Positions 1-64,000 of a stretch of DNA of 64,000 bases are shown here, piece after piece (the first letter of the stretch is position 1; the number at the start of each line of letters is the position of its first letter). The stretch lies in contig NZ_QDDL01000010.1 of NCBI RefSeq assembly GCF_003097315.1, positions 41,969 to 105,968 on the forward strand, read 5' to 3'. This DNA comes from Pelagibaculum spongiae (GTDB lineage: Bacteria; Pseudomonadota; Gammaproteobacteria; Enterobacterales; Pelagibaculaceae). Both the position numbers and the translations under genes were made by a program. The notes beneath the pieces are model-generated. The model worked only from the letters and a program-made list of their open reading frames with translations. It was not told the DNA's origin and did not search any database.

Positions 1-327
1 GACGGCAGCTTGACTGGCTTTGCATCGGGACTGGAGATGAAGAAGAAGTTATTGCGGGTGGAGGGATTGGTTTAGTAATATTGGCTACCAATCTTGCTAG
101 TTATGACATAGGAATTAATATGTAGTTTTTGAGCATTCTAAATAGTGAACAATATGAGAAAGTATCTGAGCTTCACATTTTCACCTGTGATTGATCCGCG
201 CAGTAGAAATTAAACCGCTATTTCGGCAGTATACTCATCCAACAACAACAACAACCAGTTTCAAACTACACGATTGTGGATCTAATAGAGTTAGTTCATC
301 GGTTTTTTATATAGTCAGGTAGCTAAA

Positions 328-819
328 TTGAATGAAGATCAGAAACAAACGTTAATGAAGTGGCGCTCTAGATGCAAGAGAGCACAAATAGCACACAGTT
401 ACACCGCGATTAGTTATGGTCGATACCATCTTTTTCTAGGTATTATGTTGATCGCTTTAACGACTACATCATGCGTGTTAATTTTTGCTCCTAATACTAT
501 TATGCCTTCGTGGCTCTCACCAACTATCGGTATTTCTGCGGCATTATTTGCATACTTGCAAACCTTTTTACGCCTATCTGAACAGGCCGATTCACAAAGA
601 GTCGTAGCCAGACGGTATGGAGCTTTGAAGAAAGAAATTGAATACATTCTTGATTTTCAACTCAATGCCACTAATTGTATGGATCAAGTTGATAGCGTTC
701 GCGTGAAAGAGTATGAAATCGCAACGGATGCTCCACACGCTTTAAGCCATAGATGGAAGAAAGCCGCAAACGAAACGAAAAGTGAGAATGATTTTTTTAG
801 TCGCCGCAATCGTCCATAA
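328..819 (+). CDS. SLATT-like (DUF4231-like) two-TM effector-type small membrane protein, putative
   Basis: 163 aa. N-terminal amphipathic helix (KWRSRCKRAQIAHSY), then two predicted TM helices (LFLGIMLIALTTTSCVLIF; LSPTIGISAALFAYLQTFL), then a charged C-terminal helix. This is the SLATT/DUF4231 architecture. The locus is low-GC. The annotated start is TTG; an in-frame ATG lies at 355. Confidence 0.5.
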   Translation: MNEDQKQTLMKWRSRCKRAQIAHSYTAISYGRYHLFLGIMLIALTTTSCVLIFAPNTIMPSWLSPTIGISAALFAYLQTFLRLSEQADSQRVVARRYGALKKEIEYILDFQLNATNCMDQVDSVRVKEYEIATDAPHALSHRWKKAANETKSENDFFSRRNRP

Positions 820-898
820 AAAATAAGAACACCTATTTCCGTGGGTATTGGACTCATTAATTTGTCTACTTACGCGTTAAATTTATAGGAAATATATC

Positions 899-2236
899 AT
901 GTACAACTTATTAGTTACGGCAAATATCGGTGCATGGGACAAGCTATCCTATAAATTTGATAAAAGTCGTTTCCTCGAATATACAACTGAATCTATCGCC
1001 ACCGCTTTTACATCCCTAACACCGGAACTTATAAGTACTCTTAAGAGTTACCCCTGTATATTTGCATATGAAGGTTATGAAAAAGATTTCTACATTGGAA
1101 AACTTAACCAGATCGAGAAACGAGGACAAGAGCTATTTATTGAATTTGAATTTTATCCAGATATTGGCCCAATATCTTTTGAAAAAATTTATCCAATCTC
1201 TCAGTTACTTGATATTCGAAAATGGGAAATGGGGAGAACTCATTGGGCTATAAAAGACGAAGATCTTTTTGATCGCCTCATAAAGGCTAATATTTTGACT
1301 CAAAACTTAATAGGTGATAAAAAAATACTTGAAAAACCTGCGGTTCGCGAACAATCAAACGCTACAATAAGTACAGTAAAGGGGTTTGTTGGGAAAGTTT
1401 TTTCATTAGATAGAGGAAATGATTCAGAATTTTTTTATCGAGGACATTCCAATAAGCAAAAATATAAATTAGAACCATCTCTATTTAGAAAAGATGCTAA
1501 TGGAAACTACCTATACCTAAGAAATGAACACATACTATATAGAGAGTTAATCATCTCCAACTCATCAGATTTTCAACCTGACGAGTATACCTTAGATAGA
1601 TTAGTAAGAATGCAGCATTACTCACTACCAACTAGATTATTAGACATAACATCAAATCCACTTATTGCTTTATATTTTTCCTGCAAATTTCAGCCAGAGT
1701 GCACCTCTTGTAAGTCCCAGTCAGAAAGCACTGGCGAAGTAATTATTTTTTCTATAAAAAGAAATGAAATAAAATATTTTGATTCTGATGTAGTCAGCTG
1801 CATTTCCAACTTAGCAAGATTACCAAAAGAAGAAAAAGATAGGATCGATTTTGATTTTAAGCCATTTAACGAACAAACCCCAATCAAAAGATTGGTACAC
1901 CATATCAGAGAAGAGAAATCGTACTTCGAGTCAAAGATCAAACCAAGTGATTTAAAAAAAATCATCTGTGTAAAAGGCAAACAAAGTAATGATAGAATTA
2001 CATCTCAGTCTGGTGCATTTCTGTTATTTGGCCATGACGCAACTCTTGATGAAGAGGGAACACCTGAAATTAGTGTTCGTAGAATTACTGTCACAAATAA
2101 AAGCTCCATTCTTCAAGAGCTTGACCTTTTAAATATTAATGAAAGCACAGTATTCCCATATATTGAAAACTCAGCAAAATACGTTGCTGACAAATACAAG
2201 TTTAATAAAGCAACTGAAGAAATCAGCTTCCTTTAA
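899..2236 (+). CDS. FRG-domain protein with uncharacterised N-terminal domain
   Basis: 445 aa. FRG signature FFYRGHSNKQKYKLEPSLFRK and downstream MQHYSLPTRLLDITSNPLIALYFSC (compare the FRG consensus QHyGlPTRLLDWT...AlyFA). It lies 80 bp downstream of the SLATT-like gene, in the same low-GC islet. Confidence 0.7.
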   Translation: MYNLLVTANIGAWDKLSYKFDKSRFLEYTTESIATAFTSLTPELISTLKSYPCIFAYEGYEKDFYIGKLNQIEKRGQELFIEFEFYPDIGPISFEKIYPISQLLDIRKWEMGRTHWAIKDEDLFDRLIKANILTQNLIGDKKILEKPAVREQSNATISTVKGFVGKVFSLDRGNDSEFFYRGHSNKQKYKLEPSLFRKDANGNYLYLRNEHILYRELIISNSSDFQPDEYTLDRLVRMQHYSLPTRLLDITSNPLIALYFSCKFQPECTSCKSQSESTGEVIIFSIKRNEIKYFDSDVVSCISNLARLPKEEKDRIDFDFKPFNEQTPIKRLVHHIREEKSYFESKIKPSDLKKIICVKGKQSNDRITSQSGAFLLFGHDATLDEEGTPEISVRRITVTNKSSILQELDLLNINESTVFPYIENSAKYVADKYKFNKATEEISFL

Positions 2237-2246
2237 GTTAGCCACC

Positions 2247-2996
2247 CTAAAAAACCGCCCGCAACAACAAACTACTCCCCAGAACAATTAGCAGAACAAA
2301 TGCCAATCGCCGCATATTATTATTTGATAGTGGCGGTGGAAATTTACGGCCTGCCCAGGTCGCTAAACCAACAATCGGCACGGCCAGCAAACCGGTTAGT
2401 AAAATGTCTTGGTTCATTTGTCCTTGCGCCACCACCATGACACTGCGACTTAAGGCACTGAACATGAAGGTGCCGTAGAGACAAAACCGAATGTAGTTGA
2501 ATGAAAAGGGTTGCCGGTAATAGAGAAAAACCAACGGCGGCCCGGCCAAGGCAAATACACCGGCCAATAAACCTGCAATAGCATAGGCAGCAAAGAACAC
2601 CGCTTTTGATGAAGCTTGCTTTAGCGGCTCAGGCTTGAGCATTAACAAGCAACCACCGAGGATAATTGCACAGCCCAGTACTATTTCCAGCCAATGGCTC
2701 ATCTGACTACTCAGTAGTGTTAGCAGATAAAGCCCTGCGCCCATAAAAGGCAGCATAATCGCCAAGCCACTCAGCACTCGTTTTAAATCCAGCTGATTCC
2801 AACGCCCTTTCAGCGCAAAAACTCCATTGGATATTGCCAATAGGCTAACCACTGCTGAGGTGAACTGAATCGGTAGCAGGCCGGCCAATGTCACACCGCC
2901 CATAACAATCATACCTAGCGCAAAGCCAGTGACCGTTTGCACATAGCTACCCACGCCAACAATCAGCAAAAAAGCCGCTAAGGTTACACCGTCCAA
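2247..2996 (-). CDS. TauE/SafE (DUF81) family anion exporter membrane protein
   Basis: 249 aa, polytopic, glycine-rich TM helices (GFALGMIVMGG...). Typical TauE/SafE duplicated 4-TM halves. Confidence 0.65.
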   Translation of the reverse strand: MDGVTLAAFLLIVGVGSYVQTVTGFALGMIVMGGVTLAGLLPIQFTSAVVSLLAISNGVFALKGRWNQLDLKRVLSGLAIMLPFMGAGLYLLTLLSSQMSHWLEIVLGCAIILGGCLLMLKPEPLKQASSKAVFFAAYAIAGLLAGVFALAGPPLVFLYYRQPFSFNYIRFCLYGTFMFSALSRSVMVVAQGQMNQDILLTGLLAVPIVGLATWAGRKFPPPLSNNNMRRLAFVLLIVLGSSLLLRAVF

Positions 2997-4085
2997 TCAG
3001 TCACTCCTCGGTTGATCAATATTGGGGGCATGATAACTACTCGAGATCAAGGACCCTGCCATTACCAGCGTCACATCTCCGAAACACCGCCTCTGAGTTG
3101 CTAGGAATAATCTGTCACCTAGCTGACCTTTATACGCTATTTAAAGTACTTTTTCTGCAGTTAAATGCTTATTTTAAAAGTATCTTTTTGATTGAAAAGC
3201 TGGCCTGCAAAGTAACAATCAATCGCTATTTTTCTTATTCAGAATCATTCCACGACCGCGAAAGCGAACATCAAACTTTTAACGATTTTAATTGCATCAT
3301 TAAAAACTGATATAAAGTGAGTCAAAAAAAACTTAAAGGGTCAGACCAAAATTAATAACTCATAAGCAAATACCTCAAGCACTAGAAACAAGCAAAATAA
3401 CTTCGCTAAAAAAAACCTGAAAAAAAACTTAATTAAAAGCTGGGATTTTTTTTAAAAACTATACTAGTAGCACTTAAACCCACGCCGCAGAATATTAGCT
3501 AGTAATGCATTATCCCAAATAGATAACTGCTGACTACCTCTTATTGCTAGAACACCAGCTAACTATATGATCTCGCTATTGGTATTACCACAATGAGGTG
3601 CAACTTTTGGTATGACCTAATCTTTAACATCTGAAAAGTTCGTATTTACTTTTATTTATTTGGCGGCAAAGCAACAAAAAATATTTAAAAACATAAGCTT
3701 AATACAACAAGCAACCCACCAAACCTAATGTTCGATTACGAAATTCATTGATAAACAAGATATTCTGTCACTCAAAAACCTTTAATTAAGTAAGTTTTTT
3801 TGACCTGCCACCATGTTTAGTTCGAACAAAAAAAAATTAGTCTTTTTAGTTGTGCTAGATCAAAAAGTATACCTCTTAATTTACTCAAGATAATTCGATC
3901 AGGATAGAACATGGTTTTAAAGTCAGCACTCCCTACTGGTTCAGTTGTTCAGTTAATGAACGTCAGCCTCTGATTTTAAATATTGTTCATCTGAGAGGCA
4001 TATTCAGGCACACGAGATAAAACAGCAGCTTTATAAATGTTGTTTTTATACTAACTAGCCGCTGTTCCAAGCGTAGGAGTCAACA

Positions 4086-5777
4086 GTGACTTTTAAAAAA
4101 GTCGGTCCATACCCTTCATCTCATGATGATGTGGAACTAGATGCGTTAATGGATGGTTATCGCATTGAAGGTCCCGGAGACGTACTTCAGGCTCTAGTTC
4201 GCATTCAACATTTCTTGGGCTGGGTTCCACCACAGTTAAGAAAAGCATTAAGCGAACGCACCCGCGTTACCGAGACTAAAATCCGAGGGATTATCGATTT
4301 TTACCATCTACTGGATGCAGAGCCCACGGCACCATGGGTTGTTCACCTGAGTACTAACATCACCGATATGATGCTTGGTCAACAAACCAACATTGACCGG
4401 TTTAATAAGTACGCCAAAAAAAATCCAGGCAAGATTCAAGTTAATGAAACCTCTTGCACCGGATTATGCGAACAAGGCCCTGCATTATTAATTAATGGTT
4501 TTGCAATGGGCCGTATTAATGCACAACGTGTCGATGACATATTGGCATTAATTAGCACTGACACCCCATTAGATCAATGGCCAGCCAACTGGTTTGAAAT
4601 CTCCAGCAATATTCGCAAGCCTGGCCCATTACTGCGCCACCATGTTGTTGCTGGCGAAGCTTTGGCCAAGGTTAAAACCGCATCACCTGAAGATTTCATC
4701 CTCAAGCTGGATCATGCCGGTTTGAAAGGTCGCGGTGGCGCGGGCTTTAGTACCGCATTTAAATGGCAGGCTTGTCGTAAAGCGATTGGCGATCATAAAG
4801 TGGTTGCCTGCAATGCTGACGAAGGCGAACCCGGAACATTTAAAGACCGTGTGCTGTTAGATCGGCATATTGAAAATGTACTGGAAGGCATGACTATTTG
4901 TGGTGAAGTGATAGGTGCCAAGAGCGGTTATATCTATCTTCGCAAAGAATACATTTACATGTATGGCCACATTAATAATGCGATTAAAAAACGCCGTGAA
5001 GCAGGCTTATTAACTGAAGATTTTGATATTGGCATTCACATGGGCGCTGGCGCTTATGTTTGTGGTGAAGAATCTTCAATGCTCGATTCAATGGAAGGCA
5101 AGCGTGGCATTCCACGGATTAAACCACCATTCCCAGTCGATCAAGGTTTCCTTGGCCGCCCTACCGTAGTCAACAACGTAGAAACCTTTTGTAACGTTGC
5201 GCTATTGGCGGACAAAGGCTTGGATAACTTCCGTTCAGTCGGTTGTAGCCACACCCCTGGCAGTAAATTGCACAGTATTTCGGGCGATTGTAAACACCCT
5301 GGTATTTACGAATTCCCTCTGTGTACCAGCATCGCTGAAATGATGAAGGCATGCGGCGGCAAAGAAGCTGCCATGGTTCAGGTTGGTGGCGCAGCAGGTC
5401 GTTTAATTACTGAAAACCGTTTCGATACCGCAATTGATTTCCGTCGCTTATATAGCGCTGGTTCAATGATGGTATTTAATAGCGATCGTCAACCAAAGGA
5501 TTTACTGCATAACTTCAGCCATTTCTTTGTTCACGAAAGCTGCGGTTTCTGCACCCCTTGTCGTGGTGGTTGCCAAATGTTGGCCGCTTACAGCGACCAG
5601 GTTATGAACGGAACCTTGCAAAAGCAGGATGAAAAAACGCTGCTTGATACTTGTAAGCTGATGATGACTACCAGCCATTGCGGCTTGGGTAAAACAGCTG
5701 GACAAAGTATTGGTCAGATTTTCCATCATCATCTGAAAGCCCAGAAGGCAGAAAATCAGGAAATGGCTCATGAGTAA
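4086..5777 (+). CDS. hoxF: NAD-reducing [NiFe] hydrogenase diaphorase subunit HoxF (NuoF-like with fused NuoE-like N-domain)
   Basis: NuoF FMN/NADH motif GLKGRGGAGFSTAFKW. C-terminal 4Fe-4S Cys cluster (ESCGFCTPCRGGC). N-terminal thioredoxin-like segment with CTGLC. GTG start. First gene of a contiguous hoxFUYH array. Confidence 0.85.
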   Translation: MTFKKVGPYPSSHDDVELDALMDGYRIEGPGDVLQALVRIQHFLGWVPPQLRKALSERTRVTETKIRGIIDFYHLLDAEPTAPWVVHLSTNITDMMLGQQTNIDRFNKYAKKNPGKIQVNETSCTGLCEQGPALLINGFAMGRINAQRVDDILALISTDTPLDQWPANWFEISSNIRKPGPLLRHHVVAGEALAKVKTASPEDFILKLDHAGLKGRGGAGFSTAFKWQACRKAIGDHKVVACNADEGEPGTFKDRVLLDRHIENVLEGMTICGEVIGAKSGYIYLRKEYIYMYGHINNAIKKRREAGLLTEDFDIGIHMGAGAYVCGEESSMLDSMEGKRGIPRIKPPFPVDQGFLGRPTVVNNVETFCNVALLADKGLDNFRSVGCSHTPGSKLHSISGDCKHPGIYEFPLCTSIAEMMKACGGKEAAMVQVGGAAGRLITENRFDTAIDFRRLYSAGSMMVFNSDRQPKDLLHNFSHFFVHESCGFCTPCRGGCQMLAAYSDQVMNGTLQKQDEKTLLDTCKLMMTTSHCGLGKTAGQSIGQIFHHHLKAQKAENQEMAHE

Positions 5778-6507
5778 TTCCAATACCATTTTAATTGATG
5801 GCCAGGAGGTTCCTTTTGAACCAGGTGAAACCGTTCTGGCTGCGGCAAAAAAAGCAGATGTTTATATTCCACATCTTTGCTTTCATCCTGAAGTAACAGT
5901 TCATGGTAGCTGCAAGCTCTGTACAGTAAAAATAAATGGTCGCTGCGTATCTTCTTGCCTGACTAAAGCTTCATCGGGCATGGCTGTGGAAAACAGCAGC
6001 GAAGAAATTCTCGATTTGCGCAAGCAATTAATCGAGCTTTTATTTGCTGAAGGTAACCACTACTGCCCAACTTGCGAACTGTCAGGTAATTGTCAATTAC
6101 AGGCCTTGGCCTATGAATTTGGCATTACTCATACTCGCTTCCCACTGCAATATCCAATTCGGGAAATGGATGCAACGCATCCAGATATCATTCTCGATCG
6201 TGATCGTTGCATTAACTGTTCACTGTGTCGCCGTGCCAGTGCTCAGGTCGATAAAAAAGATGTCTTCTCGTTAGCTGGACGGGGTCCTGAGACTTATCTG
6301 CAGGTCCACTCTAGCGACGGTACTTTAGGCCAATCAAAACTTACTGTTGATGATTTAGCAGCAAACATTTGCCCCGTTGGCGCTTTATTCCATAAAAAGA
6401 ACAACTACAGCCAACGCCCTGGTCAACGGATTTATGACAATCAGTCGATCGGTGAAGTAGGCAACCAGCGTCTGGAACGAGTCAAAGAGGGTGAAAACCA
6501 TGGCTGA
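5770..6507 (+). CDS. hoxU: NAD-reducing hydrogenase diaphorase subunit HoxU (NuoG N-terminal-like 2Fe-2S/4Fe-4S ferredoxin)
   Basis: 2Fe-2S motif CFHPEVTVHGSCKLC. NuoG-type CPTCELSGNCQLQ. Ferredoxin CINCSLCRRAS and CPVGAL. Start overlaps the hoxF stop. Confidence 0.85.
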   Translation: MSNSNTILIDGQEVPFEPGETVLAAAKKADVYIPHLCFHPEVTVHGSCKLCTVKINGRCVSSCLTKASSGMAVENSSEEILDLRKQLIELLFAEGNHYCPTCELSGNCQLQALAYEFGITHTRFPLQYPIREMDATHPDIILDRDRCINCSLCRRASAQVDKKDVFSLAGRGPETYLQVHSSDGTLGQSKLTVDDLAANICPVGALFHKKNNYSQRPGQRIYDNQSIGEVGNQRLERVKEGENHG

Positions 6508-7042
6508 TCAAAAAATAAAGGTAGCCACCTGTTCTCTGGGCGGATGCTTTGGTTGTCACATGTCGTTACTAGACATCGACGAAGCACTGATCGAAGTTGA
6601 AAAACACGTTCAGTTCGATCGCTCACCCATTACCGATATCAAAAATATTTCTAAATGTGATTTAGGTTTAATTGAAGGCGGTCTGTGTAACGAAGAAAAT
6701 GTTCACGTACTAAAAGATTTCCGCGAGAACTGCAAAGTTTTAGTTGCTGTTGGTGCCTGCGCAATTAATGGTGGGTTACCTGCTATGCGCAATGGAATCG
6801 ATGTTCAAGATTGTCTGAAAGAGGTGTATCAAACCGGTTATAACCTAACCACTGATATTATCCCCGATGACCCGGAAATTCCGCGCTTACAAGAAAAAGT
6901 GCAACCGTTGCACGAACTGGTGAAAGTAGATTATTTCTTACCAGGTTGCCCACCACCTGCACCGGCTTTTCTTGAACTCATTACGGCACTGCTTGAAGGC
7001 CGCGAACCTAATATTGATTATCCACATAGGCGTTTTGACTAA
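6500..7042 (+). CDS. hoxY: [NiFe] hydrogenase small subunit HoxY (NuoB-like)
   Basis: ATCSLGGCFGCHMSLLD and GACAINGG...LPGCPP motifs of the NuoB/hydrogenase small subunit. ATG at 6500 (a GTG alternative at 6491). Overlaps the hoxU end. Confidence 0.85.
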   Translation: MADQKIKVATCSLGGCFGCHMSLLDIDEALIEVEKHVQFDRSPITDIKNISKCDLGLIEGGLCNEENVHVLKDFRENCKVLVAVGACAINGGLPAMRNGIDVQDCLKEVYQTGYNLTTDIIPDDPEIPRLQEKVQPLHELVKVDYFLPGCPPPAPAFLELITALLEGREPNIDYPHRRFD

Positions 7043-8520
7043 TGGAAAACCAAACGCAAGCTGGCCTCCGCCGTATCGCCATTGAGCCGATTTCCCGCGT
7101 AGAAGGCCACGGAAAAATTACTCTACTGCTTGACGACGAAGGTCATGTTAAGCAGGCACGTTTACACATTGTTGAATTTCGTGGATTTGAAAAATTCATT
7201 GAAGGCCGCCCTTATTATGAGCTGCCATTATTAGTTCAGCGCTTATGTGGTATTTGTCCGGTGAGCCACCATTTGGCAGCAGCCAAGGCAATCGACCAAA
7301 TTAACGGTGTTAAACAATTAACACCTGCGGCTTTAAAATTGCGCCAGTTGTTACACTGGGGACAATTATTACAGTCTCATGCACTGCACTTCTTCCATTT
7401 GGCATCACCTGATTTATTGTTTGGTTACGACAGCGATGTTAGCAAGCGTAATATTATTGGCGTGTTAAAAGAATATCCGGAAATTGCCGTCCAAGGCGTA
7501 AAAATCCGTAAATTCGGCCAAGAAGTTATTCGTGCTGTCAGTGGTAAACGTATCCACGGTATTGCAGCACTTCCAGGTGGCATGAACCAGCCGTTAGACC
7601 GCGAAGTTTATCAATACCTGACCGCTGAAATTGATCAAATCGTTGAGTGGAGCAAAGACGCCGTCGAATTGGCTCGTCGCTTGTGCCTAGAAGACACCGA
7701 ATTATTTAATTCGTTCGCTAGCACCGAATCACCTTATATGTCACTTACTGACGAAAAGGGCGGCCTAGAATTTTACGATGGTAACTTGCGTGTTAAAAAC
7801 GCTGACGGTTCGATCCTTAATGATCAGTTCCCGAATGAGCGTTACACCGACTTAATTCAGGAAGAAGCCAAGAGCTGGAGCTATATGAAGTTCCCATTCT
7901 TGCGCTCAATTCGTGAAGCGCAAGGTGGCGACTCTGGCTGGTATCGCGTTGGCCCATTGGCTCGAATTAATAACTGTGATTCTATTTCGACGCCTTTAGC
8001 CGAGCATTATCGTCAAGATTTTATGAAAATAGCGGGTAACCCGCTTGCGCATCAAAATCTGGCGTTCCACTGGGCACGAATGATTGAAGCATTGCACTGT
8101 GCAGAATCAATTCAGAAAGTGCTGGCAGATCCAGATCTGTTTAGCCTCGATTTAGTCGCTAAAGGCAATAGACAAAGCTCAGGTATCGGTATTATCGAAG
8201 CGCCTCGTGGCACCTTATTCCATCATTATGAAGTCAATGATGACGACCAAGTCACCATGGCGAATCTGATTGTATCGACTACTAGTAATAACTTTGCCAT
8301 GAACGAAGCAGTTTGTTCAGCGGCTAATCAGCATATTGATGGTAATGAAGTTACACCTGGCTTGTTAAATCTGCTAGAAGTTGCTGTGCGTTCTTATGAC
8401 CCATGTTTGTCTTGTGCTACCCACGCAATTGGTAAAATGCCGCTGCATGTGGAAATGCTCGATAGCAAAGGTCAGCTGATTCATCAATTAAGTAAAAATT
8501 CGAATGGTGAGTTTAGCTAA
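7042..8520 (+). CDS. hoxH: [NiFe] hydrogenase large subunit HoxH
   Basis: N-terminal Ni-binding RLCGICPVSHH and C-terminal DPCLSCATH motifs. A ~30-aa C-terminal extension beyond the His, consistent with protease processing. Confidence 0.9.
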   Translation: MENQTQAGLRRIAIEPISRVEGHGKITLLLDDEGHVKQARLHIVEFRGFEKFIEGRPYYELPLLVQRLCGICPVSHHLAAAKAIDQINGVKQLTPAALKLRQLLHWGQLLQSHALHFFHLASPDLLFGYDSDVSKRNIIGVLKEYPEIAVQGVKIRKFGQEVIRAVSGKRIHGIAALPGGMNQPLDREVYQYLTAEIDQIVEWSKDAVELARRLCLEDTELFNSFASTESPYMSLTDEKGGLEFYDGNLRVKNADGSILNDQFPNERYTDLIQEEAKSWSYMKFPFLRSIREAQGGDSGWYRVGPLARINNCDSISTPLAEHYRQDFMKIAGNPLAHQNLAFHWARMIEALHCAESIQKVLADPDLFSLDLVAKGNRQSSGIGIIEAPRGTLFHHYEVNDDDQVTMANLIVSTTSNNFAMNEAVCSAANQHIDGNEVTPGLLNLLEVAVRSYDPCLSCATHAIGKMPLHVEMLDSKGQLIHQLSKNSNGEFS

Positions 8521-8619
8521 GGTTAATAATTCGATAATTTAATCGATTATTTTTCTAACTAATTTATTCTAGCGGCCAGTCGGTCGCTGGAATAAAAAAC
8601 ATTTAGCAGGTTTATTGCT

Positions 8620-9105
8620 ATGAGTGACCATCTCAGTAAGACAAAAATTAGTTTGATTGCCTATGGCAATATTGCCCGCGGCGATGATGGTGCAGCACCG
8701 GTACTGTTAAATCGAATTGAAGAAATTCAGTCACAAATAGACTGTCAATTGCATCTGGTTGAAGATATGCAGCTCGGCCCTGAGCATGCATACGATTTAA
8801 AAGACGTCGATGCAGTCATATTTCTCGACTGCGACAGTCAATGTGAAACCATCAGTTTCAAGCAATTAGCCGCACAAATTAACGTTCATTTTTCTAGCCA
8901 TGCCCAGACACCGGAAACCGTGATGTCACTTCATGGCATGCTAACAGAATCAGAAACACCACCCTGCTATCAATTAGGCATTGGCGGTGATGATTTCGAA
9001 TTAGGGCAGAATATGAGTGAACGGTGCCACAAGAATTTGAAGTTGGCACAAGCTCATTTGTTGAGCCTGTTAGAAACTCCAGTATCACAATGGAACCCAC
9101 TTTAA
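8620..9105 (+). CDS. hoxW: hydrogenase maturation endopeptidase (HoxW/HycI family, peptidase A31)
   Basis: N-terminal LIAYGNIARGDDGAAPVLL matches the GNxxxGDDGxG motif of hydrogenase C-terminal proteases. Immediately downstream of hoxH. Confidence 0.75.
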   Translation: MSDHLSKTKISLIAYGNIARGDDGAAPVLLNRIEEIQSQIDCQLHLVEDMQLGPEHAYDLKDVDAVIFLDCDSQCETISFKQLAAQINVHFSSHAQTPETVMSLHGMLTESETPPCYQLGIGGDDFELGQNMSERCHKNLKLAQAHLLSLLETPVSQWNPL

Positions 9106-9709
9106 AAAAACGAATACCGATAGATCAAAATAGAACCTAACTTAACGGCACACGTTAAAGAAAGACCATAACGAAATGCAATAACGAGAAGTACAACAAA
9201 GAGAAATACCACTGGATAGCGCCAGTTAGGCATTAATATCACTATCACTTAACTGCCAGAGTATTTTTCATCAGCAATGCCCAATGCTGATCTTCAGGAA
9301 AGCCCGTTTATAACGGCAGTCTTTGCTCATGTAATAGCGAGCGATGGTTGCCGTTTTTTATTGCTTGGCTAAAGCAGACGCATCTCGATTAAACCCGCAT
9401 ATCAATCATTGTATTTTTCCTGCACGATTTAGCAGATATGCCGCACTCGATAATATAGCTACCTTAGTGCATTACCTTCTTCGAATACTTACGCAGCCAC
9501 CAATACAACTTCATCCAAGCAACATTGCAAAATATGACATTTGATATCAGCTGACGATTTTTATCCTGCCAAGCAGTATAATCATCACGGCTTGCTGCTT
9601 TTACTGAGGCGGCAGCGACTTGTAACCATTAGTGTTGATACGAGATAATCTTGGTACTCGGATAGTGTCAGCGCTCATAGCTTCTATCGAACCCAGCTAG
9701 AGAAACTTA

Positions 9710-10087
9710 ATGCTTAACTCAATTATTGCCATTAGTGCCGGTGCTTCTATCGGTGCAACACTTCGCTGGCTGATCGGTAGTGCGCTGAATTCATTATTTC
9801 CAAGCATCCCCCCTGGAACCCTAATTGCTAACCTGTTGGGTGCTTATTTAATTGGCCTGGCCTTGGCAATGTTCGCTCACTTTCCCAGCTTGGCGCCTGA
9901 ATGGAAACTACTGGTGATTACCGGTTTTCTCGGCAGCCTGACAACCTTTTCAACTTTTTCTGCCGAGATCACTGGCTTGCTACAACAGGGGCGAATAATG
10001 ATGGCGGCGGGCGCAATTAGCCTGCATTTGTTTGGCTCTTTAATTATGACCAGCTTGGGTATGTTCAGTGGATCGTTATTAAAATAA
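9710..10087 (+). CDS. crcB: fluoride ion channel CrcB/Fluc
   Basis: 125 aa, 4 TM. GATLRW...[13 protein letters not shown] hallmark. Confidence 0.85.
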
Positions 10088-10298
10088 AGGCTGAAGCATG
10101 AAAATAATGATGACCTCATTGCGAGGCACTCTGTAGGTCATCCCTGAGCCTAAGCGAAGCGTGACATCTATGGTGAAATATTTATATTGTCGCTATTCGC
10201 TTCGCTCATGACGACCTTGCAGCATACAATTAAGTGCAGAATAATACAGACTATTTCTTACACTTCCTCAACCTTAAATCATCAGAATAGTTCGCTTG

Positions 10299-11201
10299 CT
10301 ATGCTACCTTTTTGATTTGTCGTTGCGGTCTGCTTCCGTACAAATTAATCAGCGCACCGCTAATAATCAAACCCCCGCCGATCCAAGTCCAATAAGTCGG
10401 CAGTTCACTAAATAGCGCCCAGCCTAACAACATCGAAAAAATAACTTGAACATAGGAATACGCAGTTGCGCTACTCGCTGCTTCTGTTTGCATCGCTTTG
10501 GTTAAGCCGACTTGGCCGATCTGAGTGAAAATGCCAATCAATACCATCAAGCCAAGCACTTCCAGATTAGGCAGCACAAAATTGTCGGCCAGTAACAGTA
10601 GCAACATAGAAATTGGCAGAGCTATCAACGGGAAGTAAAAAATAATCACCGAGCTGTCTTCACTTCTACTTAGTTTTTTAACAATGACATAAGCCACCGC
10701 ACTGCCAAAAGCACCTAACAATGCTGCCATAACACTTATCAGCGGTAGTGACGCTGTCGCTTCAGAGATGACACCACCCAATATAAAGTCCGGCCGCACC
10801 ATGACCAGCAAGCCAGTAATGCACAGTAAAATACAAATAATCGTGGTTGGACGCACCCTCTCCTTTAGAAATACAAGTGCCAGAATTGCGGTAAATACCG
10901 GGTATAAATACTGCAAGATGGTCGCTTCAGCCAAAGGCAGGCTGGTCACCGCAAAATAAACACACATCAGCGCCAATGCTCCGGCACAGCCCCGAGCAAT
11001 CAACAATGGTTTATTGTTACCCCAGATTGATAACTTCTTACGCCGCACATCTACATAGCTAATCACTAGCGAGACAATTGCCCTGGCTGCAACAATTTCC
11101 AATACTGGAATACCATAGTTACCGACCACCTTTACACAAGCGGTCATTAAGGCAAACCCGAGTGCCGACAGCACCATATAACGTACACCAATGGATATCA
11201 T
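10299..11201 (-). CDS. EamA/DMT-superfamily transporter
   Basis: 300 aa, 10 TM, duplicated EamA-like halves. Confidence 0.7.
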   Translation of the reverse strand: MISIGVRYMVLSALGFALMTACVKVVGNYGIPVLEIVAARAIVSLVISYVDVRRKKLSIWGNNKPLLIARGCAGALALMCVYFAVTSLPLAEATILQYLYPVFTAILALVFLKERVRPTTIICILLCITGLLVMVRPDFILGGVISEATASLPLISVMAALLGAFGSAVAYVIVKKLSRSEDSSVIIFYFPLIALPISMLLLLLADNFVLPNLEVLGLMVLIGIFTQIGQVGLTKAMQTEAASSATAYSYVQVIFSMLLGWALFSELPTYWTWIGGGLIISGALINLYGSRPQRQIKKVA

Positions 11202-12322
11202 TGAAACCTGCTAGATTGGAAAAAGAGCCAATAAAATAAAATAACGTAATGCGAATATAAGCTTGAACGGGAAACAAACATTTCAGAAATTATATCATTT
11301 CAAGCCTTAAAAACTGCCGCCATTGTATTCAGTTTGAGCGTCATAACAAGCTTTACTATTACCAATGCTTATTTCAAAACATTGGTAGCAGTGAAACCAC
11401 ACTGTCATCCTTTGCTTTTCAAACAAGCAAGATACCAATGGAAAACACTCCCTTTCTTGCCAAAGCTGGCATGTTGCTCGGTTTAATCATCGGCAGAATG
11501 TTAGGCGCTGATATTTGATGCATTGCAATGGGTTTGGGCGGGCTTTGGCTAGGAAATGTAATTAGCGCGATTATTTCTGGCGAAATCATCTCTTATATAG
11601 AAATCACCTGGGAGTCAGATGTTCGATATCAACGAGCGACACAGCCTTTCTCTTTTTGGCTTAATCTATTGATCGAATTTTTTGTGGGTGTAGTTGCAAT
11701 TTCTAGTACTTTTCCCAAAGACTTATATAAAGACTAAAAAAACGCCAACTACTGTTGATGCAGTAAAAGTGTCACCATGCTCGATGCTAAGCCAAATAAA
11801 TAAATAAAATAATTTACTTGTCTCTCTTAAGACTCATTTTGAACATGTAAATAGAATCGTAAATCAATCATGTTCGGCAACGCTCAAAATTCATATGATC
11901 AATCAACCACAAGAACCCCTGTAAAACTCCAGTTTAGTTGTGCAGGTGTTATTTATGTTTTTTGAGTTTCCTTAGTGCTCAATCTTTTCATTAAATCACT
12001 CTGAAAACATGGTTATGAGCGCTTACCATAGCTTCGCACTACGATTGATTTGTTGCGAAAGATTCTCATTTGCTTATGCCGAAATAATCTATCACAGAAA
12101 CTACATTCAAAACTTTAACTATTTCAATAGCAATTAGAAAAACCTAATGCAAAGAAGCACCTAACAAGAAAATATGTCGCATTATTTGTGATGACGAGCC
12201 AATAGTTTCAAAGCACACTGCGCGCAGCTTGTCACTTCATTAATAGCGCACACATATATCAGCTTGTCTTATTGATAACTGAGTGCAAGAACATTGACCT
12301 TAACTTCAGGAATAATCACCCT

Positions 12323-13318
12323 ATGAAAATCAAGCCTGTTTCAATTTTTGCTGCTGCTTTGCTTGCTAACACGCCTGCAATGGCTGAAGGTTTGAAAATT
12401 CAAAATAGCGACCTTAACCTTCAGTTTGGAGGTCGAATTCAATATGATTACAACCGTTCAGAAGAAAATAATCAGGTTGATGAAGATGATTTTAATTTAC
12501 GACGTGGTCGCCTTTTTGTGAAAGGAAATATCTCTGAAAACTGGTCATTTAAAACCCAATTTAATGTAGATGGAAGCGGCGCTGAAGATTTATACCTTCG
12601 CTATAACGGTTTCGATTCAGGCCAGACAATTACAATTGGTAACCAGAATATGCCATTTGGCTTGGAAGAGCTTACTTCTTCTAAAGATATTAGCGTATTG
12701 GAACGTTCTGCTATTACCGAACTATTTGCAGTAGGTAAAGCAGAAGGCATTCAATTTAACGGTGCTCTTGGCAACCAAACTTATGCACTGGGATTGTTTA
12801 CAGATAATGACGTTGACTCAGAAAAAGGCTTTGCAGCTCGCTATACTTTTTCTCCAGTAAAAACTCAGAGTAGTGTTTTGCATTTAGGCGTCGCTTATAA
12901 AAACATCTCTGATGATCAAGCACTAGGGCTTGAAGCAGCTTTCGCCACTGGGCCATTTCATATACAGGCTGAATACACAGACGGTACTACTGAATCTAAC
13001 AATGATGCCAGCGGGTACTATGTTCAGGCGGGCTATATTTTTACGGGAGAAACCCGTCCTTATAAAGGTGGAAAATTCAAGCGAGTATCTCCCAGCAGCA
13101 AGAGTGGTGCCTGGGAGGCGGTTGCCCGTTACGAAGATGGTGACGGAAACCATAGCGATATCGAACTGGGTACAACCGATGCAACGGCTTACACTATCGG
13201 ATTAAATTACTACGCAAACAAAAATGTACGTTTAGGCATTAATTATACCGATGGTGAAGATAATAACAGCAACGATACCGGTAATGAGCTACGTCTGCGC
13301 TTCCAAGTAACATTTTAA
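12323..13318 (+). CDS. outer-membrane porin, phosphate-selective porin O/P-like
   Basis: Signal peptide MKIKPVSIFAAALLANTPAMA. Beta-barrel with alternating residues. C-terminal ...LRLRFQVTF. The ORF start is trimmed to the ATG preceding the signal peptide. Confidence 0.65.
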   Translation: MKIKPVSIFAAALLANTPAMAEGLKIQNSDLNLQFGGRIQYDYNRSEENNQVDEDDFNLRRGRLFVKGNISENWSFKTQFNVDGSGAEDLYLRYNGFDSGQTITIGNQNMPFGLEELTSSKDISVLERSAITELFAVGKAEGIQFNGALGNQTYALGLFTDNDVDSEKGFAARYTFSPVKTQSSVLHLGVAYKNISDDQALGLEAAFATGPFHIQAEYTDGTTESNNDASGYYVQAGYIFTGETRPYKGGKFKRVSPSSKSGAWEAVARYEDGDGNHSDIELGTTDATAYTIGLNYYANKNVRLGINYTDGEDNNSNDTGNELRLRFQVTF

Positions 13319-13358
13319 TCAATAGCTTGGTCAATATTCTATTGTGTCAAAATAGACA

Positions 13359-13384
13359 ACCACCAGCTAAGGCTGGTGGTTGCT
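13359..13384. terminator. bidirectional rho-independent terminator between the porin gene and the fdh-associated operon
   Basis: caaccaccagc TAAG gctggtggttg, a perfect 11-bp stem. Confidence 0.6.
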
Positions 13385-13405
13385 ATCTACCAAATGAAAA
13401 GGTAA

Positions 13406-14374
13406 TTAACGACAACCGCAACCACCGTTGCCATCACAACCTTCTTTTTCTTCACCACAGTTTGAAGCTGCGTGCCCCATATCGAGTGGACTTTCTGGTG
13501 CTCTAATGGCTTTTTCTTTAACCACCAATTCACCTAATTGATCCCAGCGATAAGTCGGGCCATCAACGCATACTAAGTGATCGGCCATATAGCAGTGACC
13601 ACACAAGCCAACGCCACAGTGCATTCTGCGTTCTAGCGATAACCAGATGTGATCTGCCGGAAAACCTTTGCCTTCCATAATCCGGCAAACTGCCAACATC
13701 ATGCCTTCAGGGCCACAGGTAATTACATGGTCAAATGGACCATCGTCTTGAATGATCTGATCTAGGTTATCGGCCAATTGGCGACCAGCTAGATAAGACT
13801 TGCTCGCGCCACTACAGTCATCGACCGCTTCATAAAGTTTGCATTGCTCTTGCCAGCGCTCACGCTCTTTTTTCATTACCAGCATGGCTTCATTTCTGGC
13901 TGAGAAATAAACCACTGGCTCGGCAGATGCCTCAATTAATGCATCTACTTTTGCTGCTACTGGCGCTAAACCACAACCACCAGCAATAACTAATACTTTT
14001 TTATCTTTAAGATTTGGCCAGCCCTGACCCATTGGGCCTCGGCCACCGACCATGGCACCTGGTTCCAATTCAAACAGCGCATCTGTCAGCTCACCAATTT
14101 TACGGATCAGGCAGTGAAAATGACCGTTTTCATCAGGCATACTGGCATAAGTAAATGCTGCTTCACCGGCATTTGGAATCGTCAGCATCATAAACTGACC
14201 CGGCTGGACCTTATTGATATTGCATAGATCCGGCATTTCATCTTTGTTTAGACTCTCTCCCTCGTTAAAGGGCGCAAAAGTGAAATGACACAGATCTTCG
14301 CCGTCCTGATATTTATCAACAATGCGCATTAACGCAGGCGTGTGATCGATCAGTTGTTGCTTATGCATTAGCAA
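13406..14374 (-). CDS. FAD/NAD(P)-binding 2Fe-2S oxidoreductase subunit (HydG/AsrB/PyrK-like)
   Basis: Ferredoxin-NADP-reductase-like fold. C-terminal CGVGLCGHCYMADHLVCVDGP cluster. Last gene of the fdh operon. Confidence 0.7.
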   Translation of the reverse strand: MLMHKQQLIDHTPALMRIVDKYQDGEDLCHFTFAPFNEGESLNKDEMPDLCNINKVQPGQFMMLTIPNAGEAAFTYASMPDENGHFHCLIRKIGELTDALFELEPGAMVGGRGPMGQGWPNLKDKKVLVIAGGCGLAPVAAKVDALIEASAEPVVYFSARNEAMLVMKKERERWQEQCKLYEAVDDCSGASKSYLAGRQLADNLDQIIQDDGPFDHVITCGPEGMMLAVCRIMEGKGFPADHIWLSLERRMHCGVGLCGHCYMADHLVCVDGPTYRWDQLGELVVKEKAIRAPESPLDMGHAASNCGEEKEGCDGNGGCGCR

Positions 14375-15398
14375 TTGCCTCCATCACTGAATGTACTCCG
14401 ATGGAGCCAGGACAGGTTACTTCACAGCGACCACAACCGACGCAGCCATAGCTGTCATCCATGCGGGATGCGATATCATCAGAAAATTTATGGAACCAGA
14501 AACGTTGAACCCTCTTGCCAGAAGCTTGCGTTGGGTTAGCGCCACTAGCTTCTTTTTGAAAGCCTTCCATTAAGCAAGAATCCCAGAAACGCTCACGCAC
14601 ATAACCGGTGGGTGTTTTAATATCTTCAACCGCATAACAACTGCAGCTTGGACAAACCATGGTACAGCCCGAGCAGCTTAGGCACTGAATACCTAACTTG
14701 TCCCATAATTCATCAGGAATGGCACGCGCATTTAAGCGGCGAATACCGTTTAATAATTGAGTGTCATTAGGGAAAGATGCCTTGGCACGTTTTTCGGTCA
14801 ATTTGCGCCAATAATCCCAACCTTCCTCTGCTAATTTAAGGTTCATTCCCCAAATTGCATGTTCACCTGCCTGGCTGTTACAGCCTAACCACCAGCCCGC
14901 TTGCTCACCGGCAACTGAAGGCATTGGAATTAAAACCAAGTCTGCCGTGCCGTCACGTACCGTTGGGCCTGCATCGACTGTTGGGCAAAAACCACCTTCG
15001 CAAGGCGCGTGGCAATCAATACCAACCAACAAAGTTTGACGACGGCGCGCCTGGTAATTTGGGTCGGTAGCGAAATGCTTATCTTGATAAGCAATCGCTT
15101 TTAAATCACAGGCTTTAACACCAAATAAAACCCGCTTTTCTATACGAGGAATAATCGGTTTAAATGTTGGGTTTTCTGCACCAGCTTCAAAACGGAATAA
15201 ATCTTCACGCTCGGAGAAAAAGAAATCTTTTGGCGACATTAATGGACGTAATTCGTCATCGAATTCTTCAACTGCACCATGGGCAATTGGTTGCCAGCTA
15301 CCATTGCCAGTTGCATCCATGACTGGTTGAAAAACTTCTCGCTCTTCAGATAACCAATTACGTAAAAATTCTGGTCGCTCCAGTTTATAAACTTTCAT
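14361..15398 (-). CDS. 4Fe-4S dicluster subunit (sulfhydrogenase HydB / AsrA-like)
   Basis: Multiple CxxCxxC motifs (CLSCSGCTMVCPSCSC; CVGCGRCEVTCP). Overlaps both neighbours. Confidence 0.7.
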   Translation of the reverse strand: MKVYKLERPEFLRNWLSEEREVFQPVMDATGNGSWQPIAHGAVEEFDDELRPLMSPKDFFFSEREDLFRFEAGAENPTFKPIIPRIEKRVLFGVKACDLKAIAYQDKHFATDPNYQARRRQTLLVGIDCHAPCEGGFCPTVDAGPTVRDGTADLVLIPMPSVAGEQAGWWLGCNSQAGEHAIWGMNLKLAEEGWDYWRKLTEKRAKASFPNDTQLLNGIRRLNARAIPDELWDKLGIQCLSCSGCTMVCPSCSCYAVEDIKTPTGYVRERFWDSCLMEGFQKEASGANPTQASGKRVQRFWFHKFSDDIASRMDDSYGCVGCGRCEVTCPGSIGVHSVMEAIANA

Positions 15399-17521
15399 TA
15401 TGCAACCACTCCTGATGCCGCTTCTTCTGCCGCAAGGTTTTCTAACTTGATCACCTGAATTGATCTTGGCTCTACGCCCGCTGGCAATGCGGTTACTTTA
15501 ACTGCACAAGCTTTTAATTCAGGCATTTTAGTGATCGGATCTTGTACGTCGTTGGTCAACTGATTCGATGGCGTATCATTAAAGTGATACGGCATGCTGA
15601 CTAAGCCTTGTGGCAATTCTTCAATCAGAACCACTCGCGTTTCTAAATAACCACGGCGTGAACTTACCGATACCGGCGCATGGTTATACAAGCCCATGTT
15701 GGCACCATCTTGCAGGTTCATGAACAACACGCCTTTTGGTGTTTCACGTTCCAAAATCGGTGATTTACGCGTCATCGAACCACAACCATAATGGAAGTGC
15801 AGACGAATCGTCGTCAAATAGAAAGGGAAATCAGCATCTGGATTTTCTGCAGGTGGCAACCAGTTCAGCGGAATTAATTGCGCTTTACCAATGGGAAATT
15901 CTTTGCGATGTAATACGCGGCTTCCCTGAGGTTTTTCTCGCGTGCAGGGCCATTGCAGACCATGGTTTTCTGCTAAGCGTGGATAGCTCATTTCTGAATA
16001 AATAGGCGTTAAACCAACTAATTCATCAAATACTTCTTCAGCAGCATTCCAGTCCATGCCGCCAATACCAAACTTTTCGGCTAAAAGGCCCATCATTTGC
16101 CAATCAGTTTTACACTGGCCCATTGGCTCAACGGCTTTACGAATTCTTTGAACTCGGCGCTCACAGTTAGAAAAAGTACCGTCTTTTTCGGCAAAACTAG
16201 CCGCGGGTAAAATCACATCAGCAAACTTGGCAGTCTCCGTCATCACCATTTCAACAACCACTAAAAAATCTAGCTTGCGTAATGCTTTTTCTACTTGGTT
16301 TTGATCTGGGTCGGTCACGACAGGGTCTTCGCCAAACACCATCATGCCCATGAACTGGCCTTGCATGGCCGATTCCAACATACCCAAAGAAGTCATACCG
16401 GGCTTGTTAGCGACCGAAGTGCCCCAGGCTTCAGAGAATTTTTTCTGAACCGCTGGATCATTAGCATTCTGATAACCCGGATAAACACCCGGCAAAGCAC
16501 CCATATCACAGGCACCTTGAACATTGTTTTGGCCACGCAGCGGGTTAATACCTGCGCCGCTTTTACCGACTTGGCCACACACTAATGCTAGGTTCGAAAT
16601 CGACATAACATTGTTAGTGCCGGTGGCATATTGGGTCACACCCATGCCGTAAGCTAAAAATGCAGCACGTGCTTTTGAATAAATTCGAGCAGCCTGAATT
16701 AATTGATCAACAGGCACGCCGGTAATTTCACTGACTTTTTTCGGCGTATATTGTGAAACTTGCTTGCGCAATAAATCTTCTTGTTCGCAACGGGCATCGA
16801 GGAATTCACGATCTTCCCAACCACGATCAAAAATAATATTTAAAAGACCATTAATTAAAGCAACGTTAGTACCGAGCTTTAATTGTAAATGGACATCAGC
16901 TAATTTAGCTAAACGGGTTTGCCGTGGATCAACCACCACCAGCATTGCACCACGTTCTTTAGCGCGAATCATTTCGCTACCAATAATGCAGTGGCTTTCA
17001 GTTGGGTCACAACCAAAAATCACCACCACGTCGGCTTTTTCAATATCGCCGATGCTATTGGTCATCGCGCCTTCACCGAGGGTGCGAGATAAACCAGCAA
17101 CCGAAGGGCTATGACAAATTCGTGCACAATGGTCGATATTATTGGTTTTTAATACCGCACGGCCGAATTTTTGAATCGCGTAATTATCTTCATTGGTTGC
17201 ACGGGCACAGCTCACCATTCCTACCGCTTGCGGACCATGGGAGTCGAGATAACTACTGAACTGCTCATGAATCAGATCTAGCGCTTCATCCCAACTCGCC
17301 TCACGAAAGCTTTTACCTTCACGAATTAATGGCGTGGTAATACGATGCTTGGGGCCGACACCAAAAGCAGTACTCCAACCTTTAGAACAAAGTCGACCTT
17401 TACTGATCGGATGATTTTTAATCGGTTCAACGCCAACGACTTGCCCGTCGCGGGTACGCAGACCAATGCCGCAGCCAGTGCCGCAAAATGGGCAGATCGA
17501 CGGGATGGTTTTAGTGGCCAT
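15398..17521 (-). CDS. fdhA: formate dehydrogenase catalytic subunit, molybdopterin, Cys-type (FdhF-like)
   Basis: N-terminal CPFCGTGCG...C. Active-site segment HCARICHSPSVAGL aligns to E. coli FdhF HCARVUHGPSVA with Cys in place of Sec. No in-frame TGA. Start trimmed to MATKT. Confidence 0.85.
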   Translation of the reverse strand: MATKTIPSICPFCGTGCGIGLRTRDGQVVGVEPIKNHPISKGRLCSKGWSTAFGVGPKHRITTPLIREGKSFREASWDEALDLIHEQFSSYLDSHGPQAVGMVSCARATNEDNYAIQKFGRAVLKTNNIDHCARICHSPSVAGLSRTLGEGAMTNSIGDIEKADVVVIFGCDPTESHCIIGSEMIRAKERGAMLVVVDPRQTRLAKLADVHLQLKLGTNVALINGLLNIIFDRGWEDREFLDARCEQEDLLRKQVSQYTPKKVSEITGVPVDQLIQAARIYSKARAAFLAYGMGVTQYATGTNNVMSISNLALVCGQVGKSGAGINPLRGQNNVQGACDMGALPGVYPGYQNANDPAVQKKFSEAWGTSVANKPGMTSLGMLESAMQGQFMGMMVFGEDPVVTDPDQNQVEKALRKLDFLVVVEMVMTETAKFADVILPAASFAEKDGTFSNCERRVQRIRKAVEPMGQCKTDWQMMGLLAEKFGIGGMDWNAAEEVFDELVGLTPIYSEMSYPRLAENHGLQWPCTREKPQGSRVLHRKEFPIGKAQLIPLNWLPPAENPDADFPFYLTTIRLHFHYGCGSMTRKSPILERETPKGVLFMNLQDGANMGLYNHAPVSVSSRRGYLETRVVLIEELPQGLVSMPYHFNDTPSNQLTNDVQDPITKMPELKACAVKVTALPAGVEPRSIQVIKLENLAAEEAASGVVA

Positions 17522-18016
17522 AATTTGTCCGTGCTGATAATTCACATATACCCCATCCATGGGCAGAGCAATCCGGGATAATGGATGCAATCATGGCAGG
17601 GCAGGTTTATGGAAAGACCAAACTAAACCAGCAGTCATAGCAGCAGCCTTGACCAAAATCATCAGATATTGTTTCAGCTTCAAAGAACCTTTAACTACCT
17701 CTATTGAGATATTTCCTTTTGGCATCAAGGGTTAAAAGATGCATCCAACTTTACTTTTTCAAGCGAATCCGCAAACCTCAAACGAACGCATAAAACGAAC
17801 ATTTGCGATAACAAACGATACAAACGAAGCTTTGTCGCACCAATAATCGCTTTATCTTTTTTTGTTTCCAAATTTGTCAGTCCAATGATACTGATAAAAA
17901 AATAAGCCGGAAAATTACAAAAAGTCACAATTAAATGGTCATACCGGGCAGTTGACCAATCGGATTTCTATTTAAAAAATACCTTTACTAGATGCCAAAT
18001 CATTAAGAAGCCATCA

Positions 18017-18763
18017 ATGAAAACACTGGAAATTGTTTCACTCAAAGAAATACCTGAAGTGCATAGCCATGACTACCATCAATTAGTGGCTCCGCTCTCA
18101 GGCAGCGCAGAATTTGAAATTGCTGAATTATCGGGTCGATTAGATAGTGGCCGTGGCTGTATTTTGCCTAGCATGGTCAGGCATGGCTTTGCGGGTGATG
18201 GCTCTAACCGGATATTATTGATTAATCTCCCAACCAACATGGTAGCGGTTGAGCACCAAGCGATTTTCCGGCATTACGGCTGGTTTACTATTGATGCCGG
18301 GTTAATGCAGCTACTAGCTGCCACCCACCATGAACTCACGCTATTTCCCAATGACAAGCATTTACAATCCAGTCTGGTCGATTGTCTATTACGCGGTTTA
18401 AATTTACGATTTGCTAACAATAAACAAATCAGCAGCAAAATGGATATGCAGGCGATTACCGATTACTTAGCACGCAATCTTGACCGAGCAATTCACGTTG
18501 CAGATTTGGCAAGGCTGGCTTGTTTAAGCGAGAGTCAATTTCATTCACAATTTCGTAAAACCCACCAATCGACACCGCACCAGTATTTGCTGCAGCTGCG
18601 GTTAAACTATGCTTGCGATCTGTTAAAAGAAAATGACACCAGCATCGCTAATATCGCCCAGCTTTCCGGTTTTTCCAGCCAATGCGCATTGACCCATGCG
18701 ATGAAGAAGTATTTAGGAGTTTCACCGGGCAAGTATCGACAGCGAGTTCAAGGCGAAGCGTAA
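18017..18763 (+). CDS. AraC-family transcriptional regulator (cupin N-domain + AraC HTH)
   Basis: C-terminal AraC HTH (IANIAQLSGFSSQCALTHAMKKYLGVSPGKYR). Confidence 0.8.
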   Translation: MKTLEIVSLKEIPEVHSHDYHQLVAPLSGSAEFEIAELSGRLDSGRGCILPSMVRHGFAGDGSNRILLINLPTNMVAVEHQAIFRHYGWFTIDAGLMQLLAATHHELTLFPNDKHLQSSLVDCLLRGLNLRFANNKQISSKMDMQAITDYLARNLDRAIHVADLARLACLSESQFHSQFRKTHQSTPHQYLLQLRLNYACDLLKENDTSIANIAQLSGFSSQCALTHAMKKYLGVSPGKYRQRVQGEA

Positions 18764-18834
18764 CCAACCAATAATTTGGAAATTTTAGTTTGACAACTTA
18801 AATTCATTACTCCTTTACTTTGCCACCGAGCAGG

Positions 18835-20412
18835 CTAAGTATTTGCAAGCAATTTAATTGAGTGTTCAAGCACCGCTACTTTATTTTTTATTTCTTCCTG
18901 TGGACTATTAGCAAATCCCAGCACCAAACCATATTCCTTAACACTGCCAAAATAATAACGACTTAATCGGGAATGAAAAACTTGCGCTTTTAGCAAGCTA
19001 CTGGATAGATCCGCTTCAAACTCCAAATTAGAAAAACCAGGTTTTAGCTGCAACACAACGTGCATTCCTGAGCCGCTATCGCTGACATCAAACCACTGCT
19101 TTAGGCTTTCACAGCAAGCTTGCATATGTTGCAGTTTTGCTGCGTAACTTTGACGACTCTTACGAAGGTGGCGCGCAAAATGTCCTTGCTGAATAAATTC
19201 AGCGGTTATTTTTTGGTTATGCAGCGGTGTTTCACCCGAATGAACATTTTTGGCTGCAACAAATACTGGCATCAAATCCTGCGGCAACACCAAATAACCT
19301 AGTCGTAATGATGGGAATAATACTTTGCTGAAGGAGCCCATATAGATCACTCGCTGATGATGATCTATACCCTGCAAGCTGGCTAATGGGCGAGACCGGT
19401 AGTGATACTCACTGTCATAATCATCTTCAACCACCCAGCAATCATGCTGGTTAGCCCATTCTAACAATGCCATTCGGCGCTCTAGCGGCATGACCGCACC
19501 GGTCGGGTATTGGTGGGTTGGTGTGCAATAAAGCAATCGGGTTTTAGCATCGGTTAATGCTGTTAACTGATTCACTTTAATACCCTGCTGATCAACCGAG
19601 CAGGTTTTTAATTGCGCCCCAGCCGACAACAAAGCGTGACGAGCACCCAAATAACCCGGCTCTTCAATAATCGCGTTATCTTCAGGTTGAATTAACAGTC
19701 GAGAAGTTAAATCCAGAGCTTGTTGCGCACCATTAGTAATCAAAATTTGCTCAGGATTACATATTACCGAGCGAGCACTCTTTAAATATTCAGCAATGGC
19801 CGCCCTTAATTCTGGTAATCCCTGGGGGTCGGAATAACCCATTAATGAAATCAGACTTTTGCTAGGAATTTGTTGAGACAACCGGTTCCAAATTTTATGA
19901 GGAAAGTTTGCAAGATCAGGCACACCTACGGCAAAGCCCGTACCAGCACTTCCATCAGCACCACTATTAGTAACAACGGGAATGGTTCGGCCATATTTTA
20001 CAGCATTGTTATCGGGTAATTTTCTATTGACTGAAACTGGCTTTGAATCGGCAACCGTTATTGAGTCAGCCAAGCGGCGCGCCTCAATCCAATTCTCCGG
20101 CAGCTGGCGAGCAACAAAAAAACCAGCACCCACTCGTGATTCCAAATAGCCTTCAGCTTGCAGCTGCTGATAAGCGCTAATTACCGTATTCCTTGAAATG
20201 GCCAACTCTTTTGCTAGCACCCTTGAGGAAGGTAAACGCATAGCATTGGTCAGATAACCATTGAGGATTTTCTGCCTCAGCCCTTGGTAAAGCTGCTGGT
20301 GCAAAGGCATATCTGCCCGCTTATCAAGACCCAAAACATGCATCTCTAGCAATGACTGCTTCATAAATTGGTACCTATTAAATTTACAAATCGGATCTAC
20401 TGAAGGCTCCAA
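18835..20412 (-). CDS. MocR/PdxR-type regulator (GntR HTH + class-I aminotransferase-like domain)
   Basis: GntR HTH LPSSRVLAKELAISRNTVISAYQQL. PLP-fold C-domain with the catalytic-lysine region SFSKVLFPSLRLGY. The true start may be an internal ATG. Confidence 0.8.
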   Translation of the reverse strand: MEPSVDPICKFNRYQFMKQSLLEMHVLGLDKRADMPLHQQLYQGLRQKILNGYLTNAMRLPSSRVLAKELAISRNTVISAYQQLQAEGYLESRVGAGFFVARQLPENWIEARRLADSITVADSKPVSVNRKLPDNNAVKYGRTIPVVTNSGADGSAGTGFAVGVPDLANFPHKIWNRLSQQIPSKSLISLMGYSDPQGLPELRAAIAEYLKSARSVICNPEQILITNGAQQALDLTSRLLIQPEDNAIIEEPGYLGARHALLSAGAQLKTCSVDQQGIKVNQLTALTDAKTRLLYCTPTHQYPTGAVMPLERRMALLEWANQHDCWVVEDDYDSEYHYRSRPLASLQGIDHHQRVIYMGSFSKVLFPSLRLGYLVLPQDLMPVFVAAKNVHSGETPLHNQKITAEFIQQGHFARHLRKSRQSYAAKLQHMQACCESLKQWFDVSDSGSGMHVVLQLKPGFSNLEFEADLSSSLLKAQVFHSRLSRYYFGSVKEYGLVLGFANSPQEEIKNKVAVLEHSIKLLANT

Positions 20413-20466
20413 TTAGCTTATAACATTCAGTTATCAGCAACAAGATAGACAGATAGGAAGCAACCG

Positions 20467-21159
20467 ATGAGCCAACTAGAAGTGACCGAAAAAACCAGAA
20501 TCCGTAGAGGTCCAAAGCGAGCAGTATTTGACCGCGCTATTTTAGAACAGGTTTTTAATCAGGCGCATGTCGCCCACGTTGGTTTTATTCAAGATGATCC
20601 ATCGGGAGAAGGTTTATCGGGAAAAATCCAGCCATTTGTCATTCCAATGCTTTGCTGGATTGATGGCGATTTATTATATGTCCACGGTGCCAGTTCCAGC
20701 CGCATGATAAAAACACTCACGGGTGGCAGCGAAGCTTGCGTCACTGCGACTATTCTCGATGGAATGGTACTGTCAAAAAGCGCTTTTCATCATAGCGCTA
20801 ATTACCGCAGCGCAATGGTTTTCGGGCAATTCTTTTTAATTGAAAATCCAATAGAAATTAACCGCCAATATAAAATATTTATGGAAAGAATTGCACCCGG
20901 CCGCTGGGATGAAGTTCGCCCACCATCAGAGATTGAATTAAAAGCGACTAAAATGCTGGCAATTAAACTGGACCAAGCATCGGTAAAAGTCCGCAGCGGT
21001 GGCCCCAACGAAGATAAAGAAGACTTGGATATACCGGCATGGACCGGTGAAATGGTCATCAAGCACCCGCTAACAGCGATGGTCGCTGACCAGCATTCAA
21101 CAGATGGGATAAAGGTACCGGATTATAGTGAGGCTTGGGATGATCGCTGGAGGGTGTGA
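20467..21159 (+). CDS. pyridoxamine-5'-phosphate-oxidase-like FMN-binding protein
   Basis: Split-barrel PNPOx-like family. Divergently transcribed from the MocR regulator, the typical pdxR-type arrangement. The 3' ~315 bp is duplicated downstream. Confidence 0.65.
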   Translation: MSQLEVTEKTRIRRGPKRAVFDRAILEQVFNQAHVAHVGFIQDDPSGEGLSGKIQPFVIPMLCWIDGDLLYVHGASSSRMIKTLTGGSEACVTATILDGMVLSKSAFHHSANYRSAMVFGQFFLIENPIEINRQYKIFMERIAPGRWDEVRPPSEIELKATKMLAIKLDQASVKVRSGGPNEDKEDLDIPAWTGEMVIKHPLTAMVADQHSTDGIKVPDYSEAWDDRWRV

Positions 21160-21184
21160 AGTTTAACTTTCAATACTTTTAAAG

Positions 21185-21925
21185 TTACTCATGCACAATG
21201 GTTTTTTTCCAAATATTTGGTCGAGAAGATAAAGAGCAGCCGATTCTAAACCCTGCAGAAAAAGAACTGCGACAAAAATTACAATGTAATTTTTGATGTT
21301 TATTATTAGAATTTGCCATTAATTCTACGAGATCTTTTAGGCTTTTTCCTACTCGACCAACCCGGTATCTCACAGTGATAATATCTCTACTTGCACCTTC
21401 AAGCAGCATCGAACTGCTATATGAACGTCGGACTTCTTCATAAGTTTCCCACCAGTCATCCGCAGACAAGCCTCCAGTTTCATTGGGATCGCTGATGAAG
21501 GGCTTGGCTACAGCACCAAATAAATCACCAAAACTTGATCCATGGTAACCTTGGAATTTACTCAAACCATAGTTTCTACACTCAGAACCAGGTTTAAAAG
21601 TTTCATAAGGCGTCAATCTTTTACCTTCTTTCAAACTAGTCAGTTCTGAAAGAGTATTAATATCGCTTAGTAATGAATGTCTATCAGGCACATAAAAACT
21701 TATTTCTATATTATCAGGAACAATAAAATGCTGCTGCGTCAGCGATTGCGATCCGTGACTACTTATCACAAACTCGTCAGATTGCTTCTGTCCCTGCCAC
21801 AAGTAAAAATTTTTACCTAAATCTGTTTTTTGTATCATTAGCAAACTCCGACGTATTAAAATTATGCCGGAGAAAACATTACCGCATCTATACAAAAAAC
21901 AATCATTTTTAACGATAAATTCCAT
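21185..21925 (-). CDS. hypothetical protein (orphan cargo ORF within insertion)
   Basis: 246 aa with no recognisable motifs. It sits inside the ~1.4-kb insert bounded by the direct duplication. The start may be the internal MIQKT. Confidence 0.4.
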   Translation of the reverse strand: MEFIVKNDCFLYRCGNVFSGIILIRRSLLMIQKTDLGKNFYLWQGQKQSDEFVISSHGSQSLTQQHFIVPDNIEISFYVPDRHSLLSDINTLSELTSLKEGKRLTPYETFKPGSECRNYGLSKFQGYHGSSFGDLFGAVAKPFISDPNETGGLSADDWWETYEEVRRSYSSSMLLEGASRDIITVRYRVGRVGKSLKDLVELMANSNNKHQKLHCNFCRSSFSAGFRIGCSLSSRPNIWKKTIVHE

Positions 21926-22088
21926 GTTCAGTTTTTATTTTGAGAACTAATACTCAAAACAAAAATAAATAAGTGACAGTATGAATGAAATAATCACAAA
22001 AAGCTCATTCTACTTTAGCACTTCATTAATATACGAAAGAGGCGCTGAATAACGCATTTATCCATGTTCATACGCTTCCTAGTGGAAT

Positions 22089-22520
22089 TTGTCATGGCAT
22101 CACGCAGATATTGCTCAATTGTATTCGTTAAGGTGGTTAGTCGAGGTTTTTATTCAGGACTGGAAAGCGCATGGTGGCTGGAACAAGATGAGCAAAGAAG
22201 GATCGGAGCGAGGCCTGATCCTGAGCCTGTTGTGCGAGCATTTATTGTTGCTGCATCCTGAGCAATCAGCCCGACTTAAAAACAAGCAGCCCGGGTTGCC
22301 CGCTGGTTGTCTGATAGAGCGCCTTAAAACGGAAGCATTGATCGATACGGTGAAGTCTGTGGTGAATGCGAAAGATCCTGATATTGCACTGAATGATTTA
22401 ATTGATGGTTTGGAATTGGTTTTGCCTACCCGGGAATCCAGTCGGCATATGGCGGGCAGAGATCTGGGTAATCAAGAACCAAAACCGTCTTTAATTCGTT
22501 ATGCACAACATAACGCATGA
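22089..22520 (+). pseudogene. IS4-family transposase C-terminal fragment (remnant)
   Basis: YSLRWLVEVFIQDWK matches the Y-x2-R-x3-E-x6-K motif of IS4/IS5 DDE transposases. Only ~140 aa, so the DDE N-region is missing. Confidence 0.6.
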
Positions 22521-22562
22521 TTTAAGGAATTGTGCAACCGTTAAAAACTGCAGCATCGAGTA

Positions 22563-22871
22563 ATAGAAATTAACCGCCAATATAAAATATTTATGGAAAG
22601 AATTGCACCCGGCCGCTGGGATGAAGTTCGCCCACCATCAGAGATTGAATTAAAAGCGACTAAAATGCTGGCAATTAAACTGGACCAAGCATCGGTAAAA
22701 GTCCGCAGCGGTGGCCCCAACGAAGATAAAGAAGACTTGGATATACCGGCATGGACCGGTGAAATGGTCATCAAGCACCCGCTAACAGCGATGGTCGCTG
22801 ACCAGCATTCAACAGATGGGATAAAGGTACCGGATTATAGTGAGGCTTGGGAGGATCGGTGGCGGGTGTGA
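22563..22871 (+). pseudogene. duplicated 3' fragment of the PNPOx-like gene
   Basis: ~315 bp near-identical to 20850..21165. It encodes the C-terminal 92 aa, with D->E and 3 nt differences at the extreme end. Confidence 0.8.
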
Positions 22872-22888
22872 GGCTTAATGTGTATTAG

Positions 22889-22915
22889 AAAGGGCCGAGT
22901 TAATTCGGCCCTTTC
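22889..22915. terminator. bidirectional rho-independent terminator
   Basis: aaagggccga GTTAA ttcggcccttt. Confidence 0.65.
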
Positions 22916-22930
22916 GGTATCTAACAATTA

Positions 22931-24862
22931 TTAATTCAAAGAAACTTCGTCAGAATCTAGCCATATTGTTAGCGGATAATATCTGATATTTTCTTCTGTT
23001 GCCTGCTTTAAAGCTTGCAGAGAGTTCTCTTGGTTAATGGAAAATGACCATAAATCTGTCTCCGCTTTAGAGTATCCGCCATAGTTTGAACCTGCTGTCT
23101 TTTCGCGCATTCCAATTAGATAAAAACCTGAAGGATCAACCGTTCTTTGCCCACCTACAGGATAATAACCAACCGGGTAGTTACCCAGCTCTAGAACGCC
23201 ACCATCTTCTGCTGAAATCTGCAGTAAGGTATTGCTAAGTTCATGTTCAACAGTAAACAGCAATGGTTCATTTCGATAAGCTTTATTTTTAATCAAATCG
23301 TCTAGATAAACATTATTGACTCTATTTCCTGCTGCAATAACAGAGTGAGTCATATTCGTAAGATCTAAACGAGTCAATTGTTGATTATTGTTATCCACCC
23401 GCTGATCGATATATACATATCGTGAGTGATTTTTATCCAAATGATAGTTTCCGATAATCCCTTCGAAGTTACCCAAATCTTCAAAGCCTGCTGTCAGGCT
23501 ATTGATGTCAATTCGCGCAACAGCTGTTTGCTGGTCATTTTTCTGATAGAAAACAAATAATTTTGTTTCATATTTAGCAACGGTAATGCTGTATTCATCC
23601 AAAAAACTACTCGTTGAAATAATGTGTAGCCGAGCTGTTTGCAGCTGCCCATCCATAGCAATTGAATGCAACTGCAACGCTGTCACTGTACTGTCTGCAT
23701 TTCTTTGCAATTCAGCTGCCAAGAAATGATTATTAATCACTAGTACGGGGCTGTCTTCCGACAAAGACATGGAAGCTTCAACCTTTAATGGCTGAGGAAA
23801 AACTCCCTGACGTAACTGCTCTTTACTGACCAGAATTGCACCTTCGTTTCTTCCCTGTAGCAATGCAAACTCTGCTGTAGTGGCCAGAGGGTCAAGGTAG
23901 TCCATGTCCCAAGAATCATTCGGATCATCAAAATAAAGACTGCTCAGCAACTTTTCTGCATTGTCCAATACATCAACTTTAATTGTTCGAGTCTGCGATG
24001 CATCAGGCTGCCAATTTTCATCCAGCCGCAGCCCTAGAAAATCTTCATTGTTTGCCGTTAAAACTTGCTCAATGAGCCTGTCTGTTCCATTTTTATTGCT
24101 ATCAACAAAAATGACACTATTAAAATTCTGCCCTAAATACTCACCTTGTAAATTGGTTGGTAAGGCAATGCTGCTAGCATTCATATCGCTGGTGATTGCA
24201 AAGATTGGGTCGTCATCGGTATTGCACTTTTGATCTACACCAGATTTTTGATAAACAACATAATGACCTGGTGATTCTCCAGAGAGAGAGCATGCCTGAG
24301 TTTCAATTGTCACTTGCTCGTTATTACCTGATGCCAGAGAGGTACGAAACACACGCCCCTGATTAAGGTAATAAACCTCACTACTGTAATGAAGCATCAG
24401 TGGATCAATAGAAAAATGTTGTTCCCAAGCACCATCAGTATAAAGGCTAGGTGTTGTATTACTCCCATCCCAGCCATAGTAAGGTGACAGATCCATATCA
24501 TTGGTTTTCTGATGCTGGCCATCTGCTTTGCGATACAACCACAGTTCAGCTTTAGCCGCTTGTGAGTCATATTTTACATATGGTAGATATTTAAATTCAC
24601 CGCCCGGACCAGAAATAAAGCGACCAAGCTTTGTGTCATTCGTTGGGTCTGGATCTGGGGTTGGATCAACGACCGGATCAACGACCGGATCAACGACCGG
24701 ATCAACGACCGGATCAACGACCGGATCAACGACCGGATCAACGACCGGATCAACGACCGGATCCGATGCTTTATCGGAGTTCGATCCACCGCCACAAGCG
24801 GCTAATGAAAGAGATAAAAGTATTATGGCTGTTATTCTGCCGAGCTTTTCTGGATGCTTCAT
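22931..24862 (-). CDS. large secreted lipoprotein with (DPVV)x8 tandem repeat
   Basis: Lipobox LSLAAC. 12-bp repeat ggatcaacgacc x8 (24663-24758) encodes DPVV repeats followed by DPTPDPDP. Rest of the protein is uncharacterised. Confidence 0.65.
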   Translation of the reverse strand: MKHPEKLGRITAIILLSLSLAACGGGSNSDKASDPVVDPVVDPVVDPVVDPVVDPVVDPVVDPVVDPTPDPDPTNDTKLGRFISGPGGEFKYLPYVKYDSQAAKAELWLYRKADGQHQKTNDMDLSPYYGWDGSNTTPSLYTDGAWEQHFSIDPLMLHYSSEVYYLNQGRVFRTSLASGNNEQVTIETQACSLSGESPGHYVVYQKSGVDQKCNTDDDPIFAITSDMNASSIALPTNLQGEYLGQNFNSVIFVDSNKNGTDRLIEQVLTANNEDFLGLRLDENWQPDASQTRTIKVDVLDNAEKLLSSLYFDDPNDSWDMDYLDPLATTAEFALLQGRNEGAILVSKEQLRQGVFPQPLKVEASMSLSEDSPVLVINNHFLAAELQRNADSTVTALQLHSIAMDGQLQTARLHIISTSSFLDEYSITVAKYETKLFVFYQKNDQQTAVARIDINSLTAGFEDLGNFEGIIGNYHLDKNHSRYVYIDQRVDNNNQQLTRLDLTNMTHSVIAAGNRVNNVYLDDLIKNKAYRNEPLLFTVEHELSNTLLQISAEDGGVLELGNYPVGYYPVGGQRTVDPSGFYLIGMREKTAGSNYGGYSKAETDLWSFSINQENSLQALKQATEENIRYYPLTIWLDSDEVSLN

Positions 24863-24947
24863 AAAACTGAACCTGCTTGTTGTTTTGCCGCATTATACTT
24901 TTAACAACAATTTCACAACAAGCAGGTTAGATCATATATTTACTAGA

Positions 24948-25436
24948 CTATTTGCTCACCTGCGGCTTATCCAATTCGCTCCAAACCGGGTTGCCCCACA
25001 GAGGAACCGTTGACATTGAATGCTTATGGCTGCCTTCAATTTCTTTAGTGGAATAACTCAAGTAAATAAGTGTTTTATTTTCGGCATCATAAATCCGGCG
25101 AGTTTTAAGTGTTTTAAAGAAAATGCTTTTTGATTCTTTAAATACCACTGAACCACTCTTGGACTTATCAATTTTATCGATCATTGCTTTGGTGATCGGC
25201 CCGGTCTGGCGACAGGCAATACTCATGTCCGAAGGATCTGCAAAAGACAGATCGGCTTCTACATGGCTGATATGACATGTGACACCAGTTACTACTGGAT
25301 CAATCACTTTCTGGATTTTGATATCTTTAGTGGTTAACAGTCCTAATGATACCGAACCGGCTTCATCATCAGAACAACCCGATAAAAACAGTGCCGACAG
25401 CATTAAAGGTGCTGCGATAAAAATCGATTTTTTCAT
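24948..25436 (-). CDS. creA: CreA-family periplasmic protein
   Basis: Signal peptide. DPVVTGVTCHISH...SIACRQTGPI matches the CreA (DUF1131) conserved core. Confidence 0.7.
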   Translation of the reverse strand: MKKSIFIAAPLMLSALFLSGCSDDEAGSVSLGLLTTKDIKIQKVIDPVVTGVTCHISHVEADLSFADPSDMSIACRQTGPITKAMIDKIDKSKSGSVVFKESKSIFFKTLKTRRIYDAENKTLIYLSYSTKEIEGSHKHSMSTVPLWGNPVWSELDKPQVSK

Positions 25437-25474
25437 TGTTATTTTTCCTTTACTACGCTTGAAACTCGCAGCAG

Positions 25475-28400
25475 TTAGTTCTGCTGCAAGTCATCACCAA
25501 TCTTCTTCACTCGTTGCCAAATATCATGATCCATTTTCAACTTGTGATCCATTGCTTTTACTACCGGTAGCAATGAAGTTTCGATGGTATTTGCCAGCGC
25601 TTGTAGCACTTTGTCGATACCCGGTTGTGGCTGGTTAATCACTTCAACATTAGGTCTGGAGTGCGCGAATGACTGAGACAGCACTGTAGCAAAATCAACC
25701 TCGGAAATGTGCTGCAGTTGCTGTTTTAACTGTGAGATTTCTCTGCTGATTTCAGCTGAACCATTATCAATATTCGACATTTTCTGCAACTGACTGGCAA
25801 TTACCGATAGCTGTGAAACCGCCTGTGCAGTCGGATCATCCTGATCACCCAAGGTACGGAGGCGCTTGTACTCAGAGCAAATTTCACCCCAGCGCAAACT
25901 TTCTACTTCCGTTAACACACCCCGCAGCTGCTTTAATTTCAGTACGTTTTCTTCGGCACCTGTGGTGAGTGTTTGCGCTTCACCTTTGTAGTGGTCATCG
26001 ATCAGTTGTTCTAGCTCTTGATCATTCATTACCGCACTGACTTTTTCCGACAACCGCGCCATATTGCGATAACTACCTTGCAAACGAAACGGCGGTTCTT
26101 CCCGGTAACGATCATCTTGCGCTGCAGAAGCAATATATTGCTGATTCACCGCTAACAAGACTTGCTGCACTCGTAAGAGTTTTTTCAATACGCCGGTAAT
26201 TTCATCTAACTCGGCGGCGGCATATTCATGGCCAAGATCATCGGTCGATATCGCTTCGCCTCGTGCCAAATCAATCAGCAGATAAATGTCGGCCATATCC
26301 CGATTTACTAGCGGTCGTAATACTTCATTGCTGGCCAGCGCATTTTCAACATAACTGAGTGAGAAGGCATTTTCAGAACCACCAACCAAATCACCCAGGT
26401 TATAAATATCAGCCCGGTTGGCAAGCATATCGGGTATCGAGAAGGCTTCGCCGGATTCGGTATAGGGATTGCCCGCCATTACAACGCAAAAGCGTTTACC
26501 GCGCATATCGAAAGTACGTGGCTCACCATTAATGACACCTTCAATCCTACGGGTACCGTCACAAAGCGAAATAAATTTCTGCAAAAACTCTGGGTGCGTA
26601 TGCTGAATATCATCCACCACCAGCATCACATTATTACCCATTGCCAATGCCAGATTTAATCTTTCCAGCTCACGAGCAGCACCAGAATCAGGGGCTAAAG
26701 CAGGATCCAATGAAGTGGTTTTATGCCCCAAGGCTGGGCCATTGACCTTGATAAACACTAACCCTAAACGGCTGGCGATATATTCCACTAAAGTAGTTTT
26801 ACCGTAACCGGGCGGTGAAATTAATAACAACAAACCTGACCGGTCGCTATTACTATTGCCGCCCGCTGCGCCTAATTGCTTGGCTAAGTTAGCGCCTACT
26901 AACGGCAAATAAACTTGGTTGATTAATTTGTTTCGAACAAAACCACTCATGGGTTTAGCTTGATATTCTTCCAGCTTCAGCGCTTCACGTCTGTCAGACA
27001 AAGCTTTCTGTCGCTGCTTTTGATAACCCTTGAAACCTGGAACCAGCTGGAAACGGAAATGATTTAACCGCTGTTCAAATTCATCAACTGCCAATGACAA
27101 CTGGCCATTTTTAATCGTGGAATGCTCAGACAATAAACCGTCTACCGAAACCTGAGACTGCATCGGCCAAACCCGGCGGTTTAATTTGCTTTCATCAATC
27201 AACAATACTGCTGCTTCGGCAATATAACGATTGGCAGTCGATCCATCATCAATCGAATCTTGCGCACCAATTAAAGCACCCAGCCATTGGCTGGCCACAA
27301 TAAACTGCTGATTAATGGAAAGGCTTTTTAACAGATCTTTAAATGCTGACTGCTGTTTGGCCGCTGCCAGCTGTTGTTGTAACTGCTCTGCCAGCTGCTG
27401 CGCCAGCTCACTGGTTGTGAACTCCAGCCGCTGATTACCTGACGCATCGACCGCGAACTCTGCAATTAACCAGGCTGCGGCATCTCTTGCCAACACCAGT
27501 GGATAGCCCTGACTTTCTCCACCCAAATGGTTCAGCTGGATTTCAATTGATTGCTGCAGTTTTAACTGCAAGCTTTCAACTGCCGATCTGGCATTGAACA
27601 ACAGCTGCATTCGACTGGCATTGGCAGCTTCAATGAGCCATTGCTGCTGATCAGAACGGCTTTGTTGCATCCACCACAATTGCGCCAGTGCTCTGGGCAA
27701 AGGAGCAAACCTTAAAAGACCGGCATTGGCGCGTAATGGCAATAATTGTTCAAGAATTTTACAGGCATCATGATCATGAATACCTTTGGCATAGCTATCC
27801 TGGTAGCGCTTGGAGGCGAACTTGCTAACCTGGCTCAATAACTCACCTTCAGAAAGTGCTTGCTCCAGCCCAGGCAAAGTCAAAGAGTGGGTTTGCTTTT
27901 CTGCCGCATCAATAATTTCTGCAACCAAATATTCGGCTCTGGCAACCTCAGCATTTTCTGAAACTAATGGCTGGTCAGCATATAAATGATCGCTTTCTGC
28001 CAGAGTCGAATAGTGTTTTGCCAGCTTTTCGTAATAATCACTGCCAGTTAAATGAAATTTAAGCTGATCATTTTGACGAATCAGGGTTAATTCCATCGGC
28101 CGGGTATTTACATTAAATTTGTAATCACCCAGTTTGATAATTCGCCCACCATCTTCGAACAAATCAGAACGATCTCTAAGCGAACGAAGCGCCTGGTCGC
28201 GAGCTGAATTTAATTTACCAGATAATTCATCTGCCAGAACGACGGCTTCAAGCTGACGCATTTGATCAATCAAGCCGCGCAGCTTATGTACCATGGCATC
28301 GCCAGAGAACCAGGCGTTTAATGCATCAGCTGTATCAAACTTTTCAGATTTTTGAGCAATTGACTGGAAAATACGTTCTGCAGCTTTTTTCAGGTTGTCG

Positions 28401-30823
28401 GCCCTGCGCTGCCGAGCTTCCACCAAAGACTGACGCCGTGTCTGAAACAGACCCAGCATTTCTTCACGGCGTACAATTAAATCAGATAAAAATTCATCAT
28501 GATCGGCAAAGCGACTTTCCAGCTCTTCCAGCTGCGCCATTACCCCAGCTTGTTGCTGGTCACAGTCAGCGGGTGTTTCTGCCTGCTCCAGCGCCGATTC
28601 AACGGTTTGTTCCAATAAACGGAACCGGGCAGAAAACTCTCCAGCGGCTTCTTCAGCGCCTATCGACTTTCCGCGCTTGCGAGCGATTGCACGCAACTGA
28701 TTTAACTTGCCCCAGACCTCAGACAAGGCCTCAAGGATTTTGCTGCGTTTTTCCGGGTCCGCAACTTCCAGACCGGCCATCATTTCATTAACCAGCTGTA
28801 ATTGCTGATTGACCTTTTCCAGGTCTTTTTGCACCTGTTCTAATTCAAGCAGTTTTTCAGCCGCTGTTATCTGTTGCTCCAGATCGGTAATCGACTGGTT
28901 CCAGTCAGCAAAAGCGTCATCTGCTGAAAGCGCAGCAATGGTTTGCTTTTCCTGCTGTGCTTGCTGCTTTTCGAGCTGTTGTTGCAGCTGCTCTAACGCT
29001 GCAAGATCAATATAGCGCTGCTCTTGCAGAGTAATTAAATGACCACCTAACTGGCGCATTTGATCGAGTGAATCGACCAGCTCTTGTGGTGACTTTGGCG
29101 GCCGGGAGCGCAGCTGACTAAATAACTGATCAATTTTTGCAGATGCATCAGATAAAGCTTTTTGCGCTTTTTCACGAATGGCCCGTGCTTTTTCATACTC
29201 ATCGAGCAGCTTTTCTGAAGCAGCACTTAAATTACGAACCTGATCAGCCAGGTTAGTACTTTCAGCAGCAACCAATTCTGCTTCACCTAACCAGTGGAAA
29301 TTATCCAGCAGTTTACGTGCATCATTTAATAGTCCGTGATAATGCTCGGTAGATACCGCTTTTTGGTCGGCAAGGGTATCGCCAGAACTACCTCTGCGGG
29401 CACTGCGGCATAATCCAAATAATTCGGAAATACCCCGCACTAATTCAGCATTACCAATTCGCCCCATCACCCCTGAAACCGTCTCCCCGGTTTCGTGGGT
29501 GTCGGCATAAAATGGCGTATGCCAAATCTGCATTGGATGCACCCGGCTAGGTTGGTCATTTTCAGCGCGGAAAATAACCATTAAACCATCTTCAAATAAA
29601 CCATAACCATGGCCAAACAAAGGGGTTTGTAAGCTTTTTTCTATCAGGTTATAGGAAAATAACGCACTAATACCTTGCTGCTGTTCATGGAAGAAATATA
29701 AAACATCTTCACCATTGGGTGAGCGCAAGGCACGTTCAAAAACTAATCCATCTGGAATATCGCTAAATCGCCGACAATCACCACCCTGCAAGCTATAGCC
29801 GCCGGGGAAAATAATGCCGTGGTCTTCTGGTAATGAAACACACGATTGACCGATTTCATCAAACCGCTGAACATCACGCGTTAGGCAGTTATATATTAAA
29901 TAGCGGAAATCATCTTCACGGTATGGGCGAATTTTCAGCAGAATTAACTGGCCGACTTTGGCATAGAAAATTTCAGCATCATCTAGCGATTGATGCTCAT
30001 CATTTACCGGTTCTCGATAAATCCCTTGACCATCTTCGGTATTATTCTCGATTTTAATGGTTAACTGACCATTAATGGTTTCAACAAAAATAGTATCGAG
30101 AATATTAATATGTGGGTAGCGCCCTAACTCCTGGCTTTCTCGAGTGGTCGCTGTCCATTCAAAATCATGCGCCGGTGGCGTTGGTAAATCGCGCTCACCG
30201 CGGTTATCAATATATTTTAACTGTTTGTTCTCAGGGTCAGAACTTCTCAGCCAGCGAAATACCCGAATATCACTCAGCCGCGCACCAATCTGAAAAACAG
30301 CTAAAACTTTGTCATGCAATTTATGAAATTGCAGTAACCGGGCTTCTTTGTAGTAACTAAATAATTCATTAAAATCATCAACAAAAACCGAATCATCAAG
30401 AAAACTATGATCCTGATATAGCTCGATTTCATGCCCTTGCTCGGTTTGCACTAATTTATACAATGCAAAAACATCTGAAACTTCAGTGTTTTTCTTTAAA
30501 CCTAGTTGGACATTAAAACCCAACATCAGCATATCGCCAACACGCGCCATATCCCGCGGAATACAGTTGTGTTCAGTTCTCACTCTCACTCTGCCTAGCA
30601 AATTCATTTCTTGCTGGCCAAAGGCATCACTTCTGGACTGATTTAGCTTTTCTGAATGTTCACGTAGTTTGGTTGCCTGCTGTTGCAAGCGTTTATTCAA
30701 TAGATCCCAGGCGCCGCTGGCAGCAACGGATAACCCTAATCCATCATCTCTATCGTCTGCACCATCTACAAGATCGGTTTGCGGCTGTTGGCCAAGCACA
30801 GTTTCTGACATAGAAAACCTCAT
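25475..30823 (-). CDS. giant (1782 aa) coiled-coil protein with internal AAA+ ATPase core (MoxR/dynein-like)
   Basis: Walker A ISPPGYGKTTLVEYI. Walker B NVMLVVDDIQ. Sensor-1-like FCVVMAGNPY. ~700 aa of Q/E/L-rich coiled coil N-terminal to the ATPase. Immediately downstream of flotillin and NfeD-like genes. Confidence 0.75.
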   Translation of the reverse strand: MRFSMSETVLGQQPQTDLVDGADDRDDGLGLSVAASGAWDLLNKRLQQQATKLREHSEKLNQSRSDAFGQQEMNLLGRVRVRTEHNCIPRDMARVGDMLMLGFNVQLGLKKNTEVSDVFALYKLVQTEQGHEIELYQDHSFLDDSVFVDDFNELFSYYKEARLLQFHKLHDKVLAVFQIGARLSDIRVFRWLRSSDPENKQLKYIDNRGERDLPTPPAHDFEWTATTRESQELGRYPHINILDTIFVETINGQLTIKIENNTEDGQGIYREPVNDEHQSLDDAEIFYAKVGQLILLKIRPYREDDFRYLIYNCLTRDVQRFDEIGQSCVSLPEDHGIIFPGGYSLQGGDCRRFSDIPDGLVFERALRSPNGEDVLYFFHEQQQGISALFSYNLIEKSLQTPLFGHGYGLFEDGLMVIFRAENDQPSRVHPMQIWHTPFYADTHETGETVSGVMGRIGNAELVRGISELFGLCRSARRGSSGDTLADQKAVSTEHYHGLLNDARKLLDNFHWLGEAELVAAESTNLADQVRNLSAASEKLLDEYEKARAIREKAQKALSDASAKIDQLFSQLRSRPPKSPQELVDSLDQMRQLGGHLITLQEQRYIDLAALEQLQQQLEKQQAQQEKQTIAALSADDAFADWNQSITDLEQQITAAEKLLELEQVQKDLEKVNQQLQLVNEMMAGLEVADPEKRSKILEALSEVWGKLNQLRAIARKRGKSIGAEEAAGEFSARFRLLEQTVESALEQAETPADCDQQQAGVMAQLEELESRFADHDEFLSDLIVRREEMLGLFQTRRQSLVEARQRRADNLKKAAERIFQSIAQKSEKFDTADALNAWFSGDAMVHKLRGLIDQMRQLEAVVLADELSGKLNSARDQALRSLRDRSDLFEDGGRIIKLGDYKFNVNTRPMELTLIRQNDQLKFHLTGSDYYEKLAKHYSTLAESDHLYADQPLVSENAEVARAEYLVAEIIDAAEKQTHSLTLPGLEQALSEGELLSQVSKFASKRYQDSYAKGIHDHDACKILEQLLPLRANAGLLRFAPLPRALAQLWWMQQSRSDQQQWLIEAANASRMQLLFNARSAVESLQLKLQQSIEIQLNHLGGESQGYPLVLARDAAAWLIAEFAVDASGNQRLEFTTSELAQQLAEQLQQQLAAAKQQSAFKDLLKSLSINQQFIVASQWLGALIGAQDSIDDGSTANRYIAEAAVLLIDESKLNRRVWPMQSQVSVDGLLSEHSTIKNGQLSLAVDEFEQRLNHFRFQLVPGFKGYQKQRQKALSDRREALKLEEYQAKPMSGFVRNKLINQVYLPLVGANLAKQLGAAGGNSNSDRSGLLLLISPPGYGKTTLVEYIASRLGLVFIKVNGPALGHKTTSLDPALAPDSGAARELERLNLALAMGNNVMLVVDDIQHTHPEFLQKFISLCDGTRRIEGVINGEPRTFDMRGKRFCVVMAGNPYTESGEAFSIPDMLANRADIYNLGDLVGGSENAFSLSYVENALASNEVLRPLVNRDMADIYLLIDLARGEAISTDDLGHEYAAAELDEITGVLKKLLRVQQVLLAVNQQYIASAAQDDRYREEPPFRLQGSYRNMARLSEKVSAVMNDQELEQLIDDHYKGEAQTLTTGAEENVLKLKQLRGVLTEVESLRWGEICSEYKRLRTLGDQDDPTAQAVSQLSVIASQLQKMSNIDNGSAEISREISQLKQQLQHISEVDFATVLSQSFAHSRPNVEVINQPQPGIDKVLQALANTIETSLLPVVKAMDHKLKMDHDIWQRVKKIGDDLQQN

Positions 30824-30953
30824 TAACTGAGAACCACGTAGGTTTGATAAGTTTTTGGCGCAATCAGACAGTTTGTAATCATTAACAAAATGTATGATTC
30901 CGTTTCAATTCATCAAACCTACATATCGTTTTTCTCTTAAATCTGGTTACAGA

Positions 30954-41491: not shown

Positions 41492-42559
41492 TTATCTCAC
41501 TCGCCGCAGCATAAATACTGCCATGGCTAAAAACAAAAATGAGGGCAACAAGGCGCCAGCCGGAGCGGGCAAACCATACACCAGACTCACTGCACCAAAG
41601 GTTCGGTTGACCATATGAAAACCGAAGCCAAGCAAAATGCCAACGACCAGCCTTTGCCCCATAGGTTTGCTGCGCAAGGGGCCAAAAACAAATGGTGTCG
41701 CCAGAAAAATCATTACTAATGTTGCTAAGGGCTGTGAAATTTTCTGCCAAAAAGCCAATTCATAGCGAGACGATTCCAGACCGTTTTCTTGGGCAAATCG
41801 TAAATAGCGATTTAAATCCCGCGCATTCATTAACGATGGATCAAGCAACATGGCAGATAAGGTTTTCGGCGTTAGCGATGTATTCCACGGTACGCTTTCT
41901 CGCTTACCACTTTCGGCACTGTCTGAACCAAGAAATGTCCATTTTACCTTGCGAAGTGCCCAGTCACTTCCGGTGCGCAATGCCCGGTCAGCCTGCCACA
42001 CTTCAACTAACTTGCCGTCCTGATCTAATTTGAATCGCCAGATTTTTTCTAGTTGCCGCTCTGATTCCACTCGCTGAACAAATACAAATTCATTTTTTTC
42101 GCGGAACCATAAACTGCTACCGCGGGTTAATTCATCAACCTGCTGGCGGGATGTTGCTCGCAATTCATCACTAAATCTTTGCGCATAAGGTGCCACACCT
42201 TCACCCAGAGCAGTCGCCAGAACCATTAAAAGGATTGCCGCTTGCATTACCGCCCACAACAACTGGCTCAGCTTCATGCCAGCGGCGCGCATTGCAGTTA
42301 ATTCTGAGCTGGTCGCCAGCGCACCTAACCCAACTAATGCGCCCATTAAACCCGCCATGGGGAACAACTCATAAATTTTGGCAGGCAAACCAGCCAACAC
42401 CACCTGTGCCACTTCGCTATAGCCGTAGGATCCCTGGCCAACATCATCGAGCTCACGTACTACTGAAAACAGCGTTTCTAGCGCCAGCAAGCCAAGCAAA
42501 ACCATAACAGTCGCGGCTATGACCTGTTTACCAATATATATATTCAGCAGCTTAAACAT
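41492..42559 (-). CDS. lptG: LPS export ABC permease LptG
   Basis: YjgP/YjgQ family. Paired with lptF. Conserved pepA-adjacent context. Confidence 0.85.
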   Translation of the reverse strand: MFKLLNIYIGKQVIAATVMVLLGLLALETLFSVVRELDDVGQGSYGYSEVAQVVLAGLPAKIYELFPMAGLMGALVGLGALATSSELTAMRAAGMKLSQLLWAVMQAAILLMVLATALGEGVAPYAQRFSDELRATSRQQVDELTRGSSLWFREKNEFVFVQRVESERQLEKIWRFKLDQDGKLVEVWQADRALRTGSDWALRKVKWTFLGSDSAESGKRESVPWNTSLTPKTLSAMLLDPSLMNARDLNRYLRFAQENGLESSRYELAFWQKISQPLATLVMIFLATPFVFGPLRSKPMGQRLVVGILLGFGFHMVNRTFGAVSLVYGLPAPAGALLPSFLFLAMAVFMLRRVR

Positions 42560-43665
42560 TATGAATTAGCCCCTGTGACAGCATGGGGTAATTGTTTTGA
42601 AAACATCCGCCCCATTGATTTTCGCCAACTCCAACTAATAAACAGCAGCAGTAGCAAAAATGCCCAGCCCATACCGGGCCATGCTGCAATCTGCCCCTCT
42701 TCAACTGCAACCTGAGCCACGCTGAGAATATTGGAATAAACGATATACACCAGAATGGCTGGGAACATTCGGGCAAAACGCCCTTGCCGCGGTCGAATCT
42801 CGCTCAATGGAATTGCCAGCAATGCTAGCAACAACAAAGAAAGCGGCTGGGCTATTCGCCATTGAAATTCAGCCGTTGCTTCATTGGTATGGCTGCTTAA
42901 CAACTGATTGACATTCATGCCTTCAACCGACAAATCAGCACCCGCATCTAAAGGTGCATCCAGCCAGATTCCATATTGCTGGTAGCGGGTAATTAACCAA
43001 TCAGATTGCCCGACCACGCCTTGCCAGGCATTACCATTTTCCAAAGACAAATAACTATCGCCTGCTTTAGATTGTTGCCAGCTGGCTTTAGGTGCCATCA
43101 CAATACTGGGCGCATTCGGATCCGATAAATCGGCAATAAAAACATCACCAAAATTTTTCTGATCACCAGAAATAGTTTCGGCAAAGAAAGCTTGGCCGGG
43201 GGCTGGCTCAAGAAAACTCGATGACTCCATATTAGCCAAAGGTAATTGAGCACTATTTTCAGCCAGCAAATACTCTTCAGCATTTTCGGCCCAAGGCTTG
43301 GCATAGAAGGTCAACATAAAGCAGATAACGACCGCAGGAATACTGCTTAAACCCACCGAAGTTAATAGCTGTCGATCACTCAGACCACAGGCGCGCAGAG
43401 CTGCCATTTCACTATCGGCATACAACCGACCCAACGCCAATAAAACGGCTAAAAACATAGCAATAGGAAGCACCGCGGCTAAATAACCGGGCACTTTAAA
43501 GGCCAACAGGGAAACCACCAGCTGACCGTCCATCTCTCCAGCGGCAACCTTTCCTAGGTAACTGGCGAAGCGGCCGCTGACGAAAATCATCATCAAAACC
43601 ATGGTCAAAGCCGCAAGGGTTTGAAGGATTTCAAGCAGTAGGTAACGTTGTATCAGTTTCATCAA
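42559..43665 (-). CDS. lptF: LPS export ABC permease LptF
   Basis: YjgP/YjgQ family. Divergent from pepA as in E. coli. Confidence 0.85.
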   Translation of the reverse strand: MMKLIQRYLLLEILQTLAALTMVLMMIFVSGRFASYLGKVAAGEMDGQLVVSLLAFKVPGYLAAVLPIAMFLAVLLALGRLYADSEMAALRACGLSDRQLLTSVGLSSIPAVVICFMLTFYAKPWAENAEEYLLAENSAQLPLANMESSSFLEPAPGQAFFAETISGDQKNFGDVFIADLSDPNAPSIVMAPKASWQQSKAGDSYLSLENGNAWQGVVGQSDWLITRYQQYGIWLDAPLDAGADLSVEGMNVNQLLSSHTNEATAEFQWRIAQPLSLLLLALLAIPLSEIRPRQGRFARMFPAILVYIVYSNILSVAQVAVEEGQIAAWPGMGWAFLLLLLFISWSWRKSMGRMFSKQLPHAVTGANS

Positions 43666-43804
43666 AAGTTGCTATTTTGAACCCTGAGCACTCAAATGGC
43701 TCAATTCTGTCTGATTTACCAACAATTCAATCGCCGGAGCTGACAGCTTGTGGCAAGATACCGGGCATTATGTAAACCGGAACACAATACCGGAGTGAAT
43801 TATC

Positions 43805-45307
43805 ATGGAATTTAGTGTTAAAAGTGGCAGTCCTGAAAAGCAACGTACAGCATGTATTGTTGCAGGTGTTTTCGAACCTCGCCGTCTTTCCCAAGTAGCC
43901 GAGCAGCTGGATCAAATCAGCGGCGGTTTTATCAGCAATATTCTGCGCCGTGGCGATCTGGAAGGCAAAGCCGGACAGATGCTATTACTGCACAATGTTC
44001 CTAATACCCTGTGCGACCGTGTATTACTGGTCGGCTGTGGCAAGGAACGTGATCTGGACGACGCACAATACCGGGAGATTATCACCAAAACAATCGCCCA
44101 GCTGAATGAAACTGGCTCTATGGAAGCAGTTTCCTTCCTAACTGACCTTAATGTTAAAGGCCGCGACATTCACTGGAAAGTGCGTACCGCAGTAGAAGCC
44201 GCAGAAAACAGCTTATATCGTTTCGATCAGCTGAAAAGCAAGAAAGCCGATATTCGTCGCCCATTACGCAAAATGGTGATGACGGTTCCTACTCGCGCTG
44301 AATTAAAAATTGGCGAGCAAGCGATCATCGAAGGCCAGGCAATTAGCCAAGGCATGACCCTGACTCGCGATCTGGCTAATATGCCGGGTAACATTTGTAC
44401 CCCTCAGTATTTAGCAGATCAGGCAACTGAACTGGCGACTACTTATGACAGCATCAAGACTGAAGTTATTTCAGAGCCTGAGCTGGAAAAAATGGGGATG
44501 GGTGCGTTTGTTTCTGTTTCTCGCGCCAGTAAGGAAGAAGGCAAGCTGATCGCGATGGAGCACATGCAAGGCCCTGAAGGTCAAAAACCGATTGTCTTGG
44601 TTGGTAAAGGCATCACTTTTGATTCCGGCGGAATTTCACTCAAGCCAGGCGCTGGCATGGATGAAATGAAATATGACATGGGCGGTGCCGCTTCGGTATT
44701 CGGTACTATGAAAGCAATCGCTGAAATGAATCTGCCAATTAACGTGGTCGGTGTTATTGCTGCGGCTGAAAACATGCCGGGCGGCGACGCAAGCAAGCCA
44801 GGTGATATCGTCACCTCCTTGGCTGGCATCACCATCGAAGTGCTCAATACCGATGCTGAAGGCCGCTTGGTACTGTGCGATACCCTGACTTGGGTTGAAA
44901 AATATCAGCCAGAAGCGGTTATCGACATCGCAACCTTAACTGGCGCTTGCATCATGGCTCTGGGTCACGTGGCTTCTGCGGTTCTAGCTAACCACAACCC
45001 ACTGGCACATGACTTATTGAATGCGGGTGAATACACCGGTGACCGCGCATGGCGTTTGCCTTTGTGGGATGAATACCACGAGCAGTTAAAGTCTAACTTT
45101 GCTGATCTGGCTAACATCGGTGGTCGTCCTGCAGGTACCATCACTGCCGGTTGTTTCCTGTCGAACTTCACCAAGAAGTACAACTGGGCGCACCTGGACA
45201 TCGCAGGCACCGCATGGAAATCAGGCGCACAAAAAGGCGCCACTGGCCGCCCCGTTCAAATGTTGACTCAATACGTTATGAACCGCGCCCAAGTTAAGCA
45301 GGATTAA
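43805..45307 (+). CDS. pepA: leucyl aminopeptidase PepA
   Basis: M17 signature [12 protein letters not shown]. ~500 aa. Confidence 0.95.
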
Positions 45308-45409
45308 TTCTGCACAATGTCAGCTGCGGTAATCACTGCAGCTGACATTAGCTTTACGCCAAAACCGCTGCTTTAAGTCGCACCTCATTTTTCTAACAGG
45401 CCCCGCGCA

Positions 45410-45841
45410 ATGACTGAAATTACCTTTTACCTTCTGGCACAAGATAACCAACAGGCTCGAATGCAATATGCCTGTCGAATTGCCGAGAAAGCGGTACAAC
45501 AAGGTAAGCGTGTTTATTTACACACTCAGTCAGAACAACAAGCCAGAGAAATGGATGATCTACTGTGGAGCTTCAAGCCCGGTAGTTTTGTGCCGCATGA
45601 GCGATATATATCCCACGACCCACAAAGCCCGGTAGTGATTGGCTGCGTTGAACGCCCTGAAACTCAAGCCGATATTTTAATTAATCTCAGCACTAACTTG
45701 CCGCTATTCTTCAGCCAGTTTCAGCGCAATATCGAAATCATTCCAGAAGATAACGAAATTCGCCCCAAGCTGAGACAAAACTGGAAGTTCTACCAAGATC
45801 GAGGTTATTCGTTGAAGTTTTTTGATTTAAGAAAGAAATAA
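45410..45841 (+). CDS. holC: DNA polymerase III chi subunit HolC
   Basis: MTEITFYLL...KRVYLHT is the chi N-terminus. Conserved position after pepA. Confidence 0.85.
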
Positions 45842-46371
45842 GCCGTATCAAATAGCGCCCATTTTTTAACAAGCACAGTTCGACATAAAATCCGGCAAGC
45901 CAGAATATTTCATCAAACTGGCAAAAACAGCGCTAGATTCTTACTAACAAAACATCATATTTAGCATAATTCACAACACTAGTAGCGACTGAACCCAGCA
46001 GTGGACTCAACCCATTTTTAGAATGGGTGCCAATGACAATCAGATCCACATCTCTCTTTTCAGCTTCACCATAAATCACCTCATAGGACTTACTGACTTA
46101 ATCATTCAGTTCTTCTTGCTGCTGTGATCTTCTCAATTTCCTCAAGCGCTCACCCTTTTAATTTACTTTGATAATCTTTCAAAAAAAAGATATATGGCAA
46201 AATATTTAATGCCGACGGCCTTGCTCTTGTGGCATTTGCCAGTTCAATAGCTAGGGGTAGAACTGTTCTGTTTGTTCGTGTAAATTCAATCGCGAAAATT
46301 ATAATTTTATATATTTCACTCTTTAAATTATTAAGAAAACAACACAACAAACACCTGTCAGCAATAGAAAA

Positions 46372-46470
46372 TTAATATCTGTCAGTAATGGAATATTAAT
46401 ATCTGTCAGTAATGGAATATTAATATCTGTCAGTAATGGAATATTAATATCTGTCAGCAATGAAACACTA
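46372..46470. repeat. 24-bp tandem repeat x4 (tgtcagtaatggaatattaatatc) containing 10-bp palindrome ATATTAATAT
   Basis: Four near-perfect copies plus degenerate flanking copies, ~140 bp upstream of the HAD-like gene. Confidence 0.85.
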
Positions 46471-46610
46471 AATATCCCTATTTATATTCTGGGCTGATTT
46501 TAAAATAAAATAATTATCTTACTTGCCACAAATAAAATATAGGAATGCGGCAAATACTAGATGGAATGAGCGCTACCGGCCAGCAACAAATCAAGTAAAA
46601 GGAACCTAAA

Positions 46611-47285
46611 ATGTGGCATGTTTTTTTTGATCTTGACCTAACTTTATTTGCTATTGAAGGAGGCTTAGAAAAACTTTCAGCTCACCAACAAGCAAAAACC
46701 TGCATGGTTTACACACCTATTTCTACAAAGAAAACACAACACGCTGTATTTCCTTTGTATACTTTTGAACATCTGAATTTTTTCAATTCAACATTGCAGA
46801 ATTCTCATTTACATTTCATTACTGCTGGATTGTATGAAGAGGCCTCTGCCAAACGTGCAATTTTAAAAATGTTTTCTATCCACTCTGAAGAAATCACCAA
46901 AAAAATTTATGAGGCCAGCTTCTATAATCGAAATGACCTTGAAGCTAGTGGTACAAAAGAAATAGTTTTTGCATGCAATATTCAATCGCCAGTTAAGGTC
47001 GATCCTTCTAATACAGCACAAATACAAATACTTGATTATGCTAAAGCCAAAGCAGCCATCATTTTAAAAACTTACTTGCAGGCGAATGATACATTGCCAG
47101 GAGAAGTAGTACTTATTGATGACAGTGTTGCCAATAGAGTCATAGTAAAACAACAAGGCTTTCAAGCAATCAATCCGACAACAGCCGACTATCCAATGAT
47201 GCTGACACTACTGAGTGACACTATCGCTAGAAATGAGAGCCATTTCTTTTCCCTAGAAGAAGTACTTGCATACAATTTTTCTTAA
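46611..47285 (+). CDS. HAD-superfamily hydrolase-like protein
   Basis: Motif I FFDLDLTLF (DxDxT) at the N-terminus and motif IV VVLIDDSVAN. AT-rich islet at the position where valS follows holC in E. coli. Confidence 0.55.
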   Translation: MWHVFFDLDLTLFAIEGGLEKLSAHQQAKTCMVYTPISTKKTQHAVFPLYTFEHLNFFNSTLQNSHLHFITAGLYEEASAKRAILKMFSIHSEEITKKIYEASFYNRNDLEASGTKEIVFACNIQSPVKVDPSNTAQIQILDYAKAKAAIILKTYLQANDTLPGEVVLIDDSVANRVIVKQQGFQAINPTTADYPMMLTLLSDTIARNESHFFSLEEVLAYNFS

Positions 47286-47536
47286 GCTAGATATTAATTG
47301 TTGCACTATTTAACAGACATTATGCACACGGATTCGTATCATAAGTGCATAAGCAAGCCGTATATGCCGACATATAAACACATAGCGCTAGAGAATTTTC
47401 TCGCTATTATTTACAGGTAAATGCCAAAGTTTCATTCAACGAAATGATACTAGCCAAAACCCTTGCGCCAATTAATTACATTTAAGCCAGTTAAAACCAG
47501 CCGTACTTTCACAAACACCAACTACTGAAATAAAAA

Positions 47537-47572
47537 AACCGAAACCCCACCACAGGATTTCGGTTTTTATTT
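47537..47572. terminator. bidirectional rho-independent terminator downstream of purK
   Basis: aaaccgaaacc ccaccacagg atttcggttttt, flanked by A/T runs on both sides. Confidence 0.7.
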
Positions 47573-47607
47573 AATACAGGCCTTGCGAGTTAAATAGCGC
47601 TTACTGG

Positions 47608-48717
47608 CTACTCTCCACACTCTTGCATAAACCCATCAAACTTGCTGATCAACTGCTGCATATGCGTAGCATCATCGGCAACTAGGTTGATATGACCGAG
47701 TTTACGATTAGCTCGCTCGCTTTTACCATATAAATGCAAATGCGCAGCTGGTTCAGATAACACCAGATTCTTATCACCTTTTTTGCCGATGATATTGATC
47801 ATCGCTGCCAAAGGATGTCGGCAATTGGTGGCTCCTAATGGCAAACCTGAGATTGCTCGAATATGGTTTTCAAACTGGCAAGTCTCAGCACCTTGTTGAC
47901 TCCAATGGCCGGAGTTATGCACCCGTGGCGCCATTTCATTGGCAATTAAAGCTTGGTCACCTTCAAGCCCGGTATCAAACAACTCCAGAGTTAAAATACC
48001 GACATGGTCCAGTTGATCAAGCAGGCTACAAATATGCTGTTCAGCCAACTGTTGTAGCTGCTGACTCACGCCCGGAGCAGGCACTTGAGTTAACCGAAGA
48101 ATACCGTCGCGGTGGCTATTTTCTGCTAGCGGATAAAAAACATGTTCACCCTTGGCATTTCTAGCGGCAATAATCGATAGCTCTCGCTGAAAATTAACGA
48201 AAGCTTCAGCAATCAATTGATTACCTTTTAATTGCTGCCATGCAGGACCGATATCTGCTGCTGTTTTAATTACCGCCTGACCTTTACCGTCATAGCCCAT
48301 GGTGGTGGTTTTCAAAACAATAGGCAGGCCCAGTTGAGCAATCGCACCTTTTAATTCTTCTAGGCTTTCTACTTTATAAAAATCAGCCACCGGAATATTT
48401 AATTCACGAAACAGATTTTTTTCAGTCAGGCGGTGCTGGGAAAAACGTAGAGATTTTACAGAAGGAAATACCGGCTTCTTCAGCTCGATATTTTGGACTA
48501 GCTCCGCATTGATGTTTTCACTTTCGTAGCTAATCACATCAGATGCTTTTATAAATGCATCAAGTGCTGATGGATCCTTTTCATCAAACACTTGCCCAGC
48601 AACTGCCGCGGGCGCACTGGCAGGATTACCATAAAAATAAAATTCATGCTCTAGCGGAATGCCCGCCAAAGCCATCATTCGGCCAAGTTGGCCGGCACCA
48701 AGAATACCGATTTTCAT
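47608..48717 (-). CDS. purK: N5-carboxyaminoimidazole ribonucleotide synthase PurK
   Basis: MKIGILGAGQLGRMM. ATP-grasp fold. Confidence 0.9.
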   Translation of the reverse strand: MKIGILGAGQLGRMMALAGIPLEHEFYFYGNPASAPAAVAGQVFDEKDPSALDAFIKASDVISYESENINAELVQNIELKKPVFPSVKSLRFSQHRLTEKNLFRELNIPVADFYKVESLEELKGAIAQLGLPIVLKTTTMGYDGKGQAVIKTAADIGPAWQQLKGNQLIAEAFVNFQRELSIIAARNAKGEHVFYPLAENSHRDGILRLTQVPAPGVSQQLQQLAEQHICSLLDQLDHVGILTLELFDTGLEGDQALIANEMAPRVHNSGHWSQQGAETCQFENHIRAISGLPLGATNCRHPLAAMINIIGKKGDKNLVLSEPAAHLHLYGKSERANRKLGHINLVADDATHMQQLISKFDGFMQECGE

Positions 48718-48801
48718 TATCTTTAAACCCTGTACTGCTTATTAAGCACACATGTTTTGCATATCAATTAATCAACGAATTGATTAAGCACAAGCCTGCG
48801 G

Positions 48802-49293
48802 TTACATCTCTCGAGGATCAGGTATAGATAATACGTTTTCAGTTTGTTGCTTGCGGAATGCTTTTAATTTTTCAGTCACCACCGCGTCATTTAACGCCAC
48901 AATCTGACTGGCTAGAATACCCGCATTTGCCGCACCCGCGGTTCCGATTGCCAAAGTACCGACTGCAATACCTTTTGGCATTTGCACAATAGATAACAAA
49001 GAGTCGATGCCTTTCAAAGCCTTCGATTGAACCGGAACACCCAGCACAGGAAGGTGGGTTTTGGCCGCCACCATTCCAGGTAAATGTGCAGCGCCACCGG
49101 CACCAGCAATGATTACCTGAATGCCACGATCAGCAGCAGTCGTTGCATATTCAAACAACAGATCCGGCGTTCTATGTGCCGATACCACTTTCACTTCACA
49201 GCTCACGCCCATTTCATTCAACATCAATTCAGCATGCTGCATGGTGTCCCAATCAGAGGTCGACCCCATGATAATACCCACTTGCGGATTCAT
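48802..49293 (-). CDS. purE: N5-CAIR mutase PurE
   Basis: [17 protein letters not shown] is the PurE signature. Confidence 0.95.
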
Positions 49294-49641
49294 TGCGATC
49301 TCCTCATAAACTGCGTTGATTCTTTGCTTATACAGGTGCTGAATACCAGTAATGCACCTCTGCGCTAGAGACGGGCGATATTATCATAAGCATTTGCAAT
49401 CGATAACAGAAACAAGTGATTAACTGTTAATTTTTGGTTGTTAATGCATGTATGATCGAACAGATCATTGGATGACTACTGAGGCAATTCAACAGCTTCA
49501 TCAAAGTCATCAATGGTCAGGCCACGCCTAATATGATTCACCGCCGATTATCTGCTCGAATGATCACTGAAGTGGACACCAGCTAGAGATTGTCAGAGAC
49601 TTTGCTCCATTGATTTGATTATTTTCTCAGTTTATTTATCT

Positions 49642-50121
49642 ATGTCGACACCTTGTATCAACAATAATCACCAGCATTGCATTGAATCTGCACTGCAGCG
49701 GGCAGAAAAAGTCTGTCGTGAATCAGGCGCGAGGTTTACCGCTGCTCGTCGTAGGGTTCTTGAACTGATTTGGCAAAATCATCACGTGGTTAGCGCTTAT
49801 GATTTATTGGCACAACTACAAAAAGATGATCCTTCGGCAAAACCGCCTACCGTATATCGCGCACTAGATTTTTTGCTTGAGCAAGGGCTGATTCATCGCG
49901 TGTCTTCGATGAATGCTTTCACCCGTTGTGATTGCCGACATGAAAGTAGCGATTTTCAGTTAATGATTTGCAGCGGCTGCAAACGGGTTCAGGAAATACA
50001 TATTCCCGATTTACCTGAATCTCTTAAGCAATATGCACAGTCGCAAAACTTCAAAACCAGTGGTGCCATCGTCGAAATTCATGGTTTATGTCAGCATTGC
50101 CAGCCGGTGCAAACTGATTAA
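49642..50121 (+). CDS. zur: Fur-family metalloregulator, likely Zur
   Basis: RFTAARRRVLELI...VYRALDFLLEQGLIHRV DNA-binding helix. C-terminal CxxC pairs. Confidence 0.75.
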   Translation: MSTPCINNNHQHCIESALQRAEKVCRESGARFTAARRRVLELIWQNHHVVSAYDLLAQLQKDDPSAKPPTVYRALDFLLEQGLIHRVSSMNAFTRCDCRHESSDFQLMICSGCKRVQEIHIPDLPESLKQYAQSQNFKTSGAIVEIHGLCQHCQPVQTD

Positions 50122-50360
50122 CTTATATCCAAGTCACTTCGAGGTCTGCACCCTGCAACTTGAGTTGGTTTGGGTATACAGGTGCACTGATATGATGCCC
50201 GTCAATCGGCCGACAATGCATCCCTCATAAGCTTCATATATGATTGAATCACTAAATTTATGCCAGCATATTGCTGCTGCGCTATCCTGGTCAGTTTAAT
50301 TGAGCTGACATATGTCAGCCGTGCAAACGCTCTTTCGTTCCAGGTAGTTGTTAGCAGTCA

Positions 50361-50723
50361 ATGGGATTCGGGAAGTATTGCATGAGAATAGTCTCGGTCC
50401 GAGATCTTGAAGCAGGGATGGTTTGCGCTAAAGACGTTGCCACATTGGATGGCAGAAAGCTGCTAAAGGCCGGTAGCAAATTATGTCCCAGCAACCTCAG
50501 AACTTTGAAGGCTTGGGGCATCGGACAAATTGAGATTCTCAGTCAGGATCAGCCTTCTATTCGGGTAGTTCACGCCACGCCAGACCAGAAAATCCGTGAA
50601 ACCGCTCTTAAGGTTCAGCAGCAAGTTCGCCAACGATTACGGCATAACGATGTGTTATGCAGTGAAGTTCGTATGGCGGTTCGAGTGATTGAAAATCAAT
50701 TACTGAAAGAGGCTGCTTCCTAA
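50361..50723 (+). CDS. small DUF3391-like protein, translationally coupled to HDOD gene
   Basis: MRIVSVRDLEAGMVCAKDV resembles the N-terminal domain that precedes HD-GYP proteins. Stop and start overlap (taATG). Confidence 0.4.
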   Translation: MGFGKYCMRIVSVRDLEAGMVCAKDVATLDGRKLLKAGSKLCPSNLRTLKAWGIGQIEILSQDQPSIRVVHATPDQKIRETALKVQQQVRQRLRHNDVLCSEVRMAVRVIENQLLKEAAS

Positions 50724-51583
50724 TGTCTGAAACCGTTCAACCATCGCTTCATCAATTAGTCATCGAAGGCAGTCGGTTGGTAGCTTTTTCTGATACCTAT
50801 CACAAACTCGATACTGCACTGCGCGCTAACGATACCGATTTTGACGTGCTGGCCGAAATCATCAATCACGACCCACTACTCGCGGGTCGAGTAATGCGAC
50901 TGGCAAATTCAGCATTATTTATTGGCTGTCCAGTTGATACCATCACTAGTGCAATTAGCCGTTTAGGCATGCGCCAGCTAAGAGAAATTACATTAATTTA
51001 TTGCGTGATTGACGCCACCAAGAAATTTAATAATGGCCCGCTCAGTTTGGGTGATTTTTGGCGACATAGTTTATCGGTTGCCTTGATTAGTCGAAACCTC
51101 GCAATTCATTCTCGGTTAGCGAGTATTGAGCGTTATTACCTTACAGGCTTGATGTCGTCCATTGGTCGATTAGTGCTGTTTAATCTGTGCCCAGATCACA
51201 GCGCAATTCTTCTTGAGTCGTTAAAACATAGCGGCCAACCATTGCATCAACTGGAACATCAGCAATTAGGTTTTAACCATTGCCAGCTAGCAGAGCAGCT
51301 TTTACGTCATTGGCATTTGACTGAACCGCAAATTAAAGCCATTGCCTATCAATATCAAACGGACGATTTCGATGAAGTATCAGTGCATCTACTGCATTGT
51401 GCGCAGTGGTTATCGCACTTGTTAAATTGGGGTAATTGCGGAGAAAACGCTGCGCCCACATTAAATCCAGTAAGTTGGCAAAAAATGAATTTATCTGAAG
51501 CTTCACTAGAAGAAATTCTAAAACGAAGTTATCAACAGTTCGAAGCAATAAGCGATCTTTTTTTACAGGGGTTGAACGACTAA
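50723..51583 (+). CDS. HDOD-domain signalling protein
   Basis: HD-related output domain pattern (…H…DH…, LGFNHCQLAEQLLRHW). Confidence 0.7.
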   Translation: MSETVQPSLHQLVIEGSRLVAFSDTYHKLDTALRANDTDFDVLAEIINHDPLLAGRVMRLANSALFIGCPVDTITSAISRLGMRQLREITLIYCVIDATKKFNNGPLSLGDFWRHSLSVALISRNLAIHSRLASIERYYLTGLMSSIGRLVLFNLCPDHSAILLESLKHSGQPLHQLEHQQLGFNHCQLAEQLLRHWHLTEPQIKAIAYQYQTDDFDEVSVHLLHCAQWLSHLLNWGNCGENAAPTLNPVSWQKMNLSEASLEEILKRSYQQFEAISDLFLQGLND

Positions 51584-51590
51584 ATCATAT

Positions 51591-53540
51591 ATGACTGACA
51601 AAACGCCAGCACAGCAAGACCTACAAGATAAACTCGGCCATTTGGAGGCTAGCGAGCGCTGGCACCAACATGCCTGGGATTTACTGTCACGTGTTGGCCA
51701 TGGTTTTCAACGAATCAGCCATGATGCAAAGCCAGAAGATCTGTTTTTAACAGCTTGCGGTTTTTTATACGAGCTAGCCGATTTTTCTGGCTTGGCTTTT
51801 TTCGGCCTTGAAGAAGGGCAAGCTGATTTTCAATTAACTTACTGCGAGCCTGCATCACGCCAAGTGATATTTGAACGCTGTGGCGACATGTTAATTGAGT
51901 CGGGCGATTTTGCATGGGCTCTGAAAATGGATGAGCCTTTTATTGCTAAAGAATTACAAGGTCGCCGACTGCTGTTACATGCAATTCGATCCGGTAAAAA
52001 TACCCATGGTTTGTTAATCGCCCTGCTACCTCCCGGCCAAGCTTTCGGTAAAAACAGCCGTCGCTTGCTGACATTAATTATGCAAAGTTGCAGCCATGCT
52101 CTGGAAATTAACCAACGCTACCAGCTAATCAAACAGCAAAATCGTCGACTGGAACAGATGATCGCCAGTCGAAACCTACAGCTGGAATATCAAAGTTCAC
52201 ACGATACATTAACCCGCCTACCTAACCGGGAACGGTTCATCGATCGCATTCGTGAAGCACTGGAAAGAATTTCTGTTTCTGGCGGGCAAACTGCGATTAT
52301 TCTGATCGGACTGGATTTCTTTAAACGAATTAATGAAAACCTTGGCCACAGTATTGGCGATCAGCTACTGAGGCAAATTGCTTCTCGTTTAAATACCCAT
52401 GCCCGTGAATATGGCAACCAGTTCGCCAAAGAAGTCGACAACACAGTATTAGTGGGTCATTTTGGCGGCGATGAATTTGCGGTACTGCTTGATCACCTAC
52501 CGCACCTTGATCAAGTTAATGCGCTTCTTGAAAGATTAGAACGCGCCTTCAGCAAACCATTTTTTGTTGGCAACCACGAAATTATTCAGTCATTCAGTTC
52601 TGGCATTAGCTACGCACCAGATCAGACTCGCGATGCCGCTCAATTACTTAAATTTGCCGATGTCGCGCTTTATCAAGCTAAGGAGCAAGGTCGTCGTCGT
52701 GCGGTGGTTTATGACGATGGTATGCAATCACACCCACTAGACACTTTAACCTTGTCTAACAAGCTGGCAACTGCCCTCAACCGGCAACAGTTTGAGTTGT
52801 ATTACCAGCCGCAAGTTAATGCTAACACTGGGCAAATAATCGGGCTGGAAGCGCTACTGCGTTGGCAGGATAGTCAAGGTCATTTTATTCCGCCTAGTCA
52901 TTTTATTCCGCTGGCAGAACAATATGGTCATATCACCACCATTGGTGATTGGGTAATCAGCGAGGCTTGCCGCCAGATTCGTTTATTGATGGACACTGGC
53001 TATAGAATTTCGGTGTCAGTCAATATCGCGAGCCAGCAGTTTAATCGCAGTAATTTTGCCGATATTGTGATCAATGCAGTGCGTGAATTCGATGTGCCAG
53101 CAGAGCTACTGGAGCTGGAATTAACCGAACGCATTGTGATGGCCAACGTCGAAGAATCAATCGACACCCTAAACACGTTGCATGACTATGGCTTTAAAAT
53201 TGCCATTGACGATTTCGGTACCGGTTATTCATCGCTTAGCTATTTAAAACGCTTCCCAATTGACCAGCTAAAAATCGATAAGTCATTTGTCGATGACCTG
53301 ATTAGTTGTGATGACGATGCGGCAATCGTTACCGCTATTGTCGCCATGGCAAACAAGCTGCACATAGATACCATTGCTGAAGGTGTTGAAACGCTAGACC
53401 AAGTAAATTTCCTCGAAGCACTCGGCTGCAACCTGATTCAAGGTTATTATTTTAGTCGTCCGTTGTCACAACCTGAATTACAAAAATATCTCAAAAAATC
53501 AGTCAATAAAGATCTGAAAGTCAGTATTCCTTCTGCGTAA
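51591..53540 (+). CDS. GGDEF/EAL-domain c-di-GMP turnover protein with N-terminal sensor (GAF-like) region
   Basis: GGDEF motif (HFGGDEFAVLL) and EAL motif (EALLRW), with a DDFGTGYSSLSYL loop. Confidence 0.9.
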   Translation: MTDKTPAQQDLQDKLGHLEASERWHQHAWDLLSRVGHGFQRISHDAKPEDLFLTACGFLYELADFSGLAFFGLEEGQADFQLTYCEPASRQVIFERCGDMLIESGDFAWALKMDEPFIAKELQGRRLLLHAIRSGKNTHGLLIALLPPGQAFGKNSRRLLTLIMQSCSHALEINQRYQLIKQQNRRLEQMIASRNLQLEYQSSHDTLTRLPNRERFIDRIREALERISVSGGQTAIILIGLDFFKRINENLGHSIGDQLLRQIASRLNTHAREYGNQFAKEVDNTVLVGHFGGDEFAVLLDHLPHLDQVNALLERLERAFSKPFFVGNHEIIQSFSSGISYAPDQTRDAAQLLKFADVALYQAKEQGRRRAVVYDDGMQSHPLDTLTLSNKLATALNRQQFELYYQPQVNANTGQIIGLEALLRWQDSQGHFIPPSHFIPLAEQYGHITTIGDWVISEACRQIRLLMDTGYRISVSVNIASQQFNRSNFADIVINAVREFDVPAELLELELTERIVMANVEESIDTLNTLHDYGFKIAIDDFGTGYSSLSYLKRFPIDQLKIDKSFVDDLISCDDDAAIVTAIVAMANKLHIDTIAEGVETLDQVNFLEALGCNLIQGYYFSRPLSQPELQKYLKKSVNKDLKVSIPSA

Positions 53541-53713
53541 TTATCCAACACAGACAACATTTTTTGAAACACCTCCTTAGCGCTTAAATTCAGTTCGATT
53601 AGCATTCTATTTGTGCTACCTCCAAGCGATCAATCATGCGCTCCTACTTGTCAAAACCATTATAAAGCCGTAACTTTCGGCAACAGGTAAACCAAAAAAC
53701 ATAAAAAATTACC

Positions 53714-54652
53714 ATGAATGCAGTCCATCAGAAGTCCGTCAGCATCGCCTTTTCCGACCAGCAAACTCTGCATATGCGGCATATCTATGTCGATGATAAC
53801 AATCACAAAAAGCCAGTGGTTTTTATGTTGCATGGTGCTGTCGAGAACGGAAAAATATTCTATACCAAATCCAACAAAGGCCTCGGTCCTTGGTTAGCTC
53901 GGCAAGGTTTTCAGGTTTATATTGCCGACCTTCGAGGACGGGGTGATAGCTTACCTGCGATTAATTCCAAAAGTAGTTACGGCCAAACAGAGGCAATCAT
54001 TGAAGACATTCCAGCTTTTCTGGCCGAAATAGAACAGCGCCATCCGGGTTTGCCACAATATTGGATTGGTCATAGCTGGGGCGGTGTATTACTAAACTGC
54101 TTTCTCGCTCGCAACCCAGATCACATATCCAAAATTAAAGCTTGTGCCTATTTTGGCGTGAAACGCAGCATATTTAACTGGCACCCTAAACGGTACATCG
54201 TTGCAAATTTAATGTGGAATCGGGTGCTACCGAAAATGGCACGTAAACACGGTTACTTACCCGCCAGAAAGCTCAAGGTAGGTTCTGACGATGAGACATT
54301 GAAGTCGTTGCAGCAGAGCGTGCAATGGGTCAAACAAAATCCATGGGTAGATTCTGACGATGGTTTTGATTACGCCGCTGCATTAATCAACACCGCCTTG
54401 CCGCCAACACTGCATATTGCCGGCACTAAAGATGTTGCGATTGCCAGACCAAGAGATATTCGACGCTTTATTAAAGAGTCGGGTAAAGGGAAAACTGAGT
54501 TAAAGCTCTACGGAAAAAAGTTCGGCCATGGACAAGATTATGACCACATCAATATGCTAACGCACCCGGCAGCTCAGAATGACCAATTTGCTGATTTGCT
54601 TCGCTGGTTTAAGCAATTTGGCGAAAGCAGCTCATTAAAGAAAGCGATATAA
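53714..54652 (+). CDS. alpha/beta-fold hydrolase
   Basis: Nucleophile elbow GHSWGG. HG oxyanion motif (MLHGAVENG). Confidence 0.7.
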   Translation: MNAVHQKSVSIAFSDQQTLHMRHIYVDDNNHKKPVVFMLHGAVENGKIFYTKSNKGLGPWLARQGFQVYIADLRGRGDSLPAINSKSSYGQTEAIIEDIPAFLAEIEQRHPGLPQYWIGHSWGGVLLNCFLARNPDHISKIKACAYFGVKRSIFNWHPKRYIVANLMWNRVLPKMARKHGYLPARKLKVGSDDETLKSLQQSVQWVKQNPWVDSDDGFDYAAALINTALPPTLHIAGTKDVAIARPRDIRRFIKESGKGKTELKLYGKKFGHGQDYDHINMLTHPAAQNDQFADLLRWFKQFGESSSLKKAI

Positions 54653-54782
54653 CACCTTAAATAATACAACAGACAAATCGAGCACCGCATCTTGCCTCCT
54701 TGCGGCATGCATTACGTCCATATAAATAAACCATAACGCATTCCTGCCTTATGGTTTTTTATATTCTGCTTGGATATAAAAG

Positions 54783-55184
54783 CTAGCGAGACAATTGCTC
54801 AAGCTGCTTTGGTGAACAGACATTAATTGGTTTTGCGCTCTTTTCACACAAGGCCACTACTTCGTGCAAACCACCCAAATTACGAATATCAGTAAAACCC
54901 ATCGCTTCTAGTTGCTGCTTTGCAACCGATGCCCTGCGGCCACTTCTGCAATACATCAGTACTGGCTGATTCTTGTCTTCAACCATCGACATTAACTGCT
55001 GTGGCACCAGTCGATAATCTAAATTGACCGCTTTTGGGTAATTGCTCTGGGAAAACTCCCCTGGCGTTCTGACATCGAGTAGTAAAACCTGTTTATTGGT
55101 ATCACTGGCAGATGCAGAATGGCTAAATAGAATTGGCATTAATGATATGGCTAACACCGCCATTATGCGTTTGAACTTAAACAA
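54783..55184 (-). CDS. periplasmic rhodanese-domain sulfurtransferase
   Basis: Signal peptide. Rhodanese active-site loop CRSGRRA. Confidence 0.8.
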   Translation of the reverse strand: MFKFKRIMAVLAISLMPILFSHSASASDTNKQVLLLDVRTPGEFSQSNYPKAVNLDYRLVPQQLMSMVEDKNQPVLMYCRSGRRASVAKQQLEAMGFTDIRNLGGLHEVVALCEKSAKPINVCSPKQLEQLSR

Positions 55185-55199
55185 AGTTATCTCCTTTTT

Positions 55200-56378
55200 C
55201 TAAAGCCGTGTACCGGGAAACTGATTCATGAATTTTCGATCGATATAATCTTTCCAATACCAAACCCAGCGCCCCTGCAAAGCAAGGTTACGCCAACTGG
55301 CAATCGCATAACGATCACCACAGGATAACAGGCTTAAAAAGTGTTGTTGCGCCTGATAGCTCTCCAATTTAACCGATAATTCAACCGCCAACTCTGACTC
55401 GCTATTATTTAGCGAAACATCACTTCCAGCAACCGCCATTTGCTTGAGATTTTCAGTCAATATCGGTGCCTGACGAACCGCATAAACACCTGCTTTAGGC
55501 GGTGATATCGGGTAGATACTGGCGATATCACCCGCAGCAAATACTTTGGGATGAGAAGTAGATTGAAGATGTTGGTTCACTTGAACAAAGCCGCGTTCAC
55601 AGGTATCCAATTCGCTATCGGTTGCCCAAGATGGTGCTTTAGCACCGGTACACACCACAGAAAAATCGACCAGTTCTGATCGCCCATCTTCAGCAATCAG
55701 CTTATCTGGCTCAGCTTGTTTAAGTGCAAAACCACTCACCTGGTGAATATGTCGCTGACGCAGTAATTTCGCCATACGCGATTGAACTGCCGAGCAGTGA
55801 CCTGCCAATACGTTACTCGAACGATAAATTAAGCAATATTCAAATTCTCGCCCTGGCCAACGCTGGGAAAGCTCATATTGCAAAGCCAGTAACGTTTCTA
55901 TCCCGCCAGCACCGGAGCCAATCACTGCAATCTTGGCTTTCCATTGCGGCTGTTGTTTTAACTTCTCTAAAAATGTTTGCCAGCATTCAAGGAATTTTTC
56001 AACCGGCTTAATACTGACCAAATTATTCGATTCGTTTTGATAAAACCATTTGGGTAGCGGCGGCGTTGACCCGGTATCCAGCGACAATAAATCCCAGTCG
56101 AGCTGCTGACCGTTATCTAGTGTTAATTGCTGATTTTGGCAATCGATGGCGCTCATTCGCTGCTCGATAAATTCAAACTGGTATTTGTCAGCCAGTTTTT
56201 TTAAATCGATATGGGCTTGGGCAAATTGATAATGTCCAGCTAACAGACCTGGCAGCATACCAGAATAGGGAGTAGATCTCGGTGCAGAAACCAGAGTGAT
56301 CTGGCTAAATTTACCGGTGGCTAATTGTCTGGCAGCCAATGCATGAGCATGTCCACCACCGACCAATACCAGCTTCAT
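55200..56378 (-). CDS. FAD-dependent pyridine-nucleotide-disulfide oxidoreductase-family protein (SQR/NDH-2-like)
   Basis: N-terminal KLVLVGGGHAHA dinucleotide fold and a second GSGAGG. Co-oriented with the rhodanese gene. Confidence 0.6.
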   Translation of the reverse strand: MKLVLVGGGHAHALAARQLATGKFSQITLVSAPRSTPYSGMLPGLLAGHYQFAQAHIDLKKLADKYQFEFIEQRMSAIDCQNQQLTLDNGQQLDWDLLSLDTGSTPPLPKWFYQNESNNLVSIKPVEKFLECWQTFLEKLKQQPQWKAKIAVIGSGAGGIETLLALQYELSQRWPGREFEYCLIYRSSNVLAGHCSAVQSRMAKLLRQRHIHQVSGFALKQAEPDKLIAEDGRSELVDFSVVCTGAKAPSWATDSELDTCERGFVQVNQHLQSTSHPKVFAAGDIASIYPISPPKAGVYAVRQAPILTENLKQMAVAGSDVSLNNSESELAVELSVKLESYQAQQHFLSLLSCGDRYAIASWRNLALQGRWVWYWKDYIDRKFMNQFPGTRL

Positions 56379-56879
56379 TGTTATTTTTCCTCACACATTA
56401 TATTTGCCATCTGCTCGATCTAGCTGCTTCAAGCCTGATGCCAATCAGCCTCTTTCAATAAACATGCCCCTTCTCAAGGTTGCTGTCCATTCAACTTTGG
56501 TCGTTTGGTAAAATATAATGATTGGAGTGTCTTTCAATTAGTGAATTCAAGTATAAATACGCTAACTCAAGCGAACATAATAAAATAGATAGATTTTAAA
56601 GTTTAGAAATCAATAAAAACCAGACTTAACGAAATACTATTTTCATGAAAATCAGAACTTGATGAAACATCTTATTTACTCCGGTTTTATGTGCGCAAGA
56701 TCACTCTGAATATTGATCAAAAATTTCTTCGCAAATCTGTTAACGGCATGACAATTCAAACCTTTAGCTTAAACACCATATTTCACTGACATATGAATCA
56801 ATAAAATGACTTTAATCATCCAGATATCAAATTACTGCCTATATGATCTGCCTCCCGAAGCCTCCAGATTTTCTAAGCC

Positions 56880-58964
56880 ATGAGTTCAATTAAAACAAAG
56901 ATCACCTTAATGGCAGTCGCCGGTACGCTTTTAGCCACGGTCGGACTGACACTATTTGCCAATCAACAAAGCAGCCAATTAACTAGCGATCTATCTGCAG
57001 CATCCTATGAGCTATTAATAGATTCTGCTAAAGAAGCGCTGTCATTGGAGCTGGTTGAACTTGCCCAGCAGACTCAAGTGCCTTTTGTTACTGCGATCAA
57101 ATCATCGCGTGACTTAGCAGGCTACTTGGCAATGACTCGGGAAAATATGCAGCCAGGCGAAGACCGTCGGACAGAAATTCAACAGCAAGTTAAGCAAATG
57201 CTGGCGAACAACCCTGAGTTATTCGGTACCTATACAGGCTGGGAAGCTGGTGCACTAGATGATTATGATGGGCTTTACGCTAACCAAGGTGCGGAAAAAG
57301 GGTATGACGCTAGCGGCAGATTCATTCCACTCTGGGTGAAAGACAATGGCAATTACGCACTAAGCATTCTGGAAAGCTATGAGGATCAAGGTATTAATAG
57401 TCAAACCAGCCAGCGTAATGGTGAATTCTATCTATGCCCTAAAGATAGCAAGCGCAGCTGTGTGGTTAACCCATCCAGTTGGACCATTATGGGCAAGCAA
57501 ACCTTACTAACATCTATCACCAGCCCAATTATTAGCCAAGGTAAATTCTTAGGTATTACCGGCGCTGATATTTCTTTAGATTTCTTGGGTAGTTTAGCGA
57601 CCAATGTAGCTAAAGATCTTTATGATGGTTCGGGCTCAGTTGTTATCGTCAGTAATAATGGTGTTATTGCTGGCGACCGAAAAAGCCAAAATATCGGCAA
57701 ACGTTTTAGTCAGAGTTATTCAAATATTTCCCTGAATAAATTAGGCGTGTTTTTCGACCAAGACACTTTTACCGCAGTTGGAAATATCGATCTTGGTTAT
57801 CAGCTTCAGCCATGGAAAGTGGTTATCACCATTCCATCACAAGCAATATTGGGCAAACTACAACTGTTAGAGAAAGAAGTAGCAGAAGATCTCAGCGCAG
57901 CAAAATATCAAATGATGATGATGTCGCTATTCATTATTGCCGCCTCTGCGGTCGTGCTTTGGTTGGTATCTGCCAAAATTGCAGCGCCTTTAATTGCTAC
58001 CGCAAAAATTCTTGATCGGGTAGCTAATGGTGATTTAACACCTCGAGTACCGGTTAGTAGTGAAGATGAAGTGGGTCAACTTGCTAAATCTTGCAACCGA
58101 TTATTAGATAACACTCAGCCTTTAATCCGCCAAGTTAAGCAATCTAGTAGTCATGTCACTATTCAAGCTGATGAATCTTCTGTCATCGCCAGCCAAACTA
58201 GTGCTGGTGTCCGCCAACAACAACAAATGGTTGATCAGTTAGCTGCCGCAGCTAATGAAATGTCGGCAACCGCACATAGCGTGGCGCAAAATGCCAGCCA
58301 AACTTCACAGGCAACGGCCGATACCCAAAGTCTGGCGGTCAACAATGCCCAACAGCTAGAAACCACCACCCAATCGATTGAAGCTTTGGCAGAAGAATTT
58401 CGAACCACTTCTGATGTCATTCAATTGCTTGAGCAAGACAGCCGCAATATCCATTCTATTCTTGATGTGATTCGAGGCATTGCCGAACAAACCAATTTAT
58501 TAGCACTAAATGCTGCGATTGAAGCCGCGCGTGCCGGTGAGCAAGGTCGTGGTTTTGCAGTGGTAGCTGATGAAGTGCGTAGCTTAGCGAACAGAACTCA
58601 AGAGTCTATTTCAGAAATCCAGTCAATGATTGAGCAGATAAAACAACGCTCAAATCAGGCAGTAACTGCGATGGAACAAGGCTGTAGCCGTGCGGTAGAA
58701 AGTGTTGACCATGCTAATAGCGCTAAAGCTGCATTAGCAGAAATGCTGCTTTCAATTGAAAAACTGAATGATTTGAATACTCAGGTTGCCAGTGCCGCAG
58801 AAGAACAAAGTAGTGTTGCTGAAGAAATGAGTCGCAATCTGACGCCAATTGTCGATGCCGCTAACGAAGCTGCTGACGGTTCAGAGAAAGTCATTGTTTC
58901 TAGCAGTGAATTAAAAGCGCTGGCTGAACAATTAACCAAACTGGTTGATAGATTTGTTGTCTAG
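56880..58964 (+). CDS. methyl-accepting chemotaxis protein with periplasmic double-Cache sensor
   Basis: TM, dCache-like periplasmic region, second TM, HAMP, and the MCP signalling domain ([28 protein letters not shown]). Confidence 0.9.
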
Positions 58965-59007
58965 CTTAACCTGAGTTAAAAATCTTGGTTGGACTCGAAA
59001 AAAATCC

Positions 59008-59042
59008 CCGCTGCATTAAATAATGCAACGGGGATTTTTTTA
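59008..59042 (+). terminator. rho-independent terminator after the MCP gene
   Basis: aaaaatccccgctgcatt AAAT aatgcaacggggattttttt. Confidence 0.7.
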
Positions 59043-59331
59043 ATAATTCATGGGTTAGGGGCTAATAAATTTAACATTTCCCCGGACATTGTAGATTGAT
59101 GAACACTAGCGAAATCGGACATCTAGCGATGTGTTCCAAAAGTGTCTGATTGTGCTGAAAGTTTATAAAATCTACGCGTAACATAAAGTTCTGCGCTTCG
59201 ATGAACAAGGTATTTATTATATTCAAGACCCTTATACCGCTAACCTTTAGATCCATTGGAAAAGCTGGCTAATAAGTTTTTCAAATACTTTCGCAACGAT
59301 TAAAAGCTCTCGAGAGCTTTTATCAACAAAG

Positions 59332-59964
59332 TTAATTAAATGTTTTTTCCAAAATATCAGTCAATTGTTGTAACTGGGTACGCGGATCTTCTTCGTTTAA
59401 CAATGACTGTTTTTGATCATCAGAAAGCGGTAATACTTCAGCCACTCGAAATACCATCCAACAAGCATCATCACACTCTTGTGGTATTTCCATATTTTTC
59501 TGCAACAAAGCTTGCTGCAATAATTCAGTCAAACCTTCAAAGCCTTCTGGAATAGGCATTTTTGGGGCTTCAATCCATTCAACATCTGCTCGAATTTGTA
59601 AGTCTTCCTTTCTAGCCCAGTTTTTAATAATTTTAAAGCGACGACCGCCGACCACGGAAATACCTAAAAAGCCATTTGGCAAACTGTCCCAATTAAAAAT
59701 TCTGGCACTACAACCTATCTGATGGACACTTGCTGGTGCGCCGGTTTCTTCACCGCTATCAATGAACACCACACCAAACTCACGGTCTTCACGCAAACAT
59801 TCACTTACTAGACTCAGATACCTCGGCTCAAATACTTGCAGCTCTAGCTGGCCACCAGGAAATAGAATACTTCGCAGGGGGAATAACGGCATGTCCAGCA
59901 CTTGCGTTTTATCTTTCGATTGCTTTTGATCAGGCTTCTGCTGTGCCATAACACAGGGTCTCAC
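59332..59964 (-). CDS. LON substrate-binding (Lon N-terminal) domain protein
   Basis: MPLFPLRSILFPGGQLELQVFEPRY is the Lon-N signature. Start uncertain (internal ATG). Confidence 0.75.
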   Translation of the reverse strand: MRPCVMAQQKPDQKQSKDKTQVLDMPLFPLRSILFPGGQLELQVFEPRYLSLVSECLREDREFGVVFIDSGEETGAPASVHQIGCSARIFNWDSLPNGFLGISVVGGRRFKIIKNWARKEDLQIRADVEWIEAPKMPIPEGFEGLTELLQQALLQKNMEIPQECDDACWMVFRVAEVLPLSDDQKQSLLNEEDPRTQLQQLTDILEKTFN

Positions 59965-60222
59965 TTTCTATCTTTGATAGTTGATTATTGGCACTGAAAG
60001 GAAAGTCTGCCAGTTGCAGTAATCGATTTTGAAGATTCTTTACGCGGGCTCATTGAATAATCAATCCGATATTTGTCGCATAGTAAGTTGTGTGTAGTAC
60101 TGAGCTTCAAGCGAGCCACATCCATTGATGGAGTTGTGGCTCAGCTTAAAATGGAGAACAGCAGCGAAAGCTACCGTTAAAAATCAATTTATTAGAGAGG
60201 CTTACTTTAATACCAAGCTTTA

Positions 60223-60867
60223 TTATTTGCCCCAACGCTCAGTTAATTGGTGGGGCACTTGTAGATGATCAAGAATTCGTGCAACGACAAAATCTATTAA
60301 ATCATCAATGGTTTTCGGCTGATGATAAAAACCAGGGGCTGCAGGAATAATCACCGCACCCATTCGCGTTAATTTAAGCATGTTTTCTAGGTGGATTTCT
60401 GAAAACGGTGCTTCCCGCGGTACGATAATTAGCTGCTTTCTTTCCTTAAGCATTACATCGGCAGCACGTTCAATAAGATTATTACTAGCGCCGGTTGCAA
60501 AGGCTGACAAACTACCGGTTGAGCAAGGACAAACTACCATGGCTCTTGGCGCATTAGAGCCACTGGCGACTCGTGAAGTCCATTGCTGCTTGCCATAAAG
60601 CTGCAGCAATTCTGGCTTAGCTTGGCTAGCTGGCATTTGCTGTGCTTGTTGCATTAACCAGCTGGCAAAATCTGCAGGCTTGGAAGGCGGCGCCGGATCG
60701 ACTTCGGTGGCAATAACTACTTTTGCTGCATCTGACATCATCAAATGCACTTCAATGCCTTTGCTTAGCAAGCATTGAATCAAGCGGATGGCATACTGGG
60801 CACCTGATGCTCCGGTAATCGCTACCGACACGGCATCAAGTGCTGAAAGGTGTTGTTGCTTGAGCAT
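60223..60867 (-). CDS. ubiX: flavin prenyltransferase UbiX
   Basis: VAITGASGAQYAIRLIQ, flavoprotein fold. Start trimmed to MLKQQH. Confidence 0.85.
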   Translation of the reverse strand: MLKQQHLSALDAVSVAITGASGAQYAIRLIQCLLSKGIEVHLMMSDAAKVVIATEVDPAPPSKPADFASWLMQQAQQMPASQAKPELLQLYGKQQWTSRVASGSNAPRAMVVCPCSTGSLSAFATGASNNLIERAADVMLKERKQLIIVPREAPFSEIHLENMLKLTRMGAVIIPAAPGFYHQPKTIDDLIDFVVARILDHLQVPHQLTERWGK

Positions 60868-61128
60868 GCGTGAAAAACAATCCATTTATGATTTGTGAGC
60901 TGCCCAGATTGTATACCCAAACCACTTCAAGATGCAGAATTCAGCTGGAATTTGAAACGTTTCTAAGCACAGGTTCATCGTTCCAGACTGAACCTAAGCA
61001 CTTACATCCATGTAGGCGAGGCATTGATTGAATACTAATGGCTAATGGCTATTCTCTTTTCAAAATCCCCCCTTATCAAAATCAAAGAGGAAGCATAAAA
61101 CGCTCTTAAACCAGCCTTCATGTTAATT

Positions 61129-61950
61129 TCATTGAAAAGCATGCGTCAAACCGCTGTTAGCAACAAATATCACGATATCAAAAAGTGGCCGAGTATGCCG
61201 TCGAGCTAATGTAGCTGCACCATCTGAAGATCGACTTAATTTAGCTTCTTGGAGACCCTCCATTACATCGGCTAATTCAGTAAAAGTAATTGCTTGACGT
61301 TTTATTTTGATTGAAATGTCACCCGTGGGTTCATCTGAAATAACTAGGTTGATTTTTTTAGTTTTATGAAAATATTTATAAAATCCATACCCTTTGACAC
61401 TAGCAAGAGCGACAATTCTTCCAGCGCCAACCACTGCATTAATAATTGGAGTAGCAGACACAGGCAAGTAATCAACCGTTCCTTTTGCTAGATAGCTTAA
61501 TGTGTTCTTTTCTTTTTTATATTCTGAAATGTTGACATAAATACCCGGAATGAGACTTTCTTTTTGAGCAGAAAACAATTTTTCATCCTCACCTTCAGTT
61601 GTTGTCACAACAACATCTGGCATTCTTGAAGATGCTGGGTTTCCGTGTTCATCTTTGCAATTACAGATAATGACATCTGCTGTACGCTTCATTAGAGCGA
61701 TAATGTCATCGACTCGGCCATGAAACTTCATATCATATTCTATAGGTGTTTTAAGAACGGTAATGACTCTTCCAATGGAATCGTGCAAACAAACTCGTGA
61801 AACATTATATCCATCTGCACTATCTTTTTTATTTATTATTGGCATGATTCCTTTAAAGTGCCGGTGTGTCCCTGAAACTGTTTTCCATTCGTGAGCCGAT
61901 GCGGTCTTCTGATGATGAACAAACATTCTTCCAGACATATATTCCCCCAA
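61129..61950 (-). CDS. hypothetical protein in low-GC islet (weak PRTase-like motif)
   Basis: 273 aa. INLVISDEPTGDISI loosely resembles the PRPP-binding loop of type-I phosphoribosyltransferases. Gly-rich VVGAGRIVA. Flanked by ~500 bp of AT-rich non-coding DNA. Confidence 0.35.
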   Translation of the reverse strand: MGEYMSGRMFVHHQKTASAHEWKTVSGTHRHFKGIMPIINKKDSADGYNVSRVCLHDSIGRVITVLKTPIEYDMKFHGRVDDIIALMKRTADVIICNCKDEHGNPASSRMPDVVVTTTEGEDEKLFSAQKESLIPGIYVNISEYKKEKNTLSYLAKGTVDYLPVSATPIINAVVGAGRIVALASVKGYGFYKYFHKTKKINLVISDEPTGDISIKIKRQAITFTELADVMEGLQEAKLSRSSDGAATLARRHTRPLFDIVIFVANSGLTHAFQ

Positions 61951-62496
61951 AGTATCTTTTTCAATCAGATATTATTCATATTTTCTTTGAGGTTTTTTTA
62001 CTTGCCAGTGACAATCAAGTCAATACTGTAATTTCGTGATATTTTAATAATTTATATCACCTTAAACCCATGGCAAAAATCGCCTTACGCTTTTGAGGTT
62101 GATTGGCAAGCACTCGGGGGGTACATTAGTTTTTTCTGCCTTTAAAAAAACACAGTAATTCAACAAAACTTAATTATTGATGAAGCGCAGATTAATTACA
62201 CCAGAAGGTAATTCACTTTATATCAAGCACTTAATTTAACTATATGTCAGCATAATTTTTTTAACACTTGAAGCATTAAGCACTCAAGAATCGTCACAAA
62301 CAATAAAATATATGCTTTTTTTCAAAGGGCTACGTGTATCGTAAAGAAGGAAAGCTGAGAAGCAATACGTGAACCGCATCACAAAAAAAAGAGGATTATA
62401 AAGATAACGTGGTAAATGTTAGAAAAGTATGATTATAAAAAAAGGTAAAGAAGCGAGTGCTTGTTTACCTTAATCTAATAATAAACTGATGGTTTT

Positions 62497-64000: not shown

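Follow-up and report, generated by a model that had tools for sequence, protein, structure and literature searches.

Toxins of the ADP-ribosyltransferase (ART) superfamily include the RES/ParT/MbcT proteins, which act as NADases or ARTs, and DarT and CmdT, which are nucleic-acid ARTs. Type II Thoeris systems combine a TIR signal generator with a Macro-2TM effector, and SLATT or 2TM proteins are reportedly the effectors of CBASS, Pycsar and reverse-transcriptase-associated systems. The family descriptions in Pfam and NCBIfam define SLATT domains as effectors of nucleotide-signalling systems, and a pair consisting of a reverse transcriptase and a SLATT protein has been mentioned (PMC9122126). 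The FRG domain is placed in the ADP-ribosyltransferase superfamily as a predicted NADase effector in a review (PMC9503650, citing Burroughs & Aravind 2020), where Frg is also listed among NAD+-processing domains that either generate signals or act as NADases; PDC-S15 is an uncharacterised candidate system in PADLOC (PMC12482510). In PUA-Cal-HAD, according to a preprint (bioRxiv 10.64898/2026.01.15.699771), a PUA-like sensor binds m6-dAMP and activates its effector, and members of this sensor family are fused to many different effectors.

Parts resembling several of these systems are found together in a small islet near the left end of a 64,000-nucleotide stretch of the genome of the marine bacterium Pelagibaculum spongiae (here, the window). 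The islet contains two genes on the + strand, as the earlier note had described: one codes for a SLATT_4 two-transmembrane protein of 163 aa (positions 328-819, TTG start) and the other for an FRG protein of 445 aa (899-2236, ATG start), separated by a 79 bp spacer (820-898) with a ribosome binding site, AGGAA, at 887-891. Ahead of the SLATT gene, an AT-rich spacer (76-327, + strand) is presumed to contain the promoter and has a ribosome binding site, AGGTAG, at 317-322; because a simple sigma-70 scan of the + strand of 76-327 found no promoter, the SLATT promoter is only presumptive. A terminator scan found no + strand terminator-like site in 820-898, all seven sites being on the minus strand, and co-transcription of the two genes is therefore likely, judged from the sequence.

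The left border of the islet is the 3' end of a core gene coding for an MGMT/Ogt-type methyltransferase (1-75, + strand, stop codon at 73-75); the 24 aa translated from 1-72 match positions 59-80 of the 81-position PF01035 profile (E 0.0038). On the right is a convergent core gene of 48.7% GC for a TauE/SafE family membrane protein (2247-2996, minus strand; PF01925, 58.7 bits), whose end is 10 bp past the FRG stop codon. Since core genes border it on both sides, the islet is complete and has no immediate upstream partner. The suggestion that it abuts the window edge and might have further partners upstream is thus rejected as regards the immediate neighbour, because positions 1-72 are the end of the MGMT/Ogt gene and the islet starts inside the window.

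The AT-richness reported for the islet is borne out by composition: the GC content of 328-2236 is 35.0%, the lowest among 621 sliding segments of 1.9 kb (mean 43.1%, sd 2.6). The two genes differ from each other, with 40.4% GC and a GC3 of 34.8% for the SLATT gene and 33.3% GC and a GC3 of 26.5% for the FRG gene, which would fit separate origins. No tRNA gene or integrase was found marking the islet, an Rfam search gave no matches, and a search of the islet borders turned up neither direct nor inverted repeats of a convincing kind. Horizontal acquisition is the best explanation for the islet.

The C-terminal part of the 445-aa protein (residues ~150-440, positions 1346-2218, + strand) is an FRG module, predicted to be an NAD+-utilising catalytic domain. 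Residues 177-263 (nt 1427-1687) match Pfam PF08867 with 70.8 bits (cut-off 25), in line with the earlier assignment, and the motif FYRGHS at 179-184 is invariant among close FRG homologues. The module also fits PDC-S15 nearly end to end: residues 152-436 align to profile positions 4-283 of 286 in PDLC04933 (E 5e-104). The earlier note had held that FRG domains have no established function, which is true experimentally, but the ART/NADase prediction has been published in the review noted above (PMC9503650) and the family is catalogued as PDC-S15; for both reasons the FRG half of the islet is not new as a candidate. Like PDC-S15, the gene is usually solitary in defence islands. By definition, however, PDC-S15 consists of one gene, to which the islet adds a SLATT gene, and the PADLOC models left the N-terminal domain of the islet protein unaligned.

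A first full-length AF2 model was poor for the FRG module (pLDDT 50.8), and the module was rebuilt from an alignment of 99 sequences. In the rebuilt model the predicted fold has an ART core, and we interpret the module as a predicted ART fold, in agreement with its published placement (PMC9503650). The ART catalytic triad consists of R or H in the first strand, S-T-S or Y in the second, and E or Q-x-E ahead of strand 5. R181, T251, N253 and E280 are invariant or nearly so among the 99 sequences, which extend down to about 36% identity, and R181, T251/S252 and E280 form a candidate R-S/T-E triad, assigned from their order and their positions on predicted strands. The module is about 290 aa in length with large family-specific helical additions, such that the part alignable to ART cores amounts to only about 100-140 residues, and no sequence-level link to solved structures was found. 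The predicted fold, the R...S/T...E-like invariant residues and the logic of abortive infection are shared with the ART-superfamily toxins, from which the protein differs in its helical additions and in that the islet has no cognate antitoxin gene; it is the fused sensor domain that would have to keep the enzyme under control. FRG modules are also joined to other N-termini, including MarR/wHTH-type domains.

The N-terminal domain (residues 1 to ~140, positions 899-1318, + strand) had been regarded as unassignable. This description stands at the level of sequence, as the first ~140-150 residues match nothing in Pfam, NCBIfam or PADLOC, and a PDB sequence search with the domain likewise gave no match. 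At the level of fold it can be assigned: the predicted model, built on a shallow alignment and with a pLDDT of about 80 over this domain (50.8 for the whole model), matches PUA-like beta-barrels of the YTH/EVE/ASCH-like type, and the domain is probably PUA-like. Residues W13, R24, E27, T29, P52, F55, Y57, E58, E110, R113, H115, W116 and K119 are near-invariant, and the conserved W13, F55, Y57 and W116 could form an aromatic ligand cage.

The domain stands at the head of at least 765 protein clusters. Among its best 150 relatives it precedes CAP12-TIR (20), TIR_2 (19), kinase (11), Abi_C (9) and FRG (7) domains, as well as SEFIR, deaminase, GmrSD and REase domains, and the C-terminal parts of its relatives match PD-T4-6, NsnA and TIR/PN effector models. 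It is thus a promiscuous module whose recognisable fusion partners within these 150 are nearly all defence effectors. An N-terminal PUA-like fold is also present in the modification-dependent restriction enzymes VcaM4I and PD-T4-3 and in the N-domain of McrB (PUA-like/EVE/YTH readers), and PUA-Cal-HAD similarly places such a fold ahead of a swappable effector drawn from many kinds. By analogy, the N-terminal domain is probably a sensor of a ligand or of nucleic acid. The comparison with PUA-Cal-HAD has limits, in that an ART-fold FRG effector is absent from the partners given in the available part of the preprint (bioRxiv 10.64898/2026.01.15.699771), no calcineurin-type partner was seen among the 25 families in the best 150 relatives of the N-terminal domain, and no sequence-level link to the PUA-like families of Pfam was found, so that membership of the same PUA-like family is putative.

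The 163-aa protein belongs to SLATT_4, as proposed earlier from its layout, with 98.7 bits to NCBIfam NF033632 (cut-off 55). The match to Pfam PF18186 (SLATT_4) has E 9.6e-5 and 22.6 bits, under the gathering score of 27, and close homologues have precomputed PF18186 matches; the PADLOC '2TM effector' model PDLC00712 (E 1.4e-8) and PADLOC models for RT-associated SLATT proteins also match. By hydropathy the protein is a two-TM hairpin, with a strongly hydrophobic TM1 at residues 35-53 (nt 430-486, Kyte-Doolittle 2.38), a short PNTIMPSW loop and a weaker TM2 at about residues 61-82 (nt 508-573, Kyte-Doolittle ~1.0). The N-terminal helix is basic (KWRSRCKRAQ), and the charged cytoplasmic tail after TM2 is conserved in 31 homologues. 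A TTG start is common to 8 of the 14 SLATT loci examined. Pfam, NCBIfam and PADLOC models reveal neither a SLOG, Macro or SAVED domain nor any other known sensor in the protein, and no ligand-binding domain is recognisable; neither was a sequence-level link to solved structures found.

These profile matches and the hairpin are shared with the SLATT effectors of CBASS, Pycsar and RT-associated systems, but here the surroundings lack a cyclase, a SLOG domain and a reverse transcriptase, and the partner is an FRG enzyme. The SLATT neighbours are the MGMT fragment and the FRG gene, followed by TauE, rather than a SMODS nucleotidyltransferase or SLOG gene, and neither SMODS nor SLOG genes were found in the SLATT homologue contexts examined. 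The islet is therefore not a canonical CBASS, as the earlier note concluded: it has two genes between core genes, neither of which matches a nucleotidyltransferase model, and no SLOG. Many members of its SLATT clade also differ from those effectors in being orphan genes. In most of its contexts the clade either stands alone, as it does in Photobacterium, Vibrio nigripulchritudo, Pectobacterium carotovorum and an integron array, or has other neighbours, which include the NAD-linked folds DUF4917/SIR2_2. More distant SLATT_4 relatives are single genes amid metabolic genes on Caballeronia megaplasmids. No match to the SLATT protein was found in a phage collection or in IMG/VR, though it does match phrog_36926.

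FRG-domain proteins form thousands of clusters and are found widely, among other places in P2-like prophages and Vibrio integron cassettes. More than 2,600 homologues of the 445-aa protein, 64-71% identical, are spread over distant taxa, a sign of horizontal mobility. Full-length homologues are encoded by P2-like phages, adjoining the replication gene, and are also present in phrog_4962 and on 52 IMG/VR contigs. Six of ten genes directly downstream of FRG homologues match PADLOC models (methyl-directed REases, PDC-S19, bSEFIR, PDC-S35 and NsnA), and all-against-all clustering of neighbours in 80 genomes revealed no conserved partner except one Pseudomonas syntenic block. A search with tblastn and a SLATT-clade HMM found SLATT beside FRG homologues at none of 80 genome loci and none of 52 viral loci, and a hydropathy screen of the two nearest genes on either side found no consistent replacement 2TM partner. 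Since none of the 132 loci carries SLATT, the FRG enzyme of defence islands and P2-like prophages normally acts by itself, and an obligate two-gene system is rejected for the same reason and for want of a conserved partner. The earlier proposal of a defence module thus holds for the FRG gene, whose predicted defence role is well supported by context (PDC-S15, PADLOC-matching neighbours and P2-like phages), but not for the pair as an obligate unit.

On four contigs, the gene for another FRG protein, of 377 aa, is followed after 14 bp by a SLATT gene whose product is 72% identical to that of the islet. The 377-aa protein is 40% identical to the 445-aa protein over the FRG module and has an unrelated N-terminus, and the gene order is the opposite one, FRG then SLATT. 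Another SLATT, 68% identical to that of the islet, comes after a remnant of the 377-aa FRG gene that IS110 has truncated, and Vibrio homologues of the 377-aa protein are solitary cassettes. No such remnant was found upstream of the islet SLATT gene. In all, FRG adjoins the SLATT clade in three of about 11 distinct contexts examined. The pairing is therefore recurrent but optional, being absent from all 132 loci of the 445-aa family versus linked, once intact and once IS-disrupted, to the 377-aa gene; the earlier note had stated that a pair never co-localised in other genomes would speak against its reading. We found no paper on a pair of FRG and SLATT genes, and FRG is not mentioned in an integron-defence preprint or a P2-hotspot paper.

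Taken as a whole, the islet is most likely an anti-phage suicide module built of known kinds of parts. A plausible scenario, to which we give about an even chance, is an abortive-infection module in which a sensor is joined to an NAD+-consuming enzyme of ART fold and a membrane protein serves as accessory effector. Its core would be the 445-aa protein, self-sufficient in most genomes, in which the PUA-like domain would bind a modified base or nucleotide coming from phage nucleic acid or from breakdown products of infection. Binding would turn on the C-terminal FRG module, an NAD+-using enzyme of predicted ADP-ribosyltransferase fold, which would either hydrolyse NAD+, and so deplete it, or move ADP-ribose onto a target, and either outcome would halt phage replication at the expense of the cell. 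The SLATT protein, co-transcribed from upstream and held low by its TTG start, would be an accessory membrane-disrupting effector that FRG activity triggers, adding membrane depolarisation to the response. The gene structure and family assignments, the range of domain fusions, the defence-island and prophage surroundings of homologues and the recurrent linkage of FRG and SLATT are results of the analysis, as are the two folds in the form of predictions; the ligand, the FRG chemistry and any functional coupling to SLATT are inferred.

The two genes might alternatively be independent single-gene modules that are neighbours but do not interact, namely a stand-alone FRG defence gene and a separate SLATT toxin or defence cassette, and this is a less probable though serious competitor. 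Each gene mostly occurs without the other, both FRG and SLATT are known as single integron-type cassettes, their GC and GC3 values differ, and clustering of defence genes is the default, as the PADLOC matches among neighbours illustrate. The linkage to the clade, however, involves two FRG architectures and both gene orders, the 14 bp gap is too short for a cassette boundary, no + strand terminator separates the islet genes and, by a rough estimate, FRG genes are rare enough that chance adjacency is unlikely. It is also very improbable that the islet has no role in defence and is instead a toxin-antitoxin-like addiction module, a phage-unrelated membrane or stress function, or decaying cargo of an old insertion. 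Such a role would fit the distant SLATT_4 genes that stand singly amid metabolic genes, the lack of integrase, tRNA and flanking repeats, and the failure of the simple scan to detect a promoter, but both ORFs are intact, conservation among their homologues is strong (mean identity per column of 78% and 66%), FRG homologues are housed in defence islands and prophage hotspots, and the fusion partners of the N-terminal domain are almost exclusively defence effectors.

A signalling pair resembling Thoeris or CBASS would differ from the abortive-infection scenario in that FRG makes an ADP-ribose-derived messenger or ADP-ribosylates SLATT, and the SLATT pore is the sole killer. The islet is conceptually similar to type II Thoeris in joining an NAD+-processing enzyme to a membrane-spanning effector, and this reading draws on the family description of SLATT domains as nucleotide-signalling effectors (Pfam/NCBIfam), on the listing of Frg with the NAD+-processing signal-generating or NADase domains (PMC9503650), and on the SIR2-like proteins among the clade's other neighbours. 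Neither islet protein matches TIR, SIR2, SLOG or Macro models, and the enzyme has a predicted ART fold. We consider a signalling pair improbable: the SLATT protein has no known sensor domain, and no messenger is known for ART-fold enzymes of the FRG family. That the FRG enzyme mostly lacks a membrane partner argues against obligate Thoeris-like signalling, and its occurrence alone at 132 of 132 homologue loci conflicts with SLATT as the only effector. We similarly regard as a slim prospect the specific chain in which the PUA-like sensor reads an infection-specific modified nucleotide or nucleic acid, the ART-fold enzyme sends a signal or ADP-ribosylates SLATT, and the SLATT pore opens.

With the abortive-infection module as the preferred reading, the locus provides a concrete model for FRG proteins, comprising a predicted PUA-like sensor, a predicted ART-fold enzyme with candidate residues and an optional membrane effector. 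The linkage of FRG and SLATT offers a natural comparison between the enzyme with and without a pore partner, which asks whether NAD+-derived chemistry can drive SLATT proteins. Of wider significance is the N-terminal domain, which has no Pfam, NCBIfam or PADLOC model despite its broad distribution; knowing its ligand could show how infection is detected by many single-gene defence proteins that are otherwise unrelated. If the chain from PUA-like sensor through ART-fold enzyme to SLATT pore were true, the 445-aa protein would be a novel type of immune sensor-enzyme and the chain an ART-based, non-TIR route of NAD+ signalling to a membrane effector, and TIR, kinase, Abi_C and deaminase effectors in diverse bacteria would be under the control of this one uncatalogued sensor domain.

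The islet consists of two genes on the forward strand, a SLATT gene at 328-819 (163 aa, TTG start, ribosome-binding site AGGTAG at 317-322) and an FRG gene at 899-2236 (445 aa, ATG start, ribosome-binding site AGGAA at 887-891), separated by 79 bp. NCBI entries of Pelagibaculum spongiae match either protein at 100% identity, so the window comes from this species or from a genome that does not differ from it at these genes. A terminator scan of the + strand found none between or inside the genes, so a shared transcript is likely; a simple consensus scan gave no promoter for the islet. This 1.9 kb has 35.0% GC, less than any other of the 621 sliding windows compared (mean 43.1%, sd 2.6), and the co-oriented, AT-rich gene pair described in an earlier note is thus borne out. 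SLATT and FRG differ in GC (40.4% versus 33.3%) and GC3 (34.8% versus 26.5%), which could mean that the two neighbours have separate origins or were acquired at different times. On the left, an MGMT/Ogt-type methyltransferase gene (+ strand) comes to its end, with its 24 C-terminal residues encoded at 1-72 and its stop codon at 73-75 (E 0.0038 to PF01035, profile positions 59-80 of 81), and on the right a convergent TauE/SafE gene (2247-2996, - strand, PF01925, 48.7% GC) ends ten bases past the FRG stop codon. With core genes on both sides, the two-gene insertion is complete, and the place where the earlier note had allowed for further upstream partners is taken by the methyltransferase. Searches for tRNA genes and Rfam families gave nothing to mark its borders, and no flanking repeats are convincing.

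Two other low-GC regions are present in the window. One is about 1.1 kb long (3000-4085, 31-36% GC) and separates the TauE gene from a NuoF-like (Complex1_51K) gene; none of its ORFs exceeds 70 aa, Rfam gives no match, and three promoter-like sites cluster at 3171-3325. The other, at 46001-48000 (37.1% GC), contains a 224-aa ORF (46611-47285, + strand) with no Pfam match, located between genes that we read as holC (45410-45841) and purK (47608-48717), and may be another small insertion.

Both family calls of the earlier note hold up. The 163-aa protein clears the cut-off of the NCBIfam SLATT_4 model (98.7 bits against 55) and falls just below the Pfam SLATT_4 gathering score (22.6 against 27); PADLOC '2TM effector' models match it, as does, weakly, a reverse-transcriptase-associated SLATT model. 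Hydropathy shows a strong transmembrane helix at residues 35-53 and a weaker one at about 61-82. A basic N-terminal helix, KWR[SA]RxKRAQ, is common to 31 homologues (49-72% identical), in all of which the charged tail retains R91, R95, Y97, G98, K101, K102, E105, W143, E153 and N154. The clade is small (32 clusters found), and a TTG start with a good ribosome-binding site occurs in 8 of 14 loci, including the window (328-330), L081, L083, L085, L087, L088, L090 and L096; more distant members use ATG. Conservation of such a weak start would be in keeping with a toxic membrane protein whose synthesis is tightly held down.

In the 445-aa protein, Pfam FRG matches only residues 177-263 (70.8 bits), and the conserved unit is wider, about 290 residues (150-440), and aligns over its full length with the PADLOC models of PDC-S15 (E 5e-104), a still uncharacterised 'phage defence candidate' (PMC12482510). 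A first AlphaFold model, built from 23 close homologues, was poor in the FRG part, and a second, covering residues 145-445 with 99 aligned sequences (identity down to about 36%), is confident (pLDDT 86.4, pTM 0.83). Its fold matches have moderate scores but form a coherent list, which independently supports the published placing of Frg in the ART superfamily, as a possible NADase effector (PMC9503650). R181 (the R of F-Y-R-G) and T251 and N253 (LLDITSNP) are invariant in the alignment, and E280 (G-E-V) is kept in at least 90% of sequences. The second model puts R181, T251 and E280 on predicted strands, arranged as the R-S/T-E triad of ART enzymes would require; on this strand order we regard them as the candidate triad. 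Elsewhere the FRG module has no N-terminal extension (about 300 aa), a MarR/wHTH-type domain (350-380 aa) or PF28527 (about 500 aa), and is also seen with a C-terminal DUF1508, such that FRG appears to be a constant, predicted catalytic output fed by variable input domains.

The N-terminal domain (residues 1 to about 140, 899-1318) was considered unassignable in the earlier note, which remains true for sequence families (no match in Pfam, NCBIfam or PADLOC, and none among PDB sequences with a 32-sequence profile) but not at the level of fold, where it is predicted to be PUA-like. The first AlphaFold model is moderately confident here (about 80 over residues 1-105), and Foldseek ranks YTH domains and Lon N-domains highest against it (E 0.04, probability 0.91). 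Other fold matches, with values in brackets, are the 5hmC-dependent endonuclease VcaM4I (5.9), THYN1 bound to 5mC DNA (5.3), ASCH (5.3), the 5hmC-specific PD-T4-3 (4.8) and McrB N-domains (4.2-4.4). HMMER over 1.84 billion representatives finds 765 clusters with this domain (E <= 1e-3), almost always N-terminal, in proteins of 89-896 aa. C-terminal partners among the best 150 of the 765 include CAP12/Pycsar-type TIR (20), TIR_2 (19), protein kinase (11), Abi_C (9), FRG (7), TIR (6), SEFIR (3), cytidine deaminase (2) and PNP_UDP (2), with single cases such as GmrSD_N, a DpnII-MboI nuclease, AbiJ_NTD3 and CHAT. The C-terminal parts match PADLOC models for PD-T4-6, NsnA, and TIR and PN-superfamily effectors; no PADLOC model covers the N-terminal domain in these fusions. 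The domain is therefore found promiscuously in front of many kinds of defence effector, the behaviour that a sensor or regulatory domain would be expected to show.

The same logic, a PUA-like domain ahead of exchangeable effectors, is seen in PUA-Cal-HAD. According to a 2026 preprint, its PUA-like domain binds m6-dAMP released by phage-induced chromosome degradation and switches the effector on, and the family is also fused to HEPN, DrHyd, TIR, HNH and McrB; FRG does not occur in the main text (bioRxiv 10.64898/2026.01.15.699771). Among the 25 families listed for the best 150 relatives of the window's domain, there is no calcineurin-type partner.

The two-domain FRG protein has more than 2,600 homologues, the best 120 of which share 64-71% identity and come from Aeromonas, Halomonas, Marinobacter, Vibrio, Serratia, Pectobacterium, Nitrospira and Bacteroidota; such unusually high conservation across distant taxa points to horizontal transfer. 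Across 80 genome loci, each from a different species, the only conserved neighbour is a Pseudomonas-specific syntenic gene. Six of ten genes directly downstream have PADLOC matches (methyl-directed restriction enzymes, PDC-S19, an Mrr-like type IV enzyme, NsnA, bSEFIR and PDC-S35). Relatives are encoded on 52 IMG/VR contigs, phrog_4962 spans both domains, and the P2-like phages Peduovirus P2_2H1, PhiR11_1 and Tritos carry full-length homologues with 39% identity over residues 18-433. That of P2_2H1 (30979-32343 of its record) is located close to the end of the genome, a few genes past the replication gene, at a site known as a variable hotspot for defence genes in P2-like phages. In Escherichia phage PhiR11_1 an IS2 is directly upstream. 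These observations fit a stand-alone defence gene.

Searches by tblastn and with an HMM of the clade recovered this SLATT at 0 of the 80 genome loci of FRG homologues, and 0 of the 52 viral loci carry it; no alternative 2TM partner is evident at these loci. The co-localisation that the earlier note had named as a test is thus absent on the FRG side but recurs on the SLATT side, where an FRG gene is the immediate neighbour in about 3 of 11 distinct contexts, with two FRG architectures and both gene orders. At four metagenomic loci (L087-L089 and L095) a 72%-identical SLATT lies 14 bp downstream of a different, 377-aa FRG protein, which shares 40% identity with the window's protein over the FRG module and has an unrelated N-terminus of about 100 aa that looks to us like a winged helix. 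At L087 an attC-like GTTAGGC core follows SLATT and the gap between the two genes is too short to hold one, which suggests a two-gene cassette. At L090-L092 (JGI contigs) a 68%-identical SLATT directly follows a 60-aa remnant (85% identical) of the 377-aa gene, severed by IS110. Here a Tn7-like element (TniQ/TniB; L090 about 4571-10340) encloses both, and co-oriented genes for adenosine deaminase, a Ham1-like ITPase, SIR2_2 and a 351-aa unknown follow SLATT, which could be a separate purine/NAD-centred defence cluster.

Other contexts lack this pairing. SLATT is solitary in Photobacterium toruni, Vibrio nigripulchritudo and Pectobacterium carotovorum, lies in an integron cassette array in one context, and precedes a DUF4917/SIR2-like gene in another and DUF2971 in a third. 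Pectobacterium aroidearum (L085) and a Logan contig (L086) share the same SLATT, followed by an intact DUF4917 (SIR2_2/AbiH-like) gene in L086 and only a 56-aa ORF in L085; DUF2971 genes recur near SLATT and FRG cassettes (L085, L086, L100, L109). Homologues of the 377-aa protein in Vibrio (72-80% identical) stand alone, and those of V. cholerae, less clearly V. mytili, sit in superintegron-like arrays without SLATT. One such array, on V. cholerae chromosome 2, holds a 373-aa FRG protein as a lone cassette, with DUF645, ParDE, GNAT and HD genes at regular spacing; a preprint on sedentary-integron defence does not mention FRG.

A plausible scenario, to which we give about even chances overall, is that the 445-aa protein is an autonomous sensor-enzyme whose PUA-like domain would detect some sign of infection, a modified base or nucleotide being the most plausible, and would release or assemble the ART-fold FRG module. 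This would then consume NAD+, by hydrolysis or by ADP-ribosylation of a target, possibly nucleic acid since FRG modules are fused to nucleic-acid-type reader domains, and the outcome would be abortive infection. SLATT would be an optional addition causing membrane damage, perhaps triggered by an ADP-ribose product, direct modification, protein contact or NAD+ collapse. That the FRG gene serves defence is probable; its functional coupling to SLATT is a more tentative proposition, falling a little short of an even bet.

The main competing explanation, that FRG and SLATT are independent single-gene modules lying side by side, is distinctly less probable than the sensor-enzyme scenario and still substantial. 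Solitary copies of either gene sit comfortably with it; two independent FRG adjacencies by chance are, at a rough estimate, unlikely, because FRG genes are rare and the SLATT clade small. A neighbour-joining tree without support values places the window SLATT and those linked to the 377-aa protein in one subclade, not as sisters. A pure signalling model with SLATT as sole effector would suit the membership of SLATT in a known effector family, but fits poorly with an FRG enzyme that is without SLATT in 132 of 132 loci, and we consider it improbable.

The FRG half is already known as a catalogued candidate with a published fold prediction, the SLATT half belongs to a known effector family, and a PUA-like sensor with swappable effectors has experimental precedent. 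New are the predicted fold and fusion repertoire of an N-terminal domain with no Pfam model, the predicted PUA-like and ART(FRG) architecture, and a recurrent yet facultative FRG-SLATT_4 linkage. With at least 765 clusters and no Pfam, NCBIfam or PADLOC model, the N-terminal domain merits its own family definition and a ligand search. The locus is not surprising in kind, and it renders both FRG function and a widespread sensor domain directly testable.

Follow-up and report, generated by a model that had tools for sequence, protein, structure and literature searches.

In the 64,000-nucleotide stretch of the Pelagibaculum spongiae genome that was analyzed (the window), three co-directional, translationally coupled minus-strand ORFs at positions 13406 to 17590 probably encode a soluble, cytoplasmic, heterotrimeric formate dehydrogenase (FDH) acting as a formate:NAD(P)+ oxidoreductase. 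The operon is ordinary-looking. Its combination of subunits is already known from genomes and is biochemically uncharacterized in the literature found, where no purified or assayed enzyme of the alpha-beta-gamma composition was encountered.

Operon structure and subunit identities

The features of the locus are listed in Table 1. The three genes are read as an operon because stop and start codons overlap at both junctions and a single terminator-like hairpin follows gamma. At the alpha-beta junction the overlap reads TAATG, and the gamma start overlaps the end of beta (ATGCATAA); the hairpin begins 23 nt past the gamma stop codon, between gamma and a convergent porin gene. The mechanically called alpha ORF extends to a TTG codon at 17590 (15398 to 17590), and the true start is most likely the ATG at 17521, as in GenBank entry PVZ65495.1. 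This entry is the exact match to alpha in a sequence look-up and is named "formate dehydrogenase subunit alpha" of Pelagibaculum spongiae by NCBI. Gamma has 320 amino acids if read from the ATG at 14368 or 322 if read from the TTG at 14374.

Table 1. Features of the fdh locus and its surroundings (window coordinates)
Feature	Position	Strand	Description
hoxF(E-F fusion)-hoxU-hoxY-hoxH and maturation protease	4086..9105	+	NuoE/NuoF, HoxU, small-subunit, large-subunit, and protease matches
Intrinsic-terminator-like hairpin	13356..13383	-	12-bp stem, then T-rich tract
fdh gamma	13406..14374	-	HydG/AsrB/PyrK-like FAD, NAD(P)-binding, and [2Fe-2S] subunit
fdh beta	14361..15398	-	HydB-like poly-[4Fe-4S] electron-transfer subunit, 345 aa
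fdh alpha	15398..17521	-	707 aa from ATG 17521
Intergenic region fdh alpha/AraC	17522..18016	.	495 bp, AT-rich; presumed promoter/operator region
AraC-family regulator	18017..18763	+	AraC-type HTH match; divergent neighbor of fdh alpha

The evidence places alpha in the FdhF/FdhA clade, as a Cys-type formate dehydrogenase located in the cytoplasm. It contains the Pfam domains Molybdop_Fe4S4 (PF04879), Molybdopterin (PF00384), and Molydop_binding (PF01568), and, as for all domain matches reported here, the E-values are far beyond chance. Alpha scores 779.2 bits against the TIGR01591 Fdh-alpha equivalog, passing the cutoff of 666.25, and falls far under the cutoffs of the nitrate reductase models (NasC, 499 versus 1100). 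The preliminary description of this DNA had proposed a Cys-type catalytic subunit lacking a Tat signal, and this was borne out: alpha carries the motif ARICHSPSV and no twin-arginine motif, and its N terminus (MATKTIPSICPFCG) opens directly at the [4Fe-4S] motif. Residues Cys136 (codon at 17114 to 17116; 707-aa numbering), His137, and Arg329 align with Sec140, His141, and Arg333 of Escherichia coli FdhH. The best PDB matches are all formate dehydrogenases, led by the F420-dependent FDH 9t1s (675 bits), the FdhF of the HDCR (643 bits), and the Methanospirillum hungatei Fdh (619 bits), followed by E. coli FdhH (552 bits) and FdsA-type enzymes (about 500 bits), with NapA at 328 bits. In an NJ tree, the suggested check on this subunit, alpha and its orthologs formed a sister group to F420-FdhA, HDCR FdhF, and E. 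coli FdhF, apart from NapA, FdnG, and YdeP; alpha thus groups with FdhF/FdhA and not with the nitrate reductases.

The co-operonic poly-[4Fe-4S] and FAD/NAD(P)/[2Fe-2S] subunits were found exactly where they had been placed previously, with matching domains, and the reading of the pair as an NAD(P)-type diaphorase made up of sulfhydrogenase-like beta and gamma subunits is supported by those domains and by matches to Pyrococcus furiosus soluble hydrogenase I (SHI). Beta contains 16 Cys residues and matches Fer4_22 (PF17179; 4.6e-25). It keeps the conserved Cys residues of SHI beta (9nez_B), with a different Cys spacing in the N-terminal cluster motif. The AF2 model of beta (pLDDT 88) superimposes on 9nf0_B, the SHI beta subunit of the NADPH-bound complex, with a TM score of 0.79 to 0.80, and gave no other PDB match. 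Gamma contains FAD_binding_6 (PF00970), NAD_binding_1 (PF00175), and DHODB_Fe-S_bind (PF10418) domains, with GGCGLAP at residue 130, the PyrK-type [2Fe-2S] motif CGVGLCGHC at residue 251, and a Cys-rich C-terminal tail; its best PDB match is SHI gamma (9nez_C, 1.1e-26). Beta and gamma score far below all cutoffs of the curated ShyB, HydB, and AsrA models and of the HydG, AsrB, and PyrK models, respectively, and belong to a separate subfamily. The Arg of the gamma motif YFSAR aligns both with that of TAR in SHI gamma and with that of GAR in NfnA, the NADH-binding subunit, and either NAD+ or NADP+ would be compatible with this alignment as the acceptor.

Conservation of the module and its neighborhood

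The preliminary description regarded the system as atypical for a gammaproteobacterium, a view that does not hold: the alpha-beta-gamma operon was also found in species-representative loci from at least 65 further bacteria, mostly gammaproteobacteria. Carriers include Pseudomonas/Stutzerimonas, Vibrio, Photobacterium, Colwellia, Paraglaciecola, Porticoccus, Moraxellaceae, and Endozoicomonas relatives. The gene order is the same in 58 of the 65 loci, and the remaining 7 are cut by contig ends. A gene for a FocA-like FNT formate channel is present in 23 loci, immediately adjacent in 21 of them, and FocA models give these FNT genes about 225 bits, versus 100 to 120 bits for NirC. Neighbors were scanned within about 10 kb, and at least 8 kb of flank was available on both sides in 40 of the 65 loci.

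The hox cluster, previously placed about 4 kb away, indeed lies 4.3 kb from the end of gamma. It encodes a group 3 NAD-linked [NiFe] hydrogenase, and its HoxH homologs are named NAD-reducing hydrogenase by the sources. The fdh module is independent of it: hox is on the plus strand and fdh on the minus strand, three unrelated genes on mixed strands (crcB, a DMT transporter, and a Porin_O_P porin) intervene, and hox genes were found within about 10 kb in none of the 65 related fdh loci. The hox surroundings of two close HoxH relatives contain hyp genes and no FDH. Within the 64-kb window, no hyp genes, focA, pfl, fdhD, mobA, or molybdopterin biosynthesis genes were identified.

The divergent AraC-family gene was likewise confirmed, and its implied link to the operon was not, as the 65 loci contain no AraC homolog within about 10 kb of the operon. 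The intergenic region contains tandem TCGTTTGT repeats at 17811 to 17827 and a one-mismatch copy at 17778 to 17785; two of the three exact copies of this octamer in the 64 kb are inside it. No significant sigma-70 or FNR-type site was detected in this region. Because none of the 65 loci has hox or AraC within that distance, membership of Hox in the FDH module (a formate-hydrogen link) and regulation by AraC would both be specific to the P. spongiae genome and are unsupported; the proximity of fdh to a hydrogenase is apparently a chance feature of this genome.

Proposed mechanism and alternative explanations

In the proposed mechanism, alpha would bind a Mo- or W-bis-pyranopterin guanine dinucleotide cofactor through Cys136 and oxidize formate to CO2 with the catalytic pair His137 and Arg329. 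Electrons would pass from the N-terminal [4Fe-4S] cluster of alpha to the [4Fe-4S] chain of the HydB-like beta and then reach the HydG-like gamma at its [2Fe-2S] cluster and FAD, and gamma would reduce NAD+ or NADP+. The beta-gamma pair is the same diaphorase cassette by which Pyrococcus sulfhydrogenase I connects its [NiFe] core to NADP(H), with an FDH in place of that core. Assembly of the three subunits into a complex and this electron path are predicted from the sequences, and the pyridine-nucleotide acceptor is predicted by homology. The reaction is reversible in principle, and formate oxidation with NAD(P)+ is downhill (E0' about -420 mV versus -320 mV). Since a gene for a FocA-like formate channel accompanies many of the orthologous operons, formate oxidation is the likely physiological direction, and it would provide formate detoxification and a gain of NAD(P)H.

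The opposite physiological direction, in which the enzyme would reduce CO2 with NAD(P)H and the formate made would serve C1 metabolism or act as a redox sink, is unlikely. It is thermodynamically unfavorable with NAD(P)H, and most of the hosts, judged from the taxon list, are heterotrophs that live as aerobes or facultative anaerobes and lack the Wood-Ljungdahl pathway. The linked FNT genes are FocA-like and compatible with either direction. In favor of this direction, metal-dependent FDHs are reversible, homologous genes in Desulfurivibrio dismutans were proposed to encode a CO2 reductase (PMC12142623), and the NADP-linked Fdh3 of Thermococcus onnurineus reduces CO2 with NADPH in vitro (PMC8965080).

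A membrane-independent formate-hydrogenlyase route, as suggested in the preliminary description, in which the FDH and HoxFUYH are coupled through NAD(P)H in either direction, is very unlikely. Both gene sets are intact and only 4.3 kb apart, pyridine nucleotides are predicted for both enzymes, and nothing in the sequence forbids the coupling. However, the opposite strands and intervening genes, the absence of hox from the vicinity of all 65 related operons, the FDH-free surroundings of the two HoxH relatives, and the lack of hyp genes in the window all argue against it. Under standard conditions, the step from NADH to H2 also costs about 18 kJ/mol, and a transhydrogenase would be needed if the FDH were NADP specific and Hox NAD specific.

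It is extremely improbable that alpha is another Mo/W enzyme, such as an assimilatory nitrate reductase or a reductase of sulfur compounds, and that beta and gamma play the part of AsrAB or of the sulfur-reducing half of a sulfhydrogenase. The NasC and NapA models match alpha significantly at subthreshold scores, beta and gamma resemble AsrA and AsrB, and nitrite or hydrosulfide can also pass through FNT channels. Nevertheless, alpha passes the FDH equivalog cutoff and reaches less than half of every nitrate reductase cutoff, its Cys-His dyad and Arg are FDH signatures, the tree places it among FDHs, and FocA models give the linked FNT genes about double the NirC score. The AsrAB alternative raised in the preliminary description was checked, and no gene for the siroheme subunit AsrC lies adjacent to the operon or nearby.

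Comparison with known systems

The beta-gamma diaphorase cassette of the formate:NAD(P)+ oxidoreductase proposed here is shared with P. furiosus SHI, a sulfhydrogenase with a group 3b [NiFe] core (9nez/9nf0), and beta aligns with 9nez_B over residues 50 to 334 (E value, 5e-34). Unlike in SHI, where the catalytic partner is a [NiFe] large/small subunit pair, the partner here is an FDH; identity to SHI is only about 26%, and the host is a mesophilic bacterium. Alpha shares 40 to 47% identity with FdhF/FdhA FDHs (FdhH, 1aa6; Thermoanaerobacter kivui HDCR FdhF, 7qv7; FdhA, 9t1s; M. hungatei FdhA, 7bkb), together with a length of about 700 aa, the domain order, the N-terminal [4Fe-4S] motif, and the Sec/Cys-His and Arg site. 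The metal ligand is Cys in P. spongiae alpha and Sec in FdhH and the 9t1s FdhA. Those enzymes are partnered by a group 4 hydrogenase (FHL), by HycB filaments and an [FeFe] hydrogenase (HDCR), or by the F420-binding FdhB, in contrast to the HydB/HydG-like NAD(P) module here.

Like the FdsABG(D) enzymes of Rhodobacter capsulatus and Cupriavidus necator (6tg9/6tga), the P. spongiae enzyme is predicted to be a soluble FDH with a Cys-ligated metal and a pyridine nucleotide as acceptor, NAD+ in FdsABG(D) and probably NAD(P)+ here; the catalytic domains match at about 500 bits. However, FdsA has a NuoG-like N-terminal extension of about 250 residues, and P. spongiae alpha aligns only from FdsA residue 253. 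The FdsABG(D) partners are NuoE/NuoF-like with FMN, and the P. spongiae fdh operon contains no NuoEF-like gene. AsrA and AsrB of Salmonella AsrABC are homologous to beta and gamma (94 and 138 bits, well below the cutoffs), but the P. spongiae operon lacks the AsrC siroheme subunit, and its catalytic subunit is a molybdopterin enzyme.

Fdh3 of T. onnurineus is an NADP-dependent W-FDH with a Cys133-His134-Arg325 site and a formate transporter gene in its operon (PMC8965080). Both systems have a cytoplasmic Cys-type FdhA, with NADP+ coupling known there and NAD(P)+ coupling predicted here; unlike the P. spongiae operon, Fdh3 has an NfnI-modeled NAD(P)-binding subunit (39 kDa, with a GXGXXG FAD motif) and two 18-kDa Fe-S proteins and no HydB/HydG pair. 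The same arrangement is seen in FdhA-HydB-HydG of D. dismutans, which was predicted from genome and proteome annotation and proposed to be a CO2 reductase in an autotroph (PMC12142623). The likeness, drawn from gene arrangement, covers the three genes and the electron route to NAD(P) proposed for both; the D. dismutans system has been given the same reading as that suggested here, in the reverse direction (PMC12142623).

The fdh operon and its catalytic subunit

The interval 13406-17590, described beforehand as encoding a Cys-type formate dehydrogenase (FDH) with two partner subunits, matches exactly three co-directional minus-strand open reading frames (ORFs), which encode the alpha, beta, and gamma subunits of the predicted enzyme. 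The stop codon of alpha and the start codon of beta overlap (TAATG), the ATG of gamma lies within the end of beta (ATGCATAA), and a hairpin of 12 bp followed by a T-rich tract is located 3' of the gamma stop codon. With both junctions translationally coupled, alpha, beta, and gamma thus form a single operon.

Features of the fdh operon, its neighbors, and other parts of the window (window positions)
Feature	Position	Strand	Description
FRG-domain gene	899-2236		FRG-domain protein
Noncoding gap	2996-4086
hoxF, hoxU, hoxY, hoxH, endopeptidase gene	4086-9105	+ (opposite to fdh)	Domain matches; hoxF is a NuoE-NuoF fusion; hydrogenase genes at 4086-8520
Region preceding crcB	9105-9710		600 bp
crcB	9710-10087		Fluoride exporter
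Noncoding gap	11201-12272
Hairpin and T-rich tract	13356-13383
Gamma C-terminal tail	13406-13480	-	Cys rich
gamma	13406-14374	-	ORF; FAD_binding_6, NAD_binding_1, PyrK-type [2Fe-2S] domain
beta	14361-15398	-	ORF; Fer4_22 poly-cluster protein
alpha	15398-17590	-	ORF; Molybdop_Fe4S4, Molybdopterin, Molydop_binding
Tandem repeats	17778-17827		fdh-araC intergenic region
AraC-family gene	18017-18763	Divergent from fdh	Neighbor
Stv gene	21185-21925		Stv adhesin-domain protein
DUF3686 region	25475-33741	-	Three ORFs
Peptidase_C58 gene	34124-34786		YopJ-like Peptidase_C58 protein
Noncoding gap	37295-39104

The start of alpha differs among annotations, with 707 amino acids in GenBank (ATG at 17521), 720 in RefSeq (WP_206605699.1), and 730 in the mechanical ORF (TTG at 17590), which is probably too long. 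The NCBI entry for the Pelagibaculum spongiae protein already reads "formate dehydrogenase subunit alpha." With the GenBank start, alpha opens with MATKTIPSICPFCG, straight into the cluster motif, and has no RR (twin-arginine) motif, as the preliminary description had noted together with the Cys at the selenocysteine position.

Alpha scored 779.2 bits against TIGR01591, the NCBIfam Fdh-alpha equivalog (cutoff, 666.25 bits), over profile positions 2 to 672 of 672, whereas it fell below the cutoffs of the nitrate reductase models NasC (499 versus 1100) and NapA (about 300 versus 900). Among solved structures in the PDB, bit scores decreased from F420-dependent FDH (675) through HDCR FdhF (643), Methanospirillum hungatei FDH (619), Escherichia coli FdhH (552), and FdsA-type enzymes (about 500) to NapA (328). 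Residue alignment placed CARICHSPSV of alpha over CARVXHGPSV of E. coli FdhH, in which X is Sec140 and is followed by His141, and NPLRGQNNVQG over the FdhH Arg333 motif NPVRGQNNVQG. Cys136, His137, and Arg329 of alpha thus occupy the positions of FdhH Sec140, His141, and Arg333. The PF04879 domain was detected at 2.5e-16, and the Cys residues of the N-terminal [4Fe-4S] cluster lie at positions 10, 13, 17, and 45. A neighbor-joining (NJ) tree without bootstrap values, built from alpha and its orthologs, E. coli FdhF, FdnG, NapA, and YdeP, and three FDHs from the PDB, recovered alpha and its orthologs as one clade, with the FdhF/FdhA group as its sister and NapA, FdnG, and YdeP at a distance; the placements of two high-GC loci (L061 and L062), which entered the tree as wrong-frame ORFs, were disregarded. 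Both the PDB ranking and the tree thus group alpha with FDHs and not with nitrate reductases, the other placement considered beforehand. These sequence comparisons assign alpha to the FdhF/FdhA family as a predicted cytoplasmic Cys-type formate dehydrogenase.

Between fdh and the AraC-family gene, TCGTTTGT is repeated exactly in tandem (two copies, 9 bp apart), with a one-mismatch copy 33 bp off. Only three exact copies occur in the whole 64-kb window, and the repeats are possibly the operator of some regulator. Sites of the FNR/CRP type (TTGAT-N4-ATCAA, up to two mismatches) were set aside because chance alone would give roughly one per kb; two weak ones lie in this region and one upstream of hoxF. 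A sigma-70 promoter scan of 13200 to 18100 revealed no enrichment compared with shuffled sequence.

Partner subunits and predicted electron path

The preliminary description placed a poly-ferredoxin subunit and a FAD/NAD(P)/2Fe-2S subunit in one operon with alpha, and the domains and coupled junctions bear this out. The only solved complex matched at high significance by beta and gamma was Pyrococcus furiosus soluble hydrogenase I (SHI), a sulfhydrogenase (9nez_B, E value of 5e-34 for beta; 9nez_C, E value of 1e-26 for gamma). The conserved Cys residues of SHI beta are present in beta, although the Cys spacing of the N-terminal cluster motif differs. The AF2 model of beta (pLDDT of 88 and pTM of 0.88) had TM scores of 0.79 to 0.80 to the beta subunit of the NADPH-bound SHI complex (9nf0_B), and a PDB fold search with this model yielded no other meaningful match. 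Gamma contains the motifs GGCGLAP and CGVGLCGHC.

Neither subunit reached the equivalog cutoffs of the related families. Beta scored 137.8 bits against ShyB (cutoff, 690), 124.8 against HydB (750), and 94.3 against AsrA (323), and gamma scored 94.9 against HydG (650), 85.4 against ShyC (600), and 137.9 against AsrB (288.6), with the PyrK model likewise far under its cutoff. Beta and gamma would act like HydB/ShyB/AsrA and HydG/AsrB/PyrK proteins, respectively, but are outside those equivalog families, and the pair is best described from its sequence as a predicted sulfhydrogenase/Asr-type diaphorase cassette.

A conserved Arg follows beta-strand 2 of gamma and is common to SHI gamma and NfnA, of which the former uses NADPH and the latter binds NADH. 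As a marker of NADP specificity, the Arg of the gamma motif YFSAR was considered and rejected, since SHI gamma (TAR) and NfnA (GAR) both have it at this position.

At its C terminus, gamma has a tail rich in Cys (MGHAASNCGEEKEGCDGNGGCGCR), and a comparable tail is present in its orthologs from Endozoicomonas, Kistimonas, and Parendozoicomonas. In Pseudomonas, Stutzerimonas, Moraxellaceae, and Paraglaciecola, gamma ends with a single terminal Cys, and the tail is absent in Vibrio, Photobacterium, and Colwellia. The C-terminal Cys was considered as a fourth ligand for three "extra" Cys residues of beta, but these residues also occur in SHI beta, and no tail is present in the gammas of Vibrio, Photobacterium, and Colwellia, which led to rejection of the idea.

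The presence of the subunits, their ligands, the coupling of their genes, and their conservation are established, and the following path is proposed. Formate would be oxidized at the Cys-ligated Mo/W center of alpha, and electrons would pass from the alpha [4Fe-4S] cluster through the beta [4Fe-4S] chain to the gamma [2Fe-2S]/FAD site and on to NAD(P)+. Formation of the complex, this path, the acceptor, and the direction of the reaction are predictions.

Distribution of the module and the hox neighbor

A single scan of a beta-subunit alignment against 185,579 species-representative genomes yielded 80 loci, which were then searched by tblastn with the window proteins. In 65 loci beta had at least 38% identity. 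Of these, 58 contain alpha, beta, and gamma in one order and on one strand, and the remaining 7 are interrupted by contig ends. P. spongiae is placed in Gammaproteobacteria, Oceanospirillales incertae sedis. Among the carriers, the closest relatives are Kistimonas, Endozoicomonas, and Parendozoicomonas (alpha identities of 71 to 73% by tblastn and 73 to 76% in the trimmed alignment; beta identities of 54 to 63%), and the other carriers include Pseudomonas/Stutzerimonas, Vibrio, Photobacterium, Colwellia, Paraglaciecola, Porticoccus, Moraxellaceae, and a few nongammaproteobacteria. The active-site residue is Cys in the 59 loci with a parsable complete alpha ORF. A gene for a formate/nitrite-family channel, scoring about 225 bits on FocA models (under the FocA cutoff) versus 100 to 120 on NirC, occurs in 23 of the 65 loci and directly adjoins the module in 21, and this association speaks independently for formate as the substrate. 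The operon is thus common, and the earlier view of the arrangement as atypical for a gammaproteobacterium was not upheld.

Seven Lachnospiraceae loci (L071, L073 to L075, L079, L081, and L083) have the gene order beta-gamma-(gap)-alpha. Their beta and gamma are distant homologs (25 to 31% identity), and about 1 kb downstream follows a molybdopterin oxidoreductase with only 23 to 26% identity to alpha. In the NJ tree, which carries no bootstrap values, this oxidoreductase groups with NapA and not with FDHs, and it appears to be a different enzyme on the same diaphorase cassette.

Should the prediction hold, many cultivable marine and soil gammaproteobacteria would carry a compact formate:NAD(P)+ oxidoreductase that has three subunits and is free of selenium. 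The enzyme would be a convenient candidate for regenerating NAD(P)H or for reducing CO2 at the expense of NAD(P)H, and it would fill a gap in accounts of how Vibrio, Photobacterium, and Pseudomonas metabolize formate.

The preliminary description also reported hoxFUYH nearby and a divergent AraC regulator, both of which are present, and proposed that FDH and the Hox hydrogenase interconvert formate and H2 via NAD(P)H. The parts found (hoxF with NuoE and NuoF domains, hoxU with a NuoG N terminus, hoxY, hoxH, and the endopeptidase gene) make up a Hox-type NAD-linked group 3 [NiFe] hydrogenase, with the HoxU model at 176.6 bits, under its cutoff of 333. HoxH homologs carry the PF27537 HoxH domain and are named NAD-reducing hydrogenase, and the hox synteny agrees with that of two other genomes, a BD1-7 clade bacterium (L089) and L090. 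In these two, whose HoxH proteins are close relatives (70% and 65% identity), no FDH lies near hox, hypFCDE is divergently upstream, and hypA-hypB is downstream. Homologs of hoxF, hoxU, hoxY, hoxH, the protease gene hoxW, the AraC-family gene, or any other window neighbor were found in none of the 65 fdh loci, 40 of which are flanked by 8 kb or more on each side. Because the two clusters differ in strand, are separated by crcB, a DMT transporter gene, and a porin gene, and are not linked in relatives, their closeness is a peculiarity of the P. spongiae genome.

The proposed formate-H2 interconversion consequently has no comparative support. No hyp maturation genes were found in the window, including the hox flanks (tblastn of HypA to HypF). 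Likewise, fdhD, mobA, moa genes, pfl, focA (also sought by tblastn of FocA), and any group 4 or [FeFe] hydrogenase are absent from the 64-kb window. The 120 top-scoring matches listed for BD1-7 HypD included no P. spongiae protein, and hyp genes may still lie elsewhere in the P. spongiae genome. The step from NADH to H2 is thermodynamically demanding. That the FDH and Hox in fact interconvert formate and H2 via NAD(P)H is considered improbable. It is equally doubtful that everything holds jointly, namely, that Cys-ligated metal FDHs linked to NAD(P) form a widespread class, possibly oxygen tolerant in view of its mostly aerobic or facultative gammaproteobacterial carriers, that in P. spongiae such an enzyme shares the pyridine-nucleotide pool with Hox as a membrane-free formate-H2 route, and that the clade-specific gamma Cys tail is functional; in that case the tail would have an added function, e.g., metal/sulfur handling or redox sensing. 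Of the earlier interpretation, the cytoplasmic Cys-type FDH with NAD(P)-type partners stands as a prediction, and the coupling to Hox finds no comparative support. For the P. spongiae window the outcome is mostly a correction, since the operon is common, its alpha subunit was already named, and coupling to Hox lacks parallels.

Elsewhere in the window, Rfam searches at the gathering threshold and a tRNA scan returned nothing, including no fluoride riboswitch in the region preceding crcB. The three noncoding gaps (1.1 to 1.8 kb) contain no ORF of at least 100 amino acids and no Rfam or tRNA match. In the DUF3686 region, a 1,782-amino-acid ORF combines the domains DUF3686 ("ATPase involved in DNA repair"), DUF7902, and AAA_22, and ORFs of 697 and 216 amino acids without Pfam matches follow it; the region may be a defense or DNA repair island. 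The FRG, Stv adhesin, and Peptidase_C58 genes are of a host-associated type, consistent with the sponge-associated source.

Comparison with known systems

Group 3b [NiFe] sulfhydrogenases (HydBGDA/HyhBGSL) share with the fdh operon a HydB-type beta fold and Cys ligands, apart from the N-terminal spacing, and a HydG-type gamma. However, their operons include [NiFe] large- and small-subunit genes, whereas the fdh operon is terminator bounded and contains only alpha, beta, and gamma. The AsrAB identity with an adjacent asrC that had been considered beforehand for beta and gamma does not apply; the siroheme subunit AsrC is absent at the fdh locus, which has no NIR_SIR protein and is flanked by a porin gene and the AraC regulator gene, and the AsrA and AsrB scores are under their cutoffs. 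A formate hydrogenlyase (FHL-1/2 with group 4 [NiFe] or HDCR with [FeFe] hydrogenase) would call for a conserved FDH-hydrogenase linkage, which is absent for the fdh operon.

Among FDHs, the NAD+-dependent FdsABG(D) has an alpha subunit extended N-terminally by a NuoG-like part and FMN subunits of the NuoE/NuoF type, whereas the 707-amino-acid alpha aligns only from FdsA residues 253 to 284 on and has Fer4_22 and FNR-like partners. The subunit combination of F420-dependent FdhAB also differs. The NADP-dependent Fdh3 of Thermococcus onnurineus combines an NAD(P) subunit modeled on NfnI (39 kDa, with a GXGXXG FAD motif) with two small Fe-S proteins (PMC8965080); it was considered as the same architecture and rejected on that description, as its partner subunits differ. 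A study of formate in Vibrio natriegens lists fdhA/fdhF genes, one of them formate induced, which are candidate relatives of the fdh operon only. The literature searched, with most subscription journals outside it and hence weak as evidence, contained no characterized FdhA-HydB-HydG enzyme and only a genome-based hypothesis. In Desulfurivibrio dismutans, the same FdhA-HydB-HydG arrangement and the same electron path have been proposed on genomic grounds only (PMC12142623), and the fdh operon of P. spongiae is predicted to be a further case of this widespread module.

What the first reader, a model, noticed from the sequence alone, without database searches (positions are those of the whole stretch)
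20850..22878. ~315-bp direct duplication of a gene 3' end bracketing a 1.4-kb insert with orphan ORF and IS4 transposase remnant
The last ~315 bp of the PNPOx-like gene (20850-21165) recur at 22563-22878, differing only at the extreme 3' end (DDRWRV vs EDRWRV). Between the copies lie a 246-aa orphan ORF on the minus strand and a C-terminal fragment of an IS4-type transposase (Y-R-E-K motif). A rho-independent terminator follows the second copy. The pattern resembles integration of a mobile element that brought its own variant of the target gene's 3' end, or an IS-mediated duplication, followed by decay. The orphan ORF has no recognisable domain.
Basis: seen in the sequence. Interest (0 to 1): 0.55.

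Follow-up and report, generated by a model that had tools for sequence, protein, structure and literature searches.

The report
Insertion-sequence scar with duplicated gene end
A flavoprotein gene was once split by a jumping gene, and a later recombination put an intact copy (with a small toxin-like gene) next to the leftover fragment. It is a real but ordinary genome scar.

Summary
The repeat is real. Window 20850-21141 equals 22562-22853 (292 nt, 100%). A further 26 nt follow with 5 substitutions, then homology stops.

The key new fact is that copy 2 begins at the base after the right terminus of an IS4/IS701-type insertion sequence (...AAAAACTGCAGCATCGAGT, ending at 22561). Three related IS copies end at the same point. 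Copy 2 is therefore the orphaned distal part (codons 129-230) of a PNPOx-like gene split by an IS insertion. It is not an att-type repeat.

The IS keeps only its right ~550 bp. No left inverted repeat is detectable.

Copy 1 belongs to an intact 230-aa gene with a variant tail (DDRWRV against EDRWRV). It is followed 25 nt later by a convergent 217-aa gene.

That gene is not an orphan. It is a PF21527 "Stv" protein, 100% identical to a Pelagibaculum spongiae protein, from a family proposed to be secreted toxins.

Best reading: two haplotypes were joined by recombination, one junction lying inside the IS. One haplotype was intact gene + variant tail + Stv. The other was the IS-split gene + native terminator.

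Which route made the join cannot be resolved, because no close relative exists in any collection searched.

Ordinary; low interest.

The parts
18835..20412 (-). MocR/PdxR-type regulator (GntR HTH + aminotransferase fold), transcribed divergently from the PNPOx-like gene. Conserved partner; context only.
   Evidence: Pfam GntR + Aminotran_1_2. tblastn gave 27 alignments to the MocR-type regulator among the 80 fetched PNPOx loci; the ones displayed lie just upstream on the opposite strand.
20467..21159 (+). Intact 230-aa PNPOx-like flavoprotein gene (PF12900 Pyridox_ox_2), ending ...AWDDRWRV*.
   Evidence: Pfam E 1.5e-31. Full-length alignment at 57-61% identity to Endozoicomonadaceae homologues. 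The C-terminal PDYSxAW..RW motif is kept.
20850..21167 (+). Repeat copy 1, the 3' part of the intact gene. 20850-21141 is identical to copy 2. 21142-21167 is the variant tail (5 substitutions).
21185..21838 (-). 217-aa Stv-domain gene, convergent with the PNPOx-like gene. Its stop codon lies 25 nt from that gene's stop codon, with no terminator between them. Putative secreted toxin/effector.
   Evidence: PF21527 E 2.5e-25. 100% identical to the 217-aa 'putative adhesin' of Pelagibaculum spongiae. Family-invariant H28, G29, Y90, K94, R157 and C189 are all present. The inter-gene region folds no better than shuffles, z -0.37.
21839..22013 (.). AT-rich (about 30% GC) spacer upstream of the Stv gene. 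It contains the junction between the Stv segment and the truncated IS. The exact breakpoint is not resolvable.
   Evidence: Composition. No transposase similarity left of about 22014. No significant left inverted repeat.
22014..22561 (+). Left-truncated remnant of an IS4/IS701-superfamily insertion sequence. It has three parts. 22014-22088 is decayed, with two in-frame stops and a 5-codon insertion. 22089-22520 is an open C-terminal transposase fragment with the YREK motif. 22532-22561 is the right inverted repeat, ending ...ATCGAGT.
   Evidence: tblastn/BLASTP. The IS end is conserved in L082, L083 and L001 and diverges immediately after ATCGAGT. Terminal inverted repeats of full copies. Profile HMM of IS ends hits 22532-22561 at E 4e-7. 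Family assignment.
22562..22879 (+). Repeat copy 2, the orphaned distal fragment (codons 129-230, ending ...AWEDRWRV*) of a PNPOx-like gene split by the IS. It starts at the first base after the IS terminus.
22888..22915 (.). GC-rich hairpin between the gene fragment and the convergent 643-aa lipoprotein gene (22931-24862, minus strand). Probably a bidirectional terminator of the native arrangement.
   Evidence: strand folding: -22.1 kcal/mol (z -4.2) on the + strand and -20.9 kcal/mol (z -5.5) on the - strand. Not listed by the consensus scan because the T-run is short.

Best explanation
The locus is a recombination scar that joins two versions of the same chromosomal site.

**The two versions**
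- Version 1 had the PNPOx-like gene split between nt 383 and 384 (window 20849^20850) by a ~1.5-kb IS4/IS701-type insertion sequence. Its distal half kept the native tail (EDRWRV), the hairpin terminator and the lipoprotein gene downstream.
- Version 2 had an intact gene with a diverged last 26 nt (DDRWRV). A Stv toxin-like gene followed it immediately, in convergent orientation.

**How they were joined (most likely route)**
Version-2 DNA was recombined into a version-1 chromosome. One crossover was homologous, in or upstream of the proximal half of the gene. The other join was illegitimate and lay inside the IS. This is the outcome expected of homology-facilitated illegitimate recombination, or of double-strand-break repair using a foreign template.

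**What the single event explains**
- It removed the left ~950 bp of the IS.
- It restored an intact flavoprotein gene next to its MocR-type regulator.
- It imported Stv.
- It left the old distal gene fragment behind as a 318-bp direct repeat.

**Shown**
- The repeat and its exact edges.
- Copy 2 abuts the IS terminus.
- The IS is left-truncated.
- The identity of the three coding pieces.

**Inferred**
- That there were two haplotypes.
- The order of events.
- Which side was resident.
- That the second join was illegitimate rather than a later deletion.
For: 1. Copy 2 starts at 22562, the base after ...TAAAAACTGCAGCATCGAGT. The same terminal sequence ends three independent IS copies (L082, L083, L001), and their flanks diverge immediately after it. 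In L001 and L083 this sequence is the right arm of 29-32-nt terminal inverted repeats. A profile HMM of the ends hits only 22532-22561 in the window, at E 4e-7.
2. The IS remnant covers only transposase residues ~285-451 of ~456. No left inverted repeat is found anywhere in the window.
3. Copy 1 is continuous with the proximal half of a full-length, well-conserved gene.
4. All 5 differences between the copies cluster in the last 26 nt. Two of the three coding changes are synonymous and the third is D/E. Both tails keep the family's conserved ...AW..RW motif. This fits two functional alleles better than decay.
5. The copy-2 tail is followed by a strong hairpin shared with a convergent gene, which looks like a settled native arrangement. 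The copy-1 tail runs straight into Stv with no terminator, which looks like a recent junction.
6. Stv is an accessory gene. It has only 181 distant relatives in 1.84 billion representatives, the nearest at 47%. It is plasmid-borne in Shigella. None of the 80 other PNPOx loci has it next door.
Against: - No related genome with an empty, IS-only or Stv-only site could be found. The best PNPOx homologue is 61% identical and two metagenome scans were empty. The two parental haplotypes are therefore inferred, not seen.
- The donor and recipient must be identical over 292 nt yet 19% different over the next 26 nt. That needs an earlier recombination breakpoint in one lineage, or later gene conversion between the copies.
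- Microhomology at the illegitimate junction cannot be checked without the parental sequences.
- The IS remnant carries stops and indels near its left edge while copy 2 shows no decay. This needs either a recent event or homogenisation by gene conversion.
Confidence: 0.5

Rival explanations
1. Campbell-type integration of a circle. In another lineage the IS sat in the gene and Stv lay downstream (A-IS-B-tail'-Stv). A circle containing [part of IS - B - tail' - Stv] formed. It could have arisen by illegitimate excision. Alternatively it arose by recombination between two flanking IS copies, with later loss of the IS left part. A single homologous crossover within the 292-nt stretch then inserted the circle into an intact resident gene.
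For: It gives exactly the observed order, with copy 2 starting at the IS end and the resident tail and terminator after copy 2. It places the crossover inside the identical 292 nt. The unit is a clean 1712-bp period. Small mobile carriers of stv are known in Shigella.
Against: It needs more steps: IS insertion in the donor, circle formation, transfer and integration. The 1.7-kb unit has no replicon, recombinase or second IS end. It still requires two lineages identical in B but different in the tail.
Confidence: 0.2
2. Deletion between two paralogous copies in one genome. The chromosome once carried two direct copies of the gene. One was intact and followed by Stv. The other was IS-split and followed by the terminator. 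An illegitimate deletion from upstream of Stv to the interior of the IS removed everything between them. Ongoing gene conversion keeps the repeat interiors identical while the unconverted edge diverged.
For: It needs no horizontal transfer. Gene conversion typically homogenises the interior of repeats and spares their edges. This would explain 0/292 against 5/26 differences. It would also explain the lack of decay in the non-functional copy 2 next to a decayed IS edge.
Against: No second full copy or other trace of a duplication exists in the 64-kb window. PNPOx homologues are single next to their MocR partner in the loci examined. A 19% divergence at the edge implies a long time. Over that time a 143-codon open transposase fragment would be unlikely to survive; my estimate is a few per cent chance of no stop codon.
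Confidence: 0.12
3. Site-specific integration of a small genomic island into the 3' end of the gene. The island carries a substitute 3' end, as in the phage 21 / e14 - icd paradigm, and then decayed.
For: Direct repeats bracket an insert that carries an accessory gene. The upstream copy has a variant 3' end that keeps the reading frame and a functional-looking C-terminus.
Against: There is no integrase or recombinase gene or remnant in the insert. The repeat's left edge coincides to the base with an IS terminus, which this model leaves as a coincidence. Substitute 3' ends normally differ from the host copy along their length, not only in the last 26 nt.
Confidence: 0.05
4. Assembly artefact. 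The loop B-tail'-Stv-IS remnant-B is a mis-resolved repeat or a mixed population in a short-read draft assembly.
For: The genome appears to be a draft: the matching NCBI protein is on a 147-kb contig. A 292-nt exact repeat is hard for short reads. Read data are not available here.
Against: The path is the only linear way through the graph implied by the sequence. The unique segment leaves copy 1 through its own tail and re-enters at the IS|B junction. The IS|B junction and the two different tails are real sequence features that need a biological origin in any case.
Confidence: 0.05

Closest known systems
IS4/IS701-superfamily insertion sequences (relatives: a 1534-bp element on Methylomagnum ishizawai plasmid pRS11DPr2, and decayed copies in marine metagenome assemblies)
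   Same: DDE transposase C-terminus with the Y-2-R-3-E-6-K signature. 48% identity to the Methylomagnum transposase and 60-72% to many metagenomic fragments. A conserved terminal inverted repeat, ACTCGAT...AGTTTTTA.
   Different: Only the right third survives. There is no left end, no DDE core and no target duplication to read. Scores are below the curated cut-offs of every NCBIfam IS4/IS701 model, so the exact family is not settled.
Homology-facilitated illegitimate recombination (one homologous anchor plus one illegitimate join), described for naturally transformable bacteria and for E. coli conjugation (PMC3240628). It has been invoked for the displacement of T6SS effector modules in Vibrio cholerae (PMC5361080).
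   Same: The outcome matches. Foreign or accessory DNA sits next to a conserved anchor gene. One side is seamless and homologous, and the other ends abruptly inside unrelated DNA (the IS). Remnants of the previous occupant are left behind.
   Different: The process itself is not observable here. Parental sequences, microhomology at the join and competence of this organism are all unknown. I took only titles and abstracts from these papers.
Prophage/island integration into the 3' end of a protein gene with a substitute 3' end (phage 21 and e14 in icd; from my own knowledge)
   Same: Duplicated gene 3' end bracketing an insert. The upstream copy is completed by a variant end.
   Different: No integrase. 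The repeat edge is defined by an IS terminus. Variant positions are confined to the last 26 nt.
Stv-domain proteins (Pfam PF21527; De Silva et al., bioRxiv 10.1101/2022.08.23.504947)
   Same: The 217-aa protein matches the domain end to end (E 2.5e-25). It keeps the conserved His and Cys that the authors liken to a caspase-like dyad. As the authors reported, no solved structure gives a convincing match.
   Different: It is a stand-alone chromosomal copy in a sponge-derived marine bacterium. It is not on a small plasmid or at the C-terminus of an Rhs-type protein. No function has been tested for any member.

Membership tests
IS4/IS701-superfamily insertion sequence | DDE transposase with the C-terminal Y-(2)-R-(3)-E-(6)-K signature | tested here: met
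   YSLRWLVEVFIQDWK at 22119-22163. BLASTP 48% identity to residues 306-451 of a 456-aa transposase. Weak Pfam DDE_Tnp_1 and NCBIfam IS4 hits.
IS4/IS701-superfamily insertion sequence | Complete transposase gene including the DDE catalytic core | tested here: not met
   Only residues ~285-451 are represented. tblastn with full-length and longer relatives finds nothing further left.
IS4/IS701-superfamily insertion sequence | Two terminal inverted repeats | tested here: not met
   The right repeat is present at 22532-22561 (E 4e-7). No left repeat was found by pattern search, PWM, local alignment or profile HMM.
IS4/IS701-superfamily insertion sequence | Score above the curated cut-off of a specific family model (IS4 or IS701) | tested here: not met
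   The full-length Methylomagnum relative scores 81 bits on transpos_IS701 (cut-off 150) and 56 bits on transpos_IS4_4 (cut-off 250). Superfamily membership only.
IS4/IS701-superfamily insertion sequence | Short target-site duplication flanking the element | not testable with these tools
   The left junction no longer exists in the window.
Integrase-mediated island/prophage inserted in a gene 3' end | Tyrosine or serine recombinase gene within or next to the insert | tested here: not met
   The ORFs in 21160-22561 are Stv and the transposase fragment only.
Integrase-mediated island/prophage inserted in a gene 3' end | Direct repeats are att sites whose extent is set by the element's attP homology | tested here: not met
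   The left edge of copy 2 is the IS terminus to the base.
Homology-facilitated illegitimate recombination product | One seamless homologous side and one abrupt non-homologous junction | tested here: met
   The gene is continuous through 20849/20850. IS homology stops at about 22014, with no IS end there.
Homology-facilitated illegitimate recombination product | Short microhomology between donor and recipient at the illegitimate join; donor and recipient sequences identifiable | not testable with these tools
   No related genome is available.
Composite transposon / IS-borne translocatable unit | Two IS copies (or one complete IS) bounding the passenger segment | tested here: not met
   The window holds a single truncated copy and no other copy.
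Stv domain family (PF21527) | Match above Pfam gathering score over the whole domain, with conserved His and Cys | tested here: met
   90 bits against a cut-off of 24.2, profile positions 2-121 of 121. H28 and C189 are invariant in a 40-sequence alignment.
T6SS cargo effector | Genetic linkage to vgrG/PAAR/hcp or an adaptor gene | tested here: not met
   No T6SS gene was found among the window ORFs scanned. Only the nearest homologue P0199 lies directly upstream of vgrG in a T6SS cluster. Two other homologues have no such neighbours on short contigs.

The most novel reading that the evidence does not exclude
The 1712-bp unit (gene 3' fragment, variant tail, Stv and IS remnant) may be the integrated form of a minimal mobile cassette. 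An IS would have captured the distal part of a conserved chromosomal gene. That captured fragment would now serve as a homology 'address', letting the toxin-like Stv gene enter and leave chromosomes by RecA-dependent single crossover. It would repair IS-damaged copies of the gene as it enters. A lesser version is that this is a natural case of an IS-inactivated gene being healed by homology-facilitated illegitimate recombination, with a toxin gene co-imported.
Probability: 0.1. Interest if true: 0.5.

Novelty: new member of a known kind. Interest (0 to 1): 0.22.

Why it matters
This is a tidy, base-resolved example of how an IS insertion, homologous recombination and an illegitimate join can leave a long direct repeat. 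Such a repeat looks like an attachment site but is not one, which is a useful caution for automated island and prophage callers.

It also shows that an IS-inactivated gene can be replaced by an intact allele without removing the debris, and that a small toxin-like accessory gene (Stv) came along with it.

The 292-nt direct repeat makes the Stv segment prone to loss by recombination, so strain-to-strain variation is expected here.

None of this changes current understanding of IS biology or recombination.

Tried and rejected
1. **Empty-site comparison.**
   - Exact look-ups of the PNPOx and Stv proteins found no contig.
   - The genome scan and the protein search gave nothing closer than 60-61% identity.
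   - Two exact-match metagenome scans, one with a repeat-internal 26-mer and one with the IS-end 22-mer, found nothing.
   - No related strain could therefore be examined.
2. **A left inverted repeat.** This would make the insert a complete IS-derived cassette.
   - A look-alike at 21187-21210 overlaps the Stv stop codon. Another lies at 21919-21940.
   - Neither beats shuffles convincingly.
   - The profile HMM gives E 84 for the second and nothing for the first. Both were rejected.
3. **A long target-site duplication from sister-chromatid transposition.** Rejected because the sequence after copy 1 does not match the sequence after copy 2, and the IS lacks its left end.
4. **PNPOx-Stv adjacency elsewhere.** This would identify a donor arrangement. 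None was found in 80 loci.
5. **Structure-based function for Stv.**
   - The AlphaFold model has pLDDT 79.8.
   - Foldseek against PDB gave nothing at E <= 0.001.
   - No sequence match to any solved chain.
6. **T6SS linkage of Stv.** Seen in one homologue's locus only. Two further look-ups gave short, uninformative contigs.
7. **Other IS copies or a second PNPOx copy in the window.** None.
Full report
**1. The observation**

The repeat exists as described. The repeat finder reports a two-copy family with a start-to-start spacing of 1712 nt.

MAFFT shows 20850-21141 identical to 22562-22853, which is 292 nt. The next 26 nt are 21/26 identical. These cover the last six codons, the stop codon and eight bases beyond it. 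After that there is no similarity. blastn gives 317 nt at 98.4%, E 6e-158.

The five differences are GAT/GAG (D/E), CGC/CGG (synonymous), AGG/CGG (synonymous) and two bases just after the stop. All five lie in the last 26 of 318 positions. By chance this has a probability of about 4e-6 (my arithmetic). The frayed edge is therefore a recombination or conversion boundary, not random decay.

**2. What the pieces are**

*The gene and its partner.* Copy 1 is the end of an intact 230-aa PF12900 (Pyridox_ox_2) flavoprotein gene at 20467-21159.
- Its nearest homologues are Endozoicomonadaceae proteins at 57-61% identity over their full length.
- It is transcribed divergently from a MocR/PdxR-type regulator at 18835-20412. 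tblastn gave 27 alignments to this regulator among the 80 PNPOx loci fetched, and the ones displayed lie just upstream on the opposite strand.

*The "orphan" ORF.* It is not an orphan.
- It matches Pfam PF21527 (Stv) at E 2.5e-25 over the whole profile.
- From its second ATG (21838, preceded by GGAG) it gives a 217-aa product. This is 100% identical to a protein NCBI calls "putative adhesin [Pelagibaculum spongiae]". That identifies the source organism.
- The family is small. It has 181 representatives at E <= 0.001 among 1.84 billion, and the nearest is 47% identical.
- It has invariant His, Gly, Tyr, Lys, Arg and Cys positions, all kept here.
- The only paper on it argues from domain architectures that Stv is a secreted toxin domain with a His-Cys dyad. 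The architectures are the C-termini of Rhs proteins and pairing with C80 peptidases. The paper notes that the "adhesin" label is unsupported (bioRxiv 10.1101/2022.08.23.504947).
- My model (pLDDT 79.8) has no convincing solved-structure match, as those authors also found.
- The nearest homologue lies directly upstream of vgrG in a T6SS cluster. No T6SS gene turned up among the window ORFs I scanned.

*The transposase fragment.*
- ORF 22089-22520 aligns to residues 306-451 of a 456-aa transposase on a Methylomagnum plasmid at 48% identity.
- It aligns at 60-72% to many short, evidently decayed metagenomic fragments.
- It carries the Y-2-R-3-E-6-K signature.
- Weak similarity continues left to about 22014, with two in-frame stops and a five-codon insertion.
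- The full-length relative scores best on IS701 models and next on IS4 models, always below cut-off. I call it IS4/IS701 superfamily.

**3. The decisive anatomy**

The DNA after the transposase stop codon was compared in the window and in three related IS copies. All four end ...CAACnnnTAAAAACTnnnnnATCGAGT and diverge at the next base.

In the two copies that are complete, this sequence is the right arm of 29-32-nt terminal inverted repeats. In the Methylomagnum element these bound 1534 bp.

In the window the terminus is at 22561, and copy 2 of the repeat begins at 22562. The start of the duplication is therefore the insertion point of an IS in the gene, between the equivalents of 20849 and 20850 (codon 128/129, inside the Pfam domain). 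Copy 2 is the distal part of a gene that the IS had split.

A profile HMM built from six IS ends finds only this right end in the 64-kb window, at E 4e-7. Two look-alike left ends, at 21187 and 21919, are not significant. No other part of the IS is present. The IS is therefore truncated on its left, and the junction with the Stv segment lies somewhere in the AT-rich 21839-22013.

**4. How it most likely arose**

An intact gene and an IS-split fragment of the same gene cannot descend from one molecule by a single simple step. In addition, the two tails are different alleles. Both keep the family's ...AW..RW C-terminal motif, and two of the three coding changes are synonymous.

The tail of copy 2 sits in what looks like the settled native context. 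A strong hairpin at 22888-22915 is shared with a convergent lipoprotein gene. The tail of copy 1 runs into the Stv gene after 25 nt with no terminator. No other PNPOx locus examined has Stv beside it.

The most economical account has two steps:
- (i) An IS inserted into the gene of the resident chromosome.
- (ii) DNA from a close relative, carrying an intact allele with a variant tail and Stv, replaced the proximal side. One crossover was homologous, in or upstream of the proximal half of the gene. The other was an illegitimate join inside the IS.

This is the product expected from homology-facilitated illegitimate recombination. That process has been described for transformable bacteria and for E. 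coli conjugation (PMC3240628). It has also been invoked for the displacement of toxin modules in Vibrio (PMC5361080; abstracts only).

The second step alone accounts for the truncated IS, the restored gene, the arrival of Stv and the stranded 3' fragment.

**5. Rivals**

- *Campbell-type insertion.* A circle [IS part - B - variant tail - Stv] inserted by one crossover within the 292 nt gives the same map. It needs more steps, and the unit has no replicon, recombinase or second IS end.
- *Deletion between two paralogous copies, with gene conversion.* Conversion would keep the repeat interiors identical. This explains the sharp 0/292 against 5/26 contrast and the undecayed state of the non-functional copy 2. 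However, there is no trace of a second full copy. The implied age also fits poorly with a 143-codon open transposase fragment.
It fails on two tested features: there is no recombinase, and the repeat edge is set by an IS terminus.
- *Assembly artefact.* This cannot be excluded without reads. It would not remove the IS|gene junction or the two distinct tails.

**6. Weak points**

- No close relative of this organism is present in any collection available here. The parental haplotypes, the exact breakpoint, any microhomology and the direction of transfer are therefore all inferred.
- All models have one awkward fact to explain. The two alleles are identical for 292 nt and about 19% different in the next 26. 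This needs either an older recombination breakpoint near the end of the gene in the Stv-bearing lineage, or later gene conversion between the copies.

**7. Comparison, novelty, verdict**

Every component belongs to a known kind:
- an IS4/IS701-type remnant;
- a PNPOx-like gene with its MocR partner;
- a described though uncharacterised toxin-like domain;
- a recombination scar of a familiar type.

The value of the case is as a clean illustration that a long direct repeat of a gene's 3' end bracketing an accessory gene need not be an attachment site. It also corrects the "no recognisable domain" call.

The 292-nt repeat should make the Stv segment unstable, which is testable. I rate it a new member of a known kind, with interest about 0.2.

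Noticed in passing
L084:5001-5621 and neighbours (metagenome contig ERZ25069412): The nearest homologue of the window's Stv protein (P0199, 47% identity) lies immediately upstream of vgrG, a DUF6931 gene and a PAAR gene. It sits beside hcp and vipA/vipB. This is a typical position for a T6SS cargo effector. The Stv preprint proposes a secreted toxin. None of the passages of that preprint returned by my term search mentions a T6SS; I did not read it in full.
   Followed up: partly
window 24639-24794: About 10 near-perfect tandem copies of a 12-nt unit (GGATCAACGACC) lie inside the 643-aa lipoprotein gene (22931-24862, minus strand). They encode a (PVVD)n tract just after the lipobox. This is a likely length-variable surface linker.
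   Followed up: no
window 25475-30823 (- strand): A 1782-aa protein with an N-terminal DUF3686 ('ATPase involved in DNA repair', E 1.6e-185), a DUF7902 and a C-terminal AAA module. It is followed by 697-aa and 216-aa ORFs with no Pfam match. Function unknown.
   Followed up: no
window 34124-34786 (+ strand): A 220-aa ORF with a Peptidase_C58 (YopT-like cysteine protease effector) domain, E 1.8e-11. This is another effector-like gene in what is otherwise housekeeping chromosome.
   Followed up: no
protein search of the transposase fragment; L082:4001-4543, L083:3092-4687: Almost all 77 database relatives of this transposase are 80-250-aa C-terminal pieces rather than ~450-aa proteins. In L082 the copy is cut off by an ISL3-type element. 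In L083 it is broken into several ORFs. This IS lineage seems to survive mostly as decayed copies in marine and host-associated bacteria.
   Followed up: partly
L002:6188-7902: In the closest PNPOx locus (an Endozoicomonadaceae MAG) the divergent MocR-type regulator is split into 327-aa and 141-aa ORFs. It is probably a pseudogene there, or an assembly error.
   Followed up: no
window 20467-21159; The P. spongiae Stv protein is in the big protein collection. The intact 230-aa PNPOx-like protein of the same locus is not: there is no hit above 61% and no exact record. Either it is annotated differently (or as a pseudogene) in the public record, or it was withheld. Not resolved.
   Followed up: no
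window 4086-8520: A four-gene cluster. It comprises a NuoF-like FMN/Fe-S subunit, a NuoG-like Fe-S subunit, a 20-kDa small subunit and a NiFe-hydrogenase large subunit. This is the layout of a soluble bidirectional (Hox-type) hydrogenase.
   Followed up: no
window 11298-11317 (- strand): This is the second-best hit of the IS-end profile HMM (E 0.058, model positions 11-30 only). It is probably chance and was not examined further.
   Followed up: no
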